Shown here piece by piece: positions 1-64,000 of a stretch of DNA of 64,000 nucleotides (position 1 is its first letter; every line of letters starts with the position of its first letter). The notes below the pieces were generated by a model that worked only from the letters and a program-made list of their open reading frames with translations, ran no database searches and was not told the origin of the DNA. The position numbers and the translations under genes were made by a program. Where the stretch lies: NCBI GenBank assembly GCA_030704615.1, contig CM060731.1:30690001-30754000 (forward strand), given 5' to 3'. The DNA is from Takakia lepidozioides (lineage: Eukaryota > Plantae > Bryophyta).

Positions 1-1231
1 AAGAACTACACAAGCCTGCCCAAGAATTTCCCAAAAATTCCCTAAATTGCATTTGGGATGTGGGATTTTGTGAAATTTCCGGCCTCTCGGTGGCCGGGAT
101 TTTGCCTGAATCCGACGACGTTTTTCGGGCCACGTCGAGGTTTCCCATTATTTGCTAGGACCAGCTCATTCGAGCCGTCCCCGAGTTCGTCGGCGTTTTG
201 GGGAGGGCCTCACAAGCCCCCGACTCCAACCCCTGCATTGCCCCCCACCGCATTGCCCCCCACCGCAAAATCCCACCCGCGTGGCTGCTGCCACCTGCCA
301 CGTCGACGGTCAACTGCCGTGCCCCCCACCCACCCACCCAAAATCCTGTAATTTCCAAACTTCAAAAAATTCTTGACTGCGGAGTTTTTCTCTGTTGGGG
401 GTGTCATAAATCCTGCATGTGCAGCTCGTTCCGCGCTACATTTTTCGTTCAAGCCGCTCGTTCATCGGACTTCATCCATGCATGCTACGGATGGATGAAA
501 AATCGGGCCTACCCGATTCGGGTCGGCTCGTCGTTCAAGGGTTAAGCCATCAAACAAAGGCCTCTCATAACTGCCAAACATTCTTAGATGCCAATAAGGC
601 GCTTGCTTATGCACTTCCACGCAACAGGCCATCCACGCTAGTAGTGGCAACTATGATACTTGCACTATTTCACCAAAAGAGGCCCACAAAAATCAAAACA
701 AAACAAAACAATAATAATAATAATAATAATCGGAAGTGTTGATTTTTTTTTTTCCTCATTTTACAGCCAATATTTTACCAAAAAAACTCACACCGACCCC
801 CCATGGGTTGCTCTTAATCAGCGTCGGGTTATTGTTTAGGGACTCGGTCAATTAGCTCATAAGTTTTAGCAAAACGACTATTTTTTTGAAACGTGTTTAT
901 AAAAATCTAAGCTTGACCATATTACCCATTTGGGCTTTTGGTTATCCAAGGCTCTAACAATCCTCGTCTTCCATCCATCCAACACGGTTGAGTTCATTGT
1001 CATGTGTAAATACATGGTCTCGCATCAATAAAGCTACTAACTTGTCAAAGTCACTCCTAACCACCATAGATCCACCCAACGAGCTAACTTACAGAGTTCA
1101 ATATGCATCTTAGGGCCGAGTCTGATGAGAGGGTAAAACAGACAGAAATAGGTTGAAGAAGAAGGTGCCCTCACCACATCGTCCTTGACCTTGTGTCATG
1201 ACCCATGGAGGATTTGACCGAACATCAACCC

Positions 1232-1318
1232 TGTCGTGCGCATACATATCGCTACACAACTACATCGCTGTCCAAACCACACCACACATATATGCACAAT
1301 AAAGTAGTCTACCACAAT
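1232..1318 (-). repeat. Terminal repeat segment Y, terminal copy (87 bp)
   Basis: Identical by eye to 1679-1765. Confidence 0.95.
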
Positions 1319-1322
1319 AGTC

Positions 1323-1676
1323 TAACCAAACTAGATAAGGACACACACTCTCAACACAAGAAATATGCAATCCCTCAACATCACTCTTTAAGATAATAGT
1401 CGAGCCAGGGGCACCCCAAGCTATGGGGACTCCACCCCACAACAACCTACACTCCCATCATAAGCACACTCAGATCTGAAGAATGCAGGAGCTCGGTCGC
1501 GCAGGCTCAACTCGAGAGAGATGAGCTGCGCGACTGCCGCTCTCGTGAAGATAAGACGGACCAGGTGTCAAACTAAACTTGACACCTGATTTAACACTTG
1601 ACCTAAATCCAAGTGTTAAATACAAATAACTAGTTTTATGCTAGTTGTTTTCACACTGTGCTTATTTAACTTGACA
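1323..1676 (-). repeat. Terminal repeat segment X, 3' copy (354 bp)
   Basis: Matches 13376-13729 with one visible T/C mismatch. Confidence 0.95.
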
Positions 1677-1678
1677 GC

Positions 1679-1765
1679 TGTCGTGCGCATACATATCGCT
1701 ACACAACTACATCGCTGTCCAAACCACACCACACATATATGCACAATAAAGTAGTCTACCACAAT
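1679..1765 (-). repeat. Terminal repeat segment Y, internal copy
   Basis: Joined to X through the palindrome GACA-GC-TGTC (1673-1682). Confidence 0.95.
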
Positions 1766-1775
1766 CGCCCCCCTA
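1766..1775 (-). promoter_or_regulatory. Putative polypurine tract (AGGGGGGCG) just upstream of the internal Y copy
   Basis: Plus strand cgccccccta abuts the Y boundary at 1765. Confidence 0.55.
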
Positions 1776-2023
1776 GCTGGTGGATAGGTCCCTCTACCTC
1801 CAGATAGCTACAAGATGTAATAGCCACAGCTGTACTAAGTCCTCTATCACTGTCTTTATCGTGCTCAAACTCTATCAACCAAGAGGCCGGGTACAAGAGT
1901 AGCCCCATCGTTAGTCGCCGTCTTGCAATCTATGAACTTGAGCCAAGATCTCGTGTGTTCTAGGTCTCCTAGTAGCTGGGTCTTGCGTTTCTTGTTAACC
2001 TCCCATGGTTGTATCCACTCCCA

Positions 2024-3290
2024 CTATCCAATGCAATGTGGACATAACCAATCCCCATCCGGAACCATCTCAAGAGGTGGAGTCAAGCATCCCATATGCC
2101 AACCTCTAGAGCACCGATCACATACCAGCATGGTGGCTGCCCCTTTAGCAGACCCACACAACATGCACCTCAAACCTGCAGATACCACTGCCAGGTTTGG
2201 GTCAATCCTGCCATCGACATTCGGAAGGTGACATGGCGCACAATTACGCACATGGTCCTTCCAAGTGATGCCATCCCGACCCTCCAAGACCAAGACGCCT
2301 GAGGGCAAGACCTCTCGAACCCTCAAAATAACACGTCCTGCAGTCACATCCAGGGTCGTAGGAGCAGTCTGCTGCAGATAGACATAGTCACCAGGGTTGA
2401 ATCTCCGAACCCCAGGACGATAGCCCCCACCACGTATGGTAGCATACCTCAATGTATCACGGTGTTGTGCAATGGCAAGGTTCTCGAAAGCCATGGGCAT
2501 GACTCTCTTGAACAACTCTGCACGCTGCTCACATGCACGTGCCCACACGTCCGGATCGTCAAGGTTAAGAACTGTAGCAGCTTCTCTGCGAATGGATGTA
2601 GGCAAATCCGGCTCTCGGCCAAAGAGAAGAAAGTATGGTGAGAAAGAGGCAAGTGATGCTTGCTTGCTGAACCTGTAGCCCATGGCTAACCAGGGTAACT
2701 GAAGGTCCCAATCTCCTAGGTGTCCCTTCTGCAAGCCATACTTGCGCAAACCCCTCTTTACTGTCTGAACAACTCTCTCTGCCAAGCCATCGGCTTCAGG
2801 ATGATCCCGAGAAGTGGTGCGGTGGTCTATCAAGGCTTTGTCACACAAAGCCTGAAACTCCCCCAAGAACTCTCTCCCTTGGTCCGTGAGTACCTCAGCT
2901 GGAGCACCGAATCGGCTAAGCACACAATCCAGGAATGCATACGCAGCTCCCTCACTAGCCTTATCAGGCAATGGAACCAATTCAATCCACTTGGAGAAGT
3001 GCTCCACCATCACCAACACGTACTTGTTGTGGCGCATGGTCAGTGGCAACGGCCCTGCGAAGTCAAGACTCCACCTGTAGCCCAATCCCATGATCGGAAG
3101 AGGTTGCAATTGTGGAGTAGGGCGTTGAATGAAGCACGCACCCTGTCACATACCATGCACCTAGCCACAAAGTGTTGTACCTCTGTGTGCATACCACGCC
3201 ACCAATACTGCCCCTGCAGTAGACTATGAGTGCGTCGCACCCCAAAATGCCCCAACTCCTCATGGGCATGCCGCACTAACCGTGCCCGCT
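2024..3290 (-). CDS. Integrase (HHCC zinc finger + DDE core) with C-terminal PHD finger; 1-bp frameshift near 3120
   Basis: HAHEELGH...CMVC; WSLDFAGP, VLTDQGREF, GLAERVVQT; PHD CMLC...CDRCSRGWHMGCLTPPL...WLCPHC at ~2030-2170. Confidence 0.95.
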
Positions 3291-4245
3291 GTGTTGGGTG
3301 AGGCACAATCCTCACTCGACCATCCTCCCACACTCGGAGCAGGTGTGTCCCCTCCCACCTGAACCTCTTGGCTCGTTGTAGGATCCGATCCCTCTCCTTG
3401 GCAGTCATAGTGGCTGCCGTGTCTCCACTGCGGAGGTAGGAATCCTCATGTATCCAACACAACTGAATCCTCATGTATATCTTTGGCGCCACCCTGCTCT
3501 TGCTGGCCTCAGGGTCCTCAGACACTTGATCTACAGTCATCCCTGTTGTAGGTCCAACCTGGCCTTCCGCTGCCAAGATACACAGAAATGCAGATGCATG
3601 CCATCCGGGCACCATCTCCTCGTCCGTCTCACCATGCCACCGAGCTCCAGTGTCATCCTGCTGGCTCGTGCATGGATTGCGACTCAACCCATCTGCATTT
3701 CGATTGACCAAACCCGGTCGATGCACCACCTGAAAGTCATACTCTTGAAGGATGAGCGCCCACCGTGCAAGCTTCCCCGTAAGCTTGTCTGACTCCATCA
3801 ACCACTTGAGTGGTTGGTGATCCGTGACAAGGGTGAAGAGATTGCCGTATAGATAGCACCTGAAGTGTGCCACGGCCCACACTGCAGCTAAGCATTCTCC
3901 CTCATATGAGCTATACTTAGACTCTGCAGCATTGTTCGAGCGGCTAGCATAAGCCACTACGAACTCTCTTCCCTCATCATCCACCTGTGTGAGCACCGCT
4001 CCAAGCCCCAGCATGCTCCAATCTGTATGCAGCTGAAAAGGACGCCCCCTGATAGGTCGTCTCAAGATGGGCGCCGAGGTCAACCTCGCCTTGAGCTCTT
4101 GAAAAGCTTGTTCTTGCTCATCTTCCCACTGCCACTCCTGGTCCACCTTGGTCAGCTTGGTTAGAGCCTTTGCAATGGCACTAAATCCCTTAACAAACCG
4201 TCTGTAATAGTTTGCTAACCCCATGAAAGCTCGAACTCGGCTCAC
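3291..4245 (-). CDS. RT thumb/connection and RNase H of the polyprotein
   Basis: RAFMGLANYYRRFV; FQLHTDWS; YSSYEGECLAAVWAV; LVTDHQPL. Confidence 0.95.
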
Positions 4246-5009
4246 ATCCGTGGGGCGTGGACCTGTGCAATGGACTCTACCTTAGTCTGCTGTACCCCCA
4301 ATCCTCCAGGATATATCATGTGACCCAGATACTCAATCTGGTTGTGGAAAAACTTGCACTTGCCCGGATGTAACTTCAATCCGTGCGTCCTCAAGCGCTC
4401 AAATACCCCCTGAAGGTGTCTCTCATGCTCCTCCACCGTAGCACTAAAGATGATGATGTCATCTATGTAGCACCGAGCAAACTCCACCCCTGCTAGAATC
4501 CTGTCCATGACTCTTTGAAACTCAGCGGGAGCGTTTTTAAGCCCAAATGGTAAGAACCGCCACTGGTATAGGCAATCCTTCCCGTGCTCATTGATCCCCC
4601 AGAATGCCGTCTTTTGCTTATCCGCCTCCTTGATCGGCAACTGGTGATATCCGGATCGTAAATCCAACGTGCTAAAGACCTTGGAATGCCCAATGGCATC
4701 AAAGATCTCCTCTGGTGTTGGCATGGCATACCTATCGGACTTGGTCTGACGATTTACAGGCCGGTAATCACCGCACATACGTCTCTCCGTCCAATTGCCA
4801 TAGACATCCTTCTTAGCTGGCATCACTGTGGCTGAAGCATACTCTCCACCAGAGAGCTCCACCAAACCTGCCTCCCAGAGATCTTGAGTCCTCATCTGAA
4901 TCAAAGACCTCTCCATGTCACTGTATCTATAGGGTCTCCGAAAGATTGGCGTGTCAGTGGCCAACTCAATACGGATCTCTTGACCCTTCAGTGCTCCCAA
5001 GTCCTTCAA
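4242..5009 (-). CDS. Reverse transcriptase, Ty3/Gypsy type
   Basis: RMCGDYRPVN; LDLRSGYHQL; LPFGLKNAP; YIDD; KCKF. Confidence 0.97.
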   Translation of the reverse strand: MKDLGALKGQEIRIELATDTPIFRRPYRYSDMERSLIQMRTQDLWEAGLVELSGGEYASATVMPAKKDVYGNWTERRMCGDYRPVNRQTKSDRYAMPTPEEIFDAIGHSKVFSTLDLRSGYHQLPIKEADKQKTAFWGINEHGKDCLYQWRFLPFGLKNAPAEFQRVMDRILAGVEFARCYIDDIIIFSATVEEHERHLQGVFERLRTHGLKLHPGKCKFFHNQIEYLGHMIYPGGLGVQQTKVESIAQVHAPRM

Positions 5010-5439
5010 ACTGAAGGCAAAGCAATTCCTGTAAGCCCTTAGGAACCGCCGTATACGTCGTCTCTCTCCTCCGGTGACAATGGGTCCAATATCAGGCTCC
5101 CAATTGTCCTCCGTAACTGTAACCTTAAGTCCAGTGGGCTTAGAGGTAGAGGACGCGTCCCGTGGTTGCTATGCTGCAACCTCTTGAGCAGTACCCCCTT
5201 CCTGCTCAGTCAATGACAAGGCCTCATCCTGCCCCATCATCTCATCATTGAGAACCTCCTCATCCACACAGCTGCCTTCGCTGCCAACTCCCTCTGAAAC
5301 CTCGAGCACCTCCCACATGTGCCATGGATGTCTACACCTCGTGGTCCTCACCGGCTCGCCCCCACTCGCTGCCTGTACCGTCTCGGTAGGCAGAGAGACC
5401 ATCAAGGGAAGTGCACTCCGCACTCTACGTTGCTCAGCC

Positions 5440-6390
5440 ATAGCCAAGCGGACAATCCAGGTCAAGCAATTGAGATCCATTGCTTGCCCCAACACCTGAC
5501 GACGTGATGCCTCAGAAAGGGAAGGCACCGCCGTGTGTCCCAGTGGAAAACCCCATAGCCCGCTCTCGCTCGTCGGCATTAGGCTCCACTAACTGCTGCA
5601 ACTGAGCATCCCACAGGAGGCCAGGTCCACCATCCCGAAAAGCATGGGATCCTGGGAAGCTGAGCAGTGTAGGTAATGCTGCTCGTGGTTGACCCACCCT
5701 GTTGACCACTGCCAAAGGCGAACGGTCATCGTGTCTCACACGTTGAGACTGCCTTCCTGTGTCCAAAATGCCATCCACGGTGAGGTGTGCTGGCCGCTGC
5801 ACCCATCAAATGCACGCTTGAGCAGTGCGGGTGGATCAAAGTTAGTCCACCATAGTCGGACGATGAGCCCGTGACCCCACTGCAGCTGCTCCAGCAATAC
5901 TGCGACCCAAGCCACGACCGGACTTGATGCACACTGGCCATCACCCTGGCCCGAGAATCACCCATCAGTGGCACATTCTCCAAGATGTATGCCGGAGATA
6001 CAGCCTGATGAGCTGCAAGTGGAGCAAAATCCGCACCATCTCCCAAAACAGACCCGTCTTCGAGTCTCGCAATCCATTGCCATGCCCGGCTGATGAATGC
6101 CCTTGGCAGGCCAACCTGCCACTACCAGATCAATGGAGCCAACCGCTCCAAATCCTGCGCCCCCAGCAACGCATGTCTGCTGGCAAGGCTTTGCTGAGTA
6201 TCCACGAACTGCAGGACACGGCAACAACTCAGGGTGACTGCTGCACCATCTGAGCAACATGGCGCAGTGAGACGCGTCGTGCAGTCTCACCCTCTCCAAT
6301 TACAGGTAACGTCGAACTCGTACACCTGCCTGCGCACTGCAGCCAATCCAGTGCTGATCCCGCCAAATAAGTCCAGAAGGCATATGCCTT
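5440..6390 (-). CDS. DNMT3-like C5 cytosine DNA methyltransferase domain inside the polyprotein (several 1-bp frameshifts)
   Basis: Motif I ICLLDLFGGISTGL; motif IV IDLVVAGW-PCQGHSSAG (1-bp deletion in the Pro codon); motif VI YILENV; motif VIII LLDAAAVGSRAHRPRLWWTN (reconstructed across frameshifts); motifs IX/X ERERAMGF..GHTAVPSLSEASRRQVLGQAMDL. Confidence 0.9.
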
Positions 6391-6799
6391 CATCCGGTCG
6401 CTGCCACACCAGGTGTGGTGTCCAATGGCGACAACTGAAGGTGGCCCGGGTACAATCCACCGCACTCTCCTCCTCTCCTGACGGTACAAAAAAGCTTCTA
6501 CCCAAGCTTGTTGCACCGTCCATCAGCAGCGTGCTTGCAAATCCTTGCTCGTACCCACAACGGAGTGTGAGCAAACCATGGTAGGCAACTCCGCCGTACC
6601 ATGCATGTCATCCTGCTCTGCTGGAGGTGCACATCCTCTGCATGGGCATTGCCTTCCAGCAACTCTCCAGGCCAGCTGAATGCAGCTGTGAAGGCGGCTA
6701 GTGTTGGCATCTTGGCCCCGCTGAGCAACTGCAATACCCCAAATGAATGTCACAGGGAGCTGTGCACGGCGACCATCCCCTGACTGCCATCCAGGCCTG

Positions 6800-7200
6800 T
6801 AGGATGCTGACTCCTCCAAAGAATCCAGGTGTGAAGCCCATGGGGTATAACCACTGCCCCACCAACGAGGACATCGTAAAGACCGCGTCTGTCATAATGG
6901 CCTTGGCTCGCATCACTGAGCCATCTAACAGGAGATGATCGGCTGCAGTCTAATAGCCAACTGATGCCGTGTCATGCCGCGAGCCTGCTCTGATCCTCCC
7001 AGAGATGTCTGTATCTGGAAAGGACAAGGCACCATATCCGCCTCCATGAGGCCCAAACCTGCAATAGCAGCTCTGCCCAACATCAGTGGCTGAGCTCCTG
7101 AGTCCAACAAGACCCGCAGTGGCCGGTACTTCTTGCCTGCCGGGCCACTCAAAGTGAAAAATGCCTCCTTGGTTGTCTAACAAGACAACTCCAGGTGTCA
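6800..7200 (-). CDS. Retropepsin-type aspartic protease (frameshifted)
   Basis: YRPLRVLLDSGAQPLMLG; downstream YDVLVG-like segment near 6870. Confidence 0.85.
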
Positions 7201-7869
7201 CCATGGCGCGCTCAAAGGCTGGCCTAGCTGGCAGCTCCGTCATCCTGGCAGCTGCAGCTTGCCAGGGCGCTGCCGTGGCAGTCTTGACCCTCAAATCCGA
7301 GGATCCCTCTGCCACTACACCTTCCACTAACTCCGCAGAAGATGAAGTGACCTCTCCACTCTCAGCAGAGTGTTGCTGCTAGTCTGAACACTGCAGCTGG
7401 TCTCAATCCCGGCGTCGCAATCATGGTCGCCGAGAACAGTGGGGCTTGACACACAGAGGTGGCTGCTCCCAATAACACACCGGCTGCACTAGCCTTGGTA
7501 GTAGGTGTCAGTGCTGCACGGGTAGCTCTCCCCAATGGTAGTAACCTCCGCCTCGGTAACAGTCGGCGAGAACTAGTGCCATGGATGGCGTTGACACTGT
7601 CGCCGCCAAGGTGAATGACTGAGGCAGCCTTGCCTGACGGCTTGCCTCCCCACGTTGTGGATCCAACTCCACCTCTGCACCTCGTGGCTCAGGAATCGTG
7701 TTGCTCCTCGAGTCACGGCTGCAGCAGACTCCACCTGCTCTAGTGGTAGTGTTGCTCCGCACATGAATCCCATTCCTCCCATATCTCCTCCCTCAGGAGC
7801 AGGAGGTGGGCCATCCCGCCTGGGAGCCGGTACGCCTGTGAGCGCGTGCCCATGGTAGCGATCCTTGCT

Positions 7870-9341
7870 CTAGATGCTGTGAAAGCGAGTTGCCATGCCT
7901 TGGTCCACACCTGACCTCCGCGTCCTTGGCCATGTGGAGGTTGCCCTTGGCCTGCACCTCGTGCCCGACCACCTCGTCCTCTTTGGGCTGGTCCACCTCG
8001 CCCCCGGCCACCATTGTTCCTTGGAATTGGCCTGGGCGCAACTCAGGATGCAAGTCATAACACTGGGCATCTCCATGCCCATACTTGCCACAATGCCCAC
8101 ACTGCAACTGTGCAGGCTGTGCTTGTGCCGGCCTCTGCCACTCTCTGGGCAATCTCTCTTGACATGGGGTCCTCCACATGTCCAACATATACACCCTGGT
8201 TGCTGTTGGCCTGCAAAAGATGCCACGGGCTCTGCACCTGAGGGTCCCCTGTAAGCTCCATGGAACTTGGCTGGGCAACCTTGCCCCCCTGAACACGCTG
8301 TTGGGCAGTCCCTTGTGCTTGTGGGCTGACAGCTGTGCCCCGTACAGGCATGTCCTTACCAAATCCAATTGTAACAACTCGCTCCTCCACCATGTTGAGC
8401 TCAATCCGCTCAGCCAGCAGAAACACATCTGCTAATGTGGGTTGGGCTGCTTGTAACAGGGTTGCATCTCGCACCCTTCTCTTGAGCTCCTTGTCCAGAA
8501 TTCCATACCAAAACTGGATTGCCTGAGCTTCAGTAACCCCTTGGGTCACACTTATCAAGCGCCTCATACGAGTGTACGCCTCTCGCAGGCTCTCACTGGT
8601 TTGCGCTGGAAGTCTTGCAAACTTCGCAGCTTCTCTGTCCGTACACCTTGGTAGTTCCTCCGCAACTCCTGGAAGAACTCCACCACCGGGTTGAATCTTG
8701 GCAAATGTGTTGTAGTCGTGGCAGGAGAGTAGTAGTAGCACCTTTTGAACTGGTACCCTTCAGAATAGTACCAGCGCTACTTGCTCCACTACTAGTGCTG
8801 GCAGTGGTGGAGCTATTGGTACTATGCAGCTACTGGTCGCGTCGTGCCTCGAGTAATGGAGACGTAGTAGGTGACCAATACATCCTCCACTCCTCAATCT
8901 CTGCTTCATGTCCTCGCCTGAACTCGTGGTAATCGTCCATAGGCGGGCCTTCCAAATGCTGGAACAGTCCTTCCACGCCATGAATGGGGTGAATAGCTGT
9001 GGATTGCGCATCTGCTGCAAATCACACCAGCTGTCGAACTCCTGGATAAAGTCATCCAACTCGATTGTGCCCACAGCTCCAGAGTACCTACGAGGCCCCT
9101 TGGTAGCTCCATACATCACCTCCATGTCGTCCCACAACAATGGCGAATGAAAGTGCACACCTGTTGATGAAGCCTCCGAGTCTGTGTCTGACGCTACAGT
9201 AGTTGAGGGTGGCGGTGAAGGTGGTCTGAACCGAATACCTCGTCTTGTGACCCCACTCTCACTGTCACTGCTTGTAGCCGTACTCCCCTCAAAACCCTTG
9301 GGTAACTCCGTAATGACACTCACAATGTGCACCTCCTCCAC
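7870..9341 (-). CDS. Gag with two CCHC zinc knuckles (frameshifted)
   Basis: LDDFIQEFDSWC; QTSESLREAYTRMRRL (MHR-like); CWTCGGPHVKRDC and CGHCGKYGHGDAQC. Confidence 0.85.
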
Positions 9342-11329
9342 GTGACACTATAAGGCTCTAGTACTAATCTAATAGTGACACGGGTGGGCACCTGTTGCAG
9401 TCTAAGGGTCATATCCCAATGGCTCAGGGCACCTGCACCTGCATTCCACCGCAAGAACTCCTATGGTTGGCTGGTCATCAACCCAGCCTCACCGTAGAAG
9501 AAACACTGGTGGTCTTGCTGGTCATCACTCCAGCCTCACCACCGACAGCATACTCTAGGATTGACCGGTGATCAAATCCGGCCTAATCCCTATGAAAGCA
9601 AGCGCCCACACAAAACCAACATGGCGCACAGTCAAGCATGCAGGTGTTTGGGGGGATCCAAACACAAGAAATCAAAACATCAACACCCCACACCAAAATC
9701 CAGCAGCAACGCTGATCCTGCAGAATATCCCAGCCCAAAACCCCGGACTGACTGGCCTCCACCAAGAGAGGCTTTGGCAACTACAAGTACAAGGTAATGA
9801 AAATAGTACAGAGATGGAGGGGAAGAATAGAAGCCCGCCCAAGCAAGATCTAATCCTGATCTATGCTATCAACTTCCAGACTTCTCTCAAAGTGCCTCGC
9901 TCTGCTTGATGGTAAGGTGTAGGAGGTATATCTATGTCCAGAAACCTGCCACTAACCTTGTCCCAAGCTACAGTAGCTCGCTCTAAACCAACCTCCTCCT
10001 CTTTCTGCCAGGTAGAGACAAAGCAACACTCTGCTATCTCCCGCTCACTGAACACTAAAGAAAACAAAGGTAGGGTCTGATAGTCTCTCAACTCGAAAGC
10101 TTTGAGACGTTGCGGGTGTCTTCATTGCGAATGACTGCATCGCCTTCAAACAGAACAAACTTGTCCTCGCTAATGAACCCCCGCTCGTGGTTGCCTTGTG
10201 CAGAGCGTGTCCGACTGCAACACTGTCTAATTGCACAAACTTGTGCAGCTCCTGCTCCTCTGCTCCAGTACACCACGGCCTTGTGGCTGAACACCTTGGT
10301 CCCGGGGCTGTCTTTGGCTGTGTTCCAAGCCTAGCTTTCACCCACTTTGGTATTTCACCTACAGCTGCAGAACTGCTGGCTCCAACAGAGTTCTGACTGT
10401 CAAGGCGATATTGAGGCCCTCAATGCCAACTACAGCAGTCTGTTGTCTACTGCTAATGCCTGACTCCCAGTATGCAATCAACTCGTCCAACTGTTCTCCA
10501 CTCAAATCAGTCTGAGTTCCTTGGGAAATATAATCGTGTCCCCTTGTGTGCACAGACTAAGAGAAGAGACCTGCCCTTCAATTACGTCCTCATTTCCCCC
10601 AGCCATGCATGGAGTACATCCACCAATTTGTCTCTCATATAGACCAGCACAGGTTCTAGAGACAGTATTGTGGATCTTTCATGGCACACTCACACTCTAA
10701 AAATTCCATAGATTTTTAGCAGAGTCCCCAAAACAGAAACCAGGTTTAGATAGGTAGATTTCCCCTTTCTGCAGCTATCCCCCCAAAAACTGGGTCAAAC
10801 AGAGTCCATTTGACAAAGATATGATGAATTTGGCTCCCAACTCATTCAAATTAGATTAAAAAGGGGGTTTTTTTTTAAAAGGTTTTCAAGTTTTAAAAAT
10901 TCAAAGTTAACACCCAAAATATCTGGTAACTGGTTCCCGGTTCCCTAAGTTCTATATGGCATCCTAGGTTCCCTGGCCACGTGCCTGCTGTTCCCCTCCA
11001 TTTCATTTGAGTTCAACAGCTCACCATGCTTTGGAATCCCAACCGTCTTCTACCACAAACCGTGGTGACGATGGAGTTCGTGAAGCGATCCTTCCCAGTG
11101 AACCTCGAGAGACGAGTCCCCTGTGCACTTGATATACACTCTCAATAGAGAAAGAATCAAAATCAGCAAGGAGACACCATTGACACACCCAGAGATCAGA
11201 GACAAGTACTTGCGCAGTTCGGAGGCCACAGCATCCCCTCTGGACACTGAGCGGGGAATAGCTGCTACACAGCAGCTCAGTCTATCGTCAGCTCCTATAC
11301 CTACTAGCTTCCTGCCCCTGCCATAATCA

Positions 11330-11670
11330 AAGAGGACAAGTGACACAACACCAGCTGGAAACACCTTTCCTGAATTTTTGTATCGAGAGCCCATCACAAA
11401 CAAGAGAAGCCCTGAAACAGCAACACCGATAGAGGACGCAAGGACAGGGTTCGAGGGCAGGTTCAGATAGACATAATAGAGGATCAGAGCTGACCCTCCC
11501 CCTGACAGCAATGACTTGCTGCTCCCAGATTTTGCAAATCCGATCACTCCTCCCAGACCAACAAGGACTGCATACGCCAAGGTCAGCTTCTGCGACATAG
11601 ACAGCTTCATCTTTCCGTCACCACTTCCCTCTTCCTGTCCTCCCTCACCACCGTTCCTGTTGCCTCCATT
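11330..11670 (-). pseudogene. FAX: Captured fragment of plastid fatty-acid export protein (FAX, Tmemb_14 family) in the retroelement leader
   Basis: Gly-rich linker followed by MSQKLTLAYAVLVGLGGVIGFAKSGSSKSLLSGG...VMGSRYKNSGKVFPAGVVSLV. Confidence 0.85.
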
Positions 11671-12561
11671 GCCCGACACTTGGGTTACATGCTCAGCCAG
11701 ACCTTCAAAAAACCTGGCCCAAAATTCACTGGCTGCTCGGACACTGACATGACCAAACCTCTTTAACTCCAATCAGCCTGCTGCTGAGTTACGATCTCAT
11801 CACCAAGCAAAATCTATCCCAATGCCCAGTTGAGCTGCCAGTCTCGCATTCACTTTCCCCACCAAGGCAGCTGCAATACACTGACTGTCTTAGCTCCCTC
11901 CATGACAACCTCCCGCATTTGGGCAAGTTCAGCTTCACGGACCTCCCAGCGACTTAGCAGCTGCTTCAGGTCATGGTCCTAGCTAGCGCATGCTGGGCTG
12001 CAACCAGTTGCAGATCCTTATCGTGTAGAAACCCTTCACTGCTCTCTTTCCATCTCCTGATGCCATGCTCCATCCTCCAGCCACTTCACTTGTTTCAGGC
12101 ACCCAGGTCCCTATGGGCAGGTCACATGCTCATGTGCCAGCCAGAACAGTGACATTCGACCCCTTCGTCTTCAGGAACAAGCTGGTAGCTTCCTTGATGT
12201 CATCAGTTTCCTGGACACTTAAACGGCAGTATGGTCGCCACCTCTGATTGAGGCAGTAGTGGTGACGAAAGGAGAAGAGAACACAGGGAAAGAGCGAGGA
12301 AAAATAAGGGCGGAGAACTGCTCATGTCAAAAGGTCAAAGCCAGAGAGGTCGAAACATTGTGCGAAGGGGGACCGTGTTTCTGCTGCCCTCTCCCACTTC
12401 AGCGCAACATTCAGCGTCCAGAGAGTGAAGTCCCTCAAAATTTAGAGAGTGAACCCACCGGCAACAGGAGTGCTCTCAAGCGGACATTGAGCGCCCTCCA
12501 CTGACTCAGTTGAGTGTGCAAACCTTTCTGCTCATGCAGTTCCAGCAGTCAATACTCACTC

Positions 12562-12870
12562 CTAGTGATGATGATGCTCATGCCCTAGAAGACCACCCTC
12601 TCCTATCACCTTCAACTGAAAAGACTTGGCTGCAGACTGAGCATTCATACTATTTGTCCTTCTCCAGCTTGAACCATGTCACATCATGCTCATCCTCACC
12701 AACACCTCCTGAGCACCCAACTATCCGCTCATCATAGTGTGACTCCACAATTGCAGGGGCATCCTTGGTTCCAAAGGGACCACGAGGCGGATCCAGATCA
12801 AAGCGCTTCCCACCCGAGCGCTCCGCTTCCAACTCCTCCAGCTCAACTCCTGTTGCAATTCCAAAATCGC
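12562..12870 (-). pseudogene. COX5B: Captured intronless cytochrome c oxidase subunit 5b fragment in the retroelement leader
   Basis: IATGVELEELEAE...GPFGTKDAPAIVESHYDERIVGCSGGVGEDEHDVTWFKLEKDK*YECSVCSQVF...GHEHHHH*; one internal stop. Confidence 0.9.
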
Positions 12871-13356
12871 CCGAGCTGCCTCCTGCACTTGCCAAATCAC
12901 GACTACGATGCAACCACCGCGCATATGAGAGACCCCGATGTTCTGATTACTCCGCTTGCAGTTGCGGGTTACACAGCAATGTCGGTGGAGGCACACATGG
13001 TACACGCCTGGATGCAACCAACCGTGAGAGCCTGCATCCAGCCGTCCTCAAACATAGCGCCCCACTCCCTCTGGGCCTTGCCATCACACCACCAGCTGCC
13101 ATCGACATATCCTCCGCAGCCGGCGACGCCCTTACAGTGGAAGCACACCTCGCCAATGCCAACAGAAATATGGGCAGACCACCATTACTCTCTCTTCTAC
13201 CACACCATTGCGACTGGAGATGTGAGGTGAACTCAAGCTAGAGCCGTTCTATGCTCCTTGCTTGAGCTGCGTACAAGACCATGACCATCTATATTATAAT
13301 AGTGCTTAAAAAAACAAAAACATCATATCTAGCTTAGCACTGGAAAACTAGATAGT

Positions 13357-13373
13357 GCTCATCTCTCTCGAGT
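13357..13373 (-). promoter_or_regulatory. Putative self-priming primer-binding site
   Basis: gctcatctctctcgagt is the exact reverse complement of 13563-13579. It lies 2 nt from the 5' repeat boundary, and there is no TGG tRNA-type PBS. Confidence 0.7.
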
Positions 13374-13375
13374 GA

Positions 13376-13729
13376 TAACCAAACTAGATAAGGACACACA
13401 CTCTCAACACAAGAAATATGCAATCCCTCAACATCACTCTTTAAGATAATAGTCGAGCCAGGGGCACCCCAAGCTATGGGGACTCCACCCCACAACAACC
13501 TACACTCCCATCATAAGCACACTCAGATCTGAAGAATGCAGGAGCTCGGTCGCGCAGGCTCAACTCGAGAGAGATGAGCTGCGCGACTGCCGCTCTCGTG
13601 AAGATAAGACGGACCAGGTGTCAAACTAAACTTGACACCTGATTTAACACTTGACCTAAATCCAAGTGTTAAATACAAATAACTAGTTTTATGCTAGCTG
13701 TTTTCACACTGTGCTTATTTAACTTGACA
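13376..13729 (-). repeat. Terminal repeat segment X, 5' copy (354 bp)
   Basis: Matches 1323-1676. Confidence 0.95.
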
Positions 13730-13733
13730 ACCC

Positions 13734-15550
13734 TAAAGGACCTTGTGTGTGTGCAGCTTGTGCCTGAAGCCTTCAGAATGACATCTGATAATCTGCAAGC
13801 ATTCACCTTTTTGCCTTGTTTGTCCCACCATTGGCTGGGGTCAGAAAAGTATTCATCCCACAGCTTCTCCCTCTGTTTACCTGTTTTTTGATACTTTCAT
13901 GTGTCACATTGGCAGTATCATGTCAAAGTCACTCCAAACTACCAAAGGTTCACTCAATCAGCTAACTTGCAGAATTCAACATGGAAATGTAGGGCAGATC
14001 CTGATAAGAGGGGAAAACAGGGTGAAATGTGTTGAAGGTGCCTTCTCCTCATCCATGTTATCTGTTTTTGGATACTTTCCTGCTGCCACATCAGCAGTAA
14101 CTTGTCAAAGTCACTCCTAACCACCACAGATCCACCCAACGAGCTAACTTACAAAGTTCAATATGCATCTTAGGGCCGAGTCTGATGAGAGGGTAAAACA
14201 GACAAAAATAGATTGAATAAGAAGGTGCCCTCACCACATTGTTCTTGACCTTGTGTCATGACCCATGGAAGATTTGACCGAATATCAACCCTAAAGGACC
14301 TCTTGTGTGTGCAGCTTGTGTCTGCAGCCTTCAGAATGACATTTGGTAATCTGCAAGCATTCACCTTTTTGCCTCGTTTGTCCCACCATTGGTTGGGGTC
14401 AGAAAAGTACTCATCCCACAACTTCTCCTCATCTATGTTTATCTGTTTTTGGATACTTTCTTGTGTCACATTGGCAGTATCATGTCAAAGTCACTCCAAA
14501 CTACCAAATGTTCACTCAATCAGCTAACTTGCAGAATTCAACATGGAAATGTAGGGCAGATTCTGATAAGAGGGGAAAACAGGGTGAAATGTGTTGAAGA
14601 AGGTGCCTTCTCCTCATCCATGTTATCTGTTTTTGGATACTTTTATGCTGCCACATTAGCAGTAACTTGTCAAAGTCACTCCTAACCACCACAGATCCAC
14701 CCAACAAGCTAACTTACAGAGTTCAATATGCATCTCAGGGCCGAGTCTGATGAGAGGGTAAAACAAACAAAAATAGATTGAATAAGAAGGTGCCCTCACC
14801 ACATTGTCCTTGTCATTGTGTCATGACCCATGGAGGATTTGACCGAACATCAACCCTAAATGACCTCTTGTGTGTGCAGCTTGTGTCTGCAGCCTTCAGA
14901 ATGACATTTGGTAATCTGCAGGCATTCACCTTTTTGCCTCGTTTGTCCCACCATTGGTTGGGGTCAGAAAAATATTCATCCCACAGCTTCTCCTCATCTC
15001 TGTTTACCTGTTTTTGGATACTTTCATGTGTCACATTGGCAGTATCATGTCAAAGTCACTTCAAACTACCAAAGGTTCACTCAATTAGCTAACTTGCAGA
15101 ATTCAACATGGAAATGTAGGGCAGATTCTGATAAGAGGGGAAAATAGGGTGAAATGTGTTGAAGAAGGTGCTTCTTTTACCCTATGTTATCTGTTTTTGG
15201 ATACTTCCTACTACTATATCGGCAGTAGCTTGTCAAAGTCACTCCTAACCACCACCGATCCACCCAACGAGCTAAAGTACAAAATTCAATATGCATCTCA
15301 GGGCCGAGTCTGATGAGAGGGCAAAACAAGCTGAAATAGGTGAAAGAAGAAGCTGCCCTCACCACATTGTCCTTGACCTTGTGTCATGACCCATGGAGGA
15401 TTTGATCGACCATCAATCCAAAAGGACCTCTTGTGTGTGCTGCTTGTGTCCGTAGTCAAGTACTGTCGGATCGCTCTGTGAGAACCACCATGCCTCCACC
15501 ACGGTGCAGCTGAGCAGACGCCGATTGACACATGGCTTGCTAAGACCAAC
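13734..15550 (-). repeat. Tandem array of ~563-bp units carrying OSB-type PDF motif exon fragments (first unit starts at ~1035 and is split by the retroelement)
   Basis: cttgtcaaagtcactcctaaccacca recurs at ~1041, 14101, 14666 and 15229; units encode EEKLWDEYFSDPNQWWDKRGKK and HKRSFWIDGRSNPPWV. Confidence 0.85.
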
Positions 15551-16487
15551 CTACTCTCCCAAGAAAGAAGCGCACAGCAAAGTAGGCAGCAAAGTGGGCA
15601 TAGGGCTTAGTGAGGCGGAGAAAAGAAACGACCCAAAAAAACGACGCAAAAGATGTTTGAACACGCGATGTCGCGGCACGTAGTTAGAGACCTTACCAAT
15701 ATGTGCTCACCCTAAGGTTCCCTTGGCAAGACTCTTGAGTGCCCCCCTTATAGAGAAATGCCGCCTAGATATACATATACGATAATTTGTTCACAAAAAA
15801 GGGGTGGGTCATCCCCGCGGTGTTACATGAAGAGATCCCGTGTTTTGTTTTTTATGGAAGAAAAATGGCGGATCTGCATTTCAATGTTCAATTTTCACAA
15901 GCCGCATCAATCAATAACAACATACCCAAATACCCTTACATTCACTATATGAATTTTCAAGCATCCACCATGGGATTGGATCTTGGTGGGTTAAGGCTAG
16001 CTTTTGACAATATTCATGCAAATTCGTCAAAGGCTCCATCCAAAGCCACACCACGAGAAACAAACAAACATGTCCAAATTTAAGATGTTGAACAAACTTG
16101 TGCACAAGACTACCCCTCTCATCAAGCTCATTAAAATTCGTATTCACTTCCATCTTCAAGTTTTGGAGAAGCGAGCTCCACCACCAAAACCCAGAATTAG
16201 GACAGCACTCTGATTTCATCCATTATCACTAGAATCAGTCAAAAATCACCCCTTCAGTCAAGTGCAATTGTGGGCTGACTTCCCACCTATGCCAGGTAGA
16301 CCCCACTATCAGGAAATGGTGGATGGTGTTAGTAGATACACAGATCAATGAATGAAGCAAGACACTTGCATCTTGCACTCAACAGTACATGATGGTCAGT
16401 ACTCTTAGGAAATGGTGGATGGTCTGAGTAGCTACACAAATCAATGAATGAAGCAAGACACTAGCATCTTTCAAAGAAAACATCCTT

Positions 16488-18389
16488 TCACCAATAATCA
16501 CCACAAGAACAAATCCCGTCTTCAAAGTGGTGGAAAACCAATGGCCAGCTTCTTTCCTCCACATCATGCAATAAAAAGTGTGTGTCAGGCACATACCCCA
16601 CCTCCTTCATCTGTCCAGACAATCTTCTCAGCTCAGCATGGATTTCCTTAATTCTGGGATACAACTTGTCATCTGGTCTAACCCCTGTGACCTTCATCAT
16701 TCTTCTCAGCTTTGCAGTATCATCCCACCTGCCAGCTGCATCATAGATGTTTGATATAACAACACCATGATCTTGACTCAGGGAATCGAAGTAGCGTCTT
16801 CATTCATTCAGTAGGCCAGTGTGGTTGCATGCAGAGAGAACACATATAAAGGTGATATTGTCCAGCTTCAAGCCATTCTTTTGCATTCCTTCAAACAGTT
16901 ATAGAACCTCCCTATGACAACCATGCTGGGCATATCCTGCGATCATTGGATTCCACGACACCACATTTCATTCAGCCACATTGTCAAATACTCCCTTTGC
17001 ATCCTTAATGCACCCAGATTTCGCATACTTGTCCACCAGGGCGGTGTCCAGAATGACATTTGGTACAATTCCAGCTTTGATGATGTCACCATGCACCCTT
17101 TGACCTTTTCCAGGGCTGCCCGGCTTGCACAAGCATTGCAAACGCACACAAACGTGATGTGGTCGGACTTCACCACTTCCCCATCATTTGCTCATAGGTC
17201 TCCAAGGCCTCCATCCCGCGCCCCTGCTGTGCATATCCTGCAAGCATGGCATTCCATGACACCAAATCTCGTTCAGCCATACACTTCCTCCGTATCCTTG
17301 ATGCACCCACATTTGGCATAGATGTCCACGAGGGTATTGTTCAGAATCACATCTGGTACAATTCCAGCTTTGGCGATGCAACCATGCACCTCTTTGCCCT
17401 TTCCAGGGCTGCCAAGCTTGCACATGAACTGCAAACGCACACAAACGTGATGTGGCTTCACCCCTTCCCCCAACATTTGCTCATAGGTCTCCAAAGCCTC
17501 CATCCCACGCCCCTGCTGTGCATACCCCTGCAAGCATCGCGTTCCACGACACCACATCTCGTTCAGCCACAATGTTGAAATTAACTCCCTTCGCATCCTT
17601 AAAAGCACCCTCGGCATACATGTCCACCAGGGCAGTGTTTAGGATGACATCTGGTACAATTCCAGCTTTGACGATGTCACCATGGACCTCTTTCCCCTTT
17701 TCCAGAGCTCTCAGGCTTACACACACATTGCAAACACAAACAAATGTGATGTGGTTGGTTCTCACCCCTTCGCACATCATTTGCTTATAGGTCTCCAAAG
17801 CCTCCATCCCACACCCTTGCTGTGCATATCTTGCAATCATCACATTCCACGACACCACATCACGTTCAGCAATACTGTCAAACACTCCATTTGCATCCTC
17901 GATGCACCCACATTTGACATACATGTCCACCAGGGCAGTGTTCAAAATGACATCGGGTACAATTCCAGATTTGATAATGTCAGCATGGACCTCTTTGCAC
18001 TTTTCCAGGGTTGCCAGGCTTGCACACGCATTGCAAATGCAAACAAACGTCATGTAGTTGGGCTTCACCCCCTTCGCACATCATTTGCTCATAGGTCTCC
18101 AAAGCCTCCATCCCGCACCCTTGCTATGCATATCCTACAATCATCGCACTCCACGACACCACATCTCGTTCAGCCATACTGTCGAACATTCCCTTCATAC
18201 ATGTCCACGAGGGTATTGTTCAAAATGACATTTGGTACAACTGCAACTCTGACCATGTCGCCATGGACCTCTTTGCCCTTTTCCAGAGTTGCCAGGCTTG
18301 CACATGCATTGCTAATGCATAGAAACGTGATGTGGTCAGGCTTCACCCCTTCCCCCATCATCTGATCATAGGTCTCCAAAGCCCCCATA
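16488..18389 (-). pseudogene. 3' half of a PLS-class PPR-E-DYW RNA editing factor pseudogene
   Basis: Repeated HITFVCVCNACASL/ILNTALVDMYAKCG/DVVSWNAMLAGYAQQG triplets; IHAELRRLSGQMKEVGYVPDT...FHHFEDGICSCGDYW*; frameshifts. Confidence 0.9.
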
Positions 18390-18569
18390 CACTACAATAC
18401 AAGCTAGGCTTTTCGACTTTGTATTTGACTCATTTTTGAGTCGTTTGCGACATTCTTACTCCCAGCCTCCATACTCGAACATGCGTGACAAAGGTCAAGT
18501 CGTTTCAGTCAAGCAGTCGAATCCAGATGCCAGGTTCTGACAGTGAAATGTGACAGTAAAACCTAGGGG

Positions 18570-18725
18570 GTGACGTGTAGGCATCACAGTATGACGTGGA
18601 TGCGATGTGGCTATGACGTGGCTATGACGTGTAGTAAAATGGTTTAATTGAATTATAAGGTGGATGCATGACGTGTAATGAGTGGCTTAAGCGCATAATG
18701 ACGTGGATGCATGACGTGTAGTAAA
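18570..18725. repeat. Cluster of TGACGTG motifs in the CACTA subterminal region
   Basis: About 7 copies of (a)tgacgtg(t/g). Confidence 0.8.
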
Positions 18726-19376
18726 GTGGTTTAACTAAAGTGGAACATATTGACTATGTTCCATGATGTTTAGTATACGGTTTGACTGTAAATCAGTGAT
18801 AGTGAGGTTGCTTGACTTTGTATAGTGTAATACTCTATTGTGAAGCAGTAAAAGATGACACATTTTAGTAAATATGTTTCACTCTGGGGGTGTATATACA
18901 TATATACATATAAATATAAAAATACATACATATATATATATATATATATATTGTATATATATATATATATATACAATATATAGATTAACCCATGGGAGGA
19001 GGCGGGGAGGAGCTGCGAGACGACTCCCAACGGTCGTCTCGACCTTTCCGAAGCTTGTTTCTGACCCTGCTCAACCCCGTAGCCACTGCAGATCACTCTA
19101 GGCATCCCCACCCCATGCGCAGATCTCCTTTGATATACTTTTTAAGTTTTTCCATAGTTTTTTCAAGATTAGTTCCTTCAGTTGTTCATCCTTTCAACCC
19201 TCGTCCTTTCATCGCTCGCATAGTTACACGCATCATCCCTAATCGGACAGCACCGTCTCTAACTTAAGGAGATCACCTTCTCAAAGACCTTTCCTGCTTT
19301 TCAACCCTATTCCTCGCTTTAGTTCTTCGGACCCCACTTCATCAGTTTCTTCCAGTGCTGCAGTGTTCTTCCTTAT

Positions 19377-22091
19377 TTGATTAGTGCAATGGCTCCTGGG
19401 AACAACCAGTTTCGCAGCAGACAATCAATGGAGGCTCGTCGGGGTTTCCAGAATGGACAGAGAAGACCCAACATCTCATCTGGGACAGGCTTCTACCTCG
19501 CACATCAAGAGCGTTCCAGGACTGCTACGACCAACGGGTCTGTAAGGAACAACCCCCCCCCCCCCCTCCTTTCCACTTCAGTCCTCTCTCTCCCCCCAAC
19601 CCTGCCTTAAATTTCCCAGGCTGGATTCACCTCCAACAGTTCCAAACTGCTCAAACCCACCCATTTTGGAAACTCCACCTACACAATGGGTGGAAGAAAA
19701 CATTCTCAATCAAGCCGACTTGGACAGGGACTATCCAATGATCAATATGAACATCCCAGATTTACAAAAAAAGGTTACAACCATGGAGGAGTCTGGTATC
19801 CTCATTCACTTTCAGGGGACAAAAGTGGATAGAGCTACTATTAGAGACTGGGCCATCAAACATCTTGGCGGCCCTGGAGAACTGCGTCAACAGTTTTGCC
19901 ATGAGAAGGGTCGAGGTTTCTTTTCAATCATGTTTGAAACCAAGAAGCAGCAAACCAGGCCTTGCTTTTCAACCCCCACACAAAGGGATACAATGTCAAC
20001 ATATTCCCTTGGTCATCCAAGATGGGAAACATGAATGGTAAACTTTGGGGCCCACGCATTGTCTCTGTTCCTTACATCCCAAATCAATATCTGGTTAACT
20101 TGGCGGACATTGCGAATCATTTTGGATCATACCTTGGATGTTTGGCGGTATTTGATCCCCAAATGTGTACACAGAACTTAAGGCATGACCCAGCTTGGAG
20201 ATCAGTGACTATTGCATCACGCCTTCATGAGACTGGATGTGCCAAATTCGTGTTGATGATGCTAGATGAGGATGTTCTGCCGCAATTCGTGAAACTGCCA
20301 ATAGATGAAGAAGACAAGTATTTCACGATTCAGCTCATAGAAGACACTACCTATGCAGCTTGCTCAACTGTGGTCAAATTGGTCAATTTAAAATCGACTG
20401 CCCCACAGCCGAACGCAAGCGACATCAGCCCGTTGTCCCCTTCAACCTTCAGCATCAGCAACAAGGGGTACCCTCAACAGCGGAGGCGAATCAAAGGCAA
20501 AAAATGAACAACCCCACTGTGGGCTCCATGCTTCCACCAAACGCTCATGCTGCCCAGGCCCTTCAAAGGGTTCCCAACGATCCTCTGCAACTCAGATCTT
20601 GTCCACAACATAATACTGCCAAAGGAGATAGCAGCAAGGATCCAATGCAGGCAGAATTACTAGCTCATCATCATACGGGGGGTTCTATTTCCAAAGGGAA
20701 GGCAAAGCAGATTGAACATCAACAACTGGTGGCTACCGAAAAAGGGAAGACAAAAGTATAGGATGGACAACAGCTGAGATCAGTCAGACTGACACTTCCA
20801 ACCAGCAACTCTTTTCCTAAAATTACCACCGACATCGCATGCAACTCCACCTTTGCCAATGCTAGCCTCCAAACCTGCCCATTCCCTCACCTGGATCTAA
20901 AGGGTTGCTCATCATTGGAGATGGTTGAAACACCAAAGGCTTCCTGTGTCACTCCTCTCATATTCCGCAAAAGTATTCCCCCAGTTATTCTAATCACATC
21001 AGATGATTTCGAATGTGTGGAATCACTTTGGATTACTACTGCAGACATCAAACACTTCCTGCAATTAAACCCTCCCAACAGCAACCCTGAGATTTTGTTC
21101 AAATACAAAATTCAGGAGTTCTTCCACAAGTCGCAGCCCCACTATTCGCTTTCACCATTTACAAAAATCTCGTGGGGAGCATATCTGGAGGAACACCCAG
21201 GGCTAAGTAACTTACCAGGAATGGCTATCTACTCCGGGAGGAAGCCACAGATTGCAAATCCGTAATCAGGACACATTAGTCAGTGGGTTCCAGCTGCTTC
21301 AAGCTCACTTGGATTCCGAGGTTGACCATGACAATTACAGAATGGAAATTCAAAGAACCAGGGAGCACATCAACAAGAACAAGCTATTCGGATCCCCAAA
21401 CGTATCCTCGGACTCTCAGGAATCAACAAACACCTCAACTCAGGAGGAAAGCAGCAACTTCAACCCTGCAGTTGAAAGTCTGCAAATATCGCCTCCAACA
21501 ATACCGATCTCCACTCAACTCATCGCCCAGGCCAGCTCGCAAGTCACCTCTCCACCTAGGGTTTTGATACCTACCCCTCTACCCTCCCCTATTCAGGTGC
21601 CCATCTCACCCTCACCCTGTTTCATTTACCAGCTTCAATCAGGAAATACTAACAGATGCTGGATGTTATGTAGTAAAAGTAAACATCTCAGCCAGAATAA
21701 AGATAGGAGACACATCCTACCAGCATGCAATTTGCCTGACAACATTCCCTCTGGAAATCTGCCTTCGGATGGTTCCCTTCTCCAAAGATATCCAGAGCTC
21801 CAGCACCTGTTTTCAGCTATTTCTTTCCCGGATGGGGTATCTATCCAGGCTGTTACTATATCCACTGTTTCAAAAGAGCAGTTTCAACCAATACCAGATT
21901 ACCAATATCCATACAGAGCTAGGGGTGTATTCATAACCATCCTCAACAAAACCCGAAAACCCCCGAACAACTTCATCTGGGTCAACTCAGTGCGACCAAA
22001 AGATCGTAGGGTAAAATTCGTTTATCATACCAAAGGGCTATCAAACCTGGTTTCCAGTCCAGGCCCTCCATTCCCTCCCAATGACCTTTAA
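19377..22091 (+). pseudogene. LINE ORF1 region (frameshifted)
   Basis: KGRGFFSIMFE RRM-like segment; CLNCGQIGQFKIDCP knuckle near 20360. Confidence 0.65.
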
Positions 22092-25000
22092 CCTTCAATC
22101 CTGGAACATTAGGGGCCTTGGATCAGATCCTTCCTCTCTCAAAAGGCTGAGAATCAAAACTTGGATGGCTCCTTTCCTCTCTGGTGACTCTATAATATTT
22201 CTACAGAAACACAAACTAGACTAGACCAAAATCGACAACCTTTCAGACTATCTATGGCCTATAACAAACTCTCTTTAGAAACCAACCTCTTCAGGCACCA
22301 AAGGAGCGACGGCGATATTATTATCTCCTTCTTTACAACCCTTTCTCGCAGCAGAAGATATATGGATACCTGGCAGACTGCAGTTCTGCGCAATAACCCT
22401 ACCCAACGCAGTTGGCTCGATTGGGTTAGTGAACATTTACGCTCCAAACTCATCTGCAGAAAGGTCAGAATTTTGGAGACTTCTCAATGCAAGAATAAAA
22501 GATCAACTAAACATAGACAACTGGACTGTAGCAGGTGATCTTAATATGGTTGAGGTCCAGGAGGATAGGCGAGGGGCTGGAACCTTCACCCCAAATTCAG
22601 AAGAGATGGACCAATGGTTCAACTGTGCTCAAACACATAGTCTCAAGGAGGCAACACCTATTTTTGGTCAAGCTTCCAATATCACCTTTACATGGTCCAA
22701 CAATAGAACCCTCACCGACCTTAGCATGGCTCGTCTTGACAGAGCTTACCTTTCCCTCAATTTTGTTCAATTCTCTAAAAGAGCCCCGCAGGAACCCATT
22801 CCCTTGGGATTTGACCACGCACCAATCACCCTTTCTATCTCAATCCCTCATTCATGCCAACGAGGTAGAGGCCTCTACAAGCTAAACAATCTCCTCCTCA
22901 AATTACCCTCCTTCAAACAGGGTCTTTTGCAGGCTTGGTCTCAGGCTGGCAACCCTGACCTAAATCCAGCTTAGTCCTATAACCCTTCTGAATGTCGCCT
23001 ACAAAATCATTGCCAAGGCTCTTGCCCTTAGACTGCAACCTTTTCTTCCATTCATTATTCGGCCCAACCAGACAGGATTTATTAAAGGCCGGTATATTCT
23101 GGACAACCTCCTCTTTGCACAGGAAATTCCAGACTATGCCCTAAGGACCAATCAAGCCATTGCCCTTCTTCTCTTGGATTTTGAAAAGGCTTTCGACCGG
23201 GTGGAATGGTCCTACTTGCTTGCAGCCTTGCTAAAATTTGGGTTCCCTCATTCTTTTTGTAAATGGGTCAAGATTCTCCTTACTTCTTCATCCAGTAGGG
23301 TTACTGTAAATGGCCACTTGTCTTCTTCCTTCCCTCTTCGGCGATCAGTTAGACAGGGATGTCCCTTCTCACCCTTTCTGTTTCTGGTAGTGGCAGATAC
23401 CCTTGGGTATATGTTGCAGCAAAACCATTTAATGACAGGCCTTAGGGTCTCAAACTATATAACGGGCCAATACACCTACCTGACTGACTCTATGTTCGTG
23501 GATGACACGTTTTTAATGCTGCAAGCAAAGTCAGAAAACTTGGACCAAGCAGGACAAACTCTGCATACCTTTTGCAAAGCCTCGGGATTCAAAATTAATT
23601 GGAACAAAACTTCGGGCTTGCTCGTTGGTGACCTAACGGCTTCCACTATGGGCTCACCACCCTCTTGGGGGGTGGATCAGGGTCTCTGTTGGCTCCAGCC
23701 TGGCGAAACAACCACCTTGTTAGGATATACCTTTGGTATTAACCTCACAGACCAGCAAATCTTTGCCTCTACATTATCCAAACTAAAGAAAAAATTGACC
23801 TACTGGGGGTCAAAGCATCTCTCTCTCGTTGGTAGAGCCTTAGTGGTGAATCAGATTCATTCAGCTGGTTTATGGTACTATGCCTCCTCATGGCGCCCTA
23901 ACTCTAAACAAATGCAAGTAATCAGACGCCTCCTCCGGAACTTCATTTGGGGAGCAGAAAACTCCATTCACAACAAGAGACCACAGGTAGCTTGGTTACA
24001 GATCTGTTTACCAAAATAAAAAGGAGGGCTAGGGGTGTTGGACCCTGAACTACAGATAGTGGCCCTCCTTGGAAAATGGATTCCGCGCTTTCTTGGAGCA
24101 GAAGGAGGTTGCTGGAAATTTTTGGTCTATGACCACATTGCCAATTCCTCGCCACTCAAAAACACCCCTTGGACCCCATCATTGCGCTGGATCACTCAAG
24201 GCTTCAACCTTAAATCAGTCAGTTCCACTCTATGGTCCAACATGTGGTCGGCCTGGGGAAGGCTCAGAAAACTACTTACAAAAGCCCAGCCAAACTTCTA
24301 TGAAATCAAAAGACAACATCTGTTTCTCAATGACATACCTCTAATTGCTCCTCAGAAAAACCAAGCTATGAGATGGTCCAAATGGGACTGCCTCGGGGTC
24401 AGACAGGTTCATAACATATGGTCGGGAGATAGTCTCATCTCTCAAGATGCGCTGGCCCTTTTTGTGGGGAGGTCCCAGGCATCAAAAGGTTACCATGATA
24501 TCATTCAAACTATCCCACCACAGTGGCTGGCCACTCTGGCACTTGGCCCTCCGCAGCCAGCTCCCAACTCATGGACTTTAATCATTATGCAAAACAAGCT
24601 TACCATTTTGTTTCTAGATGAACTCAGTCACAATGATATGTTAGTATACACCTTCTCTATTGACACCTTCACTCTTAGGCTTACACTTACAAACCCAAAC
24701 CCAGTTCACTTCAATCTCATGACTCTAATGCCGGTGAGGATATGCTGCTGGACAGCCCCAGATAAAGCCATGGATCCTATACCACCCCTTACAACCACAA
24801 CCAGATCCTGGCTTCTTTCTAACACCTTTGTCTGGATTCTAGGGAGACCTCTCGCAGAAATGGACATTGACCCCCAAGAATGGTCCTGGAAATTCAACAA
24901 TGCTCCAGAGCCATTCTTTGCATACACAACTAAGAAGGGATACAAAGCATTATCTGTCTCTCAACCTATGAACAAGAAATGGGAAGCTAGATGGGGATTG

Positions 25001-25718
25001 TACAATTTCTGTGATGAAAACTGGAAGACTATTTGGGGTTCAGTTTGGATTAAATCCCGCCCTTCAAAGATTGCATCCTTTCTATGGCAATTAGTAAATA
25101 AGGTTCTCAAAGTTGGGGAATGGCTACAGTTTCAGGGTTCGATTTTATGTGCTTGCTGTTCTACTGCTGTGACAGAATCTCTTTCAGACACAATCATTCA
25201 CCTAAACTATGATCCAACCACAAAAAACAGAGCCATTAACTGCCCTGTTTTTGAAACCTTAAGAGCATCAGTTTTGTGGCATCTATGGAAACTAAGATGC
25301 AAAAATACCTTTCTAGGAGAGACCACTTCCATATCTGCCCTCCTGGCTACTGTATTTCTTGACTTACAAACTGAAGCTAGGAAGGCATGGGCCAAAATAT
25401 GTGCAGTCATACAGCGGGATGCCAGGAACTCGGAGGCCATCCACAGGAACTTTCAGCACACTTGGGGTAGACAAGGGATCATATGCAGCAGCCCTGTGCA
25501 GGACCAATGCTACTGGAACGCTCTCCCCCCAGCAGCCTGGCGAGATCTCCGTGCGCCGCTACACTCTTTCCCCCGAATTTGAAAGGGACATCAACTGGAA
25601 GCATCTGAAACCCTCCTTGACGGCTTCCAAGTTGCACTACAGACAGATCGCAATCTCCATCGTGGAGAAAATCAATGAACTATCTACTCTCATTGCCACT
25701 CCTCCCCTGCCATTCTAG
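22081..25718 (+). pseudogene. LINE ORF2 (AP endonuclease, reverse transcriptase, zf-RVT) with an internal deletion near 22975
   Basis: MTFNLQSWNIRGLG; NIYAPN, GDLN, RLDR, FDH; PITLLNVAYKII, LDFEKAFD, RQGCPFSP, FVDD; FLWQLVNKVL. Confidence 0.92.
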
Positions 25719-26439
25719 ACAGTCTTAGAAAGTCCATCATGACACTCATCTCTCCTCAGCTTCGCTTCAGGTCTAGGGCAGTGTGCCCGGTTTTTTGGTC
25801 CCCTGGATTAGCCCGCTCAGTGGCTGTTTAGTTCGTAGGAACAATCTATGCTCTTTTTGCATTTAATGTAGAGTTAGATAGGAGTTATTTTCGTATCTTG
25901 GACTTTATCTCTGTTCAGAGAGGCTGGCTCAAACTACACTGATCACAGTGGGTATACCTCATGGTGTAAAGGGGTTTTATTTTTTTTCCCCATCAAATAA
26001 TTGATAATAAATATATCAGGGATATAACCCCCTGTTCCTTTATATATACATATATATATAAATTGGGAGGCTTTTTATTTAATATTTGGGTTTTTTTTTG
26101 TTTTTTTTTGGTTTATTACTGTTATTTCGTTATTTTAGTTTATATATGTACATATGTGAATTAGTGGATATTGTATTTAAATCTTTTGATTCGCTGCACT
26201 GCATTGAAAATATATTACAAATACAACAAAACATAAAATACAAATACAGGTCGGAACCAAAAACATTTGGATGGCTCAAAACTGGTTTATATCAAGAGTG
26301 TTTTGCAAAACAAGTTTTGGCCACATTCTACAAATGACCAACATGAGGGCCATGTTGCCATATCCATAGATCACTGCCCAACTGAAGTCATTGAGTAAGG
26401 ATAATCTGCTGTGCAACTAGGTCTAGCACTATCGTGGAC

Positions 26440-29400
26440 ATGTCAAGAGAACATTTGAAATCAGACGTATCTGAATCTGCTGAAATGCCTTGTTGGTTTA
26501 AAGTTGTAGAGCCTCTGTCAGTCTGCCTGCCTCGCAAAGCATCTTCACATGCCCAGCAGAAGAGGCATTGTGGACTCCCTCTCTTGATCCTCTTTCAGAA
26601 GTTGTGGTCATGGTTGAGGTGCCTGATTTTTATCAACTGTGCCGCTGCAGCTGCTACCTTTACTTGACCATCTACCCATGCGCGCAGCAGGTTTCTTGTA
26701 GCTATTGATCCACATGGAATCATGGGTAATCTGGAGCTTGAAATCCAGCCCTCTTGGATGAATCTGGACCCACACTATCCCTGCCCCTTTAGCTATCCAT
26801 CCCTCTGCATAAATCATGCATACATCCTTGCCTTGCTGCTAGCAGCTGACAATGACAGCCTAGAATTGTTCCAGCAAACACCCCAACCCTACTAATCACA
26901 CTAGTTCAAAGTCACTCCAAACCCACAGATCCACCCAATGAGCTAACTTACAGAATTCAAAATGCATCTCAGGGCCAAGTCTGATGAGGGGGCAAAACAG
27001 GCTGCAACATGTCAAAGAAGAAGGTGCCCTCACCACATTGTCCTTGACCCATGGAGGATTTGACCGAACATCAACCCAGTCAGGTAATGTTGGATTGGTC
27101 TGTGAGAACCACCACGGTGCAGCTGAGCAGGCAGAGATTGAAACACGGCCTACTAAGACCAAGCTGACTCTCCCAAGAACCTTGTAAACATCAGGAAGGA
27201 CACCAAATCATGGTACTAACAGGAGCCAAGAGCCCACCTTTGCATGATAGACAAACTTCTTCACATCGTACATTAAGAAAAGCCACACCTTGTGATTGCA
27301 GTTGTCCCACCTTCGTGAAGGATCTTTATAAAACTCATGCCAGCTCACATCATGAACGAGCTAACTTGCAGAATTCTACATGAAATTTAGGGACGACTCT
27401 GATAACATGGCAAAACAGGGTGAAATGTATTGAAGAAGGTACCTTCATTAGCAGCGAATTGTTCTATCAATTGGGCTGCTGCCGCTTCTGTTTCCAGGAT
27501 GACATCTGGTACAATTCCAGCTTTGACAATGTCACTAATGGACCACTTTGCCCTTTTCCAGAGCTCCCAGGCTTGCACACGCATTGCAAACACAAACAAA
27601 TGCGATGTGGTTGGGCTTCACCCCTTTGCGCAACATTTGCTCATAGGTCTCCTAACCATTCCTACCACACCTACACTTGGTAAATCCTGCCAACATAATA
27701 TTCCATGATCAAAGATCATTGAGGCATTCTGTTGAACACTTGGTGAGCATCCATGATGCTCCCGCACTTAACATACATGTTGACAAGGGTGTTGAGTAGA
27801 AAAACATTTGGTGTGAATCCACTTTGGATAATGTGAGTGTGCACCTGCTTTCCAGCTTCCAGACCATCCATCTTGATGCACTTAAGCAACAGACAGACAT
27901 ATCTGAATCTGCTGAAATGCCTCCTTGGTTTAGAGTCTGTAGAGCCTCTGTCAGTCTGCCTGCCGCACAAAGTATCTTCACATGCCCATAAGTGCCAGAA
28001 GAGGCATTGTGGACTCCCTCTCTTGATCCTCTAATTTCAACAGCTGTGGTCATTGTTGAGGTGCCTGATTTTATCAACTGTGCCACTGCAGCTGCTGCCT
28101 TTAGTTGACCATCTACACATGCAGGTTTCTTGTAGCTACTGATCCACCTGAAATCAAGTAATCTGGAGCTTGAAGTCCAGCCCTCTTGGATGAATCTGGA
28201 CCCACACTCTATCCCCGCTCCTTCAGCTATCCATGCCTCTGCACAAATGATGCATACATCCTTGCCTTGCAGCTGATAATGACAGCCTAGATTTGTTCTA
28301 GGAAACACCCAACTCAGCTTATTACACTAGTTCCTATACTGAATTGCGTCTGCTACTCTCCTGTAATCTAACAAGCATTCACCTTTTTGCCTGGTGTCCC
28401 ACCATTGACTGGGGTCAGAAAAGTATTCATTCCACAGCTTCTCCTCATCTTTGTTCCGTATTTTTGGATACTTTTATGTTGTCACAGTGGCAGTATCATG
28501 TCAAAGTCACTCCAAACTACATTCACTCAACCAGCTAACTTGCAGAATTCAACATGGAAATTTAGGGCCGATTCTGATAAGAGGGAAAAACAGGGTGAAT
28601 GTGAAGAAGGTGCTTTGATTACCAGTGGCTGATTTTATCAGTTGTGCCGCTGCTGCTGCGGCATGACAGTTGACCATCTACCCATGCAGGTTTCTTGTAG
28701 CTATTGATCTACAGGAAATCATAAGTAATCTTGTGCTTGAAATCTGGCCCTTTTGGATGAATCTAGACCTACTCTCTATCCCTGCTCCTTCAGCTATCTC
28801 TGCCTCTGCACAAATCATGCACACATTAGGGAGCTAATGACAGGGGAGGAGGGCATGGCAATTCGAACCAGGGTAGGGAAGCTCAAATATTGTGCTCATG
28901 AGGATATGGCAGAGGGTGGATCCTCAACTAAAAACTGGCCGGCCTTTGTGGAGGATCTCAAGTCTCAGATTGTGCATACCAAGACTTTGCAGGAAGAATG
29001 ATTGATTGTTGACACTGTCTCTCGCATGCCCTAAGATCTGAAAATCAAGTTGAAAAAGTAAACCACGTGACTCTATTCAACCCATCTGCTGAAGGCCTTA
29101 AGAGACATTTAGGGCCGGTTCTGATAAGAGGAAAAAACAGGGTGAAATGTGTTGAAGAAGGTGCCTTGAGTAGCAGTACCTGAATTTTATCAATTGTGCC
29201 GCCGCTACTGCTGTTGCGGCTTCCAGTTGACCATCTACGCATGCAGGTTTCTTGTAGGTATCATTCCACAGGGATTCATAGGTAATCTGGAGCTTGAAAT
29301 CCGGCCCTCTTGGATGAATCTGGACCCACACTCTAGCCCTGCTCCTTCGGCTATCCATACCTCTGCACAAATCATGCATAGTACCTCCTTGCTTTGCTGC

Positions 29401-29715
29401 TAGCAGGGGACAATGACAGCCTAGATTTGTTCCAGCAAACACCCTAACCCTACTTCTCACACTAGTTCCTATGCTGACTTGCGCTTCCAACAGGCATTCA
29501 CCATTTTGCACCAAAGTCGAGCTACATTGCAGAATTCAACCTGAAAATTTAGGGATGACTCTGAATCCTGATAACAGGGAAAACAGGCTGAAATGTATTG
29601 AAGAAGGTGCTCATATGTCTGCAAATCCTCCATCCCACGCCCGCTGTGCATATCCTGCAATCATCGCACTCCACGACACCACATCTCGTTCAGCCATACT
29701 GTTGAACACTCCCTG
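26440..29715 (-). pseudogene. Mosaic of PDF-motif and PPR N-terminal fragments inside the CACTA-like element
   Basis: IHPRG(P/L)DFKLQIT..SLW..YKKPACVDGQL at ~26700, 28150, 28700 and 29290; VKILCAAGRLTEALQTL, CLLLKCIKMDGLEAGKQVHTHII. Confidence 0.8.
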
Positions 29716-30054
29716 CTGTCTCCGCTCTAAAGCTCCCATATAGCACAAGTCGTGACCGTGGCCGACACAACAAGAGCAAACATACAGGTCGATCCCACAA
29801 ACAGTACACTCGCTGCGCGGCACTTCTTTCTCTCCTCCCCCCGCCCACCCGCTCTCTCATGTGCACACAGCAAGATACTAGTCTTTTAGAAACCGCTTAT
29901 CCTGGTTCGCGAATGGCACAAAGACAAACAAACGCTAAGTCCCTAAGCCTGCCGAGCTCTCGAACCACGCCGACCCCAAAAAAAACACAAGTCCCAGCCA
30001 GGCAACACACTGCAACCTAGCAACCCTAAACTCGAGCCAAGTACATTATCATCC

Positions 30055-30270
30055 GTTCATACGTTCATACAATAGTTGCCAGCAAGGCGTTTTCTTTATC
30101 GTTTGTTCATACGTTCATCCAATAGCTGCCAGCAAGGCGTTTGTTTATCACTCGTTCAGGTAATCCAGTTGTTTTGTTTCACTAACCTTTCATACGTTCA
30201 TCCAATAGCTGCCAGCAAGGCGTTTATTTATCATTCGTTCATATAATTCAGTTGTTTTGTTTCACTAACC
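30055..30270. repeat. Three imperfect tandem copies of ttcatacgttcatccaatagctgccagcaaggcgttt
   Basis: Seen directly in the sequence. Confidence 0.85.
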
Positions 30271-30590
30271 TTAACCAGCACACAATTAGTTTACTATTAA
30301 TGTGTTGGGTCAGTGAAAAAATAGTTATTTTTTTTACTTCTTATTATCCATATATATATTGCTATATAATTTATATATTGTGATTACACGTGCCATTGCT
30401 TAACTGGTTGTCTCAGTCCGCTCATAGTCAAAGTCTCTCACTACAGTCAAAATTTTCGCGGTTGCCTAACACCTCGAATATTTTAATATAAATTTTGACT
30501 GCAAAATGGTTGGAACAGTCAAAAGTGACAACAGTCAACGCCAGCATCAAACTAAATCGTTGAAATTACATAGGGTGTGTTGTAGAGATA

Positions 30591-31800
30591 CCACGTCCCT
30601 GCTGTGGATACCCTGCAAGCATCGTCTTCCATGACACCACAGCTCGTTCAGCCATAGTGTTGAAAACTCCCTTCGCATCCTTAATGCACCCACATTTGGC
30701 ATACATGTCCACCAGGGTAGTGTTCACAATGACATCTGGTACAATTCCAGCTTTGACGATGTCACCTTGCACCTCTTTGCCCTTTTCCAGGGCTGCCATG
30801 CTTGCAAACCCATAGATGTGATGTGGTCGGGCTTCACTCCTTCCACCATCATTTGCTCATAGGTCTCCAAAGCCTCCGTCCCGCGCTCCTGCTCCTGTAA
30901 GCATCGCGGTCCACGACACCACATTTCATTCAGCCATATTGTTGAACATTGCCTTCGCATCCTCAATGCTCCCACATTTGGCATACATGTCCATGAGGGC
31001 ATTGTTCAGAATGACATCGGGTACAATTCCAGCCCTGACAATGTCGCCATGAGCCTCTTTGCCCTTTTCCAGAGCTGCCAGGCTTACGCACGCATTGCAA
31101 ATGCACACAAATGTGATGTGGTCAGGCTTCACCCCGTCCCCCATCATTTGCTCATAGGTCTCCAAAGCCTCCATCCCGCGCCCTTGTTGTGCATACCCTG
31201 CAAGCATCGCGCTCCATGACACCACATCTTGTTCAACTTGCATATTGTTGAAAACTCCCTTTGCATCCTTAATGCACCCACATTTGGCATACATGTCCAC
31301 CAGGGCAGTGGTCAGAATGACATCTGGTACAATTCCAGCTTTGACGATCTCATCATGGACCTCTTTCCCCTTTTCCAAGGCTCCCAGCTTGCACACGCAT
31401 TGCAAACGCAAACGAACGTGATGTGGTTGGGCTTCACCCCTTCGTGCATCATTTGCTCATAGGTCTCCAAAGCATTCGTACCGCACCCATGCTTGGTAAA
31501 TCATGCCAACATTACATTCCACGTGATCAAAGATGGTTGAGGCATTCTGTTGAACACTGGGTGAGCATCCATGATGCTCCCGCACTTAACATACGTGTTC
31601 ACAAGGGTGTTGAGTAGAAAAACATTTGGCTAAATCCACTTTGGATAATGTGAGTGTGCACCTGCTTTCCAGCTTCAAGGCCTGTCATCTTGATGCACTT
31701 ACGTAAGAGACAAACATATGTATCTGAATCTGCTGAAATGCCTCCTTGGTTTAAAGCCTCCTCTTTCAGTCTGCCTGCCTCACAAAGCATCTTCACATGC
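30591..31800 (-). pseudogene. 5' half of the PLS-PPR-DYW pseudogene interrupted by the CACTA-like element
   Basis: KMLCEAGRLKE...LRKCIKMTGLEAGKQVH followed by PLS triplets; joins 18389 in frame. Confidence 0.85.
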
Positions 31801-32018
31801 CCAGAAGTGCCAGTTGTGGACTCTTGATCCTCTTCCAGAAGTTGTGGTCATGGTTGAGGTGCTTGATGAGATGGAAAAACAGGGTTAAATAGGTCGAAGA
31901 AGAAGGTGCCCTCACCACATTGTCCTTGACCACAGTGTCATGACACATGGAGGATTTGACCGACCGAGAAACACCCAACTCAACTTATCACACTAGTTCC
32001 TATGCTCAATTGCATCTG

Positions 32019-32400
32019 CTACTCTGATAAGAATGAAAAACAGGTTGAAATGTGTTGAAGAATGCCTTGGCATACATGTCCACGAGGGTATTGTTCAGAA
32101 CGACATCTGGTACAATTCCAGCTTTCACGATGCAACCATGCACCTCTTTGCCCTTTTCCAGGGCTGCCAGGCTTGCAAATGCGCATAAACGTGATGTGGT
32201 TGGGCTTCACCCCTTCCCCCATCATTTGATCATAGGTCTCCAAAGCCACCATCCCACGTCCCTGCTGTGCATCGCGTGCCATGACACAACATCTTGTTTA
32301 GCCATAGTGTTGAGAACTCCCTTCGCATCCTTGGCGTGAATCCACTTTGGATAATGTGAGTGTGCACCTGCTTTCCAGTTTCCAGACCTTTCATCTTGAT
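32019..32400 (-). pseudogene. Short rearranged PLS-PPR fragment
   Basis: QQGRGMVALETYDQMMGEGVKPNHITF. Confidence 0.7.
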
Positions 32401-32449
32401 GCACTTAAGCAAGAGATAGACAACCGTAGTGAAGGCCTTCATCCACTAG

Positions 32450-33200
32450 GCCCACATGAATACACACAGAGAGAAAAGTGATATTGTTTGGCTGCATGCC
32501 CTACTGTTGCATGCGTTCAAAGAGATGCAGGGCCTCAATACCATGACCATGTTGGGCACATCCAGCAATGATCGCACTCCATGACACCACATTCCGTTCA
32601 GCCGTATTATCAAACACTTGATGTGCATCGTTCATGCTCCCACATTTGGCATACATATCAACAAGGGTATTCTCCAAAATGATATCAGATGCAATTTCAG
32701 CTTTAAGGATATCAGCATGAACCTCTTTGCCCCTTTCCAGGGCTCCTACGTTGGCATAACCATTGAGGACGCAAGTGAATGTGACCCTGTTTGGTGTCAC
32801 GCCTTCGTGTCGCAATTGCTCATAGATTTTGAGAGCCTCCTTAACATGTCCATGCTTGACACAACCTGCCATCATCTTCGACCATATATGAATGTCTCGT
32901 TCAGACATTTGATGGAATACTTGGCGTGCATCCACCAGGCTCCCACACTTGATGTACATGTTGATAACGTTGTTGAGTAGAAAGATGGTTGGCTTGGGTC
33001 CTCTTTGAATTATATGGGCATGCACCTGCTTTCCCTCTTCTAGTTTTTTCAGGTTGATGCACTCCTGCAAGAGACAGATATAGGTATTTGAGTTGGCCAC
33101 AATGCCTTGTTGGTGCAAAATGTGCAGAGCCTCTTTCAATTGTCCTGCCTTACACAGGGTCCTTACATACCCACAAGTGCCCGGAAAGCCCTTGTTGACT
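32450..33200 (-). pseudogene. Second, more divergent PLS-class PPR gene, 3'-truncated
   Basis: ORF 32501-33139: TYICLLQECINLKKLEEGKQVHAHII...VDMYAKCGSMNDAHQVFD...VVSWSAIIAG. Confidence 0.85.
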
Positions 33201-33480
33201 TCCTCTCTTAGTGGTGATAGTGAAGGTCCTACCCCTCTTAGCAGTCAGATATCCAGCAAACAATTGAGCCTGATCCAACCCTGCCAGCTTGCATGACTCT
33301 AAAGTATTGTTGTCGCCAATCTCTGACCAAAATACTCAAATGAATGATCTCTAGAGCAGGTTTCTTAAAAATGTTTTGAAAACAGTTTGTAGCAATTCCA
33401 TCTGTTTTAGTTGGAAATTTCAAAGACAATACCTTTTGGATTCCTGACATTGAGCGCCAAGGTGTACATCAATAGTAGAA

Positions 33481-33900
33481 TCATAAGCAGAATATGTTTG
33501 ACAAGGTATAAAGGTCGCCAGCTCCATTTTCATCGACCAACATTATATTCCACGTGATCAAAGATCGTTGAGCATCTACACGATGGAAGAACTTCTTCAC
33601 ATGGTACATTAAACAAAAGTCACACCTTGCGATTGCGGTTGTCCCACCATCGTGAAGGGTGTTTAAAAAACTCATGCCAGCTCTGTTCTGTGCTCCAAGG
33701 TAGACGTTTGTGCTCGAAAATCCGACCTCTTTCCCCTTTTCCAGGGCTCCCAGGCTTGCACACGCATTGCAAACACAAACAAACGTGATGTGGTTGGGCT
33801 TCACCCCTTCGCGCATCATTTGCTCATAGGTCTCCAAAGCATCCCATGCTCGGTAAATCCTGCCAACATTATATTCCACGTGATCAAAGATTGTTGAGGG
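33481..33900 (-). pseudogene. Chimeric PPR fragment
   Basis: ALETYEQMMREGVKPNHITFVCVCNACASLGALEKGKEV fused to unrelated sequence that is also present at ~27240-27350. Confidence 0.6.
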
Positions 33901-34804
33901 AAAAGCCACGGTTTGCATTGAGTAGCGAGACTGTTGAGTGCTTGCAGCTTGCAAGATGAATGATGGCGGAAAACGCAGAGCTCCTGCAGTTCAAGAACTT
34001 CAAGAACTTCAAGAACCGGGCAGTCCGGGCACGTTCCAAAAAAACTTGGCGCTTTGGGATTTTCGGGCAGGCAATCCGGGCAAATAAAAAAAAATCGCAC
34101 TTGATTCCAAAGAAATTGAGGACGACGATGACGTGTCTACGAATAAATGATTTATCCTTTATATACCAAAAGGATTATTCAATGATATATAGAAGGATAT
34201 ATAATTTTTTGTCTTTGTTATGTTCAACTCTATATTTTTCTTCACGCTGGTCATTTTGGGTATAATAGTAGTCTAGATGGTACATAGGTCTAGGACTGAT
34301 ACTTATCTTTTTTCCGATTTCTCCTCCAATAATATATACTAATCCACGGGTAAAGGATATATCAACATACTAAACAAGGTAGTTTGTTTGTTTTGTTTGT
34401 TACTTTAAGATCTCCCAAATCGCAAGGCATCTGCCCAGGTTCTTAATACCGTTGGAAAGCCCTTGATGAGTATGGATGCATCGAGGTGGTTTCATAAGTT
34501 TTGGACCTACAGTGTGGGAGATATTGAATTTCAAGTATTAGGTAGGTATGAATCAAAATGTTTATCCGTATGAAGGATAAAGATAAAGATAAGGATAAGG
34601 ATAAGAGTAAAGTTAAATGAAAAAGGTACATCCGGGTAAATCATTAATCCTTATCCTAATTTATCTGTAGGGTCAATGATTTACCGCAACATTGCAAAGT
34701 TATTTTTTTCTCAAATTTACCCTCCAAGAACATATATATGCAATCCATAGGTAAAGGGTTTATAGCAATAATTCACCGTTCATAATATGGGTAAGGATAA
34801 GTAT

Positions 34805-35491
34805 AGAGAGTCGAGAGAGAAAACTCCGGCCTGAACCGGCGTAACTAAGAGCCAATTCGCCTCACGGCTACTGCCCCCTTTCAGGGATGGGCACTATAAA
34901 GATAGTAGGCTGACACTGGGTAACCAGAGGACATGGGTATCTAGGGAGCCGAGGGGAGGTTGGATTCAAGTTGCCACTTATTAGTGATAATAATTGTGAG
35001 GGAGCGGAGCGCCGTAAGGTGGATAGCCTTGAAGCATTTATGTATGGGGGAGATAGGGATATTAAAGTTTTTGTGTAATGCGGTAATACTGGCGTTGTGC
35101 ATGCCACCTCTAGTACCAACAGTGAGGACGGTTAGTGGCCCAGCGTTCCAACCTTGTTGGCGGATTGCGAGGATGAGCGGGGCGTACTTCAGTCGTTTGT
35201 CTAAGGTGGAGGAGTTGGGGTAACGATCACATGTGGCAATATGTAAATTTGACAAAGTGGATGGTGAGGTTTTGGGACGGGGCAGAGGGCAGGGGCGTTT
35301 ATGGGTAAGCCCTGGACAAACAAGATGTCTGGGCATAGTCTGGCGGAGCAAGTACAAGGTGAGTGGGGCAGATACAGAGGAGTAACCATGGCGGGACAGT
35401 ATGGTCTGGGGGTCTACCCCGGCGTTAATGAGTGAAAACCATTTGGTTTCAGTGCGGTTTATGAGAAGTTTATGAATGTGGCAGGAGTGAG
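34805..35491 (-). mobile_element. 5'-truncated LINE with a restriction-like endonuclease C-terminus (Dualen/RandI-like)
   Basis: RLCPDILFVQG...FTYC...DRYP...KRLKYAPLILAIRQQGW...LTVGTRGGMH; possible TSD TAAGTAT (34798-34804, 35492-35498). Confidence 0.7.
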
Positions 35492-35889
35492 TAAGTATGA
35501 ATATAAGTATAAGTGATAAGTATAAATCAAATATGTTTCCGTATGAAGGGTAAGGGTAAATAAAAAAAGTATGATTTAGCTAAATTTACCTAGTGAATAG
35601 ATTAGCGTACCCCGCGTAATGTGCAGGTGATAAGATGGCGAAGGGCTCTTCAAAAGAGCATTGTGCACATAGGCGGGGGGGGGGGTCTCATTGAAAGGGT
35701 AAGAACTCATGCAACACAACATGACACTTGTGGAATCAGACATTGACGAGCAGCAGGCACACTGAACCAGAGGACCAAACTAAACCAAATTGAACCACGC
35801 TGAACCAAACTGCTTCACCAAACCATAACAAACATTTCACATCCGCGATCACATAGGAGAACATGATGACGGTTTGGATCGGTGAACCT

Positions 35890-36325
35890 CTGAAATGGTG
35901 TGCGTCAACGTATACCATTTTACATGGCCAAATTTCTAGATTCAAAGGAAACACCATTATACTTGACCTCATATCCATATGCAAAGCCTACTTGAGAGAT
36001 ATTTTAATTTATTTTATCATTTTTTCGGTTGGTTGAAAAAATGGTGTGCATCAACGCACACCATTTCGTAGACGCACGTTTTTTTTTTTGTTTTTTTTTT
36101 CCAAAAAACAAATGTTTTGTTTTTTGTTTTTTTTCTTTTCTTCCCCGGTTGGTTGAAAAAATGGTGTGCATCAACGCACACCATTTCGTAGACGCACGTT
36201 TTTTTTTTGTTTTTTTTTTTCCAAAAAACAAAATGTTTTGTTTTTTGTTTTTTTTCTTTTCTTCCCCGGTTGGTTGAAAAAATGGTGTGCGTTAACGCAC
36301 ACCATTTTGTTGACGCACACCTTGG
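35890..36325. repeat. ~119-bp tandem repeats containing the hairpin ATGGTGTGC-N6-GCACACCAT and poly-T tracts
   Basis: Copies at ~35894 (degenerate), 36040, 36160 and 36281. Confidence 0.85.
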
Positions 36326-37184
36326 TCGAATCTGCAAGAATGCTTTGTGCTTGACTGGCACATACAATGTAAATTTTGCATCCGGGAAATGGTCGGGTGT
36401 ACACAATCATGACATCCACATCTGTTTTCCAAAAGGCTTATCCCGATTTTGTTACCATGTTGTCAACTATTCTGGGAAAAAGAAGGAAGTTTGTTCCATG
36501 TAAGCATTTGCGTAGGAGCACTTTGGCATTGCAGAACAAATATTTCGCTTGCCATTCAGTGTTTCTTCTCTGCGTAATTGAAACAAGGGATGGATGCAAA
36601 TGCACCACTACTCGCATTGTGTGTCTGAAAATGAATATTTCCTTGCTATGCTTTAATATGAAGACATTTTTCTGAAGAGATATGTGTTCAAGTACGTGAG
36701 ACCTGGTGCGGTATATGGATTGTTCCAATAGAAAAAGTGACGCTATACCAAAGTCTGTGTTGGAACAATGCAATTATTTGGCAATAAGATAGTCACAACA
36801 ATCTTTATGGGTGTAATGCACTCATTCAATTCTTACTCTGTCGGTTTCATTGAAAAAGGCAACAGAATTCGCCACTATAGATCGAACATTTCCCACGGTT
36901 ATTGGCCCCTCGGGTATAGGTGCCATTTCTATAGCCACATGCTATGTACACTCATGCTGATGTGGCGTGAACGTAGGCTGTCATGGCGCTTGAGTCTGGG
37001 CTCGCCGTGTCAGCAAAGCGTGAGCCTGGGCTCACACACTCACGGCCCACGCCATAGCGTCTTCAAACAATGAATTTCTAATGCATTACAAAGGGCACAA
37101 ACTATGTCTATTTTGCACCGGGCAAAAGTGGCCGGACATCTCTCGGCTTCTTTCTGACCTTTTTTATTTTTTATTTTTTAATTA

Positions 37185-38430
37185 TAGAGAATGGGGCGGA
37201 GCCCATTTAATCAAATTAAGAAATGAGGAAAAATAACCTTGTGGGGGCCATTAGACAATACAATTGGGGAACTCCCCATAGCACCACTATGGGGAGCTAA
37301 GATAACCAGTCATGGTTTACTGAATGAATCAGCAGCTGAAAAACCAGACCTAAGAACAAACCACTAAGGCATAAATCAAAGAAGAAGATTCTACCATCTA
37401 TGCCAAAAGCAAAACAACGAGCCTGCAGAACAACAAAGCAAGGGAGAACAGAGCATCAAAACTATGGATCTGAGGGCTTCAAAAGTTAAGTGAGCTTTAA
37501 TCTTGGAATTCCTGTTCTTCCTATGTTTCCAGTTTTGGTCTTCCTCGAAGTCCAAAGGCGAGGGCCAGAGACTGGAGGGGCCACCATTGGTCGGGGACAA
37601 GGAGGGTAAAGAGCATTTATCCCCATCTCTGGTGCAGATGATGTCTCGCCAACCCCACGAAGCATCGAACTCTTGAAGTAGCCTGGCCCGTTTCTCTTGA
37701 GTACATCTGCAAAGAGCTACAACCAAGCGCCCCCAAGCCTTCTTCCCCTCAACACATAGATAAAAAAAGATCCTCTTAAGCACCGCTCTAAGACAAGGGA
37801 ATTCGCTATCATACCAATTAGCACACCTGGACTTCCAAATATGCCAGAGTGTAAGAGAATGAACGGAAGACCAGACTTGGCACCTATGCCAGATGCTTGT
37901 TCCCTGTAAATTAAGCAAATGAATGGAAGCCACATTGGAATGAACAATTTTCCACGGGGCGCAGAAGGTAGAAAAAGGCCATGCTCCAGGGTTTCCATGT
38001 CCCTAGCTAGACACGTTTTGCAGAGAAGAGGGGGGTTAGAGACATATGCACCAAAAGGAAGGATTTTATGAGCCAGTTTCCATAGAAAGCCAGAGGTTTT
38101 GGCTGAGAGATGTTTCAGCCAAGTAATCTTCCAAACTGCTGCCCAGTCTGTGCCTGGATCCAAGAAGCCCCTCCACTTCTTCTCCCATTTACAATTCAAA
38201 GGGCGAGAAGGGTGTATCAGGGAATAAACAAGTTTGGCCCAGTAACCAAAAAAAGGATCCTTCTTCTTAGACATCCATCTCCACTCTCCTGGATCAAAGG
38301 GTAGATCGACCGGCCGTTTGACATCAAACCAATGCAAATCAACCTTAGAGAACCAATCCTGCCAGCCAACCTGAGGGTTGACCCAACTCCCCCACATTCT
38401 TGCTTGTTGTTTGATCGGCTTCATGCATTA
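37185..38430 (-). mobile_element. 5'-truncated L1-like LINE (zf-RVT C-terminus and 3' UTR)
   Basis: DPGEWRW...FFGY; GFLWKLAHKILP; CKTC...ETLEHG; LWHIWKSRC; parallels 24035-25718. Confidence 0.85.
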
Positions 38431-39805
38431 GGTGATGATAGATCGGTTTAATTGGCTTTGTTGTCTCTACATTTCCCTTTCTTTAAGGGGTTCTATTTCT
38501 CCACTTAGTTCTTGTTAACTCTTGTACAGTCAGCTCATTTCCGTCTTTTATAAAGATTTACATAGTTTCCTTAGAAAAATCAAGAGCACACTTTTGGTAG
38601 GGATCATTTGTAGTCAGCAGAGGCAGAGGTAAGCGCGACACAAGAATTACAACTCCATCTACCTTGCCATACTGACCCAGATGGAGATCACAAACTTTCC
38701 AACTTATTATACAACCTAGCCATGCAAGAGTTGAACATACAAAGAAAATCCAAAGCACATGGTATACTGATCTCCAGATAATTCCCTAGTACCCAAAAGC
38801 ACCCAACGAAAGCACGGTGTTGAGGACATTCTACTTTGTCTCTAGAGCCCTGGCCGGTGTTCCAATGTAACCTCCCCTTGACTATGCCACAAATGACTAA
38901 CATGCTGCTGCTCTGCACACGTTTGATTGTCCAGATTTGAATCAAGGGATTTCCATTCACACTCAAGAGATTACAATTTCTTCATTCTTTGCCTGGCCTC
39001 AACGACTACCCTAGACATGAACATTCCAAAAACCTGCAATCCGTGTGCCCTCCCTCCCTCCCTTGCGCAACTGGAGCTCGCAACAATAATTATTGAAACT
39101 ATTGGAACTATTGGATGACATGAAAAACTACAGCAGTCACAGTAAGCAAAGTTTAATTAACTACAGGTGATTCATAGCTCTGAAGGAATCATAACACTCC
39201 ATCCCCCTTTTCAAATTGCGGCAGAAGTTGGATTCTCTCAAAATCCTCCACTCTGAGAGCACGATACTCCATTCAGCAGAAGGCCTGAATTAGTATTCTG
39301 CACGCAAAATTTGACACTAAACAAACACAATTCAACTGTGATCTCAAAGGACTTCAAACCATGGCCAGCTTCAAAAGAACTTGTCCCAGCACTTGTAGAC
39401 AATATTATTGCAGTATGCGAAAGTGTCGGCAACTCCCCCTTGCTTTTTCCATGTCCAGCAACACCAGTGTCATGGCAGGCTGAAAGATTCCAACCTGATG
39501 ATATCAGTGGGACAATGCATGAGAAATTGGATCTGTTTCCTACAACAGCTGGAAGATATAGATATCACCTCAGGCATGAGGAACAGAAGTCTGAAGACAT
39601 AGTAAGCTGTAACTTATCGAAACATATTCAGACCTAAGTTTTTCTATTCATGTGTTGTCAACTGTCCCTTGGAACCAAGTTCATAAGACAATCAGAAGGC
39701 ACTATGGCACGAAGTAACAGGCACGCGTTTGATCACACGCTCAAACAGATTGAGAAACAGATGAAACATACGTCTCAAAGATTTGTTCTGGATGATTGTG
39801 GAGCT

Positions 39806-42800
39806 TCAGTAACGCTCAACCAACAGCTCCACTGCATCTTGTCTCCCTTTGTAGAATTTGACCTCAGCCTTCAGTGCAAGAAACAAACATGGTTGCAATA
39901 TTAATGGAGTGCCATGTCCTCACTTAGTCAACACCCTAGTTAGAGCATGGTAACAACCATCATCAATGACTCACTGTAGGTGCACCAAACTCTACCTCCA
40001 ATTGGAAGAATACCGATCTTTAAATGAATGGAGTTCACATTCTTCATACTAACCTTACGAACAGCAGATATTGCAGTAACCAATGGAGCACCGAGAAGTT
40101 CCTGGAGGACCACATCGGCTTCCAGGGCTTCAACAGCTTGCTCCAGTGCATCCGGCAGACGCTTGACCTTCCCTGTCTCCAGTTCCGTTGGATTGACATC
40201 TACCCACCAATACCAATAGACTAATTAACTAAACAATGCAAGGTCAAAAATTCAGTTTGCGGAGAGAAGGACCGATGGCAATGTGTCCTCATCATTCATT
40301 TCAGTTCAGTTCTCAAGCCTGTGAAGTGATGTTGAAATAGACTAAATAGCAAGAAGGGCTCTACACACATGCCCATGTCTTTAAGGTGACATAAAATACC
40401 TAATAATTACCTGACATCAACGAAATGCCCTTCTTTTATTTCTTAAAGAACGAAGAACTCACCAATCGGCTCTGGCAATTGAAGGTGCTTGCGTAAGCCA
40501 TCCATACCAGCCGCAAGGATGGCTGCTAAGCCTAGGTGTGGGTTAGCACATCCATCAAATGATCTGAACTCAAAATTGCTGACCAAATCTCCAGCGGTCC
40601 CTGGAGGGCTGGTAGTGCGTAACGATGCCTCCCGATTCTCCCGTCCCCAGCAATGGTAAGCCCCACTCCATGTGCTTGGTTGAATGCGCTCATAACTGCA
40701 CCCCCAATGAAGCTCAAATGCATAAAGGGACGACTTGATATAAATAGGAAGACACTGAGGAACTTTCTGGGTTTTTCTAACTATATACAATCATCATTAT
40801 CCATCCAATCTCACATCTTCAGCAACCCGAAGTCTTTACCATTGACACATTGCTAACACAAGGGAAAAATATGCAACAAAAGGCAAGCGTCTTTCAGCGA
40901 CGACTTACACGTATATGTTCTAGCTGCCAGAGACTCTAACTATGGTATAAGTAGGGAATGCAATCACTTGGTATGCAAACAGAGGAGAAGAAAATGATGA
41001 GAAGATTTCCCAACCTATTAGGGTTTGGAGCTGTGAATGCCAGAAGTGCTGGGAGATGATGGAAAACACCAGCCAAGAACTCTTGGCCCATCTGCGACAT
41101 ACCGTGCTTGGCACTGGAGGCATCCTTGCCCATGAACACATTGGTATCCCCTCGCCATATGCTTATGTGCACATGTGAACCACTCCCTGCATCAGCAGCA
41201 TAATATCTGCAATTGGCCAAGGACACACTAGTAAAGAACGCAGGATGAAAGGAAGCCCAGGAATGCACACAAGAAGAAAACGAGGATTCACTTTTCAAAG
41301 TGTACCAAATTCCAAAAAATCTCCGGGGCTTCTGTTTCTCGCTGAAGAACACCTTAGACTACCTTATTAGTGCAATAAGACAGGCCCACCTAGGACTGTG
41401 TTTTAGTCTCACAGGGTACAGGATGTGCACTATTCCAGGCATATCTGTTTGAGCCGAATGTGCCAACTCCCAATACATGTCAAGACTTACTTTGGTAGAA
41501 ATGTTGCATGAAGAAGAGATTTGCTGGCTATAGCTGTCACAGTCTCCCGTACAAAGAGCAGATTGTCAGCAGCTGAGAGGCATGGACTAAAAGCTATTGC
41601 CATCTCGAACTGCCCCCCACCTGCCTCACAATGCATCTGCCACACACCCGAAACTCTCATGTCACTGATCCAAATTGGAGCACAAAATAGCATACCATCT
41701 CTCAGAGCAACAACTGACGCAAGCTCTTGGAAGTAGGAGGGATGGAGTTCTTGTATTCTCTGGTCCATTTTACAAGTTTAGGAGTTCAGAATCACCTTGC
41801 ATCTTCCTGTCTTGCAGGTCTAGCTTGCTTGAGAGAATGCTGCAAATCAACACCATGGGGGAAATGTTTGGAGGTAATCTAAGATGCTAAACTGTCAGCA
41901 TATAGTACACCTTATGTTAAGAAAACTTGACCACCCAAATGGAATTGGACACAGCTGCCACCCAGTCATTCTGGGTTCAAATCCTAGATACCGTCAACTA
42001 GTAGGTCTGCTTGGCAACTTATCACAATGTTTCTTAGAAAGAGTTAAAGTTTTCCTCTCACTTTAAGGGGCCTGAATTATGAATGGTTGCTCATGGGAAT
42101 TTCCCTGTTTGAAAAAAGGACTAGTTGGCTGGTTCAACTCATGCACATTTGGCCCAGTGGGCCTCCATGGACATTATATATGTATATGATATGTTTGTAA
42201 ATTCATACAGTCAAGTTAAACTTCCAAATACCTGCTCAACCTGTACATCCAAAGATGACAGGGAATTGTAGATCTCAGAAAGAATAGGAGAAGCAGCATT
42301 GAAGCCCGCAGAAGAGCAATAGGGGGTGCTGTCCAGTCCCTCCCATCTCTTTGGCCTGCAATCAAATGAATGTCACTATTTACGTTTCCTTGACAGTTAC
42401 AAATATACCACCCCAGAACATCGTGTTAGTGTCATCCATGTACATTATGCTCAATCCCACTCGCCTTGCACTGACCACGATTTCAGCCCTAGTCTCTAGT
42501 AGGTTACTAGAAAACAGTCTTCAATCTTCATTAGTGATGGAATAACAAGAATAAGCTGGCAGAAGGTAAACCTCCTTGCCAATGTCTGAGCCACTACCTC
42601 CTATTTTAAGGTGGCAAGTATGTCTTGCAGACAGTGTGCCTTCAAGGAAATCTTGATGTGGTGGCTCCCCCAAAAGATGAAGATTACCCCAAATATTTGG
42701 TTTGGTGGGGAAACTGTCCCTGCCTACACAGTTTGGTGGTGCAGCTCATGTAGGCTAATGTGGAATTTATACCTACCTTGTGGTGCCAGTCTTTCACAAG

Positions 42801-45800
42801 CACACACTCCAAGTTCAAACCACCAAGAAGACAGCATGAAATACAACAATAGTTTGATTGTCAGTCAAAATATACGATGCTCACAAATTTGAAGCTGTCA
42901 AATCCGGATTCAATCTGTTTTGGGAGATCAAAAACCCAAAAGGTAAGGAAAACCTGCCATTGTCCAGAGTTAAATAAGGTCGATTTGACAACTTACCCAG
43001 CAGATCGCTTCAGCAGATAGAACTCAGCCTCAAAGCCAGCCTTCATGACCTGTAGCAGACAGTCTTTCTGCTCAGTTGTTTCGACTTCTAACAGGCCACC
43101 ATTTCTCTCTCCACCAAAATTCCTATCCGCTGTTCACTGAAGCTCAGTTTCAGGGACGTTAGCACGTTAGACATTCTGTGCTGCCTAGGGATGATTTACA
43201 TTCATACAGCACAAAGGCGTATTGAAAAGGTCATGCCTTCCTTTCTCCAGCTAGACTATCTAGAAGGCCACAAGAGAAAATTAACTTCTCAATTCTTTCC
43301 TGTATAGTTGAGGATCCCACTCAAGTTTATAACAAAAAATCACAACCCAGCACCTAAGTCGCCACCTTCCAATTATATAATTTGCAATGGGATTACAACG
43401 CCACCATGTCCAGGTTTTTGCGCACACAGTCCAAAAATAAGAGACATCCAGAAGATAGTCTTTTTCCCTCACCAGACCAAACTCTTTCTCAAAAGTTCGA
43501 GAGAGGCGGCGGAGAGTGCTCCGAGGGCAATACTTCCAGGGAACCCCGGGCTTCTCATGCATATCTGCTAGCACCATCTCATGCTCAAGGAACCTGCAAC
43601 CAGGAAATACATCTTATGTATTTTTTCACCCAAAAAATAACTTGTAGGGGTAAGTTGTTACATCCATTTGGCTGACAGAGGTAAGGCATCTGACGCTGAC
43701 TCAGATACTGACAGTCTTCTGCTGAAGAAGTTGACAACATATGTTAACTTCAAATATGTTAGTAGGTGGCAGACAGAAGTTTACCATGGCAGCCTGTGCT
43801 TTGTGGAGAGATCAGGCATCAGATGAATCTCGCCAACAGCTGACAGTCCACTGTTCACTGATGGAGCGTCAGAATATGACGTCATGGCCATGACGGCATG
43901 CGCTAACCCAACCCCATGCTTCACCACCACTTCTCCAAACCTCCCAGCTGGCACCACCTGTATGGTCAGGACCCAGTCATTCATCCAGATTTCCATGTGT
44001 TGACTATGATATTGCACTGTCTTTCAAGAAATGAAATGAGGCTTAAAATATTTGGACGGGAGTCTAGACATTGCTGTTAGAAAAGGCATCCCATGAAAAT
44101 GTTCACCTCATAGGCCGTAATCAGATGGAAAAGAAGATACTTGAGAACTTAGTCAAAAGACATCTCAGAGATGTAGAGAGGTCATTTGCTCTATGTCTTT
44201 CTCAGTGAACTGGGTGCTCCACTTGACCTGGTAGAACACTACTACTGCTGGCAAAGCACACTCAGTCTGGCTCTGCAAAAGATGCAAATATGTGTTCTTG
44301 ATGAAGAGTTCCATTGCATTTGAACTCTCCAAAATATCTTTTGCACTCATGTCGCGATGGGGGTGCTGCAGCCCCTCTTTCTTTTGATGCTTTGCTTTGT
44401 TGGCCATGTGAGGTTGCAGGGCTGACTGCACCTCTCCCCTCTTTGTACTCTGGGTAGTGGAATGAAATGGTGTCTTTGTTTTTAAAAAATAACCTAAAAC
44501 CACCTCTCATGAAGTCTCCACTTTCTTTCTCGTGCCAATCTACTTGCATGCCCCTCTCCTCTTCTTCTCAAAACCCCCAAAAGAGATAAAGAAGACATAC
44601 CCTGCACCGGCGTTGTCCCGAACCATCTGCCCACAGCAACCGCACATGCCTCACCTCTGTGCTTTCAAAATTGGGCTTTGCCAGCTCACCATTGTTAGTG
44701 AGGGCTGATTGCTCTTGCCCTTCGCAATCTTTCAAAGAGACAGTTCGCTTGAATGACCCCACCAAAGCATCTTTCTGAGACCCACTCTTCACTCCATTGG
44801 CTTCTGTGACCACTCCGTCTAGGACGGAAGGTGGTATTTTAGGTGCAAAAGAACGTCCTCTGTCCAACTGTGAACCAACTGGGTTAAGTCCCACATGCAG
44901 TTTGGTCAAACTATCTGTCGAAGCATTGAAACCGCCCCTTCCATCAAGCTTGTAAAAGTCCAACGCATTCCGCCCCAGAATTCCATCCGCGGCAGAAAGA
45001 GCCTCATCAAGCGGCATGTCTCCATTATCATATGCCTCAATCAAAACACGGGAAAGTATTTCCCGAGACCACTTTGCCCCTACAAATTGGCCATCAACAG
45101 CAGCACCTTGTCATCACCAGTTACCCCTGGAGCTGCCCACAACTGACTGAATTCAAGTTCAGCACACTCAAAAGCTGCAGTGCTAAAGAACGAACATGTG
45201 TTTGGAAAACCTGCTGCGACATTGGTTCATTAAAAGGTGAAAACAAGTTAAGTAGGAAGGACCTGATGGAAAGACTGCAAGTCAGTAAGAAAATTGCAAA
45301 AGGATAGAAGTGCTGGTGAACTCCATAGCTCACAAAATCACTTATCCAAAGAGCAGTGTCCAAGAAGGAAGATAACAATCAAGGCAGACATTACACTTCA
45401 ATGAGAAGAAAATCGGGTACCTAAGTAGAATGTCTCGGGGAAGGCATAGCCATCTGTGCTGAACATAATCTGCAGTCAACAATCATCATGGCCATCCAAA
45501 GTGGAATGTGTCAACACATAACACTTCCAATCAAAACCACGGTACAAAGCTTACCGAAAAGATATCTCAGAAAGCTCTTGTTGCTCAGTGTTTGCATCAT
45601 CGCTAGAAGTAGATGCCTCAGAGGCAGTTGGCAAGTACCTTATTAACCGGTGCAAGGTCAAGAAGGTCACTGACTGCACACCTCATCCCCCGTACACTCA
45701 ACTTGGGCACGACTAGCCCAAAGTCCAGATGAACCTGCCATCCAGTGCATTCCCTGACCGTCAGGAGTGAAGCAATTCACTGCTTCCACTCAACTTTCCA

Positions 45801-48800
45801 CACACAAGCTCCTCCCCATCTGTTGGAAACACCCGATATCTGGAGCATACGTATGAAGTTTGGCACCAACCTTGGTCCTGGCCCTTGAACCAACCTTTGG
45901 CAATAGTGACGGCCCTTAATCTGATTCCTCCAGAGAATGAGAATGTGATCTATGACCTATAACCTATTGCAAGTACAATCTAATGAATACATCATTTTCT
46001 CTTGCTATGAGCATGCCTCGTTCCACATTACCATGTTGTGAAGTAGTTTAAGAATCTAATATAACCCCTATTTGACACAGTCAATCTACCTGGGGATACA
46101 CACTCGCAAGATAGGAAGCTTCGCGCATGAAGGGGTACGAGCCATGCAGCAACACTACACGGCAGTGCGCAAATGTTGAATGCTCCAATACAGCCCGAAG
46201 ATGCAGAGGATTGGCAAGTTCCAGTTGCAAGTCCTTGTCGCCAAAGCTAGAAAACAATAGAACTGTATCCATCAGTATGAACAAGACTACTCTTACACCT
46301 TTCTGTCCCACCCTCTGGGCCTAAGTGCGTGTGTCCATCAGCCATCTAGGTAGTACATTGCTTTAGTTTTTCCCTTCCTTTCTCTCTCACACTCCCGATC
46401 TTCTCCGCGGAGTCTATTTGGAATTTGGATGCACTTTTCTCACCAAGAGGCATCCCAGAAACTTGTCATCTTTGGACATTTCATAACCAACTTAGTTCTT
46501 GCATGCTTTCGGGAATTCACTACAAAACTTCCGATGCAGAGTTGAAGTCCCGGATTGATCAGATGTCAATGGTATCTAACACTCTCTAAGCTATATATCA
46601 TTAGAATTGCCAAACTCTTTCGAGCAGTTCCCTGCATAGCCAATTTATCTACATGCAAAATTCATGTGATCGTCTATTTTACCAGCCAAATCTCATCTTT
46701 GAACTAAATGAGCTATTTGGCACATCTCCGCTCCGGCGCATTAGTCCCTACAAATAAGTGGGTACAAAGGTCAGAAGTGTGTTACAATGTGTCCTAAGAC
46801 ACAATCGAAATGACCGCCGTTCCAAAATCCACATAACTAATTGAGCAACACATTTTGGAATCACCAATGCTTACCCAGGTAAAACCCATATCTAACATAC
46901 CCTGTATGTATCTGGAGCGGAAGTTCTTTTTCTGTGGCAACCTCCAATGCTCGCGTAAAAATGAAGTCGATGAGAGCCTTGTTTGCAACTCGTATAGGGG
47001 TGCCGGAACCTGTCTTGTGCCCAAATTCCGGAAATTACACGTACAGGTGTTGATCAGTCTAGACCACTCTTAAGTTCATGTAAAAACATGGCCCTAAACT
47101 TGAAATATACAGTCCTTCACACCAAAGAGGAAGTGAGTACACAAAGTATTGAAAGGCAGTTCATGACACAGGAGAATGTTGAGGCCAAACTGAAGAGAAA
47201 GTACCGTGCTTACGCAAGTTGTCATGGAGACCATCCTCGGCATCTTGAGCTGAAACGAGAGGGTTGATGCGGAGTCCGCTACGGTAGGCCGCAATGCTCT
47301 TGAATGCTACTACTTTCTGAGACAGTGTGGAGACATCTCTTGAATCAAAGACAACACATTCACTTAAAAACCATAGGAGTGGGAAAGAGACAAATTGTGA
47401 GCTACAGCCTCCGATGGGTGATGGCTTCACTATACAAGAAGGTGGTTCTGTGAAAGCAACAGCCACGCGTAAGATTGGTGAATTTCGCCTGGCAAGCAGC
47501 AAAGACACAAGGTACATAATGACAGTGCCTTCCCCTCACAGCTTATCACCTCACTACATCAAATGCCTTGGTACCAGTTGGTGAAGCATCCTCCTAAAGA
47601 CACAACCAAAGAACTTTTGCTCTACAAGAAGCCCCCTCATCACTGCAAAGGCAATTAGAGTGATGTATGCACCCTCAAATGTTACTGATACTGGATCCTC
47701 CGTGCCAATTGGCAACCCATAAATAATTGGGTTTTACTCCATTATTGCCAAGAAGCAAACTTAGAAGAGTGTCATTGCTAATCCAGGCGAGGAGCAGAAA
47801 GTTTCATCTTAGTGATCCACTTTGGTGGCAAAAATGAACTCTTTGAGGAAAGAGAGTGGAATCTTCCAAGAGAAAAGCCTACATACTGAACTCTGTTCTG
47901 TATGTACCACTGTTATTGGGAAATCACACACAGCAGATTGATGTTCGTGTTAAGGGATTTCTAGAGGATATCTAGAAAACTCGGATCAATTGTCTGTTTC
48001 AATTTAAAGTCATACTACCGGCATCAGCCCTTGACAAAGGTAGTTTCTGTCTCTTTGTGTTCTGCTCAAAACTGGCGCAGGGTCAATGGCCACAAGGCTA
48101 CGGCAAACAACGTCTCATGAGTACATTCTGTTCTGTATGTGCCATCAACAGATGCTAGTAGGTCTGCAGCTAAGCTGGAGAGTTCAAATTACAGACAGAT
48201 ATCATAATGAACAAGACAGAAGGATGTGTATAAGGATATGATTCCAAGGTTGACACGAATCTATGGTCAAAACTCTCGAGTGTCCACCTCATGTTGGCTT
48301 GGATCCCCTGTTCCCAGACAAACAAAGTGCAAACGGGTGAGATTTCGAACCTAAAATTAGAACCAATATATGCATCCAGGGTAACAAAACCTCAGTCGTG
48401 GTCAGCATGATGGATACATACATTGTGTGCACAAATAAGTGCTAGAAGTTCCTTGCCACAACTGCCATGGAAAGAATGTGGCCTTCTGTGAGACAGATTA
48501 AGTAAGAATGAAATTGCAGGGATGGCTTGTAGCATTGACGCATGATAATAACCTGAATGATCACGTCAACATCTCTTTGTTATCATCGTTTCACGTGAAC
48601 GTGACATATCATGATAGGAAATTATACCATACGAACACAATCCTCTTCGCATTTCCTTGAAGCATCTCACCATCATACCACATTCTTCGTCACCAAAGCA
48701 TCTTACCATCACATCACCGCATGCGCATTGAATCATCATCATGATGCAAAGCCATAGTCTCTGATGCAGGTCACATGAAATACCAACTCCTCCTGGGCAT

Positions 48801-50691
48801 TTCATACTTTCAACTTCCTAATTCACTCCTACCAAAAAAACAGAAATGCCTGAAGGCCCGAGTATGCAAGAACAAGAAAGCCAACCTGATTGAGGATTGC
48901 CTCTGCAACGGTCTCAATTCGCAAGACTCTGTGAACACCCGGAATGTACTTGCGATGCCACCCCAGACTAACCATCTTATCCATGGTCAGCCCATCATCC
49001 AAAAGGACAATCTCAATGTTTGCCGCATCAAAACACTTCTCACTCAGAGCTTCCAGGCCAACTGCTTGCCGGTATGCCTCAATGCTTGTCAAAGAAGGCT
49101 CACAGCCGTATAGGGAAGAAAGATCTTGCAAGCTTCTCTGCAGATGAATCATTCCCCGCCCACAAACACACACAGGCAGCCAAAAAACTTGAGCAAATTG
49201 CAGCATTATAGTGGATGAACTAAATGGTTTTTTCACCATCTGATCATCTCAAATTCACACACTCTGATGTAGTATGCAGACGGCGGACAACTGAGCTCAA
49301 TATGTGCATAATTGGCCTCATCTTGATTTCTTGTGGGGGCAATAGAATTATCCTGGAGTGGTTCACTACAGAGATGCATCCAAAACTGTGGACACTTTAG
49401 AAAAGTTCTTGTGAGTTTTTTTTCACCAAAGCACACAATTACTAGATACATTCAGATGGCTTGGTCTTGGAACACCAATTCAATGTTCCGATAGAAAATG
49501 TAGGGAAGGCCACACATTGAAGCACAGGCGCTAGCATGATTCTCACTCTCTCTCTCTTGAACCATGCTCTGACATGGCAAGGTTGGGTTGGGTTGGAGTA
49601 TGTTTGAGTGCTCAAATCTCACAAACTACTTGATTGTGTTTAATCGTGGGGTTACTATGCCTCAAGGTTACAATGTCATAGCCAATGAGAACTGTCCCCT
49701 GAATCTCTCTTTCTCACCTACACAGAATTCTCACATACACATTGTACTACTGAAATAGCTGTGGGCACAATCTTGGGTTGAAAGATTAAGGCCCTCAGGA
49801 AGGGCTTTCACTCTCATCTGGACTAGATCTCTCATTATGTCATTCACCAGCATTGTCAAGACGAAGTGGCTAGCTCCCGTTCTTGTTTAGCACTCTGATC
49901 CATTGGTGAGACACCAATAATTATTCCAACCAACAGCCGTAACTATATTTTCCACCGATCTTGCCAGCAAATGTCACCAGCGTGAAGAGACAATTTTACA
50001 GGCCGGATTCAGCAATCAAACTACAACAGATAAGAAAAACTATGCAGACAACAACAGTGATTTGACAACACTCAATGCTCAGTACCATGCCCACAAACAC
50101 AAGCAAGGTGACTGGCATCTGGTTATACGACAAAACCACTGCAGGCCGAGGATCTGTAACTCGAATAACCAGACCTCATCCCCCTGCACACCCCCTACTT
50201 AGATTGGCAGTAGCTGCCATGCAGCATTTGGTACAACAAAGACTCACTTATTGTTGTCAATCACTCAGTGACAACAATACAAACAGGAGCCAAACAAAGC
50301 CCTTCTTATAGGTCTACAGTTATGACAACAGAAAAGGCTCAGCTGTAGCTTGACCGGTTCGGCCTCAGATTCAGACAATTCTTAGACTTCCAGTAGAGAT
50401 CCAACTGTCAGAACTTGAATCCGATTTTCACGGATTTTCAAGAGATTAGTCCCTCCTTCCGTATCAGCTGGACGTGTCCGCAAACAAGTAGCGACCTCAG
50501 TAAAGAGCACCAACCTGGAAAGACAGACTGTGTGACACAGAAGTAAGAGCTTCGTCACGAGCTTCAGAGAAGCACTGAAGGAAAGGAAGGTTGGTATCAA
50601 GTGCCACCACATTGTGAGCATGCGCATCGATTAGCGGCACCTGTGCGCAAGCTGCGCGAATGCGCTCATGGTCCTGCTCTCGCTGAGCCAT
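39806..50691 (-). CDS. NodGS: Nodulin/glutamine synthetase-like protein (amidohydrolase + GS type I, FluG-like), 18 exons
   Basis: Exons 50515-50691, 48886-49137, 48240-48307, 47214-47326, 46901-47009, 46090-46246, 45639-45734, ~45420-45470, ~44600-45080, ~43784-43957, ~43473-43592, ~42997-43049, ~42232-42354, ~41491-41636, ~41016-41205, ~40462-40696, ~40053-40200, 39806-39868. Motifs IDAHAH, KSIAAYRSGL, QIHTG, VLLHGSYP, FSTDG, GFEAEF, HCEAGGGQFE, GSGSHVH, NSYERI, WGRENRE, FEFRSFDG. Confidence 0.95.
47327..48239 (-). other. U12-type AT-AC minor spliceosomal intron in NodGS
   Basis: 5' site ATATCCTTA; 3' end ...CTCCAC; candidate branch site TCTTTGAT; splicing restores the frame STLES-LSQKVVAFKS. 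Confidence 0.85.
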
Positions 50692-51159
50692 TTAAGAGAG
50701 ACGCGACGACAAAAGGAAGGATAATTACTTGCTTGTAGGATGCCAAGAGGGAGTGAACTGATTCAAACGACACAGCCAGGAAAAGAGAGTGTGAGCAGTT
50801 TGAGTCAAGTGTGAGCTATTGAAAACGGAGTCATTTGTTCCCCTTGCTGTAAGCCTGGGGATCCCGAACTTAAAGCAATCGAAAATGTCTCGCCTTCAAT
50901 TTTTGTTTTTCTCGTTGAGTGATCCCTAAGCGTATGTGATATCGCCGTTTGTGAATATAATGTGAGAGACTAGCTAGAAAGAAGTAGATAGAGAGAAGAT
51001 GCAACTTAGATGGACTTGAGATCGGAAGATGATCGGTGGAGGGGGGGGGGGGGGGGGGTGCGGCAATGACAGGGAACAGAAACACCTGACGTGAGGCTAA
51101 TGATAGGACGCAGATCGAGCAAGCGTGCACAGATCCAAAGACAAACAGGTCAGAATAGA

Positions 51160-51190
<31 letters not shown>

Positions 51191-51859
51191 GAGAGAGAGA
51201 GGTGACAGCGAGAGATAAAGATATTCGAGAGCTACACCCACGCCGTCCGATTAAGTCTTCCGTTAGCTTTCAGCCGTAGGATAATTCTAGATTAGGCCTC
51301 GACAATAGGCTATCCTACCGATGGAGCCTCTTTATACTGATATCTTCCTTCTTTCTGAATAAGCGGCCAGGATCTGTTGATGGAAGAACCCGACACCACT
51401 TGTCCGCGACTCGAAGCGGCACGTGCGCATTCACAGTAAGAGGCTTATCCAATATTTTAACTTGGAGACGCGTCGAATGGACACAGGATCGTAATTGGTT
51501 CCCTCGTACCCGGGTTGGCGCGTGTATTGCCGCGTGACGGACGAAACTTGGGGCGCGATCTTACCATTTGGCGTGTGTGGAAATTAGTGTTGGTCTGGTA
51601 TATACGTGAAGGACTGGTATAAAGTACTGGTATATGTCGGGGTAGTACTGACACTGGGACAATACTTGGTCATATACCAGAAAGGCTGGTATCAGTTTTT
51701 TCATACCAGCCACAATACCAGTACTACCCCCCACATCTTCCTCATTTACTCTGGTATGTGTACTATACTAATTTATGTGTACATATGCCTACATACTTGT
51801 ACTTATGTATATTTATTTCGCTATGTGTATTGTATTTGTTGTCATTTTGTTTTTCTTTT

Positions 51860-53306
51860 AAAAGAAAGGGGACATAGGCCCTTTTAATCAAATTGAGTAA
51901 AAGTAGAGTCACATCAGTGGAAAAATAACCACCGTGGAGGCCGTGAGGACTTACTGGGGGGAAACTTCCCCGTGACCCTAGCAAATCAGCTAATAGAGAC
52001 GAAGGAGAGATTAGAGCCCGAGGGTGAGTGTGTGAAGGGTATTGAAATGCTAAGAGAGGGGTGTAGAACTAGGCGGAAAGAACAGACAAGGCAAAGGAAA
52101 CCCTGCTGCAACTATTGAGTAAGTTTGCAATGGAGCTGTAAGAACAATGTAAGCTGCTTTAGAAGCGAGAAACAGGGGAGACAATGAGGGGAGGCAGAAA
52201 GGCCAGCTAGAGGAGGGTGTTCAACTTGCAAGTTCGGAGCTGTAGATGCTGCAAACCGAGAGGTGAGCGGGTGGTGCTTCAGATTCAAAACTTCAGTTGA
52301 GTTCTTAACTTTGGAACTTGAGCTTTCTTGTGACGCCAGTTGTAATCAGCCTCCTCCCCATCACCAGGGGACCTCCCATTGAGTGGGGATGGAGTCTTTC
52401 CAGGCAAAGTGCATGTCGGGAAGACTGGTGCCGAGCAGGTTCCCTTTGCCCCAGGACTGCATGAAATCTTGAAACAGCTTCCTTCCTCATTATTTAGAAG
52501 ATCTGGAAATAGCTGCACATAACAAATCCCACGCTTTTCTCCCCACAGCCAACAGATCATGAACTGGACAGAGTGTTTGCGCCTGACCTGGCACCATGTT
52601 GAGAAGCAATAGAGACTGAGGAGGAGGGGAGGGATAGGAGGCCCAACCGAGAGTAAAACCCCAAGACCTTTCTCCAGAAACTACTCGAGAAATTGCAAAA
52701 CAACAGGCAATGTTCAATGGACTCTGGTTCTGACAGACAGAGAAGGCAGGAAGGATTGTCTTGGTCTATGGTTAGCTTAGGATTCTGTGGGTCAATTTCC
52801 ATAGGAAACCCGAGACCTTTATTGCCCTATCTTTCCTCCAAACGTCCTTCCAGATTTTGGCCCAGTTAGATTGGATGAACTGCAGATTGCTCCATTTTGA
52901 AGACCATCTTGCCATAAAGGAACGGGGCGGGTTGATGAGAGAGTAACCCAGCTTGACCTTGTAGACGAAAAATGGTGACTGTTTTTTGTCCATCCAATTC
53001 CACTCGTAGGGATCAAATTGCAGATCTGCCAATGGGCATTTGAGAAACCAGGTGAACTATTGATGGACAGCCCATTGAATTTACATCCCCTGCGGTGGCA
53101 AGGGGTCGGCATTTCCAAGCATATCTAGCACCTTGACATGGTATAGGTTGATCCGCTTATCCAATGTTATTTCACCAAAGTATGCGAGGTTGCCAACAAT
53201 GTCTGGTATGAAACCCAATCTTGTGGCCTCCATGTCATGAATTGCCAAAATCAGAGTCATTGTTACAAGATTGCCTTGATTAGATGTCATCCAAGCAGGG
53301 AGAGTG
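51860..53306 (-). mobile_element. 5'-truncated L1-like LINE fragment
   Basis: DLQFDPYEWNW...FFVYKVKLGY; VSGFLWKLTHRIL; CLLCLSEPESIEHCLLFC; 3' end resembles 37185-37220. Confidence 0.85.
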
Positions 53307-53964
53307 TGTCGTGCGCATACATATCGCTACACAACTACATCGCTGTCCAAAACCACACAACACATGTGCACACCACAAACTAGTATATCACTAGTCCACC
53401 ACTAGTCCAACCACTAGGCTACAACTAGTCAGTCATTAGGCTGTCACTATGCTGCCCACTATGGCAGTCACTAGTCCACACAATGATAAAGAAGAAGAAT
53501 ACAAGCACGAGCTCACAAAGCTGAAGCATAAACTCATGCATATATAACCTCATCACTCAAATATAAGTCAAGCTAAGTGCACCCCACGCCATGGGGAATC
53601 CACACTACGGCGCCATAGCTAGGCGCGGTGAGGCTCAACTCGAGAAAGATGAGCCTCCCACGCTTGTCGTGAAGATAACCACTCCAGGGCCTAAATCTGC
53701 CTTGACCCCTGGATTGACACTTGGGCCAATCCCAAATGTCAATATGTAAAAGCTAGCTATTTCCTAGCTAGTTTCACACTAGTGGTAAAATAACTTGACA
53801 GCTATCGTGCGCATACATATCGCTATACAACTACATCGTTGTCCAAAACCACACAATACATGTGCACACCGCACACTAGTATATCACTAGTCCACCACTA
53901 GTCTAGCCACTAGTCCAACCACTAGGCTACAACTAGTCAGTCACTAGGCTGCCACTATGTTGCC
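53307..53964 (-). mobile_element. Truncated 3' end (Y-X-Y) of a diverged relative of the 1232-13729 retroelement
   Basis: Starts tgtcgtgcgcatacatatcgctacacaactacatcgctgtccaaa; junction aacttgaca-gc-tatcgtgc at 53792-53810; segment repeated at 53803-53964. Confidence 0.9.
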
Positions 53965-54715
53965 AGGGCTGCCAGGCTTGCACATGCATTGCAAATGCAC
54001 ACAAACGTGATGTGGTTGGGCTTCACCCCTTCCCCCATCACTTGATCATAGATCTCCAAAGCCTCCATACCAAGTCACTGCTGTGCATACCCTGCAAGCA
54101 TTGCGTCCCATGACACCACATCTCGTTCAACCATAGACTTGTTGAAAACTCCCTTCGCATCCTTAATGCACCCACATTTCGCATACACCACCAGGGCAGG
54201 GTTCAGAATGACATCTGGTACAATTCCAGCTTTGACGATGTTACCATGGACCTCTTTCCCCTTTTCCAGAGCTCCCCTGCTTACACACATTGCAAACACA
54301 AACAAATGTGATGTGGTTGGGCTTCACCCCTTTGCGCATCATTTGCTCATAGGTCTCTAAAAGCATTCCTACCACACCCATGCTTGGTAAATCCTGCCAA
54401 CATTATATTCCACGTGATCAAAGATCGTTGAGGCATTCTGTTGAACACTTGGTGAGCATCCATGATGCTCCCACACTTAACATACATGTTGACAAGGATG
54501 TTGAGTAGGAAAACATTTGGTGTGAATCCACTGTAGATAATGTGAGTGTGCACCTACTTTCCAGCTTCCAGACCTTGAATCATCTTGATGCACTTAAGCA
54601 AGAGACAGACATACGTACCTGAATCTACTGAAATGCCTCCTTGGTTTAAAGTCTGTAGAGCCTCTGTCAGTCTGCCTGCCTCACAAAGCATCTTCACATG
54701 CCCAGAAGTGCCAGA
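53965..54715 (-). pseudogene. PLS-PPR gene fragment, same family as 16488-31800
   Basis: HTHIIYSGFTPNVFLLNILVNMYVKCGSIMDAHQVF; ALEKGKEVHGNIVKAGIVPDV. Confidence 0.85.
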
Positions 54716-55026
54716 AGAGTGGGCTTCTCAAGAGCGCGAAGACAACGAGCCAAGGAGCTGATTGTCAAGTTAGGATCACTTGGCCGGACTTTGTTCATGA
54801 ACTGAGCATAAGCACCATCACCATGGCCATGAGTCACCATTCCTATTAGGGATATAGGTAGTTGACCGAGACCAAATGTCATCTTGTTTGTTACGAGGAG
54901 CCGGGGCAACGCAATCTTCGAGTGATCCATCTTATCGTGTATAATACACATAAACTCCTCACCCATCATCGTTGATTCATTTCGCCAACTATGATAAAGC
55001 CTGCGACATGACTCCTGATGCTTCAA
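54716..55026 (-). mobile_element. Putative DNA transposase-like fragment
   Basis: FMCIIHDKMDHSKIALPRL...GLGQLPISLIGMVTHGHG...DPNLTISSLARCLRALE; recognised by pattern only. Confidence 0.45.
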
Positions 55027-55169
55027 ATGTCTCTCAAATTTCCTTTTTCTTCTATCATTACCTCATTGGCCCTTATTGTACAAATCTCTCTTCTTTGACA
55101 TGTTTCGTTATGTTGGGTGTCTTCAGGATAGGATGTGGTGTCCAAGTCAAAAACTCATCAGAAGTGTGG

Positions 55170-55836
55170 TTTTTCCAAACATATGTAGGCCCCCACGTCA
55201 ATCTTAGACTAGATGATGCAGATCTCTTGGTTAAGCCTAGGGGGTGGATAAGTAACAGACTCATGGATTTCTATTTGCGGTAGAAAATACTGCACCTTCC
55301 GGTCTATGTCAGAAATAAGATACAGATTCTTGACGGTTTCACGTGGATATGCCTTTGTGAGCACTACAACAAATATGGTAGGGGCGCTCCTTCTATTCTG
55401 CAGTGGATGCAAGCACGTTTCCCCTACCTTCACTGTGATGGGGTGGAGGCAATGATTATTCCTATTATATATGCGTACGTACACTGCTGCATGCTACCCT
55501 ATATTACATATTGTTGTTCTAATGTACTGCTATTATCACAAATGCATGCATGTTCTAACGCTGTTGTTTGCACTTGTCATGTGCAGTCAACATTGGAGTG
55601 TTGTCATTCTGGAATCCAATCGGTACCTTCATTTAAACAGTGTGAGAAGGTCACATACACACAGGAAGCCATTGTTTGCACGTTTTTGGGCACTTTGCAG
55701 AGGATTACAACCACCTAGCTATAGCTTGCAATGGACAAATGCAACTACCCCCCGCCTCTGGTTGTATCCCCGTGTCCCCCAACAGGCTCCTACTTGGGAG
55801 TGTGGTTGTTTCACGGCACATTACATAGATGTTTAA
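55170..55836 (+). pseudogene. Ulp1-like (C48) SUMO protease remnant, typical of Mutator/CACTA-class transposons
   Basis: GWISNRLMDFYLR; MIIPII; QHWSVVIL..YLHLNS; VPQQAPTWECG. Confidence 0.75.
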
Positions 55837-58800
55837 TTGAATCAAACTTTTTTACATCCACGGGCTGGAGGTGCAGGCCCGGTACGTTTCTGATTGTTCA
55901 TGTCCATATTGCTGCCATTCATAGTATGTCTTTCATTTATTGACACGGTGTTTTTTGTCCCTTCTCTGATCCTCATCCTGCGGTTTGTTTCTGCAGTCAA
56001 CAAGCATTGGTTTCCATTGCATGAGGTTGCCAATAAGAAGAAGCAAATTGGGGATGTTGTATTGCTGGAATTGCAGAGCACAAGCCATGGCCAACCATAC
56101 TCTATTGGGGAAGATGAGCTTGTCCCCGATGTGGTCCATGGCTACGCCACAAGACCGGCATGCTCATTCATGCACCGATGAATATTGGAGGGTCCCTTGA
56201 GGAACTTCTCTATGACATTTTAATACATTCTGCAATTGTTTGATGTATGATGACATTCTTTACTCTACAATGTGACGAGCCCTAGTCGCGCGCGGTCAGG
56301 GTGACGGCATACTAGCCTAGGGGGTCGTGGCAAGTTGCGGTGTAGGTTGGGCTCAACGAACCGCCTACCCGGCTGCGGTAAGTGCAAGGGTCCGTGGCAG
56401 CTATGGATGGATCTAGATAGTCTAACTTCCTACCGGCAAAGCAAAGCTTAACAACTCCACTTCACAGGGCGATTTGCGTTTCATAGTCCTATGTTTTGTT
56501 TATGGGTTTTCTACGTCTTTAATCGTAATTGCCTTCCAAGTCTTTGTTTATTACTACTTCCTACATGCCTGGACTCCCAACACGCTTATAGCCGGGACGA
56601 ACCTTCAAATCCCTTCACAAAACGAATCCCGAGCCCAGAGAGACGGGGATCATCTATCTCCCGCCCAATGCCTCCATCTAAATCCCGAGGTGGATGAGTG
56701 TCCTACGTCCTAGGAAGGGACTGGATCCGCTTTCCCAAGTAAGTGTCTCCTGCTTAGAGCGATCCCAAAATGCAACCTCAATGGTCAGTCCATCGGGTGA
56801 ATGCTAACAATTCAAACCTCTAGGTAATTCCCGAGGTCTAATAACAATGGCCGTTCCTTGGCCCAAGGCCCCCCCAACGGCCGGGTACTTGACTTCAAAT
56901 ATCCTCGGCGGAAGGGGGCGATATCGTCCTTAAAACTTGCGTTTCGAAGTTAAGGGGGTCTGGATAAAAACCCTTAATAAAGGCGAATTACCCTGCTAAA
57001 TAATAAAGACAAATAATTAAAATATTCCTACAAATGCATGAAATTCGTAGAAATAGAGAATCATCGTAGGGATGCTAGAGCTAACTAAATTACCCTCAAG
57101 GTACCAGGGGAACACCCTGGGAACGTCCCTTTATGTTGGGAGCATTGGGGAACCGCTCTCCACTTGGGAGCGCCCCTAAATTCCTACACCAAACCACTCA
57201 AGAACTCATTAGGAACTTAAACCATCACCGGGCCAGGATGAATGAAATCTGCCGCCCATCAGTTTCTCATCTGTTGCCACCCTGGTGTGTAAACAATGAT
57301 TAAACATTCAGTGGGTCCCAGGGTCCATTCCCTGCGCCTCTTCCACCTACTTCCAATATAATCTGATTAATTTATGCAGGCAACCAGCCTAGAACGAAGT
57401 TGAAACATGTCATCTGCTACCTTGTGAAACCCCATCAGGGATTCTCTCCTCCCTGTCTCTGGGCTCACTCTCTCTGCCTGTGGCATCTACCCGTGAGCTG
57501 TGCTTTCACAAACCCCAGAATACATATCAAACTCATGGCCTCGCTGGGGCCTATTCAATGGTTCCAACCATTTCTTATCCTTTGCTAAAACACGCCCTTA
57601 TTTTCATGCAAGAAGAATACCATGAGTGCATAAGAAATCAAAGGCATAGGGAGAAAACCTCCCTTAAAATACCCGATCCAGGGACCAACAGTCCCTGGCG
57701 GAGTCCGTCGAATTATCCAGCGGTTAACATTGATACCCCACGGCCAGCGCTACGTGGCGCGGCGTGGCTGGCCCGTCCCCAACGGGTAATAGGCAGGATC
57801 CGTCGTCTCTGCCGCTCGTGTCGTACCTGCGCGGGCCCAGCTATGGCGTGCCTGGTGCTGCCACGCAGCGCACCAGCGAGCGTATTTTGCTCCAGGGGTC
57901 AACTCCCCCCACGGGGGCTGCTACGACGGTCACCCATGCAGAAGAAGGCGCACTGCTATGCTGTTGCGGTGGAACTGCTGCCACTGGACGTGGGTGGACT
58001 CCATCAGAGAGACCTATTCTCCTCAAGGAGTGCGCTCCTCTTCTCTATTGTATGGGGACATTCGCATTGGTGTGGACGACGAAAACATGAAGATTTCCAT
58101 ATTCAATGGTGGTATGATTGAAGGGCAGGACATTGTGGTGAACATCACTAGGGACGGTACAACGGCTGCAATCGACTTTACATGGAGGAGCCCCATGACT
58201 CATGAGCTAGTTCTGAGAGCAGTCGAAGTCCCATTGACAACGTGACTTGTATTCAGTAGGCACAGGGCTAAAGATTTGATTGCACAATCAGCACAGTAGA
58301 CGTGCTTCAAATGCAATTCATGTGGATCAATAAAAACCTCATTGTGCCCTCTTTTTATTCTATTCTGTGTCCATCGTTCCGAGAATGCGTCATTGCTCAT
58401 TTCGTTTGGGATTGGGAGTGTGGGTGGATTTTGCAAGTGGCTGGTAGGCTGAAGTGGGCCCCCATTGTACAGAGCAGTACCACCCTACCATTCGCGAAAC
58501 ATTGCCTTTCAATATATAATTCTAAATAACATTGCCGAACCTCCTTCATCGGGAGGTCCTTCTCCCCCTATGACCGTGGCACCCTAAACCCTATTCCCGC
58601 GGACACTCATTTCCGGAAAATAGTGCTGCTCATGTTTTTTTCCACACTTACGACTCTGCTCATGGCTCATGCCGCTCATGGCTCATGGCTCATGAAATAG
58701 CAACCCCCCTGCATATGGGTGAACCACTAAAACCAGTAGAATGCATCATAACCATATTTTCAGCTTAGAATGCAGGTCAGTTGGAAACTCACACAAACCA

Positions 58801-59646
58801 CTACAAGTGCTCATTTTTCGTGCTTTCCTACTGTAGTGCAACCAACTAGCACAGTGGCAGCGGAGTTGGCCAAAGCAGTCCCGAGATGGCACAAGCACTC
58901 TGCGTCTTTCCACTAGCAGTCGTACCCGTCACTGCCATTGCGTGGGGACGACGCCACGCGTCGACCCACACACTCTCCACGTGGTCCCCGTGGATTCGTC
59001 TACCGGAAGTTGTGCAGTTGACTTCGCCAGTGGCTGTTGCGACGTCACATGCAGCACTCCAAGGGATGTGGCCGACTGCGATGTGGCGTCTTGGGCCCGT
59101 GGCCACGCTGCAGCATTGCCGCTCGTCGCGGCGCCGCCACATCGGCATCCACGTCCGCGTCCATGTGTCACCGCGCCCCGGGTGAGTCAGTCCACTCATC
59201 CGGAGGGAAAAGTCAAAGTCAGCCCAAAAGGTCAGACACACGGGCGGCCCGCCTGGTTACGCCACGTGGTTCTTCAGCATTAATCACATTAATCGCTGAG
59301 CAGTTGTTCGCGCGTCTGTGTCCTTTACCACTCCAATTATTGGATGTCCAACCCAACTACCACGTCTGTTGTAACTAGTCTGTTGTAACTTCCAGTCGAT
59401 CCCAGATTTTTGACTTTTACGACTCAAAATGAGTCGTTACCCCAGTGGTAAATGACACGAATGCTTCTAGTGCCCTCTCCATTCCCGGTGGGCGCACACT
59501 TCCTCAATGTCGCCCTGTGTAAATGCCTTCTGCATTCGACGGAGCGGGATTCGAGGATCGCGATTGCGTGAGCCGGTGATGGGAGACATTATGGTGCAGT
59601 TGGACTTCAGTGAAGGTACACGCAAGGTGACAGTTTCCGAGCACTT

Positions 59647-60132
59647 TTGTGGGATTCTCTTTGGGTGAGGCCTGCCAGTGGACAACAGTGGATACTTATT
59701 GTGCGAGATAGACCTGGAAGACGGAGTGTTCGTCTCTTCATCATGAGATGTTGTTGTGGCGAGTTCTGGAGGTCTTACTACCATAACTATACTGCACCTC
59801 CACAGTATTTGCTCCCGGATAGGGCTCTTGAGTTGCTCACTCACTCTTCTAGGCCAGGGAATATATTGTTGACACTAAGGGAGAATCGGAACAGGTTTGT
59901 CCTAGATGTTTGCGAATTTCACGATGCTGTGGAGGAGGTCCCAATAGGAGGCCTCCAATATCAGCATGTTTTCACGAACGTGACCTCTATAGATATCTTG
60001 TATCTTTATGTTCGCCATCTTAATCCAGAAAACGGCAATGCGCAGTGGACGACTACCGCACCACTCCTAATTCTGGACCTGTGGTTCGACGACTCGGTGG
60101 TTCGTGTTGTGGATGTCAACGCAGCAGCATAG
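59647..60132 (+). CDS. Orphan ORF (161 aa), probably transposon cargo
   Basis: Open frame with globular-looking composition; no family recognised. Confidence 0.3.
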   Translation: MWDSLWVRPASGQQWILIVRDRPGRRSVRLFIMRCCCGEFWRSYYHNYTAPPQYLLPDRALELLTHSSRPGNILLTLRENRNRFVLDVCEFHDAVEEVPIGGLQYQHVFTNVTSIDILYLYVRHLNPENGNAQWTTTAPLLILDLWFDDSVVRVVDVNAAA

Positions 60133-62935
60133 CGTGGTAAGGATCATTGTGGAGGGTGATTGGAGGGCACAGGCTCCGGGATATGGTAGTTCCACAGGTT
60201 TCTTATGCCGCACTGGTATTTCTGATGATGGAAGCTCGGAGAAGTCGCTGTACAAAATAAAAATTTGTGGTTGTCTGATGTTTTTATTTCGAGCGTCATG
60301 TCAATGTGGGCTTGATGTTGAGTTGAATGGGGTTGGCAAGTTCAACTGTCGTCTGACCCTAAATATATTACCTTGTCAGCACAATGGCTTGTGAGGGCTA
60401 CAATTTTGTGTCTCTTTCATGTCCTGCACAATGTTTTACAGTGGTGACGTGGAATAACGGCGCCGAAATACCTCATTCCGCATCCTAGACCAGGAGAAAC
60501 AGACCCTATTATCGAGGTAAGAGGACATAACACCGTCAATAAAGGCACGAAAAATCCAATTCCGCGGATGCCCGCTCATGAGCTCATAGGCTCATAGGCT
60601 CATGGGCTCATGGGCTCATGAAATAATAAACCTCTACATGCAAGCAATCCGCATGAAAGCCTCGCCACCCTGGAGACTTACTACATCGCTCTCATGGCAA
60701 TGTGTGCCTTGTGGTTTTCGTTATGGTAATATTCACAGGGGTCCAGATTGCATTGTGAGCCACTCATCGTCATTGGCCTTAATCATCACTGGAGCATGCA
60801 TATTCTGCACATGAGGACTAGGTCAATGCTGAAATCATGGCCAAGCCATATCTGCTTTTCTCCCTCACAACGAAAGATAGGAATGACACCCTTGGATTCC
60901 ATAAAGAGGGCTGACCATGGACATTTGCTACCTTGCTATGGCATCCACAAATGTATCAGACATGACACAGGGCCCTGCTATGAAAGCCATTCCACCAGGA
61001 CTACATTTTCCATGGGTTTTTCCAGTGAAGTGACTGTAGAGAAAAAAATGTCATTGTGTAGATGCATACATTGGTACATATTTCTTTTTAGATCGTTTTT
61101 TATCTTAAGGCAGACAGTTTAGGCATTGTACTGCCAAAGCAGGGCAGTTTGTGAGTTATCTGGGAATCGCTGGTAAAGCACGTAGGAATTTATATTATGT
61201 CTGAGACGACCATGGAGGAGCTCTGGCGTCAAAATGACCGTAGGGAGCTGCATCCACAGCGAGTTAGGCTGCCAATTCGATACCAGTAACGACAACATGC
61301 ACCTGTTTGAAACAATACATGGCGACTGTTCCAGTCCCGGATTGCGATCTCTCTATTCTCCCGCCTTTCAAGTCCAGTAGGAGCACGCGGCGAGGAGTCT
61401 TGGCAATTGGAGGAAACAATCTGCACAGCGATGTAATATCGCGACAAAGCAAGTGCTGCATCGGAGCAAACGACAAGTGAAGGAGCTTCCCAACGAAGTT
61501 TTGAACTCCTCAGCAATGCAAAGTGTGTAGGAGGAAACTCCAGATGATCTATGACCCAGTGGCAGGGCCAAAGACCCCCTGGGGGCACCACCAGTATTTT
61601 TACTGCCAGGAAGCGGCAAACTGCCTATATGGCGAAACTATGGAAACCAACCAAAGGTGTGGCTTTTCTTCCCCGATTCCCTTGAGATTTTGTGGGCAGC
61701 TACGAGCCATCTAATTATAATTTTTCACCAAGTTTGAGGATTTTTGAAGGTGATGAGAGACCGCATCAAATTATCACACCGGAGGCCGTTGCGAAAGGCG
61801 ATTAAATGGAATTCTAGTTCATCCAATGGATGAAATCTGGAAATTCGACCTGCAAGCTGGAGGGATGAAAAGACAACCTAGGCGCCAACTGGTCATCCAT
61901 TGGATGGATGAAAAACCAGATTAATCATTAATACCAAGGTTTTCCATCTGTGGTTATTATTCTATCGTGTTCTATCGTAGATTCATGTAGGAAATAATAG
62001 TTTAAGACTATCTTTCACTAGTTTAAGAGGCCCCAAAAACACAATAAAAGAAGAACAGACTCCTCTTGTTCTTCAATCTAGTCTCATTTCCTTGTTTTGG
62101 CCTCTTGCTTGTGTAGTTAGTTTTGAGCTTGAGGAGCTAGTTCCTAGAGAGTTGAGCTTGGTGGCTCTCTAGTATTAGAAGCAAGCATATTGAGAGCAGG
62201 ATAGTCCTAGCTCAAGGCCTTGTGGCCATTTGAGGCAAGAAGTAGAGGAAGCGCTCCATGAAGTGGGAGACTCGAGGACGAGTAGGAGTGTCGGAGGAGG
62301 ACCAAGCTTGAGTACCATTCTACCGAGCGATTTAGTGCATCCCAAGCACCATTTGTTTCAGAGGGTGACTTATCATACATTCTTGACCTTTGAATTCATT
62401 AATTTCATTTGTTGTTCAAGCTTTGTCCAAGGAAAAGACCTTATAAGCATTGTTTGCTAGAAATCTATAAAAACTAACCCTCTTTCAAAGAGGATGTGTG
62501 TGCATCTCTATGTACATGTGTGAAGAGCACAGGTGTGAAACCCCAGGAGACAGGGCCTTAGGAATCTAACCCAATTACGTCATGGAAGTGAGGGTAGATG
62601 TCCATTATTATGTTTAAGGAGAGGGCGAGCTTGCATGAAGTGGCGAAGCTCTTGTCAAATTTCTCTTTCTAGCTTAGTGACGATGGCCATATTGCATGAG
62701 ATGGCGAAGCTATCGCCAAAATTTCCATATTATTAAGATCATATCTATGATTCATAAGCCCCATGGCCATAGAGGACCATGGGAGGCGTTGCTAACTAAC
62801 TTATAAGTGGTTAAGCTTTTTTGTAGAGGGCTGCCAAAAAGGGCAGAGCCCAGCACTTAAGTGTCGGCGCCTTAGGCGCCTTTGGGTTGGAGGTCAACCA
62901 AGGAGGTTGCCTAGAATCGCCATGGAGTGGCACAT

Positions 62936-63466
62936 CTAACACGGGTGGCACGACCTGGGAAAATCGGAATCGAGGATGCGCAGGAGCCACGGACTCCTCA
63001 GACCAAGATCGTCACCCCGCTCGAAGGCATAGTGGCCTAGGATATACTCAAAAGCCACCAATGTTTCCACAATCGAACCAGTATCTTCTGTGTAATCTGT
63101 GTACCAGATAACAATGTCTCCCGATGTGGCCGAATACATTGCATAATCGATGCCTCCAAATGGGCAGTCGTCCCGGTTCCGGAAGCACGACATCCTTGCA
63201 AAGAAGGACCTGAGGACGACTTGGATGCAGATGACAATGACCTTGCGGACAGCTACGAAGCCCTTAGATTTTGGAAATGATGCGAAGCGGAAGAGCAGTC
63301 CGGCCTCCAATAATGGAGCATCTGGGTCCCACGTACCCACCGACGGAGGTGGAACGTGTTCATCACGCCGGCGGTGGATGAACCCATACATCTTTCTCAT
63401 CAACAAGTTATAGTTTGAGATCTGCCACCGAAGTCCATCCCCCCGGATGGAAATTCGGCGCCGCAT
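62936..63466 (-). CDS. Orphan ORF (176 aa), probably transposon cargo
   Basis: ATG-initiated open frame; no family recognised. Confidence 0.3.
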   Translation of the reverse strand: MRRRISIRGDGLRWQISNYNLLMRKMYGFIHRRRDEHVPPPSVGTWDPDAPLLEAGLLFRFASFPKSKGFVAVRKVIVICIQVVLRSFFARMSCFRNRDDCPFGGIDYAMYSATSGDIVIWYTDYTEDTGSIVETLVAFEYILGHYAFERGDDLGLRSPWLLRILDSDFPRSCHPC

Positions 63467-64000
63467 TTACATCGAAGAGGGGATGGACTTCGTCGTGTCC
63501 AGTGGCTATCGGCCCACCTGGCAGTGAGTGCCCATAGTTTGCATGGTAGGGTAGGAAACTGAAACGGATACATTCATGAAGCAGCCAATCTTCATCGGTC
63601 CAGGATCCTGTAGGGGGAAATTTAAATGTGCCCTGGAGTGTTTGTGAGGAATTGCAGCGTTAGCTTGAACTTTTTCCAGCCACCGCGCTGCTCCTCCTCC
63701 ATCCGGGAGCTGCTGTCATTGAGCGTACTCCGCTACTCTTTTTCAAGGATGTCGTGCCGCCGAAATCCAGCCGACTGCCCTTATCATGGCCACGATTATG
63801 CTATGTTCAAACCAGAATCAGGAGACATCATTGTCTGGCTCTCTGTTTTCACAGACGCTGCTGGAATCAAGCAAGAGTCTTTGCGCGCAATGGAGTATCT
63901 GGAGGGCTATTACTGCTTTGAGCGAGGTGAGGGCGAGGGTCAATGCGGTCCGTGGGTCCTGAAAATTGTTGACCTCGATATACCAAGCTGGAAAGGGATG

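Follow-up and report, generated by a model that had tools for sequence, protein, structure and literature searches.

The closest described system is KnitGypsy-Dnmt3, a retrotransposon published from Klebsormidium nitens only, with its Dnmt3-type domain given as part of the Pol ORF (PMC5890265). In yeast its enzyme produced no methylation, a result that the authors judged inconclusive; SymbioDIRS-Dnmt3, the DNMT3 of a Symbiodinium retrotransposon, methylates CG in yeast (PMC5890265). Why a transposon should carry a host silencing enzyme has been a question since 2018, in part because the organisms known to carry such elements are difficult experimental subjects. The available parts of two later papers citing PMC5890265 speak of 'streptophytes' and name no land plants, and the excerpts of PMC5784723 count five Marchantia methyltransferases, naming none of the retrotransposon enzymes described below. 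No land-plant or readthrough description of such elements was found in the searched literature (subscription journals and Repbase lie outside this scope). The name 'KnitGypsy' was absent from its other papers, and the text of the REXdb paper contains neither 'methyltransferase' nor 'PHD'.

A 64,000-nucleotide stretch of Takakia lepidozioides DNA (the window) was analysed. An original prediction had recognized a methyltransferase (MTase) borne by a retrotransposon and had cited DNMT-bearing retrotransposons of Symbiodinium and Klebsormidium. Kinship with the Klebsormidium elements was borne out. The K. nitens protein GAQ93235.1 (P0196) is co-linear with window-type elements through zinc knuckle, protease and PF00145 domain, and 569 of its residues align with the Marchantia protein P0009 (29% identity, E 1e-54).

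Structure of the element

The coding order is Gag, protease, MTase, reverse transcriptase (RT), RNase H, integrase and PHD finger. The following parts were located in the window.

1232..13729, minus strand: whole Ty3/Gypsy-type element, TG...CA ends, 4-bp target-site duplication, 12.5 kb
13376..13729, minus strand: 5' terminal repeat B, 354 nt, 99.7% identical to 1323-1676
1323..1676, minus strand: repeat B, 3' copy
1679..1765, minus strand: internal repeat A, 87 nt, identical to 1232-1318
1232..1318, minus strand: repeat A, terminal copy
13358..13373, minus strand: primer-binding position, 16 nt complementary to a stretch within repeat B (13564-13579)
1766..1775, minus strand: purine-rich, polypurine-tract-like stretch adjoining internal repeat A
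1673..1682, no strand: junction of A-end CA, GC and B-start TG, 10-bp palindrome, putative integrase attachment site
12653..12946, minus strand: COX5B host-like coding fragment in the 5' leader (PF01215, E 6.9e-14)
11053..11772, minus strand: TMEM14/FATTY ACID EXPORT (FAX) host-like coding fragment in the 5' leader (PF03647, E 2.9e-16)
5172..9125, minus strand: ORF1 remnant with Gag, protease, MTase and linker, about 31 frameshifts and 1 stop as assembled
8187-8164 and 8101-8075, minus strand: two zinc-knuckle-like motifs of Gag
7110-7093, minus strand: protease (retropepsin) motif LLDSGA
2024..5168, minus strand: ORF2 remnant with RT, RNase H, DDE integrase and C-terminal PHD finger, 2 frameshifts
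2167-2033, minus strand: PHD finger, C-terminal in ORF2

The direct repeats are split in the order B-coding-A-B-A, and there is no pair of full identical terminal LTRs; standard programs that search for paired LTRs would presumably overlook such elements or place their borders wrongly. TG...CA ends with a target duplication of 4-6 bp, by which Ty3/Gypsy elements are recognized, were found in the window element and in the related loci L042, L044 and L028. The repeat layout is the same in L042 and L044, each with its own 4-bp duplication. RT (RVT_1, E 3.6e-33) and DDE integrase (rve, E 2.6e-14) were identified, and no tyrosine recombinase family, the mark of DIRS and Ngaro elements, was present among the scanned ORFs. 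The purine tract recurs in L005, L013, L027, L042, L044 and others. The CA/GC/TG junction is likewise seen in L005 and L042 and is decayed in L029, L044 and L046. Since the copies of B are 99.7% and those of A 100% identical, the insertion is young.

The 16-nt complement just after the 5' B suggests self-priming, and L042 has such a complement of 17 nt. Tf1 is the precedent for priming of this type. Tf1-type priming is also mentioned for Tcn1 in the available part of PMC6317226. An ARAGORN scan of the 64-kb window found no tRNA genes. Two peculiarities of the repeats were discarded as evidence. The short form B-coding-A (L013, L014, L028) might have indicated one-LTR circles; it is explained by recombination or assembly collapse, since L014 and L046 are of different form although they have a common 3' flank. 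The variable B/A joint is weak evidence of end joining, being precise in the main family and having four extra bases in the window.

The insertion site is a tandem repeat unit of ~565 nt, arrayed at 974-1231 and 13730-15460; such units are also dispersed near 26700-29600. The element's family is represented once more at 53307-53950, by a diverged terminus of the order A-B-junction-A that retains the attachment junction; no MTase or Gag accompanying it was detected elsewhere in the window. LINE-like non-LTR remnants with RVT_1 and zf-RVT occur at 19500-25600 (plus strand) and 37400-38430 (minus strand). Many fragmented PPR coding stretches with ~300-nt periodicity (16800-18450, 27500-33900, 53900-54700) would fit PLS-type RNA-editing PPR arrays, which are abundant in some non-seed land plants.

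The leader (9400-13375) measures ~4 kb, versus ~1.2 kb in L042 and L044. Its COX5B and TMEM14/FAX pieces are uninterrupted and have the same orientation as the element, as they would if host mRNAs had been captured. The best named match of the TMEM14/FAX fragment is from Sphagnum compactum (77%, versus 63-72% for seed plants). Taken with the PPR fragments and the nearest named relatives, this suggests a non-seed land plant as host. A Pfam search of twenty further leader frames gave no match.

The methyltransferase domain and its relatives

All C5-MTase motifs named in the original prediction were found on the minus strand, from 6376 to 5472, in canonical, non-permuted order.

5424..6390, minus strand: DNMT3-like C5-cytosine methyltransferase domain with unpermuted motifs I-X; codon of the catalytic Cys at 6108-6106
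6376-6359, minus strand: motif I, LDLFGG
6125-6111 and 6108-6097, minus strand: motif IV in two pieces, VVAGW and CQGH
5986-5972, minus strand: motif VI region, ILENV
5871-5857 and 5858-5841, minus strand: motif VIII in two pieces, RAHRP and RLWWTN
5565-5548, minus strand: motif IX, ERAMGF; and 5504-5472, RRQVLGQAMDL

The strings GWPCQ and RAHRPRLWWTN are present, catalytic Cys codon included, but each is split by a frameshift. The domain is not spread over about five short frames, as had been thought; it is broken by 12 frameshifts and one stop, two of the frameshifts falling within motifs IV and VIII. A frameshift-aware alignment to the intact relative P0004, with X placed at each break, had 227 of 325 columns identical and a score of 1049; eight shuffles scored 29-47. 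The PF00145 search that had been advised succeeded with intact relatives (P0004, E 6e-11) but not with the six stop-free MTase pieces of the window singly.

The best PDB sequence match of P0004 was DNMT3A (E 6e-12), followed by DNMT3B (1e-9), DRM (1e-8 to 2e-4) and bacterial enzymes. An AlphaFold model of P0004 with moderate pLDDT (66.6) gave only DNMT3A, B or C among the listed fold matches (top E 5e-14, TM 0.56). Motif I stands ahead of motifs IV-X, i.e. the domain is unpermuted and does not show the circular permutation of plant DRM. Judged by its sequence, the window domain is a DNMT3-like C5-methyltransferase and no captured DRM, in agreement with the prediction. The catalytic residues are kept over 162 full-length domains: Cys in 160, the Glu of ENV in all 162 and the motif VIII Arg residues in 159 and 161. 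The Pro before the catalytic Cys is replaced by Glu in 68 of the 162 MTase domains, an unusual variant of motif IV.

Between families the dN/dS of the MTase (Nei-Gojobori) was 0.16-0.24 where dS was finite, dS being saturated in five of ten pairs; these sequence comparisons indicate purifying selection, in line with the check proposed beforehand. Close copies gave 0.35-0.85 for the MTase and 0.28-0.69 for RT. Such RT-like values are expected for decaying copies but lend no support. Observed/expected CpG was 0.51-0.53 in the element and 0.54 in the rest of the window, so that CpG depletion offers no trace of self-methylation.

About 32 breaks, mostly one-base losses, fall in 3.7 kb of ORF1, versus 2 in 3.1 kb of ORF2; some of those in poorly conserved ORF1 spacers may be alignment artefacts. 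For comparison, the MTase was examined in 49 related loci, chosen by intact motifs and excluding L041 and those whose MTase span was short or long. It has 27 frameshifts and 139 stops among them and is unbroken in seven. The window copy is reversed (12 versus 1) and, as assembled, is dead. Because of this opposite ratio and the near-identical repeats, the ORF1 breaks are somewhat more easily read as long-read assembly error than as decay; the alternative is a decayed, non-autonomous copy. The family is very abundant in its host: in two runs of one sample, 17,704 and 20,251 contig records match 4900-7300, and at the places where the window is broken many of them differ from it by single-base indels. 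The breaks leave the family-level conclusions unaffected.

The domain is not peculiar to this copy. At least 45 related loci keep it at the same place. A 97-residue natural piece used as query retrieved 81 proteins among 237 candidates; names among them are Marchantia polymorpha, Calypogeia fissa, Riccia sorocarpa and three Sphagnum species. Elements of this kind are thus present in land plants, from which the prediction had been aware of no characterised example. A profile search gave 48 long proteins, among which Haematococcus and a gene model labelled Mesostigma were new, and 361 clusters (50% identity) with E 1e-30 or better. Names among the 20 clusters looked up were K. nitens GAQ93235.1, six Closterium and two Hariotina. 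Viral contigs yielded 78 pattern matches and no relatives.

Two architectures were distinguished. The named streptophytes have protease-MTase ahead of RT, and the named chlorophytes have the MTase between RNase H and integrase. The latter order is complete in 36 proteins, including Haematococcus, and fits the Hariotina proteins in part; L056:4935-9278 and L058:389-4492 encode RT-RNase H-MTase-integrase-PHD in one frame. In an RT tree (60 rows) the first architecture forms a clade with the window, Marchantia and Closterium (SH-aLRT 99). An MTase tree (162 rows, domains under 290 residues left out) sets the second architecture apart with weaker support (85). Both are quick searches, unrooted, with no outgroup and with SH-aLRT values only. 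The lineage is an old one of green plants and no fresh land-plant capture. The 'hypothetical' PF00145 genes annotated in liverworts and mosses belong to transposons, and this bears on how many DNA methyltransferases are counted in those genomes.

The stop codon between methyltransferase and reverse transcriptase

The MTase had been placed between protease and RT. Its position is right (LLDSGA at 7110-7093, YIDD at 4469-4458), but it does not belong to Pol proper, as an in-frame stop precedes RT.

5163..5171, minus strand: in-frame stop TAG (5171-5169) followed by CAA CCA, a UAG-CAR-YYA readthrough-type context, between ORF1 and RT

The MTase frame continues for ~85 codons beyond the domain and ends at this TAG, and the RT frame resumes in frame. 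The MTase closes a Gag-protease-MTase ORF and is therefore no simple Pol domain. UAG-CAR-YYA is the tobamovirus readthrough consensus, which also works with UAA (PMC3542737, excerpts). By its sequence the window stop conforms to the strict Type I readthrough consensus, in frame with the downstream ORF.

Junctions were sampled from 66 loci (L051 left out); 45 of these and the window span both sides and represent 43 distinct junctions. TAG or TAA stands at the homologous place in all 34 that are in frame. CAR-YY follows the stop in 39 of the 43, strict CARYYA in five. In the second codon past the stop the amino acid varies (Pro, Leu, Ser) and YYN is kept. The base at +6 is A in five of about six families. 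A single family, whose context CAA-CCC is not strict CARYYA, accounts for about 36 of the 43 junctions; the contexts of the other families are CAA-CCA, CAA-CTA, CAG-TTA, CAA-TCA and one decayed form. No variant at or above 1% was seen at 5163-5173 in 993 contig records of X2, nor in the records of X7, X9 and X11, which represent two further organisms; the neighbouring bases 5151, 5161, 5174 and 5175 vary by 8-19% in the same contig records. The stop context is thus documented by the window, contig records matching it and metagenome loci. RNA structure 3' of the stop was inconsistent across families (z -0.16 to -2.16, six sequences).

Many unbroken Gag-protease-MTase proteins end 56-180 residues past the domain, including several from Marchantia; those of about 1280 aa, known from protein sequences alone, end 76 residues after the MTase. 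Klebsormidium-like proteins end directly after the MTase, as does GAQ93235.1, which is annotated as partial; the wording 'Pol ORF' in PMC5890265 may be loose. In Closterium and a few further relatives the MTase is fused to RT without a stop.

Proposed mechanism and comparison with known systems

On balance we lean towards a lineage with a Gag-protease-MTase protein whose enzyme is likely packaged at Gag level and methylates new, probably circular cDNA before integration. Very probably, most ribosomes terminate at the end of the MTase frame and a minority continue past UAG-CAR-YYN, and MTase would then outnumber RT. Termination would yield Gag-protease-MTase, and readthrough would supply RT-RNase H-integrase-PHD; each particle would hold MTase in Gag amounts. 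It is quite likely that, after self-primed reverse transcription, the ends join into a circle and the DDE integrase cuts the internal CA-GC-TG palindrome. Priming at two sites would give DNA with A-junction-B at either end; end joining and a cut at one internal palindrome would then produce B-coding-A-B-A with TG/CA ends and a duplication from the staggered cut. A circle is proposed because such geometry yields the repeat layout seen. With about the confidence given to the scheme as a whole, we suggest that the protease frees the MTase, which methylates element DNA, most likely at CG, that the new copy arrives host-like or pre-silenced, and that the PHD finger steers integration via histone H3 tails. 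Methylation before integration is proposed because the analogous SymbioDIRS-Dnmt3 methylates CG in yeast.

Against this mechanism stand the inactivity of KnitGypsy-Dnmt3 in yeast, the lack of CpG depletion, the stop-free branches, and the non-strict context and nearby ATG of the largest junction family. Indeed, the Closterium fusion and the chlorophyte MTase within Pol indicate that Gag-level dosage is not required for keeping the domain.

The MTase could instead act on the host side, abundant Gag-protease-MTase entering the nucleus and methylating integrated copies or target chromatin, for self-restraint or to shape insertion sites, and not particle cDNA. The integrase PHD finger, which resembles the chromatin readers CHD4, PHF12, KDM5 and ATXR5, would suit such a role. 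Self-restraint is among the options listed by de Mendoza et al. (PMC5890265), and in moss the host's own DNMT3 acts de novo on heterochromatin (PMC6453930, excerpts). We regard this as unlikely: ORF1 is devoid of a chromatin-targeting domain, and every architecture seen has the enzyme fused to Gag and protease or within Pol, which ties it to the particle. A role in binding DNA or RNA, in structure or in RNA methylation, DNA methylation being incidental, would agree with the inactive Klebsormidium enzyme (PMC5890265) and the undepleted CpG. It is improbable given the near invariance of the catalytic Cys, Glu and both Arg in 162 domains and nearest solved structures that are DNA methyltransferases. 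That this one copy captured a host DNMT3 fragment, now decaying like its COX5B and FAX pieces, is hardly credible, even though its MTase is broken and host fragments are indeed carried: it is already refuted by purifying selection and by a placement that the related loci share with proteins of Klebsormidium, Closterium and Marchantia, and the 361 clusters argue the same way.

The stop might also be bypassed by splicing or re-initiation, RT-integrase being made separately and the readthrough reading being wrong. Ogre elements provide a precedent for splicing past a stop. Two-ORF layouts of Gag-protease and RT-integrase are common in plant LTR elements (PMC6317226), and the largest family has an ATG 6 nt past the stop. 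In the window re-initiation is unlikely because the first Met of ORF2 comes only at codon 85, after 84 codons devoid of Met, though the main family has its nearby ATG; that ATG is missing also in L018/L053, L028, L048 and L059. The linkers between MTase and RT are open and in frame across families (273-396 nt), and what is conserved is CAR-YY. A single contig guessed to be RNA crosses the site and skips nothing, though it may be DNA; among the sequencing runs listed as containing the sequence none was of RNA. Such a bypass therefore seems rather improbable, and we retain occasional readthrough.

A wider scenario is put forward only tentatively. One Gypsy lineage may have kept a working DNMT3 since early green-plant evolution and moved it between two polyprotein positions; in land plants the leaky stop would load Gag amounts of it, and a pre-methylated circle would integrate by the DDE integrase. 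The elements would write their own methylation and might add de novo methylation to bryophyte genomes, including that of Marchantia. How much enzyme is made, and where, is predicted by the conserved stop. The repeat geometry predicts a circular substrate, a link between these Gypsy elements and the DIRS elements that bear methyltransferases. The question becomes testable in Marchantia polymorpha, which has Gag-protease-MTase ORFs free of interruptions and for which methylation mutants and methylomes exist.

Among green-lineage Gypsy elements with a PHD finger, Gypsy-7a_cRei and REM1 of Chlamydomonas, compared by description, have no methyltransferase in their listed domains; the legend to Gypsy-7a_cRei mentions LTR subparts (PMC9940879, PMC2774666, both in excerpts). 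Troyka, a metazoan element with CG...CG ends and a 3-bp duplication (PMC12440569, in part), is unrelated to the window element with TG...CA and 4 bp. SymbioDIRS-Dnmt3 and the DAM-carrying DIRS/LTR elements share a retrotransposon-borne DNA methyltransferase and split repeats (PMC5890265; bioRxiv 10.64898/2026.05.21.726589, excerpts), but they have a tyrosine recombinase or an adenine methyltransferase, and the window element a DDE integrase, a 4-bp duplication and a PHD finger. Host DNMT3 of non-seed plants, such as PpDNMT3b (PMC6453930), likewise has an unpermuted DNMT3-type catalytic domain; unlike it, the window-type enzyme is intronless and fused to Gag and protease. Plant DRM is permuted and the window enzyme is not.

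In SIRE1, env is reportedly expressed by stop-codon readthrough. The signal described here resembles Type I tobamovirus readthrough in having UAG or UAA followed by CAR-YY, with the strict consensus in the window (PMC3542737). It differs in lying between Gag-protease-MTase and RT-RNase H-integrase, and in that the hexamer of the largest family ends in C. Neither the conserved readthrough-type stop nor the circle-integration model was found in print. KnitGypsy-Dnmt3 is nearest, with its Gypsy domains, unpermuted Dnmt3-type domain, DIRS-like split repeats and purifying selection (PMC5890265). In contrast to it, the window lineage spans liverworts, mosses, Closterium, Mesostigma and chlorophytes, land-plant-type copies have a conserved readthrough-context stop parting MTase from RT, and chlorophyte copies place the MTase between RNase H and integrase. 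The element is of a described kind, here extended to land plants and chlorophytes.
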